Positions 1-35,646 of a DNA stretch of 35,646 nucleotides are shown piece after piece. The stretch lies in NCBI GenBank assembly GCA_964483015.1, contig CAZAAB010000002.1, positions 1-35,646 of the forward strand, in the 5' to 3' direction. Position numbers and translations under genes: made by a program. Under the pieces are notes generated by a model that worked only from the letters and a program-made list of their open reading frames with translations, was not told where the DNA came from and searched no databases. How positions within the stretch are numbered: position 1 is the stretch's first letter; every line of letters starts with the position of its first letter. Source of the stretch: Candidatus Woesearchaeota archaeon. Lineage in GTDB: Archaea > Nanobdellota > Nanobdellia > Pacearchaeales > GW2011-AR1.

Positions 1-127
1 TATACCAAAAAACCAACTTTTAATATTTATTCACCAACAATAAGTTTACAGAACCAAGATTAGAAACCTTTAAAAATATCTGTTTTTAAGATAAAGTTAT
101 GAAGAGGTATTTGCCAGGAGCAAGAAA

Positions 128-454
128 ATGCCAATTAGAAACGGGATTGAAGAAATATCAGAAAATCATTTTCATGAAAAAATTGATAACCCATTAACTG
201 TTATAGATTTCTTTGCTGGATGGCATATGCCCTGCTTACTGATGGAGCCGGTTATTGAAGAGATGGCAGAAAAATTTGATATTATTAAATTTGCCAGAGT
301 AAATGTTGATGAGTGCAGCAAAATAACTGATAAGTTTAGTATTTCTAAATTCCCTACATTAGTCTTGTTTAAGAAGGGTGAGGAGATTGAGAGAATTCAA
401 GGACAACTGCCGGCAGAAGAATTAGAGGAAAAATTAAAAGGTTTTATTAAATAA
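128..454 (+). CDS. Thioredoxin-fold protein with a non-canonical WHMPC motif in place of WCGPC
   Basis: 108 aa with a typical Trx layout (VIDFFAGW-HMPC-..., KFARVNVDE, FPTLVLFKKGE). The first active-site Cys is replaced by His (codon cat, 224-226). Confidence 0.8.
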   Translation: MPIRNGIEEISENHFHEKIDNPLTVIDFFAGWHMPCLLMEPVIEEMAEKFDIIKFARVNVDECSKITDKFSISKFPTLVLFKKGEEIERIQGQLPAEELEEKLKGFIK

Positions 455-674
455 AAATGCAAGAAAGATTATATGATTGCAATAGGAAAGAGCATTATAG
501 ATTTGTTAGAATAAAGAAAGATATTATGAAGTTAAGTAACCTCATTATAGAGAGAATATATTTTGTATTCTAAAAACATTTTTAAACTCATTTTTTCTAT
601 CATTTTTAGCCCTTTACTAGAAAGATGGATAGTGATGAAGAGAAAAGAAAGATAAATTTGTAAAGAGGTTTTAA

Positions 675-827
675 GGACCCGTAGCTCAGTTGGTTAGAGC
701 ACTGGCCTTTTAAGTAGCCTTTTGAAAAGGCTACGGCCAAACCTATAAAACAAAAGGTTTTGATCAAACTTTTTCAAAAAGTTTGGGAGAAAGCCAGGTG
801 TCGGGGGTTCAAGTCCCTCCGGGTCCA
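675..827 (+). tRNA. tRNA-Lys (anticodon UUU) with a 79-nt intron at the canonical 37/38 position
   Basis: Acceptor GGACCCG/CGGGTCC and D arm GCTC-AGTTGGTTA-GAGC. Anticodon stem CTGGC (702-706)/GCCAG (793-797) with loop CTTTTA|A. T arm GGGGG-TTCAAGT-CCCTC, discriminator A, no encoded CCA. Confidence 0.9.
713..791 (+). other. tRNA-Lys intron (about 79 nt) built from three AU-rich hairpins
   Basis: This sequence separates the two halves of the anticodon arm. It contains the hairpins TAGCCTTTT/AAAAGGCTA, AAACC/GGTTT and CAAACTTTTT/AAAAAGTTTG. Exact splice borders are ambiguous by 1 nt because of the A-run. Confidence 0.7.
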
Positions 828-987
828 CTTAATCTAAAAAAAAGAAAATTTACCGAAAGGTTTAAAAACCTAATATTAATTTCATTTAGTATTGGTTAGT
901 TGTAATGGTAAATATGTGAAAATTTTTAATAAAAAATTAAATAAAAAAACCAAGCTTACTAAATAAATCCTGCTTATTTTAAAAAAA

Positions 988-1203
988 ATGCATATACTCC
1001 AGCCGAAACACACCAAATTAGATGAAGAAGAAACAAAAAAACTACTTGAAAAGTATAATATTTCTGTATCTCAACTGCCAAAAATAAAAAAAGAAGACCC
1101 TGCTTTGCCGGAAAATTGTAAAATAGGCGATGTAATCAAGATTGAGAGAGAAGAAAAGTCAGAAAAAAAAGGAGTGAAAAAATATTATAGGGTTGTAGTT
1201 TAA
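988..1203 (+). CDS. rpoH: RNA polymerase subunit H (Rpo5/Rpb5 C-terminal domain homologue)
   Basis: 71 aa with HxLxPKH...LLEKYNI...QLPKI...DP...GDVIKIxR...YYRVV. It sits directly upstream of rpoB, as in the archaeal rpo operon. Confidence 0.85.
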   Translation: MHILQPKHTKLDEEETKKLLEKYNISVSQLPKIKKEDPALPENCKIGDVIKIEREEKSEKKGVKKYYRVVV

Positions 1204-1209
1204 CAAACA

Positions 1210-4200
1210 ATGTCAGAAAAAGAAAAACAAGATGGTTATATGTTAGTAAAGAACTACTTGAAAGAACATTCTTTAGTTGAAAGTAATATTACTTCTTTTA
1301 ATAACTTTATTGAAGAAAAAATGCAGGAAATTGTTGAAGACCTTAATGAAAACCTGCCTGTAGAAGATTTTGAAATCAGCTTGGGAAAAATAAGGGTGGG
1401 AAAGCCAAATGTTATTGAGGCTGATGGTTCTACATCTTTAGTTACCCCAACAGAAGCAAGGTTAAGAAACCTGACCTATTCTGCGCCTGTTTATTTAGAA
1501 ATTGGAGTAAAAAGAGAGGGGCAGAATGAACAAGAAGAAGTTGAGATAGGGAGAATACCTGTTATGGTGGGAAGCAATATATGCAATAAAGCAAGTTTGA
1601 CAGAAGAAGAAAAACAAGAACATTTTATAGACCCAAAAGACCCTGGCGGATATTTTCTTTTAAATGGAAATGAAAGAGTAATGGTTTTAATGGAAGACCT
1701 TGCTGCAAACCAGCCATTTATTGAAGAAAAAAAAGGCAACTTAATGTTAAGATTATTCAGCCAAAGAGGAGCTTATAGAATCCCTATTTCTATAACTGAA
1801 ACTAAAGAAGGAATAATTGAGACCTCTTTTTCAAGATTTCAAGACATCCCAATAGTTGTCTTGCTAAAAGCTTTAGGTATGGAAAAAGATTCTGACATTG
1901 CAAAGTTTATAGGCAAAGAAACAGACAGTGTTATTGTTAACCTTTATGAATTTTCTGATATCAATTCTATTGAAGATGCTATGTTGTGGATGGCTGAAAA
2001 AGCTAACTTGCAGGGAACTAAAAAAGAAATTCTTGACAGGGTTAAACAAAGGATTGACAATTATTTTATGCCCCATATTGGAACTGAAGAAAAAAACAGG
2101 CAGGAAAAGGCAGTAACATTATGCAAGTTTGTAAAGCAGTTTATAATCGCTAAAGAAAATACTGATGTTTATACTGATAAAGACCATTATGCAAATAAAA
2201 GAGTAAAGCTTTCAGGAGACCTTCTTTCAGACTTATTCAGGGTAAACTTGAATATTCTAGTTAGAGATATTCAATACTCTTTATCTAAAACAATTAAGAG
2301 AAAAAAATATTATTCATTGAAAACAATTGCAAAGTCTACTTTATTTTCACATAGGGTTGAGTCCGCATTTGCAACTGGGAGCTGGATAGGCCAGAGAACA
2401 GGGGTTACTCAAAATATGGATAAGACTAACTACTTATCTATTCTTTCACAGTTACAAAGAGTTACTTCTGTCTTGCCTGGAGAAATTGCTAATTTTATGG
2501 CAAGAACTTTACATCCAACACATTATGGCAGGTTTTGCCCAATTGAAACACCTGAAGGTACTGAGATTGGCTTAAGAAAAAACCTTGCCTTGCTCGCAAG
2601 GGTTTCTACTGATATTCCTCTTAATGAAGAAGCATTTGTAAAAAAATTGCAAGAGCTTGGGATGGAGTTACATTCTTCAGAAAAACAAAAAGAGTTTGAT
2701 GTTTTTTTCAATGGCAGGTTTATAGGCAGTGTTGAAAAAGGCAGCGATTTTATGAAAAAAGTTGTTAACGAAAGAAGACAGAATAAGCTTCCTATTCAGC
2801 TTAACATCAGACTTGACAAGCTTGTAAAAACTATTTACATATCTACAGAAGTTGGCAGAGTTTTAAGACCTCTAATAATTGTTGAAAATGGAAAAAACAG
2901 GATGACTGAGGATTATAAAAACAAGGTAGAAAAGGGGGAGATTGGGTGGAAAGACTTGTTAGAAAAAGGAGTAATAGAGTATTTAGATGCGAGTGAAGAA
3001 GAAAATGCCTTAGTTGCAGTAAAAGAGGAAGACATAACTGAAAAACATACGCATGTTGAAATTGACCCTGTTGCTTCTTTAGGAACTATTACCTCTTTAG
3101 TGCCTTATGCTAATCATGACCACCCGCCAAGATTATTAAGAGGAAGCAAGACATTAAAACAAGGTTTAGGAATATATTCTGGAAATTTTCCTATAAGGGT
3201 TGACACAGATGTTTCAATTCTGCATTATCCTCAAAAGCCAATAGTAAAAAGCTTTGTTTATGACACATTAGACATGCACCCTGCAGGACAGAACATGGTT
3301 GTTGCTATAATGACATACGAGGGTTATAATCTTGAAGATGCAATAGTCATGAATAAGGGAAGTATTGACAGGGGCTTAGCAAGAAGCACTTATTTCAGGC
3401 CTTACTCAGCTATAGAGTTAAAATATGCAGGAAACTTAAAAGACGAGATTACAGTTCCTGAAAAAGATGTTTCAGGCTATAAAACAGAGGAATCTTATAA
3501 ATATTTAGAAGATGACGGTTTAGTTTATCCAGAAGCTAAATTAGATGAAGGTGAGGTAGTTATTGGCAAGACAAGCCCCCCTAAGTTTCTTTCAGAAGCA
3601 AGAAATATAGCTATACGAACAAGAAAAGAGACAAGCGAGGTTATAAGACAGGAAGAAAAAGGGATTGTTGATGCTGTTTTTCTTACTACAGATAGAGAGG
3701 GGAATAAGGTTTCTCATGCAAGGACAAGAGACCCAAGAATTCCGGAGTTAGGAGACAAATTTTCAAATCCTCACGGCCAGAAGGGTGTTGTAGGGTTAAT
3801 AGTCCCTGAACAAGACATTCCTTTTACTTCAAGAGGCATCAAACCAGACTTAATATTTAATCCTCATGGAATCCCAAGCAGAATGAGTATGGGCTACTTA
3901 ATCGAGTTATTAGCCGGGAAAATGGGAAGTATAGCTGGAAGAGCTGTTGACGGGACACCTTTTGCTGGTGAAAAAGTTGAAGATATAGAGAAAAATATGA
4001 GAAAAATGGGGTTTAGATACGATGGTAAAGAAACAATGTTTGACCCTATAACCGGCAAACAGATGAAAGCTAAGATTTTTATTGGCAGTATGTATTACTT
4101 AAAACTTAAGTATATGGTAAGTAATAAAATACATGCAAGGGCTTCTGGAAAAGTTCAACTATTAACAAGACAGCCGATTGAGGGCAGGGCTAAAGGCGGG

Positions 4201-4485
4201 GCATTAAGACTAGGAGAAATGGAGCAACAAGCATTAGTTGCTCACGGCTCTTCATTGTTATTAAAAGAAAGATATGATTCTGATAAGGTTGTTGTTCATG
4301 TTTGTAAGGATTGCGGGAGTTTAGCTATTGAAGATAAGATGAAAAATAAGATTAAATGTCCATTTTGTAAGAACTCAGAATCAGAACCTATAGAAATATC
4401 TTACGCATTTAAGTTATTGCTTGAAGAATTGCAGGGAATGCATATTTATAGTAATTTTGAACTGAAAAATAAATATGAAGAGTAG
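1210..4485 (+). CDS. rpoB: RNA polymerase subunit B, unsplit
   Basis: 1091 aa with conserved Rpo2 blocks (GYFLLNGNERV, NHDHPPR, GDKFSNPHGQKGV, LRLGEMEQQAL) and a C-terminal Zn ribbon CKDCG...CPFC. Confidence 0.97.
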   Translation: MSEKEKQDGYMLVKNYLKEHSLVESNITSFNNFIEEKMQEIVEDLNENLPVEDFEISLGKIRVGKPNVIEADGSTSLVTPTEARLRNLTYSAPVYLEIGVKREGQNEQEEVEIGRIPVMVGSNICNKASLTEEEKQEHFIDPKDPGGYFLLNGNERVMVLMEDLAANQPFIEEKKGNLMLRLFSQRGAYRIPISITETKEGIIETSFSRFQDIPIVVLLKALGMEKDSDIAKFIGKETDSVIVNLYEFSDINSIEDAMLWMAEKANLQGTKKEILDRVKQRIDNYFMPHIGTEEKNRQEKAVTLCKFVKQFIIAKENTDVYTDKDHYANKRVKLSGDLLSDLFRVNLNILVRDIQYSLSKTIKRKKYYSLKTIAKSTLFSHRVESAFATGSWIGQRTGVTQNMDKTNYLSILSQLQRVTSVLPGEIANFMARTLHPTHYGRFCPIETPEGTEIGLRKNLALLARVSTDIPLNEEAFVKKLQELGMELHSSEKQKEFDVFFNGRFIGSVEKGSDFMKKVVNERRQNKLPIQLNIRLDKLVKTIYISTEVGRVLRPLIIVENGKNRMTEDYKNKVEKGEIGWKDLLEKGVIEYLDASEEENALVAVKEEDITEKHTHVEIDPVASLGTITSLVPYANHDHPPRLLRGSKTLKQGLGIYSGNFPIRVDTDVSILHYPQKPIVKSFVYDTLDMHPAGQNMVVAIMTYEGYNLEDAIVMNKGSIDRGLARSTYFRPYSAIELKYAGNLKDEITVPEKDVSGYKTEESYKYLEDDGLVYPEAKLDEGEVVIGKTSPPKFLSEARNIAIRTRKETSEVIRQEEKGIVDAVFLTTDREGNKVSHARTRDPRIPELGDKFSNPHGQKGVVGLIVPEQDIPFTSRGIKPDLIFNPHGIPSRMSMGYLIELLAGKMGSIAGRAVDGTPFAGEKVEDIEKNMRKMGFRYDGKETMFDPITGKQMKAKIFIGSMYYLKLKYMVSNKIHARASGKVQLLTRQPIEGRAKGGALRLGEMEQQALVAHGSSLLLKERYDSDKVVVHVCKDCGSLAIEDKMKNKIKCPFCKNSESEPIEISYAFKLLLEELQGMHIYSNFELKNKYEE

Positions 4486-4510
4486 CCTTTCAAAAAGGCT
4501 ACGGCCAAAC
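4481..4510 (+). repeat. 30-nt hairpin-plus-tail element, 28/30 identical to positions 713-742 of the tRNA-Lys intron
   Basis: AGTAGCCTTTCAAAAAGGCTACGGCCAAAC versus AGTAGCCTTTTGAAAAGGCTACGGCCAAAC. It overlaps the rpoB TAG stop (4483-4485). Confidence 0.85.
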
Positions 4511-4529
4511 ATGGAGAAAGGATAAGAAA

Positions 4530-7500
4530 ATGCAAAAAGGAATAAGAAAACAAGTCAGGGCATTGTCTTTTAGCTTGCTTAGTCCTGACAAGATAAAAGA
4601 TTTGTCAGCAGCAAAAATAGTCACACCCGAATTATACGATGTAGACGGCTATCCAGTAGATGGGGGTTTAATGGACTTAAGAATGGGTGTTATAGAACCT
4701 GGAATGAGGTGCAGGACTTGTGGAGGTACATTAAAGGAGTGTGTTGGCCACCCAGGGTCTATTGAAATGGCAAGACCAGTTATTCATGTCAAGTATGCTA
4801 AATTAATCAAAATGCTTCTTCGTTCTTTTTGTGAAAAGTGTGGAAGATTCTTGCTAGACCAGGGCGAATTAAAAAGATATATGAAAAAATCTCTGAAAAA
4901 GAGAATAAAAAAGGCAAGAGACACAAAAAAATGCCCTTACTGTAATGCTGAGCAGGGTAAAATAAAGTTAGAGAATCCTACAACTTTTAGGATTGGCAAA
5001 AAAAGACTTTTCCCAAATGAGATTAGGGAAAGACTTACATTAATACCAGATGACCAGTTAAGACTTGTAGGGATTAATCCTAAACATACAAGACCTGAGT
5101 GGGCAATCATTTCTCTACTAATAGTTCCACCTGTTACTGTAAGACCTTCAATTACTCTTGAGTCAGGAGAAAGAAGTGAAGATGATTTAACACATAAGTT
5201 AGGAGATATTATAAGGGCAAACCAAAGATTATGGGAAAACTTAAATGCTGGTGCTCCTGAAGTTATTGTTGAAGACTTATGGGACTTGCTTCAATATCAT
5301 GTTACAACCTTTTTTGACAATACTATTTCAAGAATCCCTCCTGCAAGACATAGGTCTGGACAGCCGTTAAAAACAATTACAGAAAGAATAAAAGGCAAGG
5401 AAGGAAGAATCAGGCATAATCTTACTGGTAAAAGAGTTAATTTTTCTTCAAGAAGTGTTATTTCTCCAGATCCTTATCTTAAAATAAATGAGGTTGGTGT
5501 CCCTTTAGAGATTGCAAAAGTTTTAACTGTTGCTGAAAAAGTAACTTCCTTAAATATTGAAAAAATGAAAGAGATTGTAAAAAAGGGAAGTGATTATCCT
5601 GGAGCTAACTATATAGTGAGGCCAGACGGGAAGAGGAAAAAAATAACACCTGAATTAAAAGAGGAAGTTCTTGAAGAGTTGCAGGTTGGGTATTTAGTTG
5701 AAAGACACCTGAAAGATGGAGATATAGTGTTATTTAACAGGCACCCTTCTTTACATAAGCAGAGTATTATGGGGCATATTGTTAAAGTTTTGCCCTCAAA
5801 AACATTTAGATTGCATCCATCTGTCTGTCATCCTTATAATGCTGATTTTGATGGGGATGAGATGAATGTTCATGCTCCCCAGACTGAAGAAGCAAGAAGT
5901 GAGACAAAAACTCTTTTAAATGTAAATGAAAACCTGATTAGCAGTAAAAATAATACTAATTTGCTGGGATGTATTCAAGACCCAATAACTGGCAATTTTT
6001 TGGCAAGTAAAGAAAAAATAAAGGCAAGAGATGCAGAGCAGTTGCTTTTTCAGGCAGGTATTGAAACTGAGATAAAAAAAGACATTGATGGAAGGGAAAT
6101 TTTTTCATCTATTCTTCCTAAAATTGATTTTGAAAATAAAAAAGTTAAGATAGAAAAGGGTAAGGTTGAGAAAGGAGTTATTGATGAAAATACTTTTGGT
6201 GTTGAAGAAGGAGAGTTGTTAAGAAAATTAGATAAAGATTTTGGCAGGGAAAAAAGCCTTGATGTTTTGAAAAAAGCCTTCACACTGGGAACAAATTATA
6301 TTTCTAGAAGAGGTTTTTCTCTTTCCTTAAATGACCTCACAGTAAATGAAAAGACAAAACAGGAAACAGAAAAAATAATTAAAAAAGCTGAAGAAGAAAC
6401 AAGCAAGATAATAGATTCTTATAAAAAAGGCAAGTTAGACTTAATTCCTGGCAGAAGTCTTGAAGAGAGCAGGGAGATAAAGATTCTTCAAACATTAAAC
6501 CATATCAGGACAGAGGTGGGTAAGGTAGTTAGGCAAGAGTTAAAGAGGAATAACCCTGTTAATATTATGATTATTTCTGGTGCAAGGGGCAATGTATTAA
6601 ATATAACTCAAAGCTCTTGTAATGTCGGGCAGCAGGCGTTGTGGGCAAGAAGGATTAATATTGGCTACACAAATAGAACCTTATCTTTTTTTGAGGAAAA
6701 TGACCTGTCTCCAGAGTCAAGAGGATTTATAAGAAACAGTTATTTAGAAGGTTTAGAGCCTCATGAATTTTTCTTTGGTTCAATGACTGGAAGAGACAGT
6801 TTAATGGATACTGCTTTAAGAACACCTAAGTCTGGTTATTTATACAGAAGACTTGCAAATGCTTTACAAGACTTAAAAATTGAGTATGATAAAACATTAA
6901 GAGATGCTTCTCAGAATATTGTCCAGTTTAAGTATGGTGAAGATGGCAAAGATGTTTCTGCTCTTCATAAAGATGGAGAAATACCTGCTGGAGAAGCTGC
7001 AGGAATTGTTTCTGCACAGTCTTTTGGCGAGCCTTCAACACAAATGGCATTAAGAACATTTCACCTTGCTGGTGTGCAAGAAATGCAGATTACACAGGGC
7101 TTGTCAAGACTGATTGAAATATTTGATGCGAGAAAAACCCCTTCAACCCCATTAATGGAGGTTTATCTTGATACAGAACATAACAATCAAAAAGATGCTA
7201 AAGAAGTTGCTGAAAAAATTAAAGAAGTTAAGTTAAAAGAAATAGCTTCTTCTTTTAAGATTAATTTTTCAGATAAAAGAATAGAAATTAATACAGATAG
7301 CAAGGCAGTTAGGTCAACACATACTACATTAAAGAAAATAATTGAAAAATTAAACAGTAAAAAAGGTATAGATGTGAAAAAGAAAGGCAGTTCTATCTAC
7401 AGTAAAGATAAAGATCTTGACTTTAAACAGCTTTACAAGTTAAAAGAAAAGTTAAAAGAATCTATTGTTTCAGGGATTAAGGGTATTGATCAGGTTTTAG

Positions 7501-7997
7501 TTGTTAAAAGAGAGAGGTATTATGTAATACTGACTTCTGGTTCTAACTTGAAGAAAGTTTTAAAAGTTGAGGGGGTAAGCCAGGAAAAAACAGTTACTAA
7601 TGATCTTTATGAAGTTGCTGATGTATTAGGTATTGAAGCAGCAAGACAGTTGATAATTAATGAGGTTAAGAAAGTTTTAAATCAGCAGGGTCTTGATATT
7701 GATCACAGGCATATTGTCCTGGTTGCTGATGCTATGACTTATAAAGGAAATGTTAAAGGAATTACAAGAATGGGTATTATTAGTGAAAAGTCTTCTGTTT
7801 TGGCAAGGTCTGCTTTTGAAACACCAATAAGACAGTTTATTAACGCGAGCATTCGGGGCGGGAAAGATGAGCTTGCTTCTGTTATTGAAAATATAATTCT
7901 AAATCAGCCCGTACCTGTTGGGACCGGCTTGCCGGGCTTGCAAGTTGAAGTGACAGGACCTTTAACTAAGAAAAAAGCTAAGAAAAAAAAGAAATAA
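4530..7997 (+). CDS. rpoA: RNA polymerase subunit A, with A' and A'' regions in a single ORF
   Basis: 1155 aa. N-terminal Zn motifs are present (CRTCGG...C.GH). The catalytic NADFDGDEMN and A'-type block FFFGSMTGRDSLMDTALRT are followed in frame by A''-type blocks (GEAAGIVSAQSFGEPSTQMALRTFHLAG, ARSAFE). Confidence 0.95.
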   Translation: MQKGIRKQVRALSFSLLSPDKIKDLSAAKIVTPELYDVDGYPVDGGLMDLRMGVIEPGMRCRTCGGTLKECVGHPGSIEMARPVIHVKYAKLIKMLLRSFCEKCGRFLLDQGELKRYMKKSLKKRIKKARDTKKCPYCNAEQGKIKLENPTTFRIGKKRLFPNEIRERLTLIPDDQLRLVGINPKHTRPEWAIISLLIVPPVTVRPSITLESGERSEDDLTHKLGDIIRANQRLWENLNAGAPEVIVEDLWDLLQYHVTTFFDNTISRIPPARHRSGQPLKTITERIKGKEGRIRHNLTGKRVNFSSRSVISPDPYLKINEVGVPLEIAKVLTVAEKVTSLNIEKMKEIVKKGSDYPGANYIVRPDGKRKKITPELKEEVLEELQVGYLVERHLKDGDIVLFNRHPSLHKQSIMGHIVKVLPSKTFRLHPSVCHPYNADFDGDEMNVHAPQTEEARSETKTLLNVNENLISSKNNTNLLGCIQDPITGNFLASKEKIKARDAEQLLFQAGIETEIKKDIDGREIFSSILPKIDFENKKVKIEKGKVEKGVIDENTFGVEEGELLRKLDKDFGREKSLDVLKKAFTLGTNYISRRGFSLSLNDLTVNEKTKQETEKIIKKAEEETSKIIDSYKKGKLDLIPGRSLEESREIKILQTLNHIRTEVGKVVRQELKRNNPVNIMIISGARGNVLNITQSSCNVGQQALWARRINIGYTNRTLSFFEENDLSPESRGFIRNSYLEGLEPHEFFFGSMTGRDSLMDTALRTPKSGYLYRRLANALQDLKIEYDKTLRDASQNIVQFKYGEDGKDVSALHKDGEIPAGEAAGIVSAQSFGEPSTQMALRTFHLAGVQEMQITQGLSRLIEIFDARKTPSTPLMEVYLDTEHNNQKDAKEVAEKIKEVKLKEIASSFKINFSDKRIEINTDSKAVRSTHTTLKKIIEKLNSKKGIDVKKKGSSIYSKDKDLDFKQLYKLKEKLKESIVSGIKGIDQVLVVKRERYYVILTSGSNLKKVLKVEGVSQEKTVTNDLYEVADVLGIEAARQLIINEVKKVLNQQGLDIDHRHIVLVADAMTYKGNVKGITRMGIISEKSSVLARSAFETPIRQFINASIRGGKDELASVIENIILNQPVPVGTGLPGLQVEVTGPLTKKKAKKKKK

Positions 7998-7998
7998 G

Positions 7999-8427
7999 AT
8001 GAATCAGACAATAGATATGAACCATATAAGGTACTTGAACTTATTTGAGAAGGTTACTAAAGTTAGGACTAAACATTGTTTTAAGTACAATGATTTTTTA
8101 GTTTTTGCTGTTCCTGTTAAGCTTGTTTCTAAGGCAATAGGTGAAAAAGGCAAGAATGTTAAAAAATTAAGCAGGATTTTAAACAAGAAGATAAAGATTG
8201 TTCCCTTGCCAAAAAATAACAGTGAAGAAGAAACAAAAAACTTTATAGTCCAGATTATTAAACCCTTAGGTTTTAAAAATATGAAAATTGATGAAAAAAA
8301 CAGCAAAATACAGATTAAAGCTGGCAGACAAAACAAAGCTGCCTTGATTGGCAGGGGTAGGCAGAGAGAAAAAGAACTGAATGAAATTGCAAGAAGTTTT
8401 TTTAGTAAAGAGATTGAGATTATTTAA
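7999..8427 (+). CDS. nusA: Archaeal NusA-like KH-domain protein
   Basis: 142 aa with KH-like GxxGxN motifs (AIGEKGKNVKKL, LIGRGRQ). It lies between rpoA and rps12, the conserved operon position. Confidence 0.8.
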   Translation: MNQTIDMNHIRYLNLFEKVTKVRTKHCFKYNDFLVFAVPVKLVSKAIGEKGKNVKKLSRILNKKIKIVPLPKNNSEEETKNFIVQIIKPLGFKNMKIDEKNSKIQIKAGRQNKAALIGRGRQREKELNEIARSFFSKEIEII

Positions 8428-8467
8428 GAATAAACTTTTTAAACTCAATTTAATCTAACTTGATAAG

Positions 8468-8890
8468 ATGGGATTGATGAATGCGAGAAAATTAGAAAAG
8501 AAAAGGCAGAAGTTTAGATGGAAGAATAGAAAATATAGAGCTAGAAAGCTAAACTTGAAAGAAAAATCTGACCCTTTAGAAGGAAAACCGCAAGCTAAAG
8601 CTTTAGTAATTGAAAAAGTTCAGAGAGAGGCAAAACAGCCAAACTCAGCTATGAGAAAAGCAGCAAGGGTACAGTTAATGAAAAATGGCAAAAGCACTAC
8701 TGCATTTATACCTGGTAATGAAGCTGAAAAGTTTATCAATGAGCATGATGAGGTTACTATAGAAAGAATAGGCGGGAAGCAGGGTGGCAGCAAGGGTGAT
8801 ATTCCTGGAATTAAGTTTCAAGTTATTAAAGTTAATGGTCAGCCTTTGAAAAGATTAGTAGAAGGTAAGATTGAAAAAGGTAGAAGGTAA
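8468..8890 (+). CDS. rps12: 30S ribosomal protein uS12
   Basis: 140 aa with [23 protein letters not shown]...DEV.IE..GG..G...GDIPG. Confidence 0.95.
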
Positions 8891-8891
8891 A

Positions 8892-9119
8892 ATGGGGACA
8901 ATAAACCGGTTAATAAGATTAGTAACTAGACAAACTGAAATAGACCCTTATGTCGTTGGGCAACATGAAGAAGCAGCAGTCAGATTAAGAGATTCTGAAG
9001 ATTCAGAAAATCTAGAAAAAGCTTTGATAAAATTAGCAAGAAAAGGCAGAAGTTATTTGGTTGAATATAAAAGTACTAAAAGCGGGCAGATTTACGCACA
9101 TTTAAGGAGAACAAGATGA
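8892..9119 (+). CDS. Orphan 75-aa protein inserted between rps12 and rps7
   Basis: The ATG at 8892 lies 1 nt after the rps12 stop. The track's 8871 start is a TTG inside rps12. The stop overlaps the rps7 ATG (ATGA at 9116-9119). No family recognised. Confidence 0.5.
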   Translation: MGTINRLIRLVTRQTEIDPYVVGQHEEAAVRLRDSEDSENLEKALIKLARKGRSYLVEYKSTKSGQIYAHLRRTR

Positions 9120-9703
9120 AAATTTTTAATAAGTATGAAACTAAAGATGTTAAAGTGAAAGACCCGGGATTGAAAAAATATATTAACCTAAAAGAAAAGC
9201 TGGTTTTGAAAAGTCATGGGAGAAATACTGATAAATTTTCTGAAGCAGATGTCAGTATTATTGAAAGACTTGTTAACTTGTTATGTGTTCCTGGGCATAG
9301 AGGCAAGAAACAGAAAATCCAGACTAGGTGGGCAACTGGCAAGAAAAATAAAAACATTAAAGTTGTTTTAAAAGCATTAGAAATTATAAAAGAAAAAGCT
9401 GGAAAAAACCCTGTCCAGGTTTTAGTAAATGCTATTGAAAATGCCTCTCCTAAAGATGAGACAACAACTATTGAGTATGGCGGGGCTCGTTATCCTCAAG
9501 CTGTTGATACCTCTCCAGTAAGAAGGGTTAACTTGGCTTTAAGAAATATTGTGCACGCTGCCTATGACAAAACATTTAACAGTAGGGGGAATTTAGAAAA
9601 AGCCCTGGCTGATGAAATTTTGGCTGCTTCTAACAATAATAATGAAAGTAAGGCCATAAAAAAGAAGACAGAGATGGAAAAGCAGGCTGATTCTGCTCGG
9701 TGA
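9116..9703 (+). CDS. rps7: 30S ribosomal protein uS7
   Basis: 195 aa with the archaeal S7 pattern (LVN.L...GH.GKK, TIEYGGARYPQAVDTSP.RR..LALR.I). Confidence 0.95.
   Translation: MKIFNKYETKDVKVKDPGLKKYINLKEKLVLKSHGRNTDKFSEADVSIIERLVNLLCVPGHRGKKQKIQTRWATGKKNKNIKVVLKALEIIKEKAGKNPVQVLVNAIENASPKDETTTIEYGGARYPQAVDTSPVRRVNLALRNIVHAAYDKTFNSRGNLEKALADEILAASNNNNESKAIKKKTEMEKQADSAR
9691..9703 (+). repeat. Direct repeat copy 1 (TTCTGCTCGGTGA), the last codons of rps7
   Basis: An exact 13-mer that recurs at 10169-10181. Confidence 0.9.
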
Positions 9704-9716
9704 TAGTAATTTTAAA

Positions 9717-10166
9717 ATGGTAAATTTTATAAAGTGTTCTTTAATTAGTGTTGATATGGCAACCGATAATAAATCAAAGCCATTTAGAGGACTCCCTAGT
9801 ATTAGACGAGAAGTAAGTCCCGAGTATGATGGTCCCTATAGAGACTTTCTTGTGGAGAGATATAAAGAACTGGAAGAGGTTAAAGAAGATTTTCTTAACA
9901 TGCGCAGAAGAGCTTGCAGAGACGAAATTTCATCTGAAGAAGTGAGAAAGACAGGGGGGGAATTATGGGTAAAAATTGGGGAATTAGATGACCAGGTTTC
10001 ATCAGAACTTAATCTTTCAGATGTATCTTATGGAGATCCAGAATGGCCATCTATGTTTGAATTACTCTCTTTTCATAAAAGTACAAGTTTTTTAAGAGCC
10101 TATTTATTCTGGTGTTTTTTAGGTTCTAATGAAATGGATTATTATATAAGACAGGCGAAGGAATAG
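9717..10166 (+). CDS. Orphan protein (149 aa as drawn; 136 aa from the ATG at 9756)
   Basis: A long ORF in an AT-rich genome, with more Arg/Glu/Trp and fewer Lys/Ile/Asn than its neighbours. No family recognised. Flanked by the 13-bp direct repeat. Confidence 0.55.
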   Translation: MVNFIKCSLISVDMATDNKSKPFRGLPSIRREVSPEYDGPYRDFLVERYKELEEVKEDFLNMRRRACRDEISSEEVRKTGGELWVKIGELDDQVSSELNLSDVSYGDPEWPSMFELLSFHKSTSFLRAYLFWCFLGSNEMDYYIRQAKE

Positions 10167-10168
10167 GC

Positions 10169-10181
10169 TTCTGCTCGGTGA
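10169..10181 (+). repeat. Direct repeat copy 2 (TTCTGCTCGGTGA)
   Basis: An exact copy of the rps7 3' end. It reads ASAR-stop in frame directly after the TAG of the orphan ORF. Confidence 0.9.
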
Positions 10182-10243
10182 GGATTCTTAAGTATATTTT
10201 CAACCATAATAATATTTTTAAACTATCTTAACTCTAACCAAAT

Positions 10244-10819
10244 ATGCCAAACAGAAAGCAAAAAAGAGAAAAGGAAATATTTAGAATAAAACAAGAGATG
10301 TTAGATAGGTTAAAAGAGGCAGGAACAAAAGCAATAATAAGTATAAATTCTTTTGGGTTTCCTGAAGTTGATTTTCCAAGTTTAGAAGAGCTGGCTGAAG
10401 AATTTGCTGAAAAAAATAACTTATCATTAACAGATATGACTGATTATCATTTTCCAGTTGTTGCCCCTCTAAATGAGCCAAGAACTTATGATTCTGGGTT
10501 AATTTTACAGTTTAAAGAAGGGGTTAGTGTTTTGTCTATAAAAGGAAACTGGGAAGATGAGGGCAGATTAGAACCTACATATGGTGGAAGGCCAATACAA
10601 TACTGGTCAAAAGCATATGTAATGAGCGGGCTTGTAAAGGGGGAAGATGCTGAACTGGGAGCAAGAATATCTTATTCAAGACCAACAAGGCGGGAAGAGA
10701 GAACCAACACTTTAGGACGTACCCTGCTTGTAGATGTTCCTTTTGGAGAAGCAAGAAAAAGAATACATAGATATGATAATTCTTCTTTATGGTTTTTAAA
10801 AGAGCAAGATAGAGAATAA
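10244..10819 (+). CDS. Orphan 191-aa protein between rps7 and EF-2
   Basis: An uninterrupted ORF with a TTTTTAAA box about 30 nt upstream. No family recognised. Confidence 0.6.
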   Translation: MPNRKQKREKEIFRIKQEMLDRLKEAGTKAIISINSFGFPEVDFPSLEELAEEFAEKNNLSLTDMTDYHFPVVAPLNEPRTYDSGLILQFKEGVSVLSIKGNWEDEGRLEPTYGGRPIQYWSKAYVMSGLVKGEDAELGARISYSRPTRREERTNTLGRTLLVDVPFGEARKRIHRYDNSSLWFLKEQDRE

Positions 10820-10886
10820 TGTGTAAAAAGTTCTAAAAATTAAAGCATAAATTTTAAAAGGGTATTCAACAAATTCTATAATAAAA

Positions 10887-13800
10887 ATGGCAGATAAGAC
10901 AACAGAAAAAGTAAAAAAATTGCAACATAAGCCAGAACAAATAAGGAATATAGCAATTGCTGCACATATAGATCACGGGAAGTGTATAGCACCTGAATCT
11001 CGGATTATGTTAGATGGAAATTTAGTTAAAGCTAAGGATTTATTTGAAACTGCTAAGAAAAAAGGCGAAAAAGTTTTTGAAGAGGATAACAAAATAATTT
11101 ATGATACTTCAAAACTTGATATTAAAACTTTTTCTTTAAATAAAAAAAATAAAAAATTAGAAAAAAGAAAAATAAGTCATGCATGGAAACTAAAGGGGGG
11201 CAATGTAATTAAATTAAAATTAAGAAATGGATTCCAAATTAAAACAACCCCGGAACACAAATACATTGTTTTTGAAAATTTTGATTTTAAAGAAAAGCAA
11301 GCTAAAAACTTAAAAATAGGTGACAGAGTTATATGCCCCAGAGAAATTGAAATTGATAAACAAATAAATATCAAAAGTTATATCTTGAAGAAATTGCAAA
11401 AGGAAAACTTCTATGTATTTTTAAATGAGGTTTTTGGAAATAAGTTAAAAAATTTAATTTTGGACTATGGGATAAGAAAAATAAACAAACAACTTGACTC
11501 TGACATAAAGTATAATTCTATATATCATGGTTTCTGGAAGAATAGATATCAAATTAAAGACCTAATTAAAATATCCCATATTTTTAATTTTAAATTAGAA
11601 AATATTTATAACGAGATTGACTTTATCTGTTATAGAACCGGAAAATGGAGAGATAAAAGCTCTCTACAAGTAAAGTTGCCAAAAACTCCTCGGCAATTTG
11701 AAAAGTTTTTTTATCTCTCTGGATTAATGTTTGGAGATGGTTCTGGGAAAAAATTTGTTGTAGGAAAAAAAGAACTTGGCAATATTTTTGAAAAAATTTG
11801 TGATGAATTTAATATAAGAGTCACTCACAGAGATTATGGTTACAGAACTAAAGAACTTATGACCAGTGAAACTTTATCAAGAATTTTAAAATGTGTTCTT
11901 GAATATCCTCTAAAAGATAAAAGTAGAAACATTAAAATCAGCAGTGTTTTATGGAAAATTGATAAGAGATATGTCAGCCAATTTATAAAAGGATATTTTG
12001 ATACTGATGGATGTGTAGAAAAATCTAGGAGAGCTATATCTTTAAGTTCTGCCAGTAAGAAAATGTTAAAAGGATTATCTTTACTTTTATTAAGAATAGG
12101 AATAGTCCCTAATTTACAAAAAAATAATATTTTTATATCTGGTCACTCCGCTAAAAGATTTCAGCAAGAAATTGGTTTTAATGTAAAAGATAAAACTGAG
12201 AAATTAGAGGATTTAGTCAAAAGAATTAGAGCTAGTTTAGTTATGGATTATGTTTTAGTTAATGGGAAAAGGGTCTCTAAAACAAGTGGGGGATTAAGTT
12301 TGCAACAAGAAAAACAGGTTTTACTTAGCAATTTACTTGAACAATTTGCATTTGTTGAAGTAAAAAAATTAGAGCAAGATGTAGAAGAGGAAGTTTATGA
12401 TTTTTCTGTTCCTAAGACAAGGAATTTTGTTTCTGAAGGCATTATTATTCACAACACCACATTTTCTGACAACTTACTGGCTGGAGCTGGAATGATGTCT
12501 GAAGAATTGGCAGGAAAACAATTAGTTATGGATTTTCATGATGATGAAAAAGAGAGAGGCATTACAATAGACTCTGCTAACGTGAGTATGGTTCATGATT
12601 TTGAAGGTAAAGATTATTTAATTAACTTAATAGATACCCCGGGGCATGTTGATTTTGGTGGTGATGTGACAAGAGCAATGAGAGCAGTTGATGGCAGTAT
12701 AGTTTTAGTATGTGCTTCAGAAGGTGTCATGCCTCAAACTGAAACAGTATTAAGGCAGGCATTAAGAGAAAGGGTAAAACCTATATTATTTATCAATAAG
12801 GTTGATAGGTTGATTAGGGAAGTTAAGCTGACTCCAGAACAGATGCAGAAAAGATTTAAGAAAATCATAAATCAGGTTAATGAACTTATACATAATATTG
12901 CTCCTAAAGAGTATAAAGATAAATGGCTTGTAAATGTTCAAGATGGTTCAGTAGCATTTGGTTCTGCTTTTCACAACTGGGCATTGTCTATACCATTTAT
13001 GAAAAAAAATAAAATAACTTTTAGTGATATTATTGAAGCATATAAGGCGGGGGGTGAAAAATATAAAGAGCTGGCAAAAAAAGCACCCTTGCATAGGGTT
13101 GTTCTAAATATGGTTACAAAGCACTTGCCAGACCCAAAACAAGCCCAACCATACAGGATTCCAAAAATCTGGCACGGGGATTTAGATTCAAAGCAGGGAA
13201 AATCCTTAACTGGATGTGATGAAAATGGGAAACCAGGTTTTATTTCAACTAAAATTGTTGTTGATAAGCATGCTGGCGAAGTAGCTGCAGGCAGGTTATT
13301 TTCAGGAACATTAAAACAGGGAGATGAAGTTTATATGAATCTTGCTAAAAGAAAAGTTAAACTGCAGCAAGTTTTCGTCTATAATGGGGCTAAGAAAATA
13401 CAGGTTGACAGTGTTGTTGCAGGCAATATTGTGGGTTTATCTGGATTGACTGATGTTCGGGCCGGGGAAACTGTTTCAGAAGAAAAAGTGACTCCTTTTG
13501 AAGAAATTAAACATATTTTTGAACCAGTAGTTACTAAAAGTATTGAAGCTAAAAAACCCTCTGACCTTCCTAATTTAATTGATATTTTAAGAACTGTAAA
13601 TAAAGAAGACCCTTCAATTCATATTGAGATAAATGAAGATACAGGAGAAAATTTAATATCAGGAATGGGAGAATTGCATTTAGAGGTTATTGAAAACAGG
13701 ATTAGAAGCGAGAAAGGTTTAGATGTTAAAACAGGACAGCCAATTGTTGTTTATAATGAAACTGTTACAAAAGAATCAAGAGAGTTTGACGGGAGAAGCC

Positions 13801-14528
13801 CGAACAAGCACAATATTTTTACAATAAAGGTTGAACCATTAGAAGAAAATATTTATAATGCTATTAAAGAGGGGGAGATATCAGAGGGGAGGATAAAGAA
13901 AAAAGACAAGCAGTTAAGCGAAAAATTAAGAGAAATAGATGTTGATAGAGATGAAGTCAGACAGTATCGTGATATTTATAAAGGAAATGTTTTCTTAGAC
14001 ACAACAAGAGGAGAGGTTTATATGGAAGAAGTTATTGAGTTAATTCTTGATGCTTTTGAACAAGTTGTTGATCAAGGGCCATTAGCAAGAGAGCCTTGTT
14101 CAAGATTAAAGGTAAGTTTAACTGATGTTAAGTTGCATGAAGATGCTATTCACAGGGGGCCTGCACAAGTATATCCTGCTGTGAGAAATGCTATACATGC
14201 AGCAATGAACGATGCCAAAGCTGTATTGTTTGAGCCTGTACAAATTCATAGAGTTGAAGCACCTTTAAAATATCTTTCAAATCTTACTAATCTAATTTCA
14301 AGCAAAAGAGGCGAATTGTTAGAGGTTAATCAGGAACAAACTGCAGTTATTAAAGCTAAAATACCTGTAGCAGAGATGATTGGCTGGTCAAGTGACTTAA
14401 GGTCAGCTACTGAAGGGAGAGGGGTTTCATCATTGATGGACCAGAAATTTGAAAAAGCACCTGCAGACCAACAGCAAGAGATTATTAAAAAGATTAGAGA
14501 CAGAAAAGGTTTAGAAGAAAATCAGTAG
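10887..14528 (+). CDS. fusA: Translation elongation factor 2 (aEF-2) precursor containing an intein
   Basis: The extein reads AHIDHGK|TTFSDNLLAGAG, DTPGHVDF, NKVDR, and EDAIHRGPAQ (diphthamide His region). It is 722 aa once the intein is removed. Confidence 0.95.
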   Translation: MADKTTEKVKKLQHKPEQIRNIAIAAHIDHGKCIAPESRIMLDGNLVKAKDLFETAKKKGEKVFEEDNKIIYDTSKLDIKTFSLNKKNKKLEKRKISHAWKLKGGNVIKLKLRNGFQIKTTPEHKYIVFENFDFKEKQAKNLKIGDRVICPREIEIDKQINIKSYILKKLQKENFYVFLNEVFGNKLKNLILDYGIRKINKQLDSDIKYNSIYHGFWKNRYQIKDLIKISHIFNFKLENIYNEIDFICYRTGKWRDKSSLQVKLPKTPRQFEKFFYLSGLMFGDGSGKKFVVGKKELGNIFEKICDEFNIRVTHRDYGYRTKELMTSETLSRILKCVLEYPLKDKSRNIKISSVLWKIDKRYVSQFIKGYFDTDGCVEKSRRAISLSSASKKMLKGLSLLLLRIGIVPNLQKNNIFISGHSAKRFQQEIGFNVKDKTEKLEDLVKRIRASLVMDYVLVNGKRVSKTSGGLSLQQEKQVLLSNLLEQFAFVEVKKLEQDVEEEVYDFSVPKTRNFVSEGIIIHNTTFSDNLLAGAGMMSEELAGKQLVMDFHDDEKERGITIDSANVSMVHDFEGKDYLINLIDTPGHVDFGGDVTRAMRAVDGSIVLVCASEGVMPQTETVLRQALRERVKPILFINKVDRLIREVKLTPEQMQKRFKKIINQVNELIHNIAPKEYKDKWLVNVQDGSVAFGSAFHNWALSIPFMKKNKITFSDIIEAYKAGGEKYKELAKKAPLHRVVLNMVTKHLPDPKQAQPYRIPKIWHGDLDSKQGKSLTGCDENGKPGFISTKIVVDKHAGEVAAGRLFSGTLKQGDEVYMNLAKRKVKLQQVFVYNGAKKIQVDSVVAGNIVGLSGLTDVRAGETVSEEKVTPFEEIKHIFEPVVTKSIEAKKPSDLPNLIDILRTVNKEDPSIHIEINEDTGENLISGMGELHLEVIENRIRSEKGLDVKTGQPIVVYNETVTKESREFDGRSPNKHNIFTIKVEPLEENIYNAIKEGEISEGRIKKKDKQLSEKLREIDVDRDEVRQYRDIYKGNVFLDTTRGEVYMEEVIELILDAFEQVVDQGPLAREPCSRLKVSLTDVKLHEDAIHRGPAQVYPAVRNAIHAAMNDAKAVLFEPVQIHRVEAPLKYLSNLTNLISSKRGELLEVNQEQTAVIKAKIPVAEMIGWSSDLRSATEGRGVSSLMDQKFEKAPADQQQEIIKKIRDRKGLEENQ
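10983..12455 (+). mobile_element. 491-aa intein with a LAGLIDADG homing-endonuclease domain in the EF-2 P-loop
   Basis: It starts with Cys (CIAPES) straight after GK and ends in HN followed by Thr. It has a TxxH block (TTPEH) and two LAGLIDADG motifs (LSGLMFGDGSG, IKGYFDTDGCV). By eye it is more AT-rich than the extein. Confidence 0.9.
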
Positions 14529-14582
14529 CTGCCAAAAACATATATTTAAAAACAATTTTTCCCTCTATTTTCAGAAATAAAA

Positions 14583-14903
14583 ATGAGGTTTAAAAATTTT
14601 AGGAGAATATTAGAATTTTTCATCATAGGTCTTGTCTTCGGCATTACTGAAGACATCCTTGCTGTTTTAATTGCTACTGATGCTGAATTTTCCTGGAACA
14701 TTGTCTGGATAGTGGCTTTAATTGCACTGCCCTTTGCAATAGTAAGTGAGCTTGTTGTTGATAGAATTCATTTTGATAAAATTAGGAGATGGTGGAATAA
14801 AGAGATGGATAAAGGATTAAAAACAGTTGACAAGAGTTTGAAAAATGCAAACAAGGTTGCTAATAGTTTAGGCAAGGTAAAAAAAGAAAAGGGAAAAGGG
14901 TAA
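14583..14903 (+). CDS. Small membrane protein (two predicted TM helices, basic C-terminus)
   Basis: 106 aa with hydrophobic stretches FFIIGLVFGI and IVWIVALIALPFAIV. It is inserted between EF-2 and EF-1alpha. Confidence 0.55.
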   Translation: MRFKNFRRILEFFIIGLVFGITEDILAVLIATDAEFSWNIVWIVALIALPFAIVSELVVDRIHFDKIRRWWNKEMDKGLKTVDKSLKNANKVANSLGKVKKEKGKG

Positions 14904-14959
14904 AGTAACGAAAGATTTAAAAAGACTAACTTTTTAAATTTCTTACACACATTTTGAAA

Positions 14960-16240
14960 ATGGCAAAAGAAAAACCAAGCATTAACGTGACATTTGTAGG
15001 GCATGTAGACCATGGAAAAAGTACATGCATAGGTCAGCTTATGTTTCAAACAGGAAACTTGCCAGACCAAGAACTGAAGAAGCTGAAAGAAGAAGCTGAA
15101 AAACATGGCAAGCAGGGATTTGAGTTTGCTTATTTTATGGATAAAGTTAAAGAAGAGAGAGAAAGAGGTTTAACAATTGACTTAGCTTATAAAAAGCTTG
15201 TTTCAGACAAGTATGATGTTACTATTATTGATGCTCCTGGACACAAAGATTTTGTTAAAAACATGATTACTGGTACAAGCCAGGCAGATGCAGCCTTCCT
15301 TGTTGTAGCTGCTGATTCTGGTGTTCAGCCACAAACTAAAGAACACTTATGGTTATTAAGAACAATGGGTGTTGAACAGATAGCTGTTATTGTTAATAAA
15401 ATGGATACTATTAATTATGATGAATCAAAGTACAAAAAGGTTAAAGATGAGGTTACAAAGTTAATAAAAGCTGTAGGCTATAAACCAGATGAAATCCAGT
15501 TTATTGCTGCTTCTGGGTTAAAGGGGGACAATGTTGGAGAAAAGAGCAAGAATATGGACTGGTATAAGGGTCCTACTGTTTTAGAACAGATAAATAAGTT
15601 TAAAGAACCTGAAGAGCCTGTTGATTTACCATTAAGAATGCCTGTTCAAGATGTTTATGAAATTACTGGTGTAGGTACAGTGCCAGTAGGCAAGATAGAA
15701 ACAGGAAAAATGAAGCCAGGACAAAAAATTAAGATTTTGCCTGGTAGAACAGGAAAGGGTGTTGAAGGTGAAGTTAAAACTATTGAAGCTCATCATGAAC
15801 AGTTGCCAGAATCTCAGGCAGGTGATAATGTTGGAATTAACATAAGGGGGGTTGGCAAGAAAGATATTGCCAGGGGTGATGTGATTTGTGATGCTGAAAA
15901 ACCTGCCAATGTTGTTGAAGAGTTTACAGCACAAATAGCTGTTATTAATCATCCTACAGTTATAGCTAAAGGTTATACTCCTGTATTCCATGTTCATACT
16001 GCTCAGGTTCCATGCCAGTTTATTGAATTGCAAAAAAAGCTTGATCCTAAATCTGGAGAAGTTGCTGAAGAAAATCCAGATTATTTGAAAAATGGAGACG
16101 TAGCAATAGTTAAGTTAAAGCCTCAAGGCAACTTAGTTTTAGAAAAGCAGGAAGATAACCCTCATATGGCAAGATTTGCCATTAGAGATGCTGGCTCTAC
16201 TGTAGCTGCTGGCAGGTGTATTGATTTAAAAGCTAAGTGA
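14960..16240 (+). CDS. tuf: Translation elongation factor 1-alpha (aEF-1alpha)
   Basis: [31 protein letters not shown]. The track start at 14954 is a TTG two codons upstream of the ATG. Confidence 0.95.
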
Positions 16241-16278
16241 GGTGATGGTAATGAATCGCCTTAGAATTCTAAATTAAA

Positions 16279-16803
16279 ATGGAAAGAACACATCTAATTC
16301 AGAGGCTGAAGAAGCCAAGAGGATCTGCAATTGCTTTTTCTTTTGGGGGAGGACTGCCTGCCGGAGGATTTTCTAAAGAAGCTCAAGAATTATTGAAAAA
16401 TGTCTGTACTTTTGATTATATGGGCTCTGCTGAATTTGAGTTTGGAGAAGTTCCAAGAGCTTTCTACAGAATAGCTGAATATTCTTCTAATAGAGAAGCT
16501 TCTTCAGGAGAGCTTTGCTTCCCAGATGAAGTATATTATATATGCGAAAAAGGGATTGAAAGAGAGGTAAAAGGAGTAATAGCACAACTAGTTAGAAATG
16601 AAGAAGAGTTACGGCTTAAGGAACCTTGTTATTTATGGGAAAGCATAACAGGAGAACCTGAATGGGCTTCAGACTATGTTGGATGGGTAGAATTAGATAA
16701 TGCTTTTATGTTTTTTACTGACAGAGAAATGTTCAACAAATTCCAAAATTTGTTTAGTATCAATTCTTCACAATCGCAAAAAACAAATCGTGAGGAAGCT
16801 TAA
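16279..16803 (+). CDS. Orphan 174-aa protein in the slot usually held by rps10
   Basis: An uninterrupted ORF with no recognised family. It is preceded by an 8-codon mini-ORF (16251-16277) with a strong GAGGTGAT Shine-Dalgarno sequence. Confidence 0.6.
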   Translation: MERTHLIQRLKKPRGSAIAFSFGGGLPAGGFSKEAQELLKNVCTFDYMGSAEFEFGEVPRAFYRIAEYSSNREASSGELCFPDEVYYICEKGIEREVKGVIAQLVRNEEELRLKEPCYLWESITGEPEWASDYVGWVELDNAFMFFTDREMFNKFQNLFSINSSQSQKTNREEA

Positions 16804-16867
16804 ATTTTTTCAATTTTGCATACTTCTTTCTTACTATAAAAGAATTAAGAAATAGTTAAAATTTTAG

Positions 16868-16951
16868 TTAGTCCTCATCAACTTCTTCAACAACGTCTAA
16901 AATGTCTTCGTCAAGGTCTTCTTCAATTACTTTTTTTTCAGATTTTTTCAT
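16868..16951 (-). CDS. Possible 27-aa acidic micro-protein (MKKSEKKVIEEDLDEDILDVVEEVDED)
   Basis: A short ORF not in the track, sitting in an otherwise empty 514-bp spacer. There is an ATATATAAG box about 45 nt upstream on the minus strand. Support is weak. Confidence 0.2.
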   Translation of the reverse strand: MKKSEKKVIEEDLDEDILDVVEEVDED

Positions 16952-17025
16952 CTTTTTATCAATTTTTTACTTGCTCTTGCCTGTTCTTTTTCACTTATAT
17001 ATCTTTTCTTTATACAGTATATACT

Positions 17026-17060
17026 TAATCTTTTTTGAAAAGATTGAGAGCAAAACCTGG
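17026..17060 (+). repeat. 35-nt hairpin-plus-tail repeat, copy 1 (TAATCTTTTTTGAAAAGATTGAGAGCAAAACCTGG)
   Basis: 33/35 identical to the reverse complement of 20813-20847. A partial third tail (GATTAGGAGTAAAACC) lies at 17098-17113. Confidence 0.85.
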
Positions 17061-17323
17061 AAAAAAGTTTAATCAAAACATAACGAATTTGAAAAAAGAT
17101 TAGGAGTAAAACCAAATAATCAAAAACCTAAAAATAATTATTAAAGTTGAAAAAAGAAAAGTTTTAAAAAGCTGGTAATTTTTTAAATATTGGTATCAAG
17201 AAGGTAATTATTTTATCGTTAGGATAAGATTATCAGTTAAATCATATTCACCACTTAAAAAAAGCGTAAAAGTAGTTTTTTCTTGGTATCTAATTAAATA
17301 TTATATGGAGGTAAAATTTGAAA

Positions 17324-18451
17324 ATGGCTAAAATTAGTCCTACTTCAATTAAGTATATGGTCTATGCCAAATTTAAGGCAGAAGGGACAGTAGAAAAGCC
17401 TGACATAATTGGGGCTTTATTTGGACAGACAGAAGGCTTACTTGGAAGTGACTTAGATATGAGGAGATTACAGAAAGAAGGGAAGATAGGAAGGATTGAA
17501 GTTGAGGTTGAAAAGAAAAACAGCAAGACTGTTGGAAAAATAGAAATTCCTTCAGCTTTAGACAAGACAGAAACAACTTTAGTAGGTGCAGCTTTAGAAA
17601 CTATTGAAAAAATAGGGCCAAGTGTTGCAGAGATTGAAATTGAAAAAATAGAAGATGTGAGAAAAAGCAAGAGAGATTACATTTTGAAAAGAGCTAAAAA
17701 GCTTTTGGAAAAAGTTGAAGAAAAAATGCCAAAGTCAAGAGAAATGACAAGCAATCTAATCTCAGAGTCGAGAACAAGAAAAATCAAAGAGTATGGTGAA
17801 GAAAAGCTTCCAGCTGGCAATATTGATGAAGATGAAGTGATTGTTGTAGAGGGAAGAGCAGATGTTCTTAACTTGCTGAGAAATGGTGTTGAAAATGTTA
17901 TTGGTATGGATGGTACAAGACTTCCAAAAGCTATTGAAAAGTTGAGCAAAGATAAGGAGATTACTTTATTTGTAGATGGTGACAGGGGGGGCAAGTTAAT
18001 TATCAAAAATGTTACTGACAATGCTGATGTGAATTTTGTAGCATCTGCACCTGATGGCAAAGAAGTTGAAGAGCTGACTGGCAAGGAAATCTTATCTGCT
18101 TTAAGGAAGAAAAAGCCTGTTAAAGAGTTTAAAAAAAGTGAGAAGAAAGAAGATAAGGAAAAAGTTGATATCAGTAAAAAAGAGAACAAAGAGAAACTTA
18201 GAAAAAAACTTGACAAGATTGAAAACTCAAAGTCTGTCTTATTGTTAGATGACCAGCTTGAAGTTCTTTCAAGGGTATCTACCAGGGGGGCTTTTTCAAA
18301 ACTGAAAAAGCTCGGTAAGAAAACTTACTGTGTTATTGCTGATAAGGCTACAAAGGGCATAATAAAGGCTGCTGAGAAAAACAATGTTGAGAACATTGTT
18401 GCAAACAACTTTGCTTTTCCAAGCGAGAAAGTTAACTTAATCAGCCTTTAA
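17324..18451 (+). CDS. dnaG: Archaeal DnaG-type primase / exosome-associated TOPRIM protein
   Basis: N-terminal GALFGQTEGLLG and TOPRIM VIVVEGRADVLNL...DGDRGG. GGAGGT at 17307-17312 precedes the ATG. The track start at 17318 is a TTG. Confidence 0.9.
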   Translation: MAKISPTSIKYMVYAKFKAEGTVEKPDIIGALFGQTEGLLGSDLDMRRLQKEGKIGRIEVEVEKKNSKTVGKIEIPSALDKTETTLVGAALETIEKIGPSVAEIEIEKIEDVRKSKRDYILKRAKKLLEKVEEKMPKSREMTSNLISESRTRKIKEYGEEKLPAGNIDEDEVIVVEGRADVLNLLRNGVENVIGMDGTRLPKAIEKLSKDKEITLFVDGDRGGKLIIKNVTDNADVNFVASAPDGKEVEELTGKEILSALRKKKPVKEFKKSEKKEDKEKVDISKKENKEKLRKKLDKIENSKSVLLLDDQLEVLSRVSTRGAFSKLKKLGKKTYCVIADKATKGIIKAAEKNNVENIVANNFAFPSEKVNLISL

Positions 18452-18470
18452 TTTTTTATTTTTATTTTTT
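18452..18470 (+). terminator. Oligo-T tract after dnaG (TTTTTTATTTTTATTTTTT)
   Basis: Archaeal termination typically uses T-runs. Three runs lie directly after the stop codon. Confidence 0.35.
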
Positions 18471-18510
18471 ATAAAGAAACTTTTAAAAACCTACTTGCAG
18501 TTAGTTTGTT

Positions 18511-18954
18511 ATGGAAAAGAGGAATTTTATTATTTTTGTAATTATCTTAATTTTAGCAGCTTTAATAGTTTATTTTATTTTTTTCTATTATCAAAATTGT
18601 GAGACAAAAGGCTGCTTTGATAAATCTTTAGCAAAATGCAGTAAAGCAGAATATGTTAGTGAGACTGAACAAGCTTCATGGCTTTATAAGGTTAAAGGTA
18701 AAGAGGGGGATAACTGTAAGGTGGAGGTTAAACTGCTTCAGTTGAAGCAGGGCGATGAAAAATTAACAAGTCTTGAAGGGAAGAAGATGAAATGTTATCT
18801 TCCTTATGGTTTAGTAAGTAGGCCAGAAAGAAGCTTAGAAAGGTGTCATGGCTTGTTAAAAGAAGAAATGCAGAAGGTTATCATTAACAGGCTTCATTCT
18901 TATATTGTTGATAATCTTGGCGAAATAAGTGAAGGTTTAGAAGAGCCTTTATAA
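18511..18954 (+). CDS. Signal-anchored Cys-rich protein of unknown function
   Basis: 147 aa with an N-terminal TM helix (FIIFVIILILAALIVYFIFF) followed by a domain containing 8 Cys. Confidence 0.6.
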   Translation: MEKRNFIIFVIILILAALIVYFIFFYYQNCETKGCFDKSLAKCSKAEYVSETEQASWLYKVKGKEGDNCKVEVKLLQLKQGDEKLTSLEGKKMKCYLPYGLVSRPERSLERCHGLLKEEMQKVIINRLHSYIVDNLGEISEGLEEPL

Positions 18955-18964
18955 TTCTTTTAAA

Positions 18965-19753
18965 ATGATAAGATTTGGGCCTGCAGGTTTAGGAAGTATT
19001 GATAAGAGTGTTGAAAGATTGAAAACTTATTTTGAAAAAGGCATAAATGCCTGTGAAATACCTTTTACATATGGTGTTTATATGAAAGAAGACAAGCATA
19101 AAAAAGATATTGAAGAGATAAGGAAAGCAGCTGAAAAATTCGATATTAAACTTTCAATACATGCCCCTTACTGGATTAATTTAAACAGCAAGGAGAAAAA
19201 GAAAATTGAGGAAAGCAAGAAAAGAATATTAAGAAGCTGTAAAATTGGAAGCAAGTTAAATGCTGAAAATATTGTTTTTCATCCCGGGTATTATGGCAAG
19301 AGAAGCAAGGAAGAAACATATGAGAATATAAAAAATGCCATAATTGATATGAAGAAAGAGATTAAGAAAAATAAGTGGAAAGTGAGGTTGTGCCCTGAAA
19401 CTACTGGGAAGATAAATGTTTTTGGTAAAGAAAAAGAAATTTTAAAATTAGTTAAAGATACTGGCTGTTCATTTACAATTGATTTTGCACATTTAAAAGC
19501 GAGAAGCCAGGGCAAGAAAACATATAAAGAAATGTATAAACCATTTAAATCTTTTAAAAGATTACATTGTCATTTTTCTGGGATTATCTGGGGTGATAAA
19601 GGTGAGAGAAAACATAAGAAAACTGAAGAAAAAGAATTGAGAAAATTGTTTGATGTTTTGCCAAAATCAAAATACATTACTATAATCAATGAATCACCGC
19701 AGCCGATTGAAGATTCGGTTGTGTCAATAAAATTATGGGGAAAAATTAGTTAG
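18965..19753 (+). CDS. nfo: AP endonuclease family 2 / endonuclease IV-like TIM-barrel protein
   Basis: 262 aa with IRFGPAG, LSIHAPYWINL, IVFHPGYYG, ETTG and DFAHL, which match the Nfo/xylose-isomerase-like metal-binding pattern. Confidence 0.75.
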   Translation: MIRFGPAGLGSIDKSVERLKTYFEKGINACEIPFTYGVYMKEDKHKKDIEEIRKAAEKFDIKLSIHAPYWINLNSKEKKKIEESKKRILRSCKIGSKLNAENIVFHPGYYGKRSKEETYENIKNAIIDMKKEIKKNKWKVRLCPETTGKINVFGKEKEILKLVKDTGCSFTIDFAHLKARSQGKKTYKEMYKPFKSFKRLHCHFSGIIWGDKGERKHKKTEEKELRKLFDVLPKSKYITIINESPQPIEDSVVSIKLWGKIS

Positions 19754-20093
19754 TTTTTAGTTTACCTCTAATTTCTTGTAATCTTTTAGTTCTTTTTTCT
19801 CTCTGCTGCCTCAAATATTCTTTACCTGCAAAATCATAAAGAGTTTCTAATTGTCCATCATCTGCAGAAAGCAGTGTTGTTTCCTCCCTTCCAAGTTCAG
19901 TTTCATGGCTATTGCCCATAACTACTCTTACCCCAAACCCTCCATAAAAAGTTCCAAAATTGTACAGTTCTACTCTGGCATCTTCATCAACTGTTCCCAC
20001 ATACTTATGGTGTTTTCTCTCCCACTTTTCAACTTGCTTTACTAAAGACGACATTTCTTCTAAAGTTAAATCTGATTCTTCTTCCATATTCAA
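19746..20093 (-). CDS. Orphan 115-aa protein
   Basis: An ORF with a TTTATAAATA box about 25-30 nt upstream of its ATG on the minus strand. Its composition resembles the other orphans. It overlaps the nfo end by 8 nt, convergently. Confidence 0.55.
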   Translation of the reverse strand: MNMEEESDLTLEEMSSLVKQVEKWERKHHKYVGTVDEDARVELYNFGTFYGGFGVRVVMGNSHETELGREETTLLSADDGQLETLYDFAGKEYLRQQREKRTKRLQEIRGKLKTN

Positions 20094-20131
20094 AAAACAA
20101 CTTTAATATTTATAAAGATTTACATTATTAT

Positions 20132-20181
20132 AAAAACCTTGTTTGTTACCCCTCCTTTAGGATGGGGTTTGTTAGGTTTTT
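20132..20181 (-). terminator. Long imperfect hairpin followed by TTTTT, downstream of the AbrB-like gene
   Basis: Outer stem AAAAACCT/AGGTTTTT, inner stem CCCC.CC/GG..GGGG. On the minus strand it is followed by a T-run. Confidence 0.3.
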
Positions 20182-20258
20182 AAGACTGTTCGAAAATGAT
20201 TCATCTGCATCCTGAGGGGGGCAGTTTTCGCACCTTGTATTTTCAGCATAAAAAACAT

Positions 20259-20663
20259 TTATCTTGCCTTTCTTATGTCTTTCTTAAGCTTTTCAAGCAA
20301 TGCTTTATTCATCATTGCTTCAGCTCTCATAATTCTTGCCCTTACTTCTTTTTTATTCTTTATATCCTTTTGAACTGTAGAAAAAGGTATTAATGTTATT
20401 TTAAAATCTTTTTTAATTATCTTTTTTATTTTATCGGTAATAACAAGAACTTCAACTGGCTTTTTTCTCATTAAAAAAATACCCCTTATTTCTTTAAAAT
20501 CATTTTTCAGTTTTTCTAAGACTTCTTTTTTTAAGTTGAGTGGTTTTTTTAACACCCTAACTTTAACCTTGCTTCCTAATAATCTTTTAGGCAAGATAAC
20601 TCCTGCTGAGTTGCCTACTTTTACTGTATCTTTTATAAATTCTTTTCTTATTTTTTCAGGCAT
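20259..20663 (-). CDS. AbrB/SpoVT-type DNA-binding domain protein with a basic C-terminal extension
   Basis: The N-terminus VKVGNSAGVILPKRLLGSKVKVRVL matches the swapped-hairpin AbrB/MazE motif. 134 aa. Confidence 0.65.
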   Translation of the reverse strand: MPEKIRKEFIKDTVKVGNSAGVILPKRLLGSKVKVRVLKKPLNLKKEVLEKLKNDFKEIRGIFLMRKKPVEVLVITDKIKKIIKKDFKITLIPFSTVQKDIKNKKEVRARIMRAEAMMNKALLEKLKKDIRKAR

Positions 20664-20812
20664 TTTTTCTTTAACTCTTTAGTTTTTTGATTATAGAACT
20701 TTTTCCAAAAGTTCCATGTCTAATATTTCTTTAGGTTTGGCTGCAGCCTTTTAACTTGATATGTTTATGCTTAATTTTTTTAGATCAACAGATTTTGATT
20801 TCTAAAAATTTT

Positions 20813-20847
20813 CCAAGTTTTGCTCTTAATCTTTTCAAAAAAGATTA
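20813..20847 (-). repeat. 35-nt hairpin-plus-tail repeat, copy 2 (inverted relative to 17026-17060)
   Basis: The reverse complement is TAATCTTTTTTGAAAAGATTAAGAGCAAAACTTGG. Weaker similarity continues about 25 nt further (TGGAAAA...AATCAAAA). Confidence 0.85.
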
Positions 20848-20848
20848 C

Positions 20849-20867
20849 GTTATAACTATGTTATAAC
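20849..20867. promoter_or_regulatory. Tandem palindromic octamers GTTATAAC-TAT-GTTATAAC in a divergent promoter region
   Basis: Two identical self-complementary 8-mers, 11 bp centre to centre, between the AbrB-like gene (-) and the surface-protein gene (+). Confidence 0.35.
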
Positions 20868-20999
20868 CCTATTTATACCTTTTGGTCGAAAATTAACTAC
20901 AAGTTGGTAGTGATGTGTTGTCACCACAAAGTTTATAAAGAAGCTTTTAGTTTTTAAACTAATTAAATAAATAAATTGACTAAGGGAGAAATAAAAAAA

Positions 21000-22205
21000 A
21001 TGATGAGGAAATTTTTAGTTTCCTTGATTGCTTTTTTAACTTTATTGACTTTGACTACTTTAGTTGTTGCTGATAACAGCTTGAATGTTAGTGATGTTCG
21101 TATTTTTGTAGATGACTTTGAAGTTGATGGTGTTAGTGGTGTTAGTGTTGAAGCTGGCGATGTTGTTCCGGTTGAAATTTTCTTTAAAGCTGGAAAAAAC
21201 GCTACTGATGTAGAAGTTTCTGCATGGGTAGAAGGTGAAAGAAGTGACGCAGCTGAAAAAGATTTTGCCGACTTAATTGAAGGCAAGAGCTATCACGCAA
21301 GACTTTCTTTGAGATTTCCTGAAGACCTTGATGAAACAGAAGAAGATTTGACTTTATTTGTAAGAATAGAGGCAGATGGAGGAAGTTTTGAAGACGAGTT
21401 TGATATCAATGTACAGAGAGAACCTGACAAGGCATCAATAATCTTTGCAGAAACTGTAAGAGAAGTTGAAGCAGGATCTTCATTTCCTGTTGATATTGTC
21501 TTAAAGAATCTGGGAAGGCATGAACTTGACGATGCAATTGTAAGGGTAAGCATTCCTGAACTTGGGATAAGCAGAAGAGCTTATTTCGGAGACTTAGTAG
21601 CTGTTGAAGATAATGGTGATAATGATGATGAAGATGCTAGAGAGAGAAGAATCTACTTAAGAATACCTTCAAATGTTGAATCTGGTGTTTATGATTTAGT
21701 AATTGAAGGTGGCAACGAAGATTCAGTTGACAGAATGGAAACAAGCATTTCTATTGCTGGAGCTGAAGGGGCAACAAAAGTTATTGTTCCTGTTAAAAGC
21801 AGAGAAATAGCTCAAGGAGATACTGAAACCTATGAAGTTATAATTGTTAACAAGGGAAACAGTGTTGGTGTTTATGAAGTAATGCCACAAACTAGCGAGA
21901 ACATAGTTGTTAGTGTTGATAATCCTGTAGTTACTGTGCCTGCTGGAGAAAGCAAGACAGTTAACATTCGAGTTAAAGGTCTTGAAGAAGGAACACACTC
22001 TTTTGGAGTTGATGTGACAGCAGACAACAATCTAGTTGAAAGTGTAGCTCTAACTGGTTCTGTAACTGGAGAAACACAAGTTAGTGATATAGCAATCTTG
22101 ACAATTGTTTTAGCAATAATTTTTGTAGTATTGCTAATTGTCTTAATTGTCTTGTTAACAAGGAAACCTACAGCAGAAGAAGAACTTGAAGAAAGTTACT
22201 ACTAA
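21000..22205 (+). CDS. Acidic cell-surface protein with an N-terminal signal/TM helix, beta-sandwich-like repeats and a C-terminal TM anchor
   Basis: ATG at 21000 after AGGGAG; the track start at 20976 is a TTG. It has repeated motifs typical of CARDB/COG1361-like S-layer domains (AGxxxPVxIxxKNxG...) and the C-terminal helix ILTIVLAIIFVVLLIVLIVLL. Confidence 0.7.
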   Translation: MMRKFLVSLIAFLTLLTLTTLVVADNSLNVSDVRIFVDDFEVDGVSGVSVEAGDVVPVEIFFKAGKNATDVEVSAWVEGERSDAAEKDFADLIEGKSYHARLSLRFPEDLDETEEDLTLFVRIEADGGSFEDEFDINVQREPDKASIIFAETVREVEAGSSFPVDIVLKNLGRHELDDAIVRVSIPELGISRRAYFGDLVAVEDNGDNDDEDARERRIYLRIPSNVESGVYDLVIEGGNEDSVDRMETSISIAGAEGATKVIVPVKSREIAQGDTETYEVIIVNKGNSVGVYEVMPQTSENIVVSVDNPVVTVPAGESKTVNIRVKGLEEGTHSFGVDVTADNNLVESVALTGSVTGETQVSDIAILTIVLAIIFVVLLIVLIVLLTRKPTAEEELEESYY

Positions 22206-22253
22206 GCTTTCTTTATTTTTTTATCTTTTTTTATTTTATATTTTTACTTAGAA
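22206..22253. terminator. T-rich convergent spacer between the surface-protein and SMC-like genes
   Basis: Several T5-T7 runs on the plus strand, directly after the stop codon. Confidence 0.3.
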
Positions 22254-25200
22254 TCAAACCTCTAATGTTACTATTTTGCTAACACCTTTTTGCATTGATA
22301 CCCCGTATAATACTGATGATTCTGTAATAAGGGCATCATTATGAGTAATGATTATGTACTGGCCTGTTTTCATATGCTTTTTAATTAATGCTGCAAGTCT
22401 TTCGCTATTCCTTTTATCTAAAGCAGCATCAACTTCATCAAATATGTAAAAGCAGTAAGGCTTATATTCCTGAATTGCAAATAATAAAGAAAGGGCTACA
22501 AGTGTTTTTTCTCCCCCTGATAAAGAAGATATGTCAAAATACTTGCCCCTGCCTATCTTAATCTCAATATCAAGACCAGCTTCAAAAATTTCGTTTTTAT
22601 TTTCAGGCCTTAAAAAAGCTTCTCCCTTTTTTGACAGCTGTCTAAAGTTTCTGTTAAAAAGCTCGTTTACTGCTTTTAGGGTTTTCATAAAGACTTTTTT
22701 CTTTTTTTTGTCAATCTTTTCAATAACTTTCAATATCTCTTCTTTTTCTTTCATCAGCTTTTCAGCTTTTTCTTCAACTTTATCATACTCTTTTTTTACC
22801 CTGCTATAAACTTCCAAAGACTTAAGGTTTACTGCCCCCATCTTCTCAATTCTATTCTGTGTTTTTTCTAACTTACTTTCTAATGTGTGCACTGGCTGGT
22901 TTATTACCTTAACATTTTCATACGGCTTAAAGTCTGTTTCAAGGTTTTCTAACTCTGCGTCAATTCTTGCTTTTTCTATTTTTAAATCATTTTCTTTTTC
23001 TTCTATCCTGCTAATATTGTTTTGTATTTCTAATATAAATGAATTTTTTTCATGTATTTGTTTTTGCAAAGAATTTTTTTCTTCATTTAGATTTTTAAAA
23101 ATTTCTTCAAGTTCAGACTGTTTTTCTTCTTTTTCTTCCAACTGTTCTCTTTTTTCCTGCTCTTCATCTTCCAACTCTTCAAGTTCTTCTTCTAAATCTT
23201 CTTGCTCCCTAAAACTCTGCTTTTGCTCTATTTTTAATTTTTCTAAATCTCTTTCTTTTGACTCTTGCTCTGCATTAACTGTTTCCTTTGTTCTTGAAGA
23301 AATTTCCTGAATTTCTAAAAAAATCTTGTCATAATCTTCTTCAATGTTTTTTAGTTTTGAAAGCTTATTTTTTATCTCTTTCTGCTTTTTACTTAAATCT
23401 TGTATCTGTTTTTCTATTTCTTTTTTCTCATTTTCTATCTTTTTTATGGCTTCTTTTTTTTCTTCAACCCATTTTAAGTTTACTAAGTCTTTTTCTGCTT
23501 TTTCTCTTTCCTGCTGTATTTTTTTCATTTTCTCTTTTAAGTTTGAAATTTCTTCTTTAGTTTTTTCAGAATCTAATTTTTCTAACTTTTCTTTATAGTT
23601 TGAAATTTTTTCATCACAATCGGTTTTAACTTGTTCTATATGCTTGGAGGTTATCCTGCTTTTACATAGGGGGCATATATCTAAATTTTCTACTTTTTCC
23701 TTCACTTCTTGTAATCTCGCTATTTCTGATTTATAGATAGAAGAATTGTTTTCTTGCCCTCTTATTAATTCTTGTTTATTTTCTACTGTATTTCTTGTCT
23801 CTTTTTCTTTTTTTTCCAGTTCTTTGACCTGTTTTTCTGCTTTTTCAATTTCTTTATACTTAAGCTTATCAGAAAGATTATCAACCTGGTTAAATAAGAA
23901 CGAGGATTCGTTTTGTTTCTCATTTAATAAATTCTCCCTATCTTGTTTTTTATCTTTAATACTCTTTAATTTTTCTTTTAAATTATAAGATTTCTTTTTC
24001 TTAGCTTCTGCCTGCTCTAACTGCTTTTTCTTTTCATTTAATTCTTCTTGCTTGCCTGTCTGCGGTTTTTCTTTTCTTAATCTTTTGATCTCTTTTTCTA
24101 ATTTTTCTTCCTCTTTTTTTCTTTTTTCCCTCCTTTCCTTAATTTCTTCTAATCTTGACTGGTTGTTTTCTTCCCTTACTTCTATTCCTACTAGGTCTGC
24201 CCTTAAATTAGAAATTTGAGATTGTAGATTTTCTTGTCTTACCCCTGTCTTTCCTTCTATATCTTTATCAATTTTGTTAATTCTTTTTTCAAACTGCTTT
24301 ATCTCTTGCCTTGCTTTTTTTTCCTGATTTCTTTTTTCCTGCTTTTTATCTTCTTTTTCTTCTAACTCCTGGATAAAATTGGAAAGGTTCTTTTTTTTCC
24401 TGCTTATCTTTCTCTTTAATATGCTTGCCTTATACCTTTTTACTCTTTTCTTGAATTTTTTAAATTTTAAAGCCTGCCTTCTTTCTTTTTCCAGATTTTT
24501 TAAATAACTTCTTCTTTCTCTTAATGTTGCTGAAACCTGCTTAAATTTTTCATCTGTTTTTTCTAACTCGTTTAAACTTTTCTTTTTTCTGTCTTCATAA
24601 ATGCTTATCCCGGCAACCTCTTCTATAATCTCTCTTCTTTCTTCTGGCTTCATTTTCACTATCTCCTGGATTTCTCCCTGTAAAACTATATTAAAGCCGT
24701 AAGGGTCTATGCCTGCCTGAGCAAGCAGGTCTATTATTTCCTGTCTTGTTTTTGTTTCTTTATTTATTTTATATGTGCTTTGCCCATTTTTTCTGACAAT
24801 TCTTTGTATAGAAACCTCTTTACTGTCTACTGAAAAAGTTTTATCTTTATTGCTGAAAACTAAATTTACACTTGCCTCTTTTTCTGGCTTTCTCCCTTTT
24901 GCCCCTGCAAAAATTAGATTTGAAGCTCTTTCTGCCCTCATACTCTTAATTGACATTCTACCTAAGACAAAACATAAAGCATCTACTATGTTACTGTTAT
25001 GAACAAAAATATTATTTGCTATAAAGTTATGGTGCAATTCCACACATAAATCATATACCCATTTTTCTCCCGGGATTTCTTCTATTTTAATTATCTCATC
25101 CCAAAAGATGTCTGAATTTGCTAATGTGTTGAGTTTTTCTTTTGATTCTGAATGTCCATTAAAAACTTTTTCGCATAATAATTTCAAGCCATCTCTTGAA

Positions 25201-26705
25201 GGAAGGCATTGGTTATAACAATACGCATCCAAAATAGGAAATTGTTTTTTAATTTTTTTGACGTTTATAGAAAATTCTTTGGCGGTTTTTTTAATTAGTT
25301 GATTTGCTTCTATCAAATCCACATTTGTATTTGCTTTTTTCATTATCAACTTTTTTATTTTGTTATTTTTTTTATTGTGGACAAGTCTAATCTTTTCATT
25401 AAATCTTAAGAAATTGTTTACTCCGTAAACAACTATTGTTTTATATTCTGCTGAAAATCCTGATTTTGCTATTCCTTTTTTAACATCTCTGGTTGTAAAT
25501 GTTATTCCTAATCTTAAAAAGCAAGTTTCTATGCCTCTTGCCAATTCTTCACTTTTTGTTGTTATTTCTATACTTTTATTGGAAATATATCCGTCTCCAC
25601 AAAATAAACCATTCAGTAAGTTAGATACTTCTCTATCTGAAGAATGTTTTAGAATTGCGTTTGAAATTCTTTTTTTCCTTGTATCAGAACCCATCCCTAA
25701 TTTTTTTAAAATTTTTCTTAAGGGTTCTGAATAAAAAATAACATCCCAGCAACCTGTTTTATATTCTCTTACCAATGGTTTTTTTCGAAACAATTTTTTA
25801 ACCAAATAAACATAATCATCAACTACTTCTCTGGTTCCGTTTGTAAACCATATTTGACTCGAAGAAGCAAGTCTCCCATCAGAAAGTAAGTAGCCAAAAA
25901 ACCGGGAGAAGTCAGGAGAATTTTTAAAAGAAAATTTTGTTTTTTTTCCGTTTCTAATAATTGTATCTAATAATCCTATTATTTCTTTATTAGAAAGACT
26001 GGCAAATTTTAATATCTTTATTAACGATGCTAAATTTATTGATTGCTTATCTAAAAGTCCTTTTATAGTGTAATGGGAGATTCCTATTTCGCTTGCTAAT
26101 TTTTTCCATGTCCTTTCTTTTTTGAGTTGTTTTAAAATATTTCTGAATTCCTCTCTGTATGGAATATATATCTTGTCGTCTTGCTTAATTTTTTCAATTA
26201 ATTCGCAGAAATTTTTATTTTCAGGTTCAAAACCTACTTTTCTTGGAACTGCTACTCTTGTTCCTTTTTCTAACTCTTCTGATTTTAGTGCTTTTATTTC
26301 CCCGTCTTTTAATGTGAATAAAGGGTGGTATTTTGTCACTTTTATTTCTTTTCCAGATCTTGTTTTAATTTTAAGAATTTTTTTAGGAGATTTCCTTTTA
26401 ACAAATTTTTTGATTGGTTTTTTACTTGTTTTTAATGTGTTAAAATCCAGACATTCTATTTTTGTCCCGTCTCCTTCAATTATAAATCCATCTTCTGTTT
26501 TTTTTGCCTTCCCTAATCTTTTGTTAACTACTTTGTCTATTCTCTCTGCTCTTCCATCAGATAAATAGATTTTGGTGTCTCCAGTTACACATTTACCTGA
26601 ACCATTTGGTCCAACTACCACATTCATACTGTTTACAAAAGGGATTTCGGTTTCTTTTGGAAAGCTTTTAAATCCCTTCATTACCAATTTTTTGATATGG
26701 GCCAT
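22254..26705 (-). CDS. smc: SMC-family ATPase precursor (intein-containing) with a hinge-less coiled coil and a central CxxC
   Basis: SMC head motifs: KGFKSF, GPNGSGK|SNIVDALCFVLG, QGEIQEIV..EERREIIEEVAGI, LSGGEKTLVALSLLFAIQ, FYIFDEVDAALD, YGVSM.KGVSKIV. Between the head halves there is a long K/E-rich coiled coil, with CPLC at 23664-23675. Confidence 0.9.
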   Translation of the reverse strand: MAHIKKLVMKGFKSFPKETEIPFVNSMNVVVGPNGSGKCVTGDTKIYLSDGRAERIDKVVNKRLGKAKKTEDGFIIEGDGTKIECLDFNTLKTSKKPIKKFVKRKSPKKILKIKTRSGKEIKVTKYHPLFTLKDGEIKALKSEELEKGTRVAVPRKVGFEPENKNFCELIEKIKQDDKIYIPYREEFRNILKQLKKERTWKKLASEIGISHYTIKGLLDKQSINLASLIKILKFASLSNKEIIGLLDTIIRNGKKTKFSFKNSPDFSRFFGYLLSDGRLASSSQIWFTNGTREVVDDYVYLVKKLFRKKPLVREYKTGCWDVIFYSEPLRKILKKLGMGSDTRKKRISNAILKHSSDREVSNLLNGLFCGDGYISNKSIEITTKSEELARGIETCFLRLGITFTTRDVKKGIAKSGFSAEYKTIVVYGVNNFLRFNEKIRLVHNKKNNKIKKLIMKKANTNVDLIEANQLIKKTAKEFSINVKKIKKQFPILDAYCYNQCLPSRDGLKLLCEKVFNGHSESKEKLNTLANSDIFWDEIIKIEEIPGEKWVYDLCVELHHNFIANNIFVHNSNIVDALCFVLGRMSIKSMRAERASNLIFAGAKGRKPEKEASVNLVFSNKDKTFSVDSKEVSIQRIVRKNGQSTYKINKETKTRQEIIDLLAQAGIDPYGFNIVLQGEIQEIVKMKPEERREIIEEVAGISIYEDRKKKSLNELEKTDEKFKQVSATLRERRSYLKNLEKERRQALKFKKFKKRVKRYKASILKRKISRKKKNLSNFIQELEEKEDKKQEKRNQEKKARQEIKQFEKRINKIDKDIEGKTGVRQENLQSQISNLRADLVGIEVREENNQSRLEEIKERREKRKKEEEKLEKEIKRLRKEKPQTGKQEELNEKKKQLEQAEAKKKKSYNLKEKLKSIKDKKQDRENLLNEKQNESSFLFNQVDNLSDKLKYKEIEKAEKQVKELEKKEKETRNTVENKQELIRGQENNSSIYKSEIARLQEVKEKVENLDICPLCKSRITSKHIEQVKTDCDEKISNYKEKLEKLDSEKTKEEISNLKEKMKKIQQEREKAEKDLVNLKWVEEKKEAIKKIENEKKEIEKQIQDLSKKQKEIKNKLSKLKNIEEDYDKIFLEIQEISSRTKETVNAEQESKERDLEKLKIEQKQSFREQEDLEEELEELEDEEQEKREQLEEKEEKQSELEEIFKNLNEEKNSLQKQIHEKNSFILEIQNNISRIEEKENDLKIEKARIDAELENLETDFKPYENVKVINQPVHTLESKLEKTQNRIEKMGAVNLKSLEVYSRVKKEYDKVEEKAEKLMKEKEEILKVIEKIDKKKKKVFMKTLKAVNELFNRNFRQLSKKGEAFLRPENKNEIFEAGLDIEIKIGRGKYFDISSLSGGEKTLVALSLLFAIQEYKPYCFYIFDEVDAALDKRNSERLAALIKKHMKTGQYIIITHNDALITESSVLYGVSMQKGVSKIVTLEV
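24996..26591 (-). mobile_element. 532-aa intein with a LAGLIDADG homing-endonuclease domain in the SMC Walker A loop
   Basis: It starts with Cys (CVTGDT) after GSGK and ends in VHN followed by Ser. It has a TxxH block (TKYH) and LAGLIDADG motifs FFGYLLSDGRL and LLNGLFCGDGYI. Confidence 0.9.
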
Positions 26706-26860
26706 AACTCTTTTTTACTTGATTTTTTCTTATTTTACTAACTGAAAAGCCTTATTTAAAGTTTATTTTGATTAAAATAAATTAAACAATGAAATTTTGA
26801 AAACAAAAAGCTTATAAAGTTTAAAATCTTTAGTTGTAATAATTGGTAAAGTTATCTTTG

Positions 26861-26921
26861 CCAGGGGGCAGGAGAAACAATCTTGGGTCCTTCGGGATTT
26901 TTGGTTGTCTTCGGATGCCCC
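26861..26921. ncRNA. GC-rich structured island, a candidate small RNA of unknown class
   Basis: GGGGCA (26865-26870) pairs with TGCCCC (26916-21), enclosing a GTCC-TTCG-GGAT hairpin and a second TTCG loop. It stands out in an AT-rich 383-bp spacer. Strand and class are undetermined. Confidence 0.25.
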
Positions 26922-27088
26922 TAAATTGCTATTTCTTATACAGCCACAAAAATTTTTAAGTTAAATAAATTGTTTTAATTATGGCAGGGGGAAGTTTCAT
27001 CAAAAAGTTGGGATATTAAAGAAATATCAGAATTAAACTATTTGCTAACAGTCAAATTAATAAGTGAAGAATCTGGATTCTTCATTTT

Positions 27089-27760
27089 TTAATATTCGCC
27101 TAATTTCTTTTGCTCTTTTTCCATCTTTGCCTGCTTCCAAGAAACCCATGATTTTCTAAAAATTCCCTCTTTTTTATACCTGGTTACGTGGTCTTTTAGA
27201 AATTTTCTTGTTATCGGGTCTGATGGGTAGCCAGAACCAAAATCTTTTCCTATTTTATCTTTTATCTTTTTAATCTCTTTTTCTCTTGTTGATTTTGCTA
27301 TTATTGAAGCAGCTGAACAGGCAATATGATTTAAGTCAGCTTTATGTTCAATATTAAAGATTAAGTTGTCTTTTTTATTTACATATGTTTTCAAAACTTC
27401 CCCCCACTTTTTTGTATTTGGGCTTGGACAGTCAACAATCACATTAATTTTATCTAAACCCCTATTTATTTTGTTTATTATTCTTGCTGACTTGACAGCT
27501 TCAATTCTGTTTAAGTTAAACCCTATGCTTATCTTGCCATCAATCTCGGTTGGGGAAACTATTGCTATATGGTATGAAAAAGCCTTCTTCCTTATTATTT
27601 CTGCTAAAATCTCTCTTTTATCTTTATTTAATAATTTCGAGTCTTTAACACCTAATTTTTTCAGCTCTTTTTCAAGATTTTTATCTATCAAACAGCCGGC
27701 TAAAATCATTGGGCCTATTGTAGGCCCCCTCCCGCTGTCATCAATGCCTAATTTTAACAT
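27089..27760 (-). CDS. rnhB: Ribonuclease HII
   Basis: 223 aa with LGIDDSGRGPTIGPMILAG, DSK and ACSAASIIAK, the RNase HII catalytic motifs. Confidence 0.9.
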   Translation of the reverse strand: MLKLGIDDSGRGPTIGPMILAGCLIDKNLEKELKKLGVKDSKLLNKDKREILAEIIRKKAFSYHIAIVSPTEIDGKISIGFNLNRIEAVKSARIINKINRGLDKINVIVDCPSPNTKKWGEVLKTYVNKKDNLIFNIEHKADLNHIACSAASIIAKSTREKEIKKIKDKIGKDFGSGYPSDPITRKFLKDHVTRYKKEGIFRKSWVSWKQAKMEKEQKKLGEY

Positions 27761-27799
27761 TTTATTTTGATAGAAAAGCTAACTTTTAAATTTTTATAA

Positions 27800-27906
27800 T
27801 AGCGGGGGTGGGAATTTCATTGGCAAGATTTTCTCTTGGCCAATTTTGAACACCACGACCTCCGGGTTATGGGCCCGGCGAACACTCCAAGCTGTTCTAC
27901 CCCGCT
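27800..27906 (-). tRNA. Initiator-type tRNA-Met (CAU) with a ~31-32 nt insertion in the T arm
   Basis: On the minus strand: acceptor AGCGGGG/CCCCGCT (A1:U72), anticodon stem CCGGG/CCCGG with three G:C pairs next to the loop, and loop CCCATAA. The T-arm halves GTGG..GTTCAAA and TCCCAC are separated by the hairpin ATTGGCCAAG/CTTGCCAAT. Confidence 0.8.
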
Positions 27907-28273
27907 ATATCAACTATGGGCTTATTAACTTTATATGAGAAATCAACTACCCATAATAGTATTAAGGACAACATGAATACACTTTTAAATCTTTGTGTTT
28001 ACTTTGCCGATTTTGAAGATAGCAGGATAAAGAAGAAACTAAAACTTCATGAGCTTGATAAAATTTCGAGCAAACTAGGAGTCGTGCCATCTAATTCTTG
28101 ATCGATTCTAACTTGTTTTTTATCGTATCTTCTATCAGTTGTTCTTACTTTATTAATTGTTACATAACCCAAATCAAATTCTCCAATTCTTTTCCTTCTA
28201 TGCTGTAATTGATTTTATTTATTGGTAATAGAAAAGATTAAATATAAAAATGTAGATTTCTTATAATGTTAGT

Positions 28274-28372
28274 ATGATAGAAAAAGGTAAAAATTGGCTG
28301 GATTATTTTTTGAAAATACTTCTAATAATTTTTATAATTTTGCTAATAATTGTCATTATAAAGGGTGTTTAA
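28274..28372 (+). CDS. Possible 32-aa single-TM micro-protein
   Basis: MIEKGKNWLDYFLKILLIIFIILLIIVIIKGV. Not in the track. It ends 3 nt before the next ORF. Confidence 0.25.
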   Translation: MIEKGKNWLDYFLKILLIIFIILLIIVIIKGV

Positions 28373-28375
28373 AAT

Positions 28376-28639
28376 ATGAAAATTGCTAAAGTGATAAAAA
28401 TAAATTGGATAGATATTATAATTATAATTCTATTTATTATGACCTTGTATTTCATACTTACAAGAATACTTGGACACTCAGCATCAGATTTAACAATAAG
28501 CATTACTTTATTCACCCTTGTTGGGAGTTTATTATACAAGTTGAGTAGGGAGTTCGGCGAATTTAAAACAAAAACAATGAGCAGTTTTGACAAAATAAAA
28601 GAGGATATGGTTTTAATTAAAAATAAATTAAAGATTTAG
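28376..28639 (+). CDS. Small two-TM membrane protein (87 aa)
   Basis: Two hydrophobic helices followed by an amphipathic C-terminal tail. No family recognised. Confidence 0.45.
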   Translation: MKIAKVIKINWIDIIIIILFIMTLYFILTRILGHSASDLTISITLFTLVGSLLYKLSREFGEFKTKTMSSFDKIKEDMVLIKNKLKI

Positions 28640-28649
28640 AAATAGAAAA

Positions 28650-28883
28650 ATGTCGGGACCAGGAAAGGGAAAAATAAAGTTAGGGAAAGCAGATGTTTAT
28701 ATACATTTGAAAGGTAAATCAAGGGCGAGAATAACTCATATAGATATAGAAAATGAAAAGCTGAACAAAATTATTAAGCCGAAAGAATCAACTTTTGTTG
28801 GTGGCAAGAAAGGCGGGGTTTTTATTGGCTTGAAAAAGAAAATGATTAAAAGAGCTGAAAAGCTGGCTAAGAAGAAAAAATGA
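28650..28883 (+). CDS. Small, highly basic soluble protein (77 aa)
   Basis: K/R/G-rich. Its stop overlaps the next ATG (ATGA). No family recognised. Confidence 0.45.
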   Translation: MSGPGKGKIKLGKADVYIHLKGKSRARITHIDIENEKLNKIIKPKESTFVGGKKGGVFIGLKKKMIKRAEKLAKKKK

Positions 28884-29083
28884 AAAACCCGTTTAAATTG
28901 CTTGGGAGCTATGTTGGTTTATTCCTTGGTTTAATAGCAAGTTATTTTTCTTTTGCTATTGTCTTAAGTTTAGCTGAGTCGGGCAAGTTTATATTAATCG
29001 CTTTATTGATCCCATTTATCCCGATAATTCTGGGCTTTTTGCTTGGCTGGTTAATACATTTATTGATTTTAAAGTTAAAATGA
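28880..29083 (+). CDS. Small two-TM membrane protein (67 aa)
   Basis: Two hydrophobic helices. Its stop overlaps the ATG of the HAD gene (ATGA). Confidence 0.45.
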   Translation: MKNPFKLLGSYVGLFLGLIASYFSFAIVLSLAESGKFILIALLIPFIPIILGFLLGWLIHLLILKLK

Positions 29084-29921
29084 AGAACATAATCATTCCT
29101 GATGCAGAAGAATTAAAGAAAAAAAAACAACGAATAAAAAAGCAAGGTAAAAAAAATCTTCATGTTTTAAGTGATTTTGACAGAACCTTAACTAAAGCTT
29201 TTGTTAATAATGAAAAAGTTCCGTCTGCTATTTCATCTATTAGACGAAATGCCTATCTAGGAAAAGATTACGCTAAAAAAGCTTATCAATTGTTTGATAA
29301 ATATCATCCGATAGAAATTAACCCCTCAATTAAGTTAGAAGAAAAGAAAGAAAAAATGAAGGAGTGGTTGTCAGAACATTATAAGTTGTTAAAAGAAAAA
29401 GGCATGAATAAAGAGGTTATTGATAAGTTAGACAAGATTATAAGCTTCAATTTCGACCCGGAGTATTAAAGTTTCTTGATCTGTTGCATAAAAATAATAT
29501 TCCCTTAATCATTTTATCCTCTTCTGGAATAGGCAATTGTATTGAAAAATTTTTTAAAGCAAAGAACAAGATGAATAATCACATATATATCATTTCTAAC
29601 TTTATTGAATTTGATAAAAAAGGAAAAATGACTGGCATTAAAGGCAAAATTATCCATCCTTTTAATAAAAATGAGGATAGTTTAAGGCCTAAAATTTACA
29701 AAAAAATAAAAAAAAGGAAAAATGTCATATTGCTTGGAGACAGTTTAGGAGATTTAAGTATGATTGAGAGTTTTAATTATGATAATTTAATTGAGATTGT
29801 TTTTTTGAATTGTACGGTTGATGAATTATTAGATGAATATAAAAAGAATTTTGATGTTGTTCTTTTAAATGATGCTGATATGAATTATGTAAATGATTTA
29901 CTGAAAGAAATGGTGGAATAA
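29080..29921 (+). pseudogene. HAD-superfamily pyrimidine 5'-nucleotidase (UMPH-1-like) split by a frameshift near 29427-29467
   Basis: Part 1 carries HAD motif I (VLSDFDRTLT). The second frame reads RPGVLKFLDLLHKNNIPLIILSSSGIGN...LLGDSLGDLSM (motifs II-IV) and is open from 29427. The two frames overlap by about 40 nt. Confidence 0.65.
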
Positions 29922-29957
29922 AAAAGTTTATAAGCCAAATACCTTTTTCTTTATAAA

Positions 29958-30039
29958 GCCCCAGTCGCATAGTGGTATTGCACTGGATTGCTAATCCAGA
30001 CCCGTTTTGGGTGCGCAGGTTCGATTCCTGCCTGGGGCG
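29958..30039 (+). tRNA. tRNA-Ser (anticodon GCU)
   Basis: Acceptor GCCCCAG/CTGGGGC, anticodon arm CTGGA-TTGCTAA-TCCAG, long variable arm ACCCGTTTTGGGTG, T arm GCAGG-TTCGATT-CCTGC, discriminator G. Confidence 0.9.
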
Positions 30040-30041
30040 TC

Positions 30042-30314
30042 TCAATTCTCAATCATACTTATCAATCTAAAAAGCTCATAATCTGGAATATTTATTGGGT
30101 TTAAACTGTTATTCCATTCATGAATTTTGTTTACGGCAAGATTTTTTTCATCTTGCCTTGACTTAATTTCCAACTCTAACTCTTTAATCTTATTCTTACA
30201 TTCCTTACATTTAACACCCCTTCCAGTACATTTACATCCAGAAATAGTCTTCTTGCCGCAGCCATAATATTTTAATATTTCTAACTCTTCTTCAAGTTCA
30301 TCTAAATTCTTCAT
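30042..30314 (-). CDS. Cys-rich 90-aa protein of unknown function (possible Zn-binding)
   Basis: Contains CGKKTISGCKCTGRGVKCKEC followed by a coiled-coil-like stretch. It ends 2 nt from tRNA-Ser. Confidence 0.5.
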   Translation of the reverse strand: MKNLDELEEELEILKYYGCGKKTISGCKCTGRGVKCKECKNKIKELELEIKSRQDEKNLAVNKIHEWNNSLNPINIPDYELFRLISMIEN

Positions 30315-30364
30315 TTTTAATTAGGGTTAGAAAATAAGATGAGGGGTTTTTAAATTTTAGTAAA

Positions 30365-30402
30365 ATTTGTAAATTAAAACAATAGATTTATAAATTAAAA
30401 CA
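30365..30402 (+). promoter_or_regulatory. Two 17-nt direct repeats (ATTTGTAAATTAAAACA / ATTTATAAATTAAAACA) spaced 21 bp apart, overlapping the likely TATA box
   Basis: 16/17 identical. The second copy ends 13 nt upstream of the ATG at 30415. Confidence 0.4.
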
Positions 30403-30414
30403 CTATTTAACAGT

Positions 30415-30681
30415 ATGGAAAAAGACTTAGGCAAAATAAATAAGAATGAAACTACTGATATTGTAGTGAGGCTTGATGATTTTGGAGGGAATGTGGGGCT
30501 AACAATAAGGGAATTTATAACAAGTGACAGATATACTGGCTTTACTAAGAAAGGTACGAGGATACCTGCAGAAAAAATAGCGGAATTTAAAGATATGGTA
30601 ACCAGCATTGATGAGGGAGAGTTGAAAAAATTGCAAGAAGAAGCTGAACAAAGCAAGGATAAAGAGCAGGAAACACTTTAA
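30415..30681 (+). CDS. PC4/p15-like ssDNA-binding protein
   Basis: 88 aa. VVRLDDFGGNVGLTIREF....TGFTKKGTRIPAEKIAEFKDMVTSID follows the PC4 pattern (V.V..FKG...IDIRE........PGKKGISL..EQW..L...I..ID). The match is from memory only. Confidence 0.6.
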   Translation: MEKDLGKINKNETTDIVVRLDDFGGNVGLTIREFITSDRYTGFTKKGTRIPAEKIAEFKDMVTSIDEGELKKLQEEAEQSKDKEQETL

Positions 30682-30695
30682 TTAAAAAGAGGAAG

Positions 30696-31670
30696 ATGAA
30701 GAAAATAGCTATAAATGGTTTTGGTAGAATTGGAAGAGCTATTTTAAAAATAGGTTTAGAAAAAAATCTAGATATAGTGGCTATAAACGATTTAGTAGAT
30801 ATTAAAACCCTTGCTTATTTATTAAAATATGATTCTGTGTATGGCAATTATAAAAAAGTAGATTATGGTAAAGGTTGGTTAGAGATTGGTAAGAAAAAGA
30901 TTAAGGTATTTAATGAAAAAAAGCCGGAAAAACTGCCGTGGAAAAAATTAAATATTGATATTGTTGTGGAAAGTACCGGCTTGTTCACTGAGAGAAAACA
31001 AGCAAAAAAACATTTAAAAGCCGGGGCAAGGAAAGTTGTTATTTCAGCTCCAAGCAAGGATTCTGATATTACTGTTGTCTTAGGTGTAAATGATAACAAA
31101 ATAAAAAAAGAGCATAAAATTATTTCAAATGCTTCTTGCACTACTAATTGTCTTGCTATAATTGCAAAAATCTTAAATGATAAGTTTGATATTAAAAAAG
31201 GCTTTTTAACTACTGTGCATGCATATACTGGTAGTCAGAAGGTAGTTGACAGCCCTTCAAAAAAGGTGAGAAGGGGCAGGGCTGCTTCTATTAATATTAT
31301 TCCAACAAGTACTGGAGCTACTAAAGCTGTTTCTAAAGTTTTGCCAGAATTAAAAAATAAACTGGATGGTCTGGCAATTAGAGTTCCGGTTCCATGCGGT
31401 TCAATAGTAGATTTTGTAGCTGAGGTAGAAAAAAGTACAACAAGAAAAGAAGTGAATAATGAGTTTAAAAAACAAGGCAAGAAAATGAAAATTCTAGAGT
31501 ATAGTGAAGAAGAATTAGTTTCTTCTGATATCATTGGTAATAAAAGTTCAGCTATTGTTGATGGCAAATTAACACAGGTTAATGAGAATATGATAAAAGT
31601 TCTTGCTTGGTATGATAATGAGTATGGCTATTCAGCAAGAATGGTTGACTTGTTAAAAAAGTTAAAATAA
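30696..31670 (+). CDS. gap: Glyceraldehyde-3-phosphate dehydrogenase, class I (bacterial/eukaryotic type)
   Basis: INGFGRIGR, SNASCTTNCLA (catalytic Cys), WYDNEYGYS. 324 aa. Confidence 0.95.
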   Translation: MKKIAINGFGRIGRAILKIGLEKNLDIVAINDLVDIKTLAYLLKYDSVYGNYKKVDYGKGWLEIGKKKIKVFNEKKPEKLPWKKLNIDIVVESTGLFTERKQAKKHLKAGARKVVISAPSKDSDITVVLGVNDNKIKKEHKIISNASCTTNCLAIIAKILNDKFDIKKGFLTTVHAYTGSQKVVDSPSKKVRRGRAASINIIPTSTGATKAVSKVLPELKNKLDGLAIRVPVPCGSIVDFVAEVEKSTTRKEVNNEFKKQGKKMKILEYSEEELVSSDIIGNKSSAIVDGKLTQVNENMIKVLAWYDNEYGYSARMVDLLKKLK

Positions 31671-31743
31671 AAAATTTCTTTAATAAAAACAAATAAAAAC
31701 CCTTATTAATTGGGTGGTATATTAAACTAGATAAAAGAGGAAG

Positions 31744-32676
31744 ATGTATGATTTAATCATAATTGGTGCTGGGCCAGCTGGCATAACTGCTGCTATATAT
31801 GCCTCAAGGCAGAAATTAAAATTCTTAATCCTTGGTTTGGATATTGGTGGCCAGGTTTCGTGGAGCTCAGATGTTGAAAATTACCCTGCAGAACCCCACT
31901 TAACTGGTTTAGAACTAACTAAAAAGCTAGAAAAACATTTAGAAAAGTATAATGTAAATGTAAGACAGGAAGAAGTTGTTAAGTTGAAAAAAAAGAAAAA
32001 GAAGTGTGTAGTAAAGACAAAAAAAAGAGAGTATGAAAGCAAGGCAGTAATAATTGCTTCAGGTAAAAAACCAAAAAAATTGAATGTTGAGGGGGAAAAT
32101 AAGTTTATAGGCAGGGGTGTAAGTTATTGTGCTACTTGCGATGGAACTTTTTTTAAAAATAAAAAAGTTGCAGTTTTAGGCGGTGGTAATTCTGCTTTAG
32201 AATCAGCCTTGTTCTTGTCTAAATATGCTAAAAAAGTCTACTTATTAGATATTAAGAAAAAGCTGAAAGGAGCACCTTACTTAAGAAACAAGGTAGAAAA
32301 AAAGAAAAAGATTAAACATATAAATAAAGCTTTTACTAGGAAGATTGAGGGAAAGAAAAAAGTGAACAAGATTATATATGAAAAAAATGGAATAAAGCGA
32401 GAATTAAAAGTTGAAGGTATTTTTATTGAAATAGGGCTTGTTTCTAAATCGGATTTTACAAATGTAAAGAAGAATAAGTGGGGAGAAATTAAAATTCATA
32501 GAAGTACAAGAACAAACGAGGAAAACATGACTAATGTTGAAGGTGTTTATGCTGCAGGAGATGTAACTGATATACCGGCAAAACAAATTGTTGCAGCTGC
32601 TGGTGAAGGATGTAAAGCTGCTCTTGCTTCATTTGATTATATACATAAGTGGGATAAAAAATATGAAGACGATTAA
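31744..32676 (+). CDS. trxB: Thioredoxin-disulfide reductase
   Basis: YDLIIIGAGPAGITAAIYA, redox-active CATCDG, GGGNSALE, GDVTD. 310 aa. Confidence 0.9.
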   Translation: MYDLIIIGAGPAGITAAIYASRQKLKFLILGLDIGGQVSWSSDVENYPAEPHLTGLELTKKLEKHLEKYNVNVRQEEVVKLKKKKKKCVVKTKKREYESKAVIIASGKKPKKLNVEGENKFIGRGVSYCATCDGTFFKNKKVAVLGGGNSALESALFLSKYAKKVYLLDIKKKLKGAPYLRNKVEKKKKIKHINKAFTRKIEGKKKVNKIIYEKNGIKRELKVEGIFIEIGLVSKSDFTNVKKNKWGEIKIHRSTRTNEENMTNVEGVYAAGDVTDIPAKQIVAAAGEGCKAALASFDYIHKWDKKYEDD

Positions 32677-33820
32677 AACATTAAATGACTTAAATTTCAA
32701 AGATAAAACAGTTTTGTTAAGGGCAGATATTAATTCTCCTGTTGTTAAAAAAAAGATAAAAATGTCTAAAAGAATTAAACAAGCAGTTAAAACTATTGAG
32801 CAGTTAAAAGATAAAAAAGCTAGAATTGTCGTTCTTGCACACCAGGGCAGGCCTGGAAAACCTGACTTTCTTTCATTAAAACAGCACTCAAAAATGATAA
32901 ATAAAAAAACTAAAATTAAATTTGTAAATGATGTTATTGGTAAAAAAGCTGTTGATAATATTAAGAAATTAAAAAAAGGTGATGCAATACTTTTAGATAA
33001 TGTTAGAAAAGAAAAAGATGAATTTAGTCCAGGTAAAAACAACAAGATTGTTGCTACCTTGCTTCCTTTAATTGATATTTATGTTAATGATGCTTTTTCT
33101 GTCTGCCATAGAAATCACACAAGCATTGTTTCTTTTGCTAAAAAACTGCCTTCTTGTGTTGGCAGGATTATGGAAAAAGAGTTAAAAGCTGTTAAAAAGA
33201 TTAACTTAAAAAATTGTTTGTATATTTTAGGTGGGGCAAAGCCAGAAGACAACATTAAACTGTTAGATAAAAATGTTATTGCCTGCGGGTTGTTTGGGCA
33301 GTGCTGTGTTATTGCTAAAGGCAAAAAATTGGGAAAGCAGAATGAGTTTTTAGAGAATAAGATTAACAATTTTAAGTCTATAATTGAAAAGTTGAAGAAA
33401 AAATTAAAAAGTAATGTTAAAATGCCTGAGGATTTTGCTGTTGAAAAAAAGGGCAAAAGAGTAGAATTAAATGTTGATGAATTTCCAAGCAAGTATGAAA
33501 TCTTTGATATAGGTATTAAAAGTCAAGAAAAATTTGTTGAAAATATTAAAAAAGCTAAGTCAGTTTATATGAAAGGCCCGGCTGGTTATTGTGAAAAAGA
33601 AAAGTTTTGTAAAGGCACATTGAGAATATTAAAAGCTGTTTCAAATATAAAAGGTTTCTCTTTAATTGGTGGGGGTCACTTATCTGAAGTAATAGAAAAG
33701 TATAAAATAGGTGATAATTTTAGTCATGTAAGCTTGGCAGGGGGTGCTTTACTAAGTTATATAGCTGGTGAAAAGCTTCCTGGTATTGAAGCATTAAAAA
33801 AAGGAGGTAAAAATGCCTAA
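32663..33820 (+). CDS. pgk: Phosphoglycerate kinase
   Basis: Starts MKTIKTLNDLNFKDKTVLLRADINSP; also contains AHQGRPG and GGG...SLAGGA. The track's 32588 start lies inside trxB. The ATG at 32663 gives a 14-nt overlap. Confidence 0.9.
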   Translation: MKTIKTLNDLNFKDKTVLLRADINSPVVKKKIKMSKRIKQAVKTIEQLKDKKARIVVLAHQGRPGKPDFLSLKQHSKMINKKTKIKFVNDVIGKKAVDNIKKLKKGDAILLDNVRKEKDEFSPGKNNKIVATLLPLIDIYVNDAFSVCHRNHTSIVSFAKKLPSCVGRIMEKELKAVKKINLKNCLYILGGAKPEDNIKLLDKNVIACGLFGQCCVIAKGKKLGKQNEFLENKINNFKSIIEKLKKKLKSNVKMPEDFAVEKKGKRVELNVDEFPSKYEIFDIGIKSQEKFVENIKKAKSVYMKGPAGYCEKEKFCKGTLRILKAVSNIKGFSLIGGGHLSEVIEKYKIGDNFSHVSLAGGALLSYIAGEKLPGIEALKKGGKNA

Positions 33821-33938
33821 AGAAGAAAAGCAAGAAGAGCAAAAAGAACAAGTTGAAGAGGGTGGAAAAGGAAAATGGTGGATATGGCTTATAATCGCTA
33901 TTATTGCTACAGCTGTTATTTTATATCTTGTTTTGTAA
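33813..33938 (+). CDS. 41-aa tail-anchored micro-protein (acidic N-terminus, one TM helix)
   Basis: MPKEEKQEEQKEQVEEGGKGKWWIWLIIAIIATAVILYLVL. A perfect AAGGAGGT at 33801-33808 lies 4 nt before the ATG. It overlaps the pgk stop and is not in the track. Confidence 0.45.
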   Translation: MPKEEKQEEQKEQVEEGGKGKWWIWLIIAIIATAVILYLVL

Positions 33939-33988
33939 TAAAAAAAGATTTATTAAGCAGAAGATTTTGCTAATGGTATTGTTAAAAA

Positions 33989-34879
33989 ATGTTTGATATT
34001 GTAAGCTTTGGTTCAGCTACTGTTGATATTTTTGTGAATACAGGCTTAGCTGAGAAAAATAAGAAAATTAGTTATCCTGTAGGTAGTAAAATATTGTTAA
34101 AAAGCTTAAAGTTTGATATTGGGGGCGGGGGTACTAACACTGCTGTGGCTTTTTCAAGATTAGGATTAAAAACAGGGTATATAGGCAAGATTGGTGAAAA
34201 GTCAAAAGAAAAAATTCTTTCTCTTTTAAAAAAAGAAAAAGTTAAGTTCTTAGGCAAGGCAGAGAAGGGTATTTCGGGCCACTCAATTATTCTTGACAGC
34301 AAGGAGAATAACAGGACCATACTAACTTATAAAGGTATTAACAATAATCTAACATTAAAAGAAATTAAAATTCCGAAAACAAAATGGCTATATTTTTCTT
34401 CTTTGCTTGGAAAATCTTTTGAAAGTCAGAAAAAGCTTGCTAAAAAAATGGAAAAAACAAAACTTGCATTCAACCCTTCTGAGTACTTGATAAAAAAAGA
34501 AAACATTCTTCCTTTACTAAAATTAACCTCTATTTTAATATTAAATAAGCAAGAAGCAGAACTAATATTAAAAGAAAAAAAGAAAATTAAGAAATTGTTG
34601 AAAAACTTGCATAGGTTAGGTCCTGAAATTATTGTGATTACTGATAAAAATAAAAAAGTTATGGCATATGATTCAAAAAACAACAAGTTTTACAGTGAAA
34701 AGCCCCATAAAATTAAGGTTAAAGAAAGAACCGGGGCTGGAGATGCTTTTGCAGCAGGTTTTGTAGCTGGCATTATAGAGGGGAAGAAGGTTAAAGAAAG
34801 TTTAAAGTTGGGAATTAAAGAAGCTGAAGCTGTTATAAGATATTTTGGGGCAAAAAATAATTTGTTGAAAAGAAAATGA
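33989..34879 (+). CDS. PfkB/ribokinase-family sugar or nucleoside kinase
   Basis: GGGGTNTAVAFSRLG and TGAGDAFAAGF signatures. Its stop overlaps the aldolase ATG (ATGA). Confidence 0.8.
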   Translation: MFDIVSFGSATVDIFVNTGLAEKNKKISYPVGSKILLKSLKFDIGGGGTNTAVAFSRLGLKTGYIGKIGEKSKEKILSLLKKEKVKFLGKAEKGISGHSIILDSKENNRTILTYKGINNNLTLKEIKIPKTKWLYFSSLLGKSFESQKKLAKKMEKTKLAFNPSEYLIKKENILPLLKLTSILILNKQEAELILKEKKKIKKLLKNLHRLGPEIIVITDKNKKVMAYDSKNNKFYSEKPHKIKVKERTGAGDAFAAGFVAGIIEGKKVKESLKLGIKEAEAVIRYFGAKNNLLKRK

Positions 34880-35625
34880 AAAAAATTAGTTTGAAAAAAA
34901 TAACCAGAAAAGGTCTGGCTTTATTCTTAGCATATGATCAGGGTTTAGAGCATGGCCCTAAAGATTTTAATGATGAAAATGTTGATCCAGATTATATACT
35001 AGAAATAGCTGAAAAAGGAGGGTTTACCGGCATTATTTTACAGAAAGGGATAGCTGAAAAATACAGTAAAGAGATAAAGAATTTGCCATTAATTATGAAG
35101 TTGAATGGCAAAACTAATCTGGTTAAAGGTGAACCAGTATCAAGGCAGTTGTGTTCTATTGATGAAGCTTTAGATTTAAATGCCAAAGCTGTTGGCTATA
35201 CTATCTATCTTGGCAGTAAACATGAATCTGTAATGTTGAAAGAGTTTGAAAAAATTCAGGAAAAAGCCCACAATAAAAACCTGCCAGTGATTGCATGGAT
35301 TTATCCCAGAGGCAAGTCAGTTAAAAATAGAAGCAAGAAAGAATTGATGGCTTACTCAGCAAGAACAGGTTTAGAATTGGGTGCAGATATAATTAAAATC
35401 AAATATAATGGCAGAAAAAAAGACTTAAAATGGGCTGTTGAAAATGCGGGAAAGACAAAAGTTGTTGTTGCTGGCGGTTTAAAAAAGCGGGAGAAGAAAT
35501 TTTTAAGTCAGGTCAAAGATATTATGAATGCTGGCTGTATAGGTTTAGCAGTAGGCAGAAATATATGGCAGAGTAAGAAACCTTTAAAAATTGCAGAAAA
35601 GGTTGGAAAAATAATCTGGAACTAG
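34876..35625 (+). CDS. Class I fructose-bisphosphate aldolase (archaeal DhnA/FbaB type)
   Basis: 249 aa with LAYDQGLEHGP, DIIKIKY (Schiff-base Lys region), VVVAGG and GLAVGRNIWQ. Confidence 0.85.
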   Translation: MKKISLKKITRKGLALFLAYDQGLEHGPKDFNDENVDPDYILEIAEKGGFTGIILQKGIAEKYSKEIKNLPLIMKLNGKTNLVKGEPVSRQLCSIDEALDLNAKAVGYTIYLGSKHESVMLKEFEKIQEKAHNKNLPVIAWIYPRGKSVKNRSKKELMAYSARTGLELGADIIKIKYNGRKKDLKWAVENAGKTKVVVAGGLKKREKKFLSQVKDIMNAGCIGLAVGRNIWQSKKPLKIAEKVGKIIWN

Positions 35626-35646
35626 AACTTTTAAAAAAAGTTCTAG
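35622..35646 (+). terminator. Perfect 11-bp palindromic hairpin that includes the aldolase TAG stop
   Basis: CTAGAACTTTT-AAA-AAAAGTTCTAG. It runs to the end of the window, so any downstream T-run cannot be seen. Confidence 0.35.

What the first reader, a model, noticed from the sequence alone, without database searches (positions are those of the whole stretch)
4481..4520. The rpoB-rpoA spacer looks like a collapsed copy of the tRNA-Lys intron
Positions 4481-4510 are 28/30 identical to 713-742, the first 30 nt of the tRNA-Lys intron (hairpin TAGCCTTT../..AAAGGCTA plus tail CGGCCAAAC). Two nt later, GGAGAAAG (4513-4520) matches 786-793, which spans the intron 3' end and exon junction. The 44-nt spacer therefore equals the intron ends with the central 43 nt removed. 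The hairpin incorporates the rpoB TAG stop. One possibility is a mobile intron-like element, since tRNA intron mobility has been proposed in some archaea. Another is a shared site for an RNA-binding or processing factor such as the splicing endonuclease, which would cleave the rpoB-rpoA transcript. A third is a shared structural module. A related tail (AAGGCTGCAGCCAAACCTA, minus strand, 20731-20750) matches the intron at 727-745 in 17/19 positions.
Basis: seen in the sequence. Interest (0 to 1): 0.65.

Follow-up and report, generated by a model that had tools for sequence, protein, structure and literature searches.

The report
tRNA-intron hairpin module copied after rpoB
The short spacer between the two large RNA-polymerase genes of this tiny archaeon is a stray copy of a hairpin cassette that normally opens its tRNA introns, and an unrelated cassette shows the same pairing of sites in other Pacearchaeota, so these small archaeal introns appear to move.

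Summary
Window 4481-4510 matches 713-742 at 28/30, GGAGAAAG recurs, and a third partial copy lies at 20732-20752(-); shuffles expect none. The window comes from a Pacearchaeota/Woesearchaeota (DPANN) archaeon. The nearest relatives (up to 79% RpoB identity) join rpoB and rpoA as TAAAATG and carry unrelated tRNA-Lys introns. Both copies are therefore lineage-specific insertions.

In the one metagenome run that holds this genome, the same 30-mer also opens a tRNA-Tyr intron (30/30). It also sits in a fourth, non-tRNA locus whose unit matches the whole spacer. The spacer is thus a sibling copy of a roughly 45-nt hairpin-plus-tail cassette, not a collapsed tRNA-Lys intron.

A sequence-unrelated cassette (AGCGAAGGACACC..GGTTTCCTA..CTACCTTCC) has the same distribution in other Pacearchaeota. 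It sits at the 5' splice site of introns in at least seven tRNA types, inside a bulge-helix-bulge (BHB)-bounded insert in an rRNA spacer, and directly after the rpoB stop codon in at least five assemblies.

Every tRNA copy has a clean BHB. No rpoB-rpoA copy has one, so splicing there is unsupported.

Best reading: portable BHB-intron cassettes spread at the DNA level, and the rpoB-rpoA junction is a recurrent dead-end landing site. The mobilising mechanism and any function are unknown.

The parts
675..712 (+). tRNA-Lys(UUU) exon 1. The anticodon stem 5' strand is 702-706. CUUU at 707-710 is the 5' strand of the central BHB helix. UA|A at 711-713 is the 5' bulge.
   Evidence: Rfam tRNA 57.7 bits; ARAGORN -i; BHB finder
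713..791 (+). 79-nt canonical (37/38) BHB intron of tRNA-Lys. It consists of hairpin P1, a tail, a linker and hairpin P3 (765-785), then GGAG (786-789, 3' strand of the central helix) and the AAA bulge.
   Evidence: The part from 750 onward is confirmed by an independent contig of run X1. The P3 region 757-789 has a further copy elsewhere in that metagenome.
713..745 (+). Family-1 cassette, intron copy. Hairpin P1 is 714-734 (GUAGCCUUU/AAAGGCUAC, loop UGA), followed by the single-stranded tail GGCCAAACCUA.
   Evidence: -11.8 kcal/mol, z -3.4
792..827 (+). tRNA-Lys exon 2
1210..4485 (+). rpoB (unsplit, 1091 aa). Its TAG stop at 4483-4485 is supplied by the cassette.
   Evidence: Pfam Rpb2 domains 1-7
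4481..4526 (+). Family-1 cassette, rpoB-rpoA spacer copy. The hairpin is 4482-4502 (loop CAA) and the tail CGGCCAAAC ends at 4510. GGAGAAAGG at 4513-4521 looks like a Shine-Dalgarno site and lies 13 nt before the rpoA ATG. It is followed by GGATAAG. There is no BHB partner sequence.
   Evidence: -13.1 kcal/mol, z -3.1. The whole unit aligns to the copy on the 359-nt contig.
4530..7997 (+). rpoA (fused A'+A'', 1155 aa)
   Evidence: Pfam Rpb1 domains 1-5
20727..20752 (-). Partial family-1 copy: the 3' arm of the hairpin plus the tail (AAAAGGCTGCAGCCAAACCTAAAG), in a 312-nt intergenic region.
   Evidence: 19/21, 0 expected; nhmmer E = 3e-6, though this copy was one of the four sequences the model was built from

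Best explanation
SHOWN. The 44-nt rpoB-rpoA spacer is a secondary insertion into an ancestrally coupled TAAAATG stop/start junction. What was inserted is one copy of a lineage-specific cassette of about 45 nt: an 8-9 bp hairpin followed by the conserved tail CGGCCAAAC(CUA). Other copies open the introns of tRNA-Lys and tRNA-Tyr, starting 1-2 nt after the 5' splice site, and occur in at least two non-tRNA loci. In tRNAs the hairpin acts as the inner helix next to the 5' bulge of a bulge-helix-bulge (BHB) motif, and the far end of the intron supplies the other strand. The spacer copy has no such partner.

INFERRED. The cassette is the portable 5' part of BHB introns and is copied between sites at the DNA level. 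Candidate mechanisms are transposition or illegitimate recombination, followed by spread and homogenisation through recombination between very conserved flanks. It survives only where extra RNA is harmless: in tRNA introns and rRNA spacers, where a BHB removes it, or between two cistrons. The rpoB-rpoA copy is then a dead-end, unspliced insertion. It donates the TAG stop, places a stable hairpin at the 3' end of the rpoB cistron, and brought or evolved a GGAG ribosome-binding site that replaces the lost translational coupling. It may also protect the rpoB segment of the mRNA from 3' exonucleases, as bacterial REP hairpins do.

A sequence-unrelated cassette has the same distribution in other Pacearchaeota, so the rpoB-rpoA junction is a recurrent landing site. 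The enzyme or process that moves the cassettes is unknown.
For: - **Insertion.** Most of the 80 GTDB relatives join the genes directly, typically as TAAAATG. The nearest protein relative in 5.8 billion sequences (79% RpoB identity) has TAAAATG and an unrelated 31-nt tRNA-Lys intron. No relative locus carries the 30-mer.
- **More copies.** In run X1 the exact 30-mer follows AGCTCAGTGGCTAGAGCGTCTGGCTGTAGA, which is a tRNA-Tyr D arm and anticodon loop. A 359-nt contig carries a copy between other tail-like units, and that copy aligns to the spacer through GAGAAA..GGATA. The depths are all about 4.6-5.8. A partial copy lies at 20732-20752. The second intron hairpin also has a copy elsewhere.
- **Independent replication.** Family 2 (AGCRMAGGACACCnnnnGGTTTCCTA..CTACCTTCC) fills the rpoB-rpoA spacer in L115, L121, L149, L162, L177 and L199. 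It also opens introns of tRNA-Arg, Ser, Asp, Gly, Val, Leu and Lys(CUU) (ARAGORN). One MAG has both a spacer copy (L174) and a tRNA-Arg intron copy (L172).
- **BHB.** It is present in all tRNA copies and in a 93-95 nt insert in an rRNA spacer. It is absent from all rpoB-rpoA copies.
- **DNA-level footprints and turnover.** L167 has a 27-nt duplicate of the rpoB 3' end flanking its insert. L130 has a tandem duplication, and its spacer element differs from that of L121 although their RpoB is 93% identical. L176 has a 15-nt duplicate of a tRNA 5' end.
- **No alternative annotation.** Neither cassette matches any Rfam family.
Against: - No mobilising gene or mechanism was found. The 35-kb window encodes no transposase, integrase or reverse transcriptase.
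- There is no clean target-site duplication at the window's spacer.
- Family-2 stems and tail are almost invariant across lineages whose RpoB is only 68% identical. In rpoB-rpoA spacers the cassette is 82-95% identical where four-fold degenerate sites of rpoB are 51-64% identical. That fits selection for a function at least as well as it fits mobility plus gene conversion.
- No protein-coding intergenic site other than rpoB-rpoA was hit in unbiased pattern scans. Random insertion does not explain this site specificity.
- The copy number of family 1 looks low: about 5 copies detected.
- The source genome is not available, so there is no genome-wide census.
- No RNA data exist.
Confidence: 0.55

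Rival explanations
1. The cassette is a functional RNA module. The hairpin plus invariant tail would be a binding or entry site for a conserved factor, such as a nuclease that clears excised (circular) introns and spacers, or an RNA chaperone. Alternatively it could be a trans-acting small RNA released from highly expressed transcripts (tRNA introns, rRNA spacer, RNA-polymerase operon). Selection would then keep it at the rpoB-rpoA junction.
For: The family-2 stem and tail are invariant while the loop varies freely (TAAC, TAAT, TCGC, TTGC, AAAT, TTAT) across at least 7 tRNA types and across lineages with 68% RpoB identity. The cassette evolves far more slowly than synonymous sites of the adjacent rpoB. 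The only mRNA context found is rpoB-rpoA. Free tRNA introns act as mRNA regulators in yeast (bioRxiv 10.1101/2025.11.19.689297).
Against: The cassette is dispensable and quickly replaced. Most relatives have no spacer, and L130 (93% RpoB identity to L121) carries a different element. Two unrelated sequences, families 1 and 2, would have to serve the same role. The same tRNA has or lacks introns, with unrelated sequences, in sister lineages. No target or partner was identified.
Confidence: 0.25
2. The cassette is a generic REP-like palindromic repeat. It would be one of several families of short extragenic hairpins scattered through this AT-rich genome, perhaps mobilised on single-stranded DNA by a Y1 HUH (RAYT or IS200-type) enzyme. 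The tRNA introns would simply be among the permissive non-coding sites.
For: The hairpin starts with GTAG and ends with CTAC, a 'double-foot' form, and the loop CAA fits the common CMA loop. GTAG repeats often donate a TAG stop to the upstream ORF (PMC3733652, PMC6006769). The 359-nt contig shows clustered units. Other hairpin repeat families exist in the window and in the metagenome.
Against: REP/RAYT systems are described only in Bacteria. Copy number is low. Two of about five copies sit at the 5' splice site of tRNA introns, far more than random extragenic insertion predicts. Family 2 is almost confined to BHB-processed RNA plus rpoB-rpoA. No HUH gene lies in the window. In classical REPs the GTAG is unpaired, whereas here it is part of the stem.
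Confidence: 0.12
3. The spacer copy is a substrate of the tRNA-splicing endonuclease, so the rpoB-rpoA transcript is cut or spliced there.
For: The cassette is identical to the sequence that abuts the 5' splice site in two pre-tRNAs. Some archaeal endonucleases accept relaxed motifs (PMC3239211, PMC5829648). A BHB-bounded insert with the family-2 cassette exists in an rRNA spacer.
Against: No 4-bp central helix, second bulge or outer helix can be drawn around the spacer cassette. The positions equivalent to CUUU read AUGA. The same negative result holds for five family-2 rpoB-rpoA copies, while 14 tRNA copies score cleanly in the same search.
Confidence: 0.05
4. The match is a coincidence or a one-off local event, such as gene conversion or template switching from the tRNA-Lys intron 3.7 kb upstream, with no wider meaning.
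For: The two window copies lie on the same strand 3.77 kb apart. Palindromes promote template switching.
Against: Chance expectation is 0. The closest donor is the tRNA-Tyr copy, not the tRNA-Lys copy. Further copies exist. The same pairing of sites recurs with an unrelated sequence in other genomes.
Confidence: 0.03

Closest known systems
tRNA intron transposition in Thermoproteales (Fujishima et al. 2010, Mol Biol Evol 27:2233, as summarised in PMC4090602)
   Same: Highly similar short BHB introns sit in evolutionarily distinct tRNA genes of one genome, which implies late intron gain by copying. A BHB is required at each functional new site.
   Different: This case is in DPANN (Pacearchaeota), not Crenarchaeota. 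Only the 5' cassette is shared, and the 3' part is tailored to each anticodon loop. Copies also occur outside tRNAs: after the rpoB stop codon without a BHB, in an rRNA spacer with a BHB, and in an intergenic region. One cassette is conserved across many species.
Bacterial REP/REPIN elements (GTAG-tagged extragenic palindromes mobilised by RAYT; PMC3733652, PMC6006769)
   Same: A 20-40 nt hairpin with a GTAG foot, here with CTAC as a double foot, and a short CAA loop. It lies just downstream of an ORF and donates the TAG stop. Units can be single or clustered. A likely side-effect is a stabilising mRNA hairpin.
   Different: The host is an archaeon and copy number is low. GTAG is base-paired. 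There is a strong association with tRNA-intron 5' splice sites. No RAYT gene is known in this lineage or present in the window.
BHB motifs outside tRNA: rRNA processing stems and the Cbf5 pre-mRNA intron of Crenarchaeota (my own knowledge; rRNA case also in bioRxiv 10.64898/2026.03.23.713588)
   Same: The family-2 cassette lies inside a BHB-bounded 93-95 nt insert in a 16S-tRNA-Ala-23S spacer. Non-tRNA transcripts can therefore carry the same cassette in a spliceable form.
   Different: The rpoB-rpoA copies lack the BHB and lie between two cistrons, not inside a coding sequence.
Free tRNA introns acting as regulators (fitRNAs, yeast; bioRxiv 10.1101/2025.11.19.689297)
   Same: This is a precedent for excised tRNA introns having sequence-dependent functions.
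   Different: It is a eukaryotic system. No target complementarity was found or could be tested here.

Membership tests
Archaeal BHB intron (substrate of the tRNA-splicing endonuclease) | Two 3-nt bulges separated by a 4-bp helix and flanked by helices | tested here: met
   tRNA-Lys intron: CUGGC / CUUU / UAA ... GGAG / AAA / GCCAG. The same holds for 14 family-2 tRNA introns.
Archaeal BHB intron (substrate of the tRNA-splicing endonuclease) | The same motif around the rpoB-rpoA spacer copy | tested here: not met
   No central helix or outer helix brackets 4481-4526. The upstream bases read AUGA where CUUU would be needed. Five family-2 rpoB-rpoA copies are also negative.
Archaeal BHB intron (substrate of the tRNA-splicing endonuclease) | Excision and ligation seen in RNA | not testable with these tools
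   No RNA run holds the window.
Transposed tRNA-intron group (Thermoproteales type) | More than 70% similar intron sequence in distinct tRNA genes of one genome | tested here: met
   Lys and Tyr intron starts are 28/30 identical; the Tyr copy is known only from the contig end. Family 2 occurs in Arg, Ser, Asp, Gly, Val, Leu and Lys(CUU) introns.
Transposed tRNA-intron group (Thermoproteales type) | Copies confined to tRNA genes | tested here: not met
   Copies lie after the rpoB stop, in an intergenic region, on a non-tRNA contig and in an rRNA spacer.
REP/REPIN | 5' GT[AG]G at the foot of a 20-40 nt extragenic hairpin | tested here: met
   GTAGCCTTT..AAAGGCTAC. However, the GTAG is paired.
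REP/REPIN | Tens to hundreds of copies per genome | tested here: inconclusive
   Three copies in 35.6 kb and two more in a roughly 64%-complete, 5x metagenome assembly. The genome itself is not available.
REP/REPIN | Cognate RAYT/TnpA-Y1 gene flanked by the repeats | not testable with these tools
   None among the window's ORFs. The rest of the genome is not in any collection.
MITE | Terminal inverted repeats plus a target-site duplication | tested here: not met
   The element is a single hairpin with an asymmetric tail, and no duplication flanks 4481-4526.
Intron-encoded box C/D sRNA | C (RUGAUGA) and D (CUGA) boxes | tested here: not met
   Absent from the 79-nt intron and from the spacer. 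No Rfam hit.
Intrinsic or oligo-T terminator | A T run after the hairpin | tested here: not met
   The hairpin is followed by CGGCCAAACATGG.

The most novel reading that the evidence does not exclude
Short BHB introns of DPANN archaea are true mobile cassettes. An excised or excisable intron unit, defined from its first nucleotide, is re-inserted into DNA at tRNA anticodon loops, in rRNA spacers and, repeatedly, at the rpoB-rpoA junction. Alternatively, the conserved hairpin-plus-tail is a tag read by an undiscovered factor that links the tRNA, rRNA and RNA-polymerase transcripts. Either way, the rpoB-rpoA copies are the first natural 'orphan' archaeal intron cassettes outside stable RNA genes.
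Probability: 0.3. Interest if true: 0.85.

Novelty: new variant of a known kind. Interest (0 to 1): 0.66.

Why it matters
How the small protein-spliced introns of archaeal tRNAs arise and spread is an old open question. The only solid evidence so far is sequence similarity between introns of different tRNAs in Thermoproteales.

This finding adds three things:

- **Cassettes shared widely.** Two unrelated cassettes in a different archaeal lineage are shared among many tRNA types, and one of them also among species.
- **Copies outside tRNA genes.** Some are in a spliceable form (rRNA spacer) and some in an unspliceable form (rpoB-rpoA junction).
- **Direction and boundaries.** The unspliceable orphans show which way copying went and where the unit begins, namely at the 5' splice site.

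Together these give concrete material for testing mobility, endonuclease specificity and possible intron-derived RNA function. They also show that the normally coupled rpoB-rpoA junction of Pacearchaeota is a hotspot for insertions, both cassettes and small ORFs. This matters for annotation and for understanding RNA-polymerase operon expression in these reduced genomes.

Tried and rejected
- **Finding the source genome.** A 17-mer scan of GTDB representatives gave only chance bacterial hits. Exact RpoB and RpoA look-ups found nothing. The 26-mer was absent from JGI metagenomes and IMG/VR. A genome-wide census was therefore impossible.
- **Relating the finding's repeat to the second hairpin repeat pair** (17023-17064 and 20809-20850). 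A visual alignment gives about 64% identity with compensatory stem changes. Cross-searches with nhmmer profiles were not significant (E = 16 and above). I treat the two as separate families. A scan for the second repeat in GTDB and IMG/VR gave only chance hits.
- **BHB in the spacer.** A relaxed finder returns many weak AU-rich hits, but none brackets the cassette. An alternative pairing of CCUUUC (4487-4492) with GAAAGG (4515-4520) would require melting the 9-bp hairpin, so I rejected it.
- **Minus-1 frameshift fusing RpoB to RpoA.** The rpoA frame is open from 4479, but there is no slippery site. Rejected.
- **Mimicry of, or complementarity to, the 16S rRNA 3' end.** This was suggestive by eye for family 2. 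The real 16S 3' end on L185 matches only 6/7 nt. Dropped.
- **C/D or H/ACA guide RNA, terminator, promoter, CRISPR-like mini-array.** The defining motifs or regular spacing are absent.
- **Further candidate families.** These pair the L118 intron with the L167 spacer, and the L138 intron with the L116/L145 spacers. The matches are short enough to be chance, so they remain leads only.
- **Spacer inserts of relatives against their own 9-kb loci.** No internal repeats were found apart from the rpoB-end duplication in L167.
- **Small ORFs inserted at the junction in relatives.** None has a Pfam domain except one tRNA_bind hit.
- **RNA evidence.** No RNA-seq run holds the window.
Full report
**1. 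The observation**

- Window 4481-4510 and 713-742 are 28/30 identical, and the two differences lie in the hairpin loop.
- The 28-nt pattern occurs exactly twice in the window, with none in 100 shuffles.
- GGAGAAAG follows 2 nt later in the spacer and 43 nt later in the intron. The 8-mer occurs 5 times in 71 kb.
- The third copy at 20732-20752(-) is 19/21 to the intron, with 0 expected by chance.
- Region 675-827 is tRNA-Lys(UUU) with a 79-nt canonical intron.
- The flanking ORFs are an unsplit RpoB and a fused RpoA, followed by NusA-KH, S12, S7 and EF-2.
- Contigs of an independent public run (X1, microbial mat) reproduce both junctions of the spacer copy and the 3' part of the intron.

**2. 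Where it comes from**

RpoB places the window in the Pacearchaeota/Woesearchaeota (DPANN). The best GTDB representative is 77% identical. The best hit in 5.8 billion proteins is 79% identical. The source genome is in none of the searchable collections.

**3. The spacer is an insertion**

Most of the 80 relatives join rpoB and rpoA directly, typically as TAAAATG. The 79% relative does the same, and its tRNA-Lys intron is an unrelated 31-mer. None of the 84 relatives' loci contains the 30-mer. About one third of relatives carry a tRNA-Lys intron at the same site, but the sequences are unrelated. They share only an architecture of hairpins plus a GRAG-NAA 3' end that pairs with the anticodon loop. 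Both window copies therefore arose within this lineage.

**4. More copies in the same community genome**

Laying X1 contigs on the spacer gave four results.

- The unitigs break exactly at the 30-mer, which is k-1 for k = 31.
- A 607-nt contig ends ...AGCTCAGTGGCTAGAGCGTCTGGCTGTAGA followed by the identical 30-mer. This is a tRNA-Tyr(GUA) whose intron opens with the cassette.
- A 359-nt contig carries a copy (31 nt, 1 mismatch to the Lys version). It is flanked by AAAAGATTACGAGCAAAACCCAGAATTTAC on one side and GAGAAAAGAAGGATAGGGCCAAACCTGGGC on the other, so it is not in a tRNA.
- The 359-nt contig copy continues to align with the spacer through GAGAAA and GGATA. The whole 44-nt spacer is therefore one repeat unit.

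Depths are about 4.6-5.8 throughout, which is consistent with a single genome. The second hairpin of the Lys intron (757-789) also has a copy elsewhere, next to another tRNA gene on the opposite strand. The Lys intron is thus a mosaic of dispersed hairpin repeats.

**5. Structure**

In pre-tRNA-Lys a canonical BHB can be drawn:

- outer helix 702-706 / 793-797
- central helix CUUU / GGAG
- bulges UAA and AAA

Hairpin P1 starts at the second intron nucleotide, so it supplies the helix next to the 5' bulge. The tail is unpaired. The spacer copy folds into the same hairpin (-13.1 kcal/mol, z = -3.1). Nothing upstream can pair with GGAG, and no BHB brackets the cassette. GGAG lies 13 nt before the rpoA ATG. 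Some internal genes of this window have GGAG or GAGG at similar positions, so it can act as a ribosome-binding site.

**6. Independent replication in other genomes**

Five relatives (L115, L121, L149, L162 and later L177), plus L199, have a different conserved element in the same spacer: AGCRMAGGACACCnnnnGGTTTCCTA..CTACCTTCC. It forms a hairpin followed by an unpaired tail.

Pattern scans of GTDB representatives (7 hits) and JGI metagenomes (24 hits) found it only in Pacearchaeota/Woesearchaeota or unnamed contigs. The contexts were classified with ARAGORN, Rfam and a BHB finder. Locus ids joined by "=" are duplicate recoveries of one sequence.

| Context | Instances |
|---|---|
| 5' start of canonical tRNA introns, plus one truncated tRNA | Arg(UCG) x4, Ser(GCU), Asp(GUC) x3, Gly(GCC), Val(UAC), Leu(UAA) x2, Lys(CUU) |
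| After the first 15 nt of a tRNA | L176, L187 |
| BHB-bounded 93-95 nt insert, with 7-bp outer helix, in a 16S-tRNA-Ala-23S spacer | L185, L197 |
| Directly after the rpoB stop codon | L173=L196, L174=L190, L177, L121=L193, L199 |

No other protein-coding context was hit. One MAG (Meg19_1012_Bin_412) has both a spacer copy (L174) and a tRNA-Arg intron copy (L172). All tRNA copies have a clean BHB, with the cassette starting 0-3 nt after the 5' bulge. None of the rpoB-rpoA copies has one.

**7. Evolutionary signals**

- The rpoB-rpoA carriers of family 2 fall into two clades whose RpoB is only about 68% identical to each other.
- Within clades, four-fold degenerate sites of rpoB are 51-64% identical (82% for one close pair). 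The cassette is 82-95% identical, and most of the differences are in the loop.
- Turnover is nevertheless fast. L130, with 93% RpoB identity to L121, carries a different, tandemly duplicated hairpin element. L145 and L167, in the same clade, carry others.
- L167's insert is flanked by a 27-nt direct repeat of the rpoB 3' end.
- L176's cassette is flanked by a 15-nt repeat of the tRNA 5' end.
- About 20 of the 80 relatives instead have unrelated small ORFs starting at the TAAAATG junction.

The junction is therefore an insertion hotspot.

**8. Interpretation**

The shared sequence is a portable cassette that forms the 5' part of BHB introns. The window's spacer is an orphan copy, closest to the tRNA-Tyr copy, inserted into a formerly coupled junction. 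I favour DNA-level copying for four reasons:

- flank duplications around some inserts
- fast replacement of the spacer content between close relatives
- patchy presence among relatives
- survival only in RNA that is either removed or harmless

In the spacer the cassette cannot be excised. Its likely consequences are the following, all of which are inferences:

- it donates the TAG stop
- it places a stable hairpin at the end of the rpoB cistron
- it replaces translational coupling with initiation at a GGAG site

The strong conservation of family 2 and the specificity for rpoB-rpoA are not explained by random insertion. They keep a functional-module reading alive (25%). A generic REP-like reading fits some of the anatomy: the GTAG...CTAC foot, the CAA loop, donation of the TAG stop, and clustered units (PMC3733652, PMC6006769). 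It does not fit the distribution. Splicing-endonuclease cleavage of the mRNA fails the geometry test.

**9. Comparison with known systems**

The closest precedent is intron transposition among tRNA genes of Thermoproteales (Fujishima et al. 2010, via PMC4090602). This case differs in four ways:

- it is in a different archaeal lineage
- only a 5' cassette is shared
- one cassette is conserved across species
- copies exist outside tRNA genes

Neither cassette matches an Rfam family. Full-text searches found no description of either.

**10. Limits**

- There is no complete genome, no RNA data and no identified mobilising activity.
- The tRNA-Tyr copy is known only from a 30-nt contig flank.
- Independent insertion events at rpoB-rpoA number perhaps three or four, not the raw count of loci.

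Noticed in passing
window 17023-17064 (+) and 20809-20850 (-): A second hairpin-plus-tail repeat (ACKTAATCTTTTTTGAAAAGATTRAGAGCAAAACYTGGAAAA) is present as a 93% inverted pair flanking 3.7 kb. That segment holds a Toprim/DnaG-like gene, an AP-endonuclease-2 gene and three small ORFs. Each copy lies about 25 nt downstream of a TATA-like box. Each is followed inward, 40-65 nt away, by a tail-only unit. The pair looks like terminal inverted repeats or small RNA genes. It is not significantly related to the finding's repeat.
   Followed up: partly
window 17081-17120 (+): This partial copy of the second repeat shares an exact 30-mer with another locus of the same metagenome. That locus is a 167-nt contig which then diverges into CCTGAATAAAAAAAGG....
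   Followed up: partly
window about 27800-27906 (-): A tRNA-Met(CAU) gene is interrupted by a non-canonical intron of about 30 nt in the T-loop (AATTGGCCAAGAGAAAATCTTGCCAATGAA). ARAGORN and Rfam both miss it. ARAGORN recognises the tRNA once about 30 nt are deleted in silico. This implies a splicing endonuclease with broad specificity.
   Followed up: partly
window 10887-14528 (+) and 22254-26705 (-): EF-2 and an SMC-like ATPase each carry an intein with a LAGLIDADG homing-endonuclease domain.
   Followed up: no
window 29080-29469 and 29484-29921 (+): A pyrimidine 5'-nucleotidase (UMPH-1) homologue is split into two adjacent ORFs covering profile positions 2-83 and 102-245. This could be a frameshift, a stop, or a real split.
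   Followed up: no
window 1210-7997: rpoB is unsplit (1091 aa). rpoA' and rpoA'' are fused into one 1155-aa ORF, as in the relatives.
   Followed up: no
L094, L101, L103, L111, L117, L118, L120, L122, L125, L136, L143, L147, L152-L155, L158, L159, L165 (rpoB-rpoA junction): About 20 of the 80 relatives have an unrelated small ORF (42-112 aa, several Cys-rich) that starts at the TAAAATG junction between rpoB and rpoA. Of the ten checked against Pfam, only one has a domain (tRNA_bind in L103). The junction is an insertion hotspot.
   Followed up: partly
L185 1-1248 and L197: The rRNA operon spacer holds a tRNA-Ala, a 99-aa ORF with no Pfam match, and then a BHB-bounded 93-95 nt insert. The insert contains one intact and one degenerate family-2 cassette and lies about 170 nt upstream of the 23S rRNA.
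   Followed up: partly
L167 3851-4004; L130 spacer; L176 about 100-200: Three footprints of DNA-level insertion. L167 has a 27-nt direct repeat of the rpoB 3' end flanking its hairpin element. L130 has a tandem duplication of a 57-nt hairpin unit. L176 has a 15-nt duplicate of the tRNA-Ser 5' end upstream of the cassette.
   Followed up: partly
L093 vs L095 tRNA-Lys introns: The first intron hairpin has the same stem in both, but the loop is reverse-complemented (TTC vs GAA). This is the signature of a hairpin inversion between two species.
   Followed up: no
window about 20140-20250 and 26860-26935: These are G+C-rich, apparently structured islands within AT-rich intergenic DNA. Neither has an Rfam match. 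They may be unannotated RNA genes.
   Followed up: partly

Follow-up and report, generated by a model that had tools for sequence, protein, structure and literature searches.

In a 35,646-nt stretch of DNA from a Candidatus Woesearchaeota archaeon (referred to below as the window), the gene for ribosomal protein S7, rps7, is followed 465 nt after its stop codon by a second, exact copy of its own last 13 nt. Comparison with related genomes indicates that this copy, which we call the ghost tail, is very probably the old rps7 end of this lineage, left as a scar when DNA was inserted or recombined. Nor does it stand alone: it is a member of a recurrent class of ghost tails at the ends of rps7 and of the aEF-2 gene. 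As for its origin, the best explanation as a whole, to which we would give an even chance, is that 465 nt of DNA were added behind rps7 by recombination, with the recipient's tail left in place as the ghost.

All features described here are located on the forward strand. The intact rps7 (positions 9116 to 9703) encodes an archaeal S7 protein of 195 aa that matches Pfam PF00177 over residues 21 to 195 (E value of 2.2e-36), and three in-frame stops, TGA TAG TAA, are found at its end. The window S7 has 4,643 homologues, and its best match outside the window, which comes from the Pacearchaeota/Woesearchaeota/Nanoarchaeota, is 70% identical. Further downstream, fusA (10887 to 14528) encodes aEF-2 with a LAGLIDADG intein in the P-loop (Pfam domains GTP_EFTU, EFG_III/IV/C, Intein_splicing, and LAGLIDADG_3); this intein-containing fusA provides the str operon context of the rps7 locus. 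The first-pass annotation took the rps7-fusA junction to be highly conserved, a view that does not hold for this clade, where the median gap is 531 nt and gaps of 200 nt or less are seen in only 30 of 98 loci. The rps12-rps7 slot is equally variable (gaps of more than 200 nt in 76 of 140 cases), and few places in these genomes vary as much as the slots behind rps7 and aEF-2. In the window, the rps7-fusA gap holds two extra genes, ORF149 and ORF191. The latter (10244 to 10819) encodes a lineage-restricted protein of unassigned function with no family in Pfam, PHROG, NCBIfam, or PADLOC; its homologues, 55 to 56% identical in L230/P0123 and L012 and 48% identical in L156, are each encoded directly downstream of rps7. 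A mosaic test based on the identity ranks of S12, S7, and EF-2 among relatives gave no sign that the ORF191-fusA part differs in origin from rps7.

The real rps7 tail (9691 to 9703) consists of TTCTGCTCGGTGA, i.e., the codons S-A-R-stop with the TGA included, and the ghost tail (10169 to 10181) matches it at 13 of 13 positions. As first reported, the second copy comes 2 nt (GC) after the TAG of ORF149 (10164 to 10166) and in frame with it, reading TAG GCT TCT GCT CGG TGA. These two are the only copies of TTCTGCTCGGTGA in the whole window, where a search allowing up to 2 mismatches reveals no third one. The degenerate similarity that had been claimed to continue upstream, AAGCAGGCTGA versus AGACAGGCGAA, fared less well: it amounts to 7 of 11 positions at a shifted register, is not significant, and is missed by local alignment. 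Equally possible is a gapped alignment, in which CAGGCT, GAT, and TCTGCTCGGTGA of the real tail are set against TAGGCT, a 3-nt gap, and TCTGCTCGGTGA, so that the ghost perhaps reaches back to 10164; the stop codon of ORF149 would then possibly be a mutated Gln codon of the ghost tail. If the 3-nt gap is allowed, AGGCT/T is common to the real tail and the right junction, which may reflect either microhomology at an illegitimate join or a longer, mutated ghost.

A 13-nt match alone is not rare in this AT-rich contig, and it is the comparison with relatives that supplies its meaning. Inspection of the rps7-fusA junction in related genomes, as the first-pass annotation proposed, revealed empty sites in L230, L156, and L012. 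In each of these, the rps7 stop is followed by a promoter spacer of 47 to 57 nt (54 nt in L230, 47 nt in L156, and 57 nt in L012) and then by the ORF191 homologue; none has ORF149, and all carry a single rps7 tail. In the window, the distance from the ghost to ORF191 is 62 nt. With only 62 to 65% identity in S7 between these relatives and the window, the comparison is one at the level of the family, not of the strain. The 62-nt spacer behind the ghost (10182 to 10243), which includes a promoter-like TTTTTAAA at 10215 to 10222, appears to be the ancestral rps7-ORF191 spacer: its global alignment with the spacer that follows the rps7 stop in L230 scores 11, versus -0.7 ± 3.6 for shuffled sequences (P = 0.003), whereas the 62 nt that follow the real rps7 stop of the window show no such similarity to the L230 spacer (P = 0.86). 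Over 31 nt, the 10182 to 10243 spacer also resembles the promoter region of rps12 (77% similarity). The tail itself is distinctive: among 157 distinct rps7 tails, the CGG codon for Arg is found in 3 and the TGA stop in 5, and the window tail is the only one to combine them, so the ghost probably stems from the window lineage or from a nearly identical one. The location of the ghost at the ancestral stop position, the homologous spacer behind it, and the unique tail thus jointly indicate that the ghost is the lineage's own old rps7 end and that positions 9704 to 10168 are inserted DNA. These observations bear out the core of the first-pass reading, namely that a single-ORF module of some 480 bp was inserted at the rps7 end and the target was duplicated. 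The refuting condition named there, the same duplicated sequence in relatives lacking the ORF, was checked and not observed. The piece that moved may have been the block with ORF149 or, alternatively, the block consisting of the ghost and ORF191.

The inserted segment (9704 to 10168), missing from the three relatives that keep the rps7-ORF191 order, has a host-like composition (GC3 of 0.25) and displays no DNA similarity to the rest of the window or to 230 related loci (2.2 Mb). Its ends are not paired by terminal inverted repeats, and neither junction forms a hairpin (fold z of -0.58 for 10090 to 10200 and +0.64 for 9660 to 9770). It carries a single gene, ORF149 (9717 to 10166), coding for an orphan protein, predicted to be helical, of 149 aa if translated from the ATG at 9717 or 136 aa from the ATG at 9756; the chance of a 150-codon open frame at this composition is about 2e-6. 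A TATA-like box, TTTATAAA, can be read at 9726 to 9733, 22 nt before the second ATG, a spacing that resembles those between TTTTTAAA and the ATG codons of ORF191 (21 nt) and rps12 (24 nt), which suggests that ORF149 has its own putative promoter and is expressed as the leaderless 136-aa form. No homologues of ORF149 were detected in a search of 5.8e9 clusters or by exhaustive phmmer comparison with 1.84e9 representatives, and Pfam, PHROG, NCBIfam, and PADLOC yielded no family, only noise (GrpE with an E value of 0.23 and ZorC with 0.019). Likewise, no second ORF149-like element was seen elsewhere, either as a protein homologue or as a DNA match in the 2.2 Mb of related loci. In tblastn searches, many loci gave weak matches between residues 8 to 43 and a conserved upstream gene (E values of 7 to 18) that are non-independent and insignificant. 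A low-confidence single-sequence AF2 model (pLDDT of 52.5) contains a helical hairpin at residues 40 to 97. The idea that ORF149 is a diverged copy of S7 was rejected: comparison of the S7 profile with ORF149 read through to the ghost gave an hhalign probability of 0.14%, and there is no DNA similarity.

The recombinase search was equally negative. ORF149, the only gene of the insert, matches no family, and no integrase, transposase, Cas1, or PolB was found among the window ORFs of at least 100 aa scanned with Pfam, which lie outside the two large ORFs at 1210 to 7997. Downstream of rps7 in relatives, none of the best 25 Pfam/PHROG families of 149 ORFs is a recombinase. The initial impression that the locus has no transposase, integrase, or terminal inverted repeat was thus confirmed for the scanned ORFs and for the insert ends.

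Ghost rps7 tails, always on the same strand, are present in at least six other lineages of Pacearchaeota/Woesearchaeota (L009, L013, L027, L028, L073, and L150, the last with two ghosts), and ghost aEF-2 tails are found in four (L111, L118, L119, and L203), corresponding to frequencies of about 4% at rps7 and about 5% at aEF-2; for rps12, the count is 0 of 140. A peptide-motif scan for rps7 ghosts in 472 kb gave 7 matches on the forward strand versus none on the reverse strand, and an all-gene scan of 663 ORFs gave 10 and none, respectively. The ghosts of these related events are 4 to 33 nt long and often differ from the real tails only by synonymous changes. Thus, the two tails of L073 differ in 10 of 27 nt with no amino acid change (Ser is encoded by TCA versus AGT and Arg by AGA versus CGT), the real and ghost tails of L013, L150, and L119 likewise spell the same peptide with different codons, and the last 12 nt of the L027 ghost are those of the real tail of its relative L050. 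These synonymous differences point to recombination between lineages. In five lineages (L028, L073, L009, L118, and L119), the insert is gene-free and only 4 to 66 nt long; L028 has a genuine tandem duplication of 22 nt that spans the rps7 stop. The recurrence of the scar in related lineages marks the rps7 end as a favored entry point for new DNA, and the range of ghost lengths and the frequent synonymous differences fit recombination between lineages better than the target-site-duplication-like scar that had originally been suggested.

The specific mechanism that we tentatively favor, with somewhat less than even confidence, is anchored recombination, or homology-facilitated illegitimate recombination (HFIR). 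The donor would be a closely related cell with ORF149 immediately after rps7; its DNA would recombine with the chromosome, and the conserved rps7 would serve as the homologous anchor on the left. Because homology stops at the stop codon, the incoming DNA would be joined illegitimately on its right side, through microhomology or a template switch, a few codons short of the recipient's own rps7 stop. The outcome would be an intact rps7 with a full tail, the cargo, the last 13 nt of the recipient's gene as a ghost, and the original downstream DNA, with no enzyme encoded by a mobile element required; before the event, the sequence would have read ...CAGGCTGATTCTGCTCGGTGA joined straight to GGATTCTTAAG. 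Repeated in many lineages, the same process would account for the unrelated orphan genes and toxin-antitoxin (TA) pairs that occupy the slots behind rps7 and aEF-2.

Several observations favor such interlineage recombination over a mobile element: the synonymous codon differences and the match between the L027 ghost and the L050 tail; the variable ghost length and inserts as short as 4 to 66 nt; and the failure to find an integrase, transposase, Cas1, inverted repeats, or a junction hairpin. In L039, the rps7 stop is the precise insertion point of a new module, and the repeat is limited to ATAA, which argues in the same direction. In the window, too, the insert begins exactly where the rps7 homology ends, i.e., at the stop codon, as do the ORF125 module of L039 and the module of L027. 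In L013 as in the window, the cargo ORF leads in frame into the ghost, as would be expected if the join had cut a donor ORF. Some points tell against anchored recombination. The preference for rps7 and aEF-2 over rps12 is not predicted by generic recombination but is predicted by a site-preferring enzyme. The two copies in the window are identical, and a simple target duplication explains the window locus equally well. The closest relatives are about 70% identical in S7, and the empty site is family-level evidence. Finally, no donor with ORF149 behind its rps7 is at hand, as ORF149 has no homologue in any searched collection.

A close rival of anchored recombination, if a rather unlikely one in its own right, is att-like cassette integration, in which the attachment site is formed by the final 13 to 30 nt of rps7 (and of aEF-2). 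A small circle with ORF149 and a matching short sequence would integrate by a single crossover of the Campbell type, leaving the real tail as attL and the ghost as attR; the crossover would be catalyzed by the host recombination machinery or by a recombinase whose gene lies elsewhere, and reuse of the site would produce arrays of single-gene cassettes. Integrated elements of archaea are known to be recognizable by short direct repeats located 3'-distally in protein genes (PMC6563490). In Thaumarchaeota, 14 of 68 such elements are integrated at the 3'-distal ends of protein genes, with att sites down to 13 bp, EF-2 is a favored target, and one site has been reused in tandem (PMC6563490). Consistent with such a system, ghosts are seen at rps7 and aEF-2 and none at rps12; L150 has two successive ghost-bounded cassettes of toxin-antitoxin-like genes (a ParE toxin with a small partner and a PBECR2 nuclease with DUF2283); a 298-aa module has the same boundaries in L027 and L039; and ORF149 has its own promoter-like TATA box. 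Against it, no integrase, Cas1, or transposase was found in the scanned ORFs of the window or seen beside any ghost, and the 65 loci with 10-kb flanks contain no rps7 ghost more than 1.5 kb from rps7 and no larger intact element. The repeat length is inconstant, the five inserts of 4 to 66 nt are too short for cassettes, there is neither a conserved cassette-end motif among the relatives nor an attC-like hairpin, and no second copy of ORF149 turned up in the searched collections. A search of IMG/VR with two degenerate patterns for a viral or plasmid mimic of the rps7 tail gave no matches. In L009, as compared with L015, the real tail seems to be followed by a native-type spacer and the ghost by a foreign gene, which would be the opposite of the Campbell prediction, although the comparison is ambiguous.

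An insertion of the transposase or casposase type, i.e., a 13-nt staggered cut at the rps7 stop, filled in around a small nonautonomous transposon, appears quite improbable. It would account for the identity of the two copies, and casposons are known to produce duplications of 14 to 15 bp and to target gene 3' ends, including that of EF-2. However, no terminal inverted repeats bridge 9704 and 10168, the scanned window ORFs include no transposase or Cas1, and the insert is single copy, with no DNA similarity elsewhere. Moreover, the ghosts of the relatives vary in length and carry synonymous changes, which a fill-in duplication cannot yield.

Still less probable is a chance match, with ORF149 as merely a lineage-specific gene between rps7 and ORF191. 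The first-pass statement that the 13-mer alone is very unlikely to arise by chance was too strong: when a 588-nt segment of the same contig is compared with the next 540 nt, a local score of at least 13 is reached at 39.5% of random placements, a GC-rich pair of this kind is found in 3% of windows after Markov-2 shuffling, and outside the 13 nt the similarity is not significant. Nevertheless, TTCTGCTCGGTGA is a GC-rich word with a base-composition expectation of 2e-6 within 600 nt, it forms the sole pair of 13-mers with at least 7 G+C located no more than 600 nt apart, and it is the exact gene end, including the rare combination of CGG and TGA. What lifts the repeat beyond chance is its position relative to ORF191, the rare tail variant, and its recurrence in relatives. 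Measured from ORF191, the ghost lies within about 10 nt of the stop position in the relatives, for which some 20 positions at 3.6e-9 each give about 7e-8, and the scans that recovered the other ghosts returned zero matches in the controls.

We consider it highly improbable that the contig is chimeric or misjoined at the repeat. In the sole public run that contains the sequence, Logan contigs cover three pieces of it at depths of 4.1, 4.6, and 3.9, and an independent contig (9300 to 9772) spans the left junction; at the right junction, positions 10059 to 10173 are uncovered at this depth of about 4x, with one contig starting at 10174, inside the ghost. The read-level check proposed in the first-pass annotation thus supports the left junction and leaves the right one uncovered. 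The depth is even over the three pieces, and neither loose ends nor alternative joints are seen; a repeat of 13 nt is much shorter than the k-mers that assemblers use and too short to mislead them, and analogous ghosts are present in independent assemblies from JGI, ENA, and NCBI. Finally, a 478-nt tandem duplication of the 3' part of rps7 followed by divergence, with ORF149 as a decayed S7 copy, is hardly credible: ORF149 does share its frame with the ghost tail and L028 provides an example of a true tandem duplication, but the S7 profile does not recognize ORF149, positions 9704 to 10168 have no DNA similarity to rps7 beyond the 13-mer, and a decayed copy would not be expected to retain an intact ORF of 450 nt.

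The locus represents a dated, base-resolved case of a gene added within a core translation operon with rps7 unharmed, and the survey shows that it is not a one-off, as a readable gene-end ghost is found in about 4 to 5% of lineages. Several ghosts come from a different rps7 allele and are direct sequence evidence of recombination between diverged lineages. Ghost tails are easily searched for and could be used for mapping gene flow, for dating insertions, and for hunting the responsible enzyme, if there is one. They also call for caution in annotation, since ORFs that run into ghosts, such as ORF149 and ORF211 of L013, may have chimeric C termini. The genomes of DPANN archaea are tiny and rich in orphan genes, and little is understood of how new genes reach them. 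A bolder reading, which we regard as unlikely, is that the coding ends of rps7 and aEF-2 in Pacearchaeota/Woesearchaeota are dedicated landing pads, at which a site-preferring system, acting in trans or provided by the host, stacks small promoter-bearing cassettes right after these essential and highly expressed genes. If so, the cassettes would consist of orphan genes and toxin-antitoxin pairs, set apart from one another by the ghost tail that remains after each event, and the str operon would house an integron-like platform for gene capture that operates without an integron integrase or attC, a possible source of many lineage-specific orphan genes of DPANN archaea.

Among known systems, integrative elements and genomic islands leave duplications of the 3' ends of tRNA genes. 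As in the window, the inserted DNA is bounded on its far side by a partial 3' end that has been displaced, and decayed island arrays are separated by such fragments; in contrast to these integrations, the target here is protein coding, the inserts are tiny, and there are no integrase remnants. Casposons resemble the window in their preference for the 3' end of aEF-2 or of tRNA genes; their duplications of 14 to 15 bp compare with 13 bp here and with 4 to 33 nt in the related events. However, the insert and the scanned window ORFs contain no Cas1 or PolB, the insert has no terminal inverted repeats, and the synonymous differences between the real and ghost tails of the relatives are incompatible with fill-in duplication by a casposon. 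IS elements and MITEs differ from the insert in having terminal inverted repeats and multiple copies.

To our knowledge, HFIR is undocumented in archaea. Among the studies cited in PMC6382021, it has been shown experimentally in naturally transformable bacteria only (de Vries & Wackernagel 2002; Prudhomme 2002; Meier & Wackernagel 2003). It brings in foreign DNA through one homologous anchor and a second, illegitimate join where a few bases match and, as proposed for the window, it involves no element-encoded enzyme, the cargo being whatever adjoined the anchor in the donor. Unlike in the window, it usually deletes recipient DNA and leaves no short duplication; nor does it predict the preference for rps7 and aEF-2 over rps12 that the ghost survey revealed. 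Integron arrays, including those of archaea (PMC9668308), resemble L150 in that small single-gene or toxin-antitoxin cassettes are stacked at a fixed site with short repeats between them. The ghost loci differ from integrons in that no IntI integrase was found in the scanned window ORFs or among the best 25 families of the 149 downstream ORFs of relatives, there is no attI and no attC hairpin at the window junctions, and the repeat is the coding end of an essential gene. The integrated elements of Thaumarchaeota (PMC6563490) share with the window a short direct repeat, one copy of which ends an intact conserved gene, and their sites, like the one described here, were validated against the empty sites of relatives. 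The thaumarchaeal elements span kilobases and encode an integrase or a casposase, whereas the insert in the window comprises 465 nt with one orphan ORF, has rps7 as its target and a DPANN archaeon as its host, and belongs to a set of related events with repeats of 4 to 33 nt.

The last 13 nt of rps7 have been duplicated by an event at its stop codon, an insertion or a recombination, and the ancestral position of the stop is now held by the second copy (the "ghost" tail). As the first-pass annotation had it, the sequence TTCTGCTCGGTGA that ends rps7 at 9691-9703 recurs exactly at 10169-10181, 2 nt past the TAG of the orphan ORF149 (9717-10166) and in the same frame; a third copy is absent from the window, even at up to 2 mismatches. 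The genes in this region are those for a NusA-like KH protein (7999-8427), rps12 (8468-8890), ORF82 (8892-9119), rps7 (9116-9703), ORF149, the lineage-restricted ORF191 (10244-10819), and aEF-2 with a LAGLIDADG intein (10887-14528). The remainder of this complete contig (35,646 nt, 32% G+C) is ordinary chromosome of a DPANN archaeon, encoding EF-1alpha, a Toprim protein, SMC with a second intein, RNase HII, glycolytic enzymes, and one tRNA. The sole public run holding its sequence is a microbial-mat metagenome, and the closest S7 homologues beyond the window reach no more than 70% identity and are labeled Pacearchaeota, Woesearchaeota, or Nanoarchaeota.

The repeated word was initially considered very unlikely by chance, and by base composition it is indeed rare: TTCTGCTCGGTGA is expected 2e-6 times within 600 nt and forms the sole G+C-rich 13-mer pair within that distance in the contig (such a pair appears in 3% of Markov shuffles). 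However, exact or near-exact matches of ~13 nt between adjacent segments are found at 39.5% of random placements in the same low-complexity contig, so the repeat taken alone is no proof and its meaning needed other evidence. The degenerate similarity described upstream of both copies is not significant; a gapped alternative that would extend the ghost upstream (CAGGCT[GAT]TCTGC... aligned with TAGGCT, a 3-nt gap, and TCTGC...) is possible, if unproven. Three in-frame stops (TGA TAG TAA; 9701-9709) follow in a row at the end of rps7, the second and third lying in the inserted segment.

Such evidence came from 230 related loci with ~158 distinct rps7 genes. In three of them (L012, L156, and L230), a homologue of ORF191 (56%, 48%, and 55% identical, respectively) begins 47 to 57 nt past the real rps7 stop, following a spacer with a TATA-like box, and ORF149 is absent from between the two genes. 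The ghost in the window lies 62 nt ahead of ORF191, i.e., in the place of the rps7 stop in these loci. The 62-nt spacer is homologous to that of L230 (alignment score of 11 versus -0.7 +/- 3.6 for shuffles; p 0.003), whereas the 62 nt that follow the real stop in the window show no similarity to it (p 0.86). The a priori chance that TTCTGCTCGGTGA would lie within ~10 nt of where the ancestral stop is expected is of the order of 1e-7, and a chance match is unlikely, frequent as short matches are in this contig. The combination of a CGG Arg codon with a TGA stop occurs in no other of 157 distinct rps7 tails; hence, the ghost comes from the rps7 of its own lineage or a near-identical one. With such empty sites and a ghost at the ancestral position, the original reading as an insertion footprint is essentially right, the empty sites being family-level evidence only, because the closest relative is ~70% identical in S7. 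Either ORF149 may have come in, or the block of ghost plus ORF191, whose distribution among relatives is patchy, may have come in behind a resident ORF149. A repeat created in assembly is unlikely: Logan contigs of the public run (depth, ~4x) cover 9300-9772, 9787-10058, and 10174-10700, confirming the left junction, although the right one falls outside them.

The 465 nt between the copies resemble the host in composition and show no DNA similarity to the rest of the window or to the 230 related loci. A transposase-type duplication would likewise leave a direct repeat but is unlikely; as noted at first sight, the segment has no terminal inverted repeats, and no integrase, transposase, or Cas1 is found among the window ORFs of at least 100 aa that were scanned (a set without the large ORFs at 1210-7997). 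The insert holds a 450-nt open frame, with a chance probability of ~2e-6 at its composition. A TATA-like box, TTTATAAA (9726-9733), lies 22 nt upstream of the second ATG (9756). Since ORF191 and rps12 share this spacing, ORF149 may give a leaderless product of 136 aa. ORF149 is an absolute orphan: searches for homologues yielded none in 5.8e9 clusters, none by exhaustive phmmer against 1.84e9 representatives, and no Pfam, PHROG, NCBIfam, or PADLOC family; its structure model is mainly helical and of low confidence. A decayed S7 copy was rejected by profile comparison of the S7 family with ORF149, and tandem duplication is unlikely.

The scar is not an isolated breach of a conserved junction; it belongs to an event type that recurs at rps7 and aEF-2. 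A search of the DNA behind rps7 for ...QADSAR-stop, its tail peptide, with at most 1 mismatch revealed ghosts 84 nt (L009), 1187 nt (L013), 1054 nt (L027), and 73 nt (L073) from the real tail, two ghosts in L150 (488 and 1446 nt), and one in L028 (26 nt), where an exact 22-nt duplication runs across the stop; the reverse strand gave 0 matches in 472 kb. The same scan detected aEF-2 ghosts (..GLxENQ-stop) 38 to 1091 nt downstream of the real stop in L111 (=L185), L118 (=L192), L119 (=L193), and L203 and no rps12 ghosts in 140 genes. aEF-2 is also the favorite target of thaumarchaeal casposons. Among 663 distinct ORFs of at least 150 aa, there were 10 forward versus 0 reverse matches, the forward ones in six S7, three EF-2, and two other genes. 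In L160, a ghost KKEIVEGTNK-stop (real tail, KKEIVEKTNK-stop) lies ~55 nt past the stop of a 1165-aa ORF (198-3695), probably an RNA polymerase subunit gene; thus, the phenomenon is not strictly confined to rps7 and aEF-2. As far as the searched literature shows, this recurrent pattern is previously undescribed.

The ghosts reach back only 4 to 11 codons, the DNA ahead of them bears no relation to S7, and the cargo differs at every locus. Only 4 to 66 nt are found in L009, L073, and L028. L027 carries a 298-aa gene encoded on the opposite strand, and L013 carries two orphan ORFs; the frame of one of the latter continues through the ghost tail. L150 (=L215; 5588-7034) has two successive ghost-delimited cassettes behind rps7, and aEF-2 is no longer adjacent; with a ParE toxin plus a 58-aa ORF partner and a PBECR2 nuclease plus a DUF2283 protein, both look like toxin-antitoxin modules.

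Of 27 nt in the L073 tails, 10 differ between the real and the ghost copy, all without changing an amino acid (Ser TCA versus AGT, Arg AGA versus CGT), and synonymous differences are likewise seen in L013, L150, L027, and, in large number, the L119 aEF-2 ghost. Neutral decay of a local duplicate is incapable of producing purely synonymous differences; such tails must have diverged in functional genes of different lineages and been united by recombination afterwards. The final 12 nt of the ghost in L027 equal the real tail found in L050, a relative, and the L027 real tail matches L039 (96% identical), where an additional module (ORF125) is placed exactly at the rps7 stop with ATAA alone repeated. 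L027 (4085-5115) and L039 (1964-2997) share the ~1.03-kb module with the 298-aa gene on the reverse strand; its boundaries are identical in both, its neighbors differ on both sides, and it behaves as a discrete unit.

The rps7-fusA junction, initially ranked among the most conserved, is not so in this clade: where aEF-2 lies downstream of rps7, the median gap is 531 nt, with 200 nt or less in 30 of 98 relatives. In the nearest clade (EF-2 75 to 80% identical), the two genes are adjacent in L003, L086, and L092 and separated by a different extra ORF in each of L087, L017, and L156. The rps12-rps7 slot is as variable (gap of >200 nt in 76 of 140); the small orphan ORF82 that fills it here has one homologue (51% identical; L003, 935-1147) in the same slot, which in other relatives holds unrelated ORFs or none. 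Orphan ORFs without a Pfam or PADLOC family also occupy the aEF-2-to-EF-1alpha slot (14583-14903; 106 aa) and the slot after EF-1alpha (16279-16803; 174 aa) and fit the picture of conserved translation genes separated by variable fillers. No close repeat in the contig is longer than the one (empirical p ~0.003) shared by the rps12 5' part (codons 7-16; 8487-8514) and, in a different frame, the ORF82 3' part (9028-9054): AAAATTAG(A)AAGAAAAGGCAGAAGTT, which matches at 26/27 nt with a single 1-nt indel and has a 17-nt exact core. This repeat may be another recombination scar, with a geometry unlike simple insertion. Two LAGLIDADG-type inteins reside in essential genes of this one 35-kb contig, in aEF-2 (10983-12455; homologous EF-2 inteins in ~6 related loci only) and SMC (within 22254-26705, minus strand). 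Adjoining the aEF-2 intein insertion point, at the P-loop, L012 (a record with N runs) has an insertion of 37 nt, a length not divisible by three, between the AAHID and HGKTT codons (~3099-3135); possible explanations are an mRNA intron, an intein-loss scar, and an assembly error. UMPH-1 (pyrimidine 5'-nucleotidase) is split over adjacent ORFs in different frames, 29080-29469 (N-terminal, profile 2-83) and 29484-29921 (C-terminal, profile 102-245), which reflects either a frameshift in the gene or an error of low-depth sequencing.

At the window locus, where the two copies are identical, simple target duplication, att-like integration, and homology-facilitated illegitimate recombination (HFIR) all fit. 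We favor HFIR between related genomes, a process documented in transformable bacteria (cited in PMC6382021). DNA of a related genome would recombine with the chromosome using rps7 as the homologous anchor, and its other end would join illegitimately a few codons ahead of the recipient's stop. HFIR accounts for new DNA always starting exactly at the end of homology, ghost lengths of 4 to 33 nt, very short inserts, synonymous tail differences, and cargo ORFs that sometimes enter the ghost. It also accounts for the absence of a recombinase (none in the scanned window ORFs or among the top families of 149 ORFs that lie downstream of rps7 in relatives), of an inverted repeat, and of a conserved cassette-end motif in relatives; folding revealed no hairpin at the window insert junctions. 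Why rps7 and aEF-2 are preferred to rps12 is not accounted for by HFIR.

That preference is predicted by the main rival of HFIR, att-like integration of small cassettes at gene 3' ends. Short direct repeats are a known mark of insertions at the 3' ends of conserved protein genes, and the att-like explanation likens the ghost-marked insertion in the window to the entry of thaumarchaeal elements into gene 3' ends, with att sites down to 13 bp and EF-2 often targeted (PMC6563490).

What the first reader, a model, noticed from the sequence alone, without database searches (positions are those of the whole stretch)
22254..26705. SMC-type ATPase head joined by a hinge-less coiled coil with a CxxC at the exact midpoint (Rad50-style zinc hook?)
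The head motifs are SMC-like rather than Rad50-like: KGFKSF, GPNGSGK|SNIVDALCFVLG, QGEIQEIV..EERREIIEEVAGI, FYIFDEVDAALD and YGVSM.KGVSKIV. Rad50 heads normally carry DEP-type Walker B contexts. Without the 532-aa intein the protein is 951 aa, about 200 aa shorter than typical SMC. Between the head halves I can read only K/E-rich heptad-like sequence. I see no Gly-rich globular hinge. There is a single CPLC (23664-23675), at Cys1011/1014 of the precursor, which is 479/482 of the 951 mature residues. That is where an antiparallel coiled coil must fold back. A CxxC at the coiled-coil apex is the signature of the Rad50/SbcC zinc hook. No mre11, scpA or scpB gene is adjacent. An SMC head combined with a hook-type dimerisation apex would be an unusual chromosome-organising architecture.
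Basis: partly seen in the sequence, partly recalled or inferred. Interest (0 to 1): 0.75.

Follow-up and report, generated by a model that had tools for sequence, protein, structure and literature searches.

The report
SMC protein with Rad50-type zinc hook
This archaeal gene encodes a true SMC chromosome-organising ATPase whose usual hinge has been replaced by a Rad50-like zinc hook, a natural version of a domain swap so far reported only as an engineered construct, and hundreds of Nanoarchaeota species share it.

Summary
ORF 22254-26705 (-) encodes a 1483-aa precursor. A 532-aa LAGLIDADG intein splits the P-loop, and the spliced protein is 951 aa with CPLC at residues 479-482.

- **Head:** it is SMC, not Rad50. 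NCBIfam SMC scores 542 bits against 119 for Rad50. The predicted head superposes on the Pyrococcus Smc head at TM 0.92.
- **Hinge:** there is none. About 235 positions of the SMC model are replaced by about 20 residues. AlphaFold gives one continuous helical hairpin that turns at CPLC.
- **Conservation:** CP[LIVM]C is invariant in 120 homologues (47-58% identical) and in 74 genome loci from Pacearchaeota, Woesearchaeota and Nanoarchaeota. Arm lengths are fixed to within about ±2 residues.
- **Hook identity:** the apex matches Pfam Rad50_zn_hook in 51 of 55 members. Its best structural match is the P. furiosus Rad50 hook (TM 0.83). It is clearly homologous to the hook of the same lineage's Mre11-linked Rad50 (hhalign 99.2%, P 3e-19).

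Best reading: an SMC orthologue that acquired a Rad50 hook and dimerises through zinc. Zinc binding, a kleisin partner and absence of a second SMC are not shown. I found no published report of this architecture.

The parts
22254..26705 (-). Complete gene for the SMC precursor (1483 aa plus stop). The spliced protein is 951 aa.
   Evidence: Single ORF. The start aligns with the family consensus MPYIKKLVMKGFKSF. NCBIfam SMC_prok_A scores 542 bits.
26592..26705 (-). N-extein, aa 1-38, ending in the Walker A motif GPNGSGK.
   Evidence: Pfam SMC_N match.
24996..26591 (-). 532-aa intein with a LAGLIDADG homing endonuclease, inserted straight after the P-loop lysine. It has Cys1, TKYH block B, a terminal HN and Ser+1.
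   Evidence: Pfam Intein_splicing 8.7e-29 and LAGLIDADG_3 6.2e-18. Motifs located. Four relatives carry an intein at the same site.
24606..24995 (-). Rest of the N-terminal head half (mature aa 39-168). It carries SNIVDALCFVLG, SIKSMRAERASNLIFAG, the Q-loop VLQGEIQEIV and EERREIIEEVAGI.
   Evidence: phmmer hit to Pyrococcus Smc heads at 2.5e-107. Foldseek TM 0.92-0.93 to 4i99.
23691..24605 (-). N-terminal coiled-coil strand (mature aa 169-473). It runs collinear with positions 169-472 of the SMC model TIGR02169.
23601..23705 (-). Rad50-like hook module (mature aa 469-503): VKEKVENLDICPLCKSRITSKHIEQVKTDCDEKIS.
   Evidence: Pfam Rad50_zn_hook in 51/55 family members. The top PDB profile hits are Rad50 hooks. 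hhalign gives 99.2% to the Nanoarchaeotal Rad50 hook.
23664..23675 (-). CPLC (mature Cys479 and Cys482), the proposed zinc ligands at the coiled-coil apex.
   Evidence: Invariant C-P-x-C in 120/120 and 74/74 relatives. It lies in the apex loop 474-487 of both models.
22635..23648 (-). C-terminal coiled-coil strand (mature aa 488-825). It runs collinear with TIGR02169 from position 708 onward.
22257..22634 (-). C-terminal head half (mature aa 826-951). It carries the signature LSGGEK, Walker B/D-loop FYIFDEVDAALD and H-loop IIITHN.

Best explanation
The gene encodes the SMC (condensin-type Smc) ATPase of a DPANN archaeon of the Nanoarchaeota, Pacearchaeota or Woesearchaeota group. The globular hinge has been replaced by a Rad50-type zinc hook.

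Proposed sequence of events:
1. The intein splices out and restores the P-loop GPNGSGK-SN.
2. The 951-aa chain folds back on itself at residues 474-487. This gives an antiparallel coiled-coil arm of roughly 45 nm, with the ABC ATPase head at one end and CPLC at the other.
3. Two chains are joined at their apices by one zinc ion, held by the four cysteines (2 x Cys479/Cys482), as in Rad50. This supplies the constitutive dimerisation that the hinge normally gives.
4. ATP-driven engagement and release of the two SMC heads then works on DNA as in Smc-ScpAB. A kleisin encoded elsewhere probably closes the ring.

The hook was most likely acquired by recombination with the lineage's own rad50 gene in an ancestor of this clade.

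Shown here: gene structure, SMC identity of the head and arms, absence of a hinge, invariance of the hook, and its homology to Rad50 hooks.

Inferred: zinc binding, homodimerisation, the kleisin partner, and the cellular role.
For: **Head is SMC.**
- NCBIfam SMC_prok_A and SMC_prok_B score 542 and 540 bits. Rad50 scores 119 and ASRP 122.
- phmmer against PDB gives Pyrococcus Smc heads at 2.5e-107 and Rad50 heads at 1e-13.
- Foldseek of the AlphaFold model gives TM 0.92-0.93 to the P. furiosus Smc head 4i99.
- My own head HMMs split every hook-bearing protein cleanly into SMC-type or Rad50-type.

**No hinge.**
- No PF06470 hit.
- The N arm, aa 171-470, maps to TIGR02169 positions 169-472. Residues from 491 on map to position 708 onward. 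About 235 model positions are therefore replaced by about 20 residues.
- AlphaFold (pLDDT 80) is helical from 169 to 825, with the apex loop at 474-487.

**Hook.**
- CP[LIVM]C is invariant.
- T487 and H490 are at least 90% conserved, giving CPLCKSKIT.EH. P. furiosus Rad50 has CPVCGRELTDEH.
- 51/55 members hit Pfam Rad50_zn_hook, best 6.7e-8.
- The family profile's top three PDB hits are the Rad50 hooks 1l8d, 6zff and 5gox.
- The hook model (pLDDT 93.7) has 1l8d as its best structural match out of 350,542 chains, at TM 0.83-0.84 and rmsd 2.3-2.5.
- A search of 1.84 billion representatives finds the family itself first. Next come Nanoarchaeotal Rad50s, hit exactly at their hooks, with E down to 8e-12.
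- hhalign of the SMC hook against that Rad50 hook gives 99.2%, P 2.6e-19, score 99. Hook-against-plain-coiled-coil controls score 17-25.

**Selection.**
- At least 592 GTDB species genomes hold a relative, and the best 80 are all of this type.
- The distances from the hook to Walker A and to the signature motif are fixed within 438-442 and 379-384 aa in 169 of 171 sequences.

**Feasibility.** An engineered B. subtilis Smc carrying the P. furiosus Rad50 hook supports normal growth (PMC5344682).
Against: - Nothing here shows zinc binding or dimerisation. All of that is inferred from sequence and predicted structure.
- The window's own hook segment is only a weak Pfam match (E 0.66). The strong evidence is at family level.
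- The Foldseek E-value for the hook is weak (0.011), because helical hairpins carry little information.
- No ScpA or ScpB was found in the window or within 10 kb in 80 related loci. A kleisin partner is therefore assumed, not seen.
- I could not examine a whole genome. A second, hinge-bearing SMC in these organisms is not excluded.
- The protein misses NCBIfam's SMC equivalog cut-off (542 < 729).
- One coiled-coil control pair in hhalign reached score 47.7. Part of any arm similarity is therefore compositional or reflects ancient SMC/Rad50 homology.
- Co-occurrence of this SMC and Rad50 in one genome was not demonstrated.
Confidence: 0.8

Rival explanations
1. It is a separate SMC-related paralogue family, comparable to the archaea-specific ASRP/ClsN/Sph proteins that also carry a zinc hook. 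On this view it coexists with a canonical hinge-bearing SMC and has a different role. It would not be the lineage's SMC orthologue with a swapped dimerisation module.
For: ASRPs are SMC-like ATPases with a zinc hook (PMC9389158). The protein falls below NCBIfam's SMC equivalog cut-off. No whole genome could be checked for a second SMC.
Against: - The ASRP model scores only 122 bits against a cut-off of 300, while the SMC models score 540-542.
- Both arms are collinear with the SMC model up to the edges of the hinge. The score shortfall is therefore explained by the missing hinge.
- Length is 951 aa against about 590 for the ASRP model.
- The hook-profile search found only one SMC-headed hook family. 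Every other full-length protein it retrieved was Rad50-type, apart from one weakly scoring sequence.
- NCBI annotators name the family 'chromosome segregation SMC family protein'.
Confidence: 0.1
2. It is an ordinary Rad50/SbcC whose head merely looks SMC-like.
For: A CxxC sits at the coiled-coil apex and matches the Rad50 hook family.
Against: - Rad50 models score 119 bits or less, against cut-offs of 700-1087.
- Walker B is FDEVDAALD, whereas the lineage's Rad50 has DEPTD in 119/120.
- The true Rad50 of this lineage is a distinct protein of about 685 or 820 aa. The five contexts with an adjacent Metallophos (Mre11) gene were all of the ~685-aa class. The one ~820-aa context examined had no adjacent Metallophos gene.
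- No Mre11 gene lies near this gene in the window or in 80 loci.
- My head HMMs give 450-530 bits for SMC and 0 for Rad50.
Confidence: 0.02
3. The conserved CPxC apex is real but does not make Rad50-like zinc-bridged homodimers. It might form a disulfide or redox switch, a metal site completed by another protein, or a heterotypic hook-hook link to the lineage's Rad50, whose hook motif is nearly identical.
For: Only two cysteines per chain are invariant, so some partner must complete the site. The SMC and Rad50 hooks of this lineage share KLD[IV]CPLCK.
Against: - The whole 95-residue module, not just the cysteines, is homologous to Rad50 hooks. Those hooks are established zinc-mediated homodimerisation elements (1l8d; PMC6969161).
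- An SMC needs a constitutive dimerisation site, and this protein has no other candidate.
- The SMC hooks are mostly CPLC, while the Rad50 hooks are split between CPTC and CPLC. The two hooks therefore evolve independently.
- SMC arms of about 310-340 aa and Rad50 arms of about 200 aa would be badly mismatched in a heterodimer.
Confidence: 0.06
4. It is an assembly chimera, a pseudogene or a chance motif.
For: The window comes from a metagenome-like sequence, and the gene is interrupted by an intein.
Against: - The same 951-956-aa architecture appears on hundreds of independent contigs from many projects.
- The ORF is intact and the intein has all its splicing motifs.
- Head motifs and the hook are under strong conservation.
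Confidence: 0.01

Closest known systems
Prokaryotic/archaeal Smc of the Smc-ScpA(B) complex (TIGR02169/TIGR02168; P. furiosus Smc head 4i99)
   Same: - The ABC head carries all the SMC-specific motifs.
- The head-proximal 'neck' is conserved.
- Arms of about 310-340 residues run collinear with the SMC model, close to the 341-aa mode reported for prokaryotic Smc (PMC5344682).
- Head structure matches at TM 0.92.
   Different: The SMC hinge domain (PF06470) is entirely absent and replaced by a hook of about 20 residues. The protein is about 215 aa shorter. No kleisin gene was found nearby.
Rad50/SbcC zinc hook (PF04423; PDB 1l8d, 6zff, 5gox), especially the ~685-aa Mre11-linked and ~820-aa Rad50s of Nanoarchaeia/Woesearchaeota
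   Same: - CP-x-C sits at the apex of an antiparallel coiled coil.
- The extended motif KLD-x-CPLCK...[ST].[ED]H is shared.
- Profile, profile-profile and predicted-fold matches all agree.
   Different: The head is not Rad50-type: FDEVD instead of DEPTD, and only 119 bits on the Rad50 models. There is no adjacent mre11. The arms are 100-140 residues longer than in the lineage's Rad50.
Engineered B. subtilis Smc(Zh): Smc with its hinge replaced by the P. furiosus Rad50 zinc hook (Burmann et al. 2017, PMC5344682)
   Same: The architecture is the same: SMC head and arms plus a Rad50 hook. The junctions fall close to those of the engineered constructs. In SMC_prok_B coordinates they lie at about 475 and 701, and the constructs include 1-480/691-1186 and 1-463/708-1186. 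The chimera supported normal growth.
   Different: This one is natural, ancient, and fixed in a whole archaeal clade. Its hook resembles the resident lineage's Rad50 rather than a foreign one.
Archaea-specific SMC-related proteins (ASRP: Sulfolobus ClsN, Halobacterium Sph1/2; NF045487)
   Same: SMC-superfamily ATPases with a coiled coil and a zinc-hook motif where a hinge would be (PMC9389158).
   Different: The ASRP model scores 122 bits against a cut-off of 300. ASRPs are shorter and form a family distinct from SMC, whereas this protein's head and arms are SMC proper.
'Hinge-less' SMC homologues of marine Actinobacteria (PMC12153180)
   Same: A natural SMC-clade protein that lacks the hinge domain.
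   Different: Those proteins are reported to lack the CXXC zinc-hook motif and are bacterial. Here a conserved Rad50-type hook occupies the apex.
S. pombe Rad50 with the MukB hinge (Tatebe et al. 2020, PMC6969161)
   Same: It shows that hook and hinge are functionally interchangeable dimerisation modules.
   Different: It is the reciprocal swap (a hinge placed into Rad50) and is engineered.

Membership tests
SMC (prokaryotic Smc, TIGR02169/TIGR02168, Pfam SMC_N + SMC_hinge) | ABC-type head split between the N and C termini, with Walker A, Q-loop, signature LSGGE, Walker B/D-loop and H-loop | tested here: met
   Motifs located. Pfam SMC_N at 8.4e-50.
SMC (prokaryotic Smc, TIGR02169/TIGR02168, Pfam SMC_N + SMC_hinge) | Head closer to SMC than to Rad50, RecN, ASRP or SbcC | tested here: met
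   542 bits against 122 or less. PDB phmmer 2.5e-107 against 1e-13. Foldseek TM 0.92-0.93 to 4i99. No tree was built.
SMC (prokaryotic Smc, TIGR02169/TIGR02168, Pfam SMC_N + SMC_hinge) | Long antiparallel coiled-coil arms collinear with the family model | tested here: met
   aa 171-470 map to model positions 169-472, and aa 491-950 map to 708-1164. AlphaFold is helical from 169 to 825.
SMC (prokaryotic Smc, TIGR02169/TIGR02168, Pfam SMC_N + SMC_hinge) | Globular hinge dimerisation domain (PF06470) between the arms | tested here: not met
   No hit at E<=1 on the protein or on 55 central segments. About 235 model positions are missing. No globular fold is predicted.
SMC (prokaryotic Smc, TIGR02169/TIGR02168, Pfam SMC_N + SMC_hinge) | Score above NCBIfam's curated equivalog cut-off | tested here: not met
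   542.3 against 729.4 for TIGR02169, and 540.5 against 567.35 for TIGR02168. The shortfall corresponds to the missing hinge.
SMC (prokaryotic Smc, TIGR02169/TIGR02168, Pfam SMC_N + SMC_hinge) | Kleisin partner (ScpA) in the genome | not testable with these tools
   None was found in the window or within 10 kb in 80 loci. Whole genomes could not be read. In several archaeal orders scpA is not adjacent to smc (PMC7055376).
Rad50/SbcC | CxxC zinc hook at the apex of the coiled coil (PF04423) | tested here: met
   51/55 members hit PF04423. The top PDB hits are 1l8d, 6zff and 5gox. Foldseek rank 1-2 is 1l8d. Zinc binding itself was not tested.
Rad50/SbcC | Rad50-type head (DEP Walker B context; score on the Rad50 models) | tested here: not met
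   119 bits or less against cut-offs of 700-1087. FDEVD here against DEPTD in the lineage's Rad50. My Rad50 head HMM scores 0.
Rad50/SbcC | Partner nuclease gene mre11/sbcD adjacent | tested here: not met
   No Metallophos gene lies in the window neighbourhood or in 80 loci. The lineage's ~685-aa Rad50 does have one.
ASRP (archaea-specific SMC-related proteins, NF045487) | Score above the family cut-off | tested here: not met
   122.5 bits against 300.
Intein with LAGLIDADG homing endonuclease | Splicing domain with Cys1, TxxH, a terminal HN and a +1 nucleophile, plus an endonuclease domain | tested here: met
   Pfam hits at 8.7e-29 and 6.2e-18. C39, TKYH, HN570 and S571 located, and a LAGLIDADG-like motif (FFGYLLSDG) was found by pattern search. 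Splicing activity was not tested.

The most novel reading that the evidence does not exclude
A whole class-level clade of DPANN archaea (Pacearchaeota, Woesearchaeota and other Nanoarchaeota) uses, as its only SMC, a natural SMC-Rad50 chimera. In an ancestor, the hinge was replaced by the hook of the cell's own Rad50. These cells then organise and segregate their chromosomes with a hinge-less SMC. This would be natural proof that the hinge's DNA-binding and gating roles are dispensable for core SMC function. It would also show that arm geometry, held here to within about ±2 residues, is what matters.
Probability: 0.5. Interest if true: 0.82.

Novelty: new variant of a known kind. Interest (0 to 1): 0.72.

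Why it matters
The hinge is regarded as a defining and functionally important part of every SMC protein, with roles in dimerisation, DNA binding and possibly as a DNA gate.

Laboratory chimeras showed that a Rad50 hook can stand in for it in B. subtilis. Here evolution has made the same swap and kept it across hundreds of species, with arm length under very tight constraint.

That provides:
- A natural test case for which parts of an SMC motor are essential.
- A simpler, smaller SMC for structural and single-molecule work.
- A clear example of module exchange between the two great branches of the SMC superfamily.

There is also a practical consequence. Surveys that collect SMCs through their hinge, or through full-length equivalog cut-offs, will miss or misname this family.

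Tried and rejected
- **Window contig look-up:** the window's own protein is not on record in the contig collection. Context had to come from relatives.
- **Kleisin search:** Pfam scans of 20 window ORFs, clustering of 1384 neighbouring ORFs from 81 loci, and a crude ScpA N-terminal pattern search all found nothing. These only cover about 10 kb around smc, so they say nothing about the rest of the genome.
- **Same-genome test for Rad50 and this SMC:** No Rad50 lies within 10 kb of smc in 80 loci.
- **Whole-protein Pfam:** it does not report the hook for the window protein. Only the excised segment does (E 0.66), along with 51/55 family members.
- **Head phylogeny:** Classification rests on profile scores and structure.
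- **Ongoing gene conversion between the SMC and Rad50 hooks:** considered and rejected. The middle residues of the CPxC differ in frequency between the two families.
- **Literature:** seven searches found no report of a natural SMC with a zinc hook. The library does not cover all journals.

Full report
**1. What is in the sequence**

Positions 22254-26705 on the minus strand form one ORF of 1483 aa. Straight after the Walker A motif GPNGSGK, the chain is interrupted by a 532-aa insert. The insert runs from residue 39 to 570 (nt 24996-26591), starts with Cys, and ends ...FVHN followed by Ser.

Pfam identifies the insert as an intein splicing domain (8.7e-29) with a LAGLIDADG endonuclease (6.2e-18). 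It has the TKYH block and a LAGLIDADG-like motif. Removing it restores GPNGSGK-SNIVDALCFVLG and gives a 951-aa protein.

That protein has five cysteines and a single CxxC. This is CPLC at residues 479-482 (precursor 1011-1014, nt 23664-23675), the midpoint of the chain.

**2. The head is SMC, not Rad50**

- On the spliced protein, Pfam reports SMC_N at 8.4e-50.
- NCBIfam gives 542 and 540 bits for the two prokaryotic SMC equivalog models. The best Rad50 model gives 119, the archaea-specific SMC-related proteins give 122, and RecN and SbcC give less.
- Against all PDB sequences, the best hits are Pyrococcus and Bacillus Smc head constructs (2.5e-107 to 1e-66). Rad50 heads reach only 1e-13.
- An AlphaFold2 model built on 82 family sequences (mean pLDDT 80) superposes on the P. 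furiosus Smc head of entry 4i99 with target-normalised TM 0.92-0.93.
- The Walker B context is FYIFDEVDAALD.

**3. There is no hinge**

No SMC_hinge match appears at E<=1, either on the whole protein or on 55 central segments of family members.

Scanning the two halves separately shows how they map onto TIGR02169. Residues 171-470 align collinearly with model positions 169-472. Residues 491-950 align with positions 708-1164. The arms are therefore SMC arms, and about 235 model positions (the hinge and its immediate flanks) are replaced by about 20 residues.

The AlphaFold model is helical from 169 to 825, with only short breaks at 203-218, 343-353, 415-420, 606-612, 731-739 and 756-767. The apex loop at 474-487 contains CPLC. 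A separate model of residues 430-530 is a confident helical hairpin (pLDDT 93.7) with the loop at the same place.

**4. The apex is a Rad50-type hook**

The protein database holds a large family of 945-956-aa proteins that are 47-58% identical to this one. The sources that name them call them 'chromosome segregation SMC family protein' from Nanoarchaeota or Pacearchaeota.

- All 120 listed members have CP[LIV]C at about position 480.
- In an 82-sequence alignment, C479, P480 and C482 are invariant. D477, I486, T487 and H490 are at least 90% conserved, while the arms around them are poorly conserved.
- The consensus is ...IKkQVsKLDICPLCKSKIT.EH... The P. furiosus Rad50 hook reads ...KGKCPVCGRELTDEH....
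- Scanned one by one, 51 of 55 hook segments hit Pfam Rad50_zn_hook at E<=1, best 6.7e-8. The window's own segment is weak at E 0.66.
- A profile of the segments, searched against all PDB sequences, has as its three best hits the three Rad50 hook structures 1l8d (8.3e-4), 6zff and 5gox.
- Foldseek of the hook model against 350,542 PDB chains puts 1l8d first and second (TM 0.83-0.84, rmsd 2.3-2.5 A over 100 columns). The E-value is modest (0.011), as expected for a helical hairpin.

**5. Distribution and constraint**

The best 80 are all full-length matches of this type. By record title they are 34 Woesearchaeota, 21 Nanoarchaeota, 14 Pacearchaeota, 7 'archaeon' and 4 others, one of which is a probably mis-binned 'Bacillota' MAG. 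All 74 complete ORFs among them carry CP[LIVM]C.

In 171 distinct sequences, the distance from the Walker A lysine to the first cysteine is 438-442 residues in 169 of them. The distance from the second cysteine to LSGGE is 379-384 in 169. Arm sequences are otherwise free to drift, so this is a strong length constraint.

It fits the finding that Smc arms work only at particular lengths (PMC5344682). The mean head-to-apex spacing here is about 327 residues. That lies near the 341-aa mode reported for prokaryotic Smc.

**6. Where the hook came from**

I searched 1.84 billion representative proteins with the hook-region profile. The search gave 306 hits at E<=1e-3 and 59 at E<=1e-10.

After the family itself, the next hits are proteins of about 685 aa and about 820 aa, matched exactly at their midpoints. 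NCBIfam classifies them as Rad50. Their named members come from Candidatus Nanoarchaeia and Woesearchaeota.

In the five genomic contexts of the ~685-aa class that I examined, a Metallophos (Mre11) gene lies adjacent or close upstream. It overlaps the Rad50 start by 4-11 nt in four of the five. In the fifth, one gene lies between them. The one ~820-aa context examined had no adjacent Metallophos gene. The lineage therefore has a normal Mre11-Rad50 as well.

Head HMMs built from the two families split the full-length hook-bearing representatives cleanly. They are either SMC-type with the hook near 480 of about 950 aa, or Rad50-type. One 830-aa sequence scored too weakly to call.

The Rad50 hook of this lineage reads ...IK..ISKLD[VI]CP[LT]CKQ.VS.[ED]H....I...E..KI... 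This is very like the SMC hook. Profile-profile comparison of the two hook regions gives probability 99.2%, P 2.6e-19 and score 99 over 95 columns. Comparing either hook with ordinary coiled-coil segments of the other family gives scores of 17-25. One coiled-coil against coiled-coil control reached 47.7.

The SMC hook profile scores about 59-61 bits on Nanoarchaeotal Rad50s and 22.6 bits on P. furiosus Rad50. The simplest reading is a single ancient transfer of the hook module from rad50 into smc within this lineage. Ongoing gene conversion is unlikely, because the middle residues of CPxC differ in frequency between the families.

**7. Surroundings**

The window is a core informational region. 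It holds rpoH, rpoB, rpoA, ribosomal proteins, EF-2, EF-1alpha, a DnaG-type Toprim protein, an AP endonuclease, then smc and RNase HII, followed by glycolytic genes. No ScpA, ScpB or Mre11 domain is present.

In 80 related loci the conserved neighbours are as follows.

| Neighbour | Loci out of 80 |
|---|---|
| RNase HII | 70 |
| Ig-like membrane protein | 57 |
| Toprim protein | 42 |
| AP endonuclease | 37 |

No kleisin-like gene recurs. This is not informative by itself, because scpA lies away from smc in several archaeal orders (PMC7055376).

**8. How it most likely works**

- Shown: the gene is intact; the head and arms are SMC; the hinge is absent; the apex is an invariant hook homologous to Rad50 hooks.
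- Established elsewhere: Rad50 hooks join two chains through one zinc ion bound by four cysteines. A Rad50 hook can replace the Smc hinge in B. subtilis with normal growth (PMC5344682). The reverse swap works in fission yeast Rad50 (PMC6969161).
- Inferred: after intein splicing the protein forms zinc-bridged homodimers with arms of about 45 nm. It then acts as the lineage's condensin-type SMC, probably with a kleisin encoded elsewhere. The strong conservation of the head-proximal coiled coil (invariant Y171, K175, E181, L196, R199, N205, E209, A213, N761, E766, Y768, Y775 and E788) is consistent with a retained partner-binding neck, but it does not prove one.

**9. Comparison with what is known**

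The protein fails one defining feature of SMC (the hinge) and one of Rad50 (the head). It is best described as an SMC with a Rad50-type dimerisation module.

- The ASRP/ClsN/Sph proteins also combine an SMC-like ATPase with a hook, but they are a different and shorter family. Their describing paper lists only Rad50 and ASRP as hook-bearing families.
- A 2025 study described hinge-less SMCs in marine Actinobacteria and stated that they lack CXXC.
- A broad survey of archaeal SMCs treated DPANN sequences as canonical.
- The large arm-length survey collected SMCs through their hinges, so it would have missed this family.
- Seven full-text searches found no description of a natural SMC with a zinc hook. 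The library is incomplete, so this is absence of evidence only.

**10. Limits**

- No experiment supports zinc binding or dimerisation.
- No whole genome could be inspected, so a second SMC, the kleisin, and same-genome coexistence with Rad50 remain open.
- Head classification rests on profile and structure scores rather than a tree.
- Coiled-coil composition inflates some similarity scores, which is why controls were run.

Noticed in passing
window 10887-14528 (+); intein about 10983-12455: The EF-2 gene (1213 aa) also carries an intein with a LAGLIDADG domain (aa 33-523, C...HN|T). Like the SMC intein, it is inserted straight after the P-loop lysine (AHIDHGK|C). The two inteins are only about 25% identical (blastp 8e-12).
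   Followed up: partly
window 1210-4485 and 4530-7997 (+); compare L096 14683-21706: RNA polymerase subunits B and A are each a single fused ORF here (1091 and 1155 aa). A related Nanoarchaeote has split B''/B' and A'/A'' genes. A fused subunit A is unusual for an archaeon.
   Followed up: partly
window 29080-29469 and 29484-29921 (+): A pyrimidine 5'-nucleotidase (UMPH-1) is split into two adjacent ORFs that match profile positions 2-83 and 102-245. This could be a frameshift, a stop codon, a pseudogene or a sequencing error.
   Followed up: no
proteins P0042, P0061, P0069, P0095 (relatives of the SMC): Four other family members carry an intein of about 520 aa at the same P-loop site. Theirs begin with Ser rather than Cys, which suggests an intein allele that moves within this SMC family.
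   Followed up: partly
L082-L086, L093, L095, L096 (Rad50 loci of Nanoarchaeia): The lineage's Rad50 is unusually short and comes in two sharp length classes, about 681-690 aa and about 815-830 aa. In the five ~685-aa contexts examined, mre11 lies adjacent or close upstream. In two species this mre11-rad50 pair lies 2.4-3.7 kb upstream of rpoH-rpoB, the gene cluster that leads to smc in the window.
   Followed up: partly
window 26706-27760 (-) and 80 related loci: RNase HII sits directly upstream of smc on the same strand in 70 of 80 related loci, with a 383-nt gap in the window. An Ig-like membrane protein of about 409 aa (window 20976-22205) sits downstream in 57 of 80. The reason for this conserved linkage is unknown.
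   Followed up: partly
L010 (DATKUW010000087.1) and L018 (JBDRJG010000005.1): One hook-SMC contig is labelled Bacillota bacterium and one Candidatus Iainarchaeum. The first is probably a mis-binned archaeal contig. The second could be a mislabel or a sign that the family reaches another DPANN phylum.
   Followed up: no
window 9717-10166, 10244-10819, 16279-16803, 18511-18954 (+): Four ORFs of 147-191 aa in the informational gene cluster have no Pfam match at E<=0.01.
   Followed up: no
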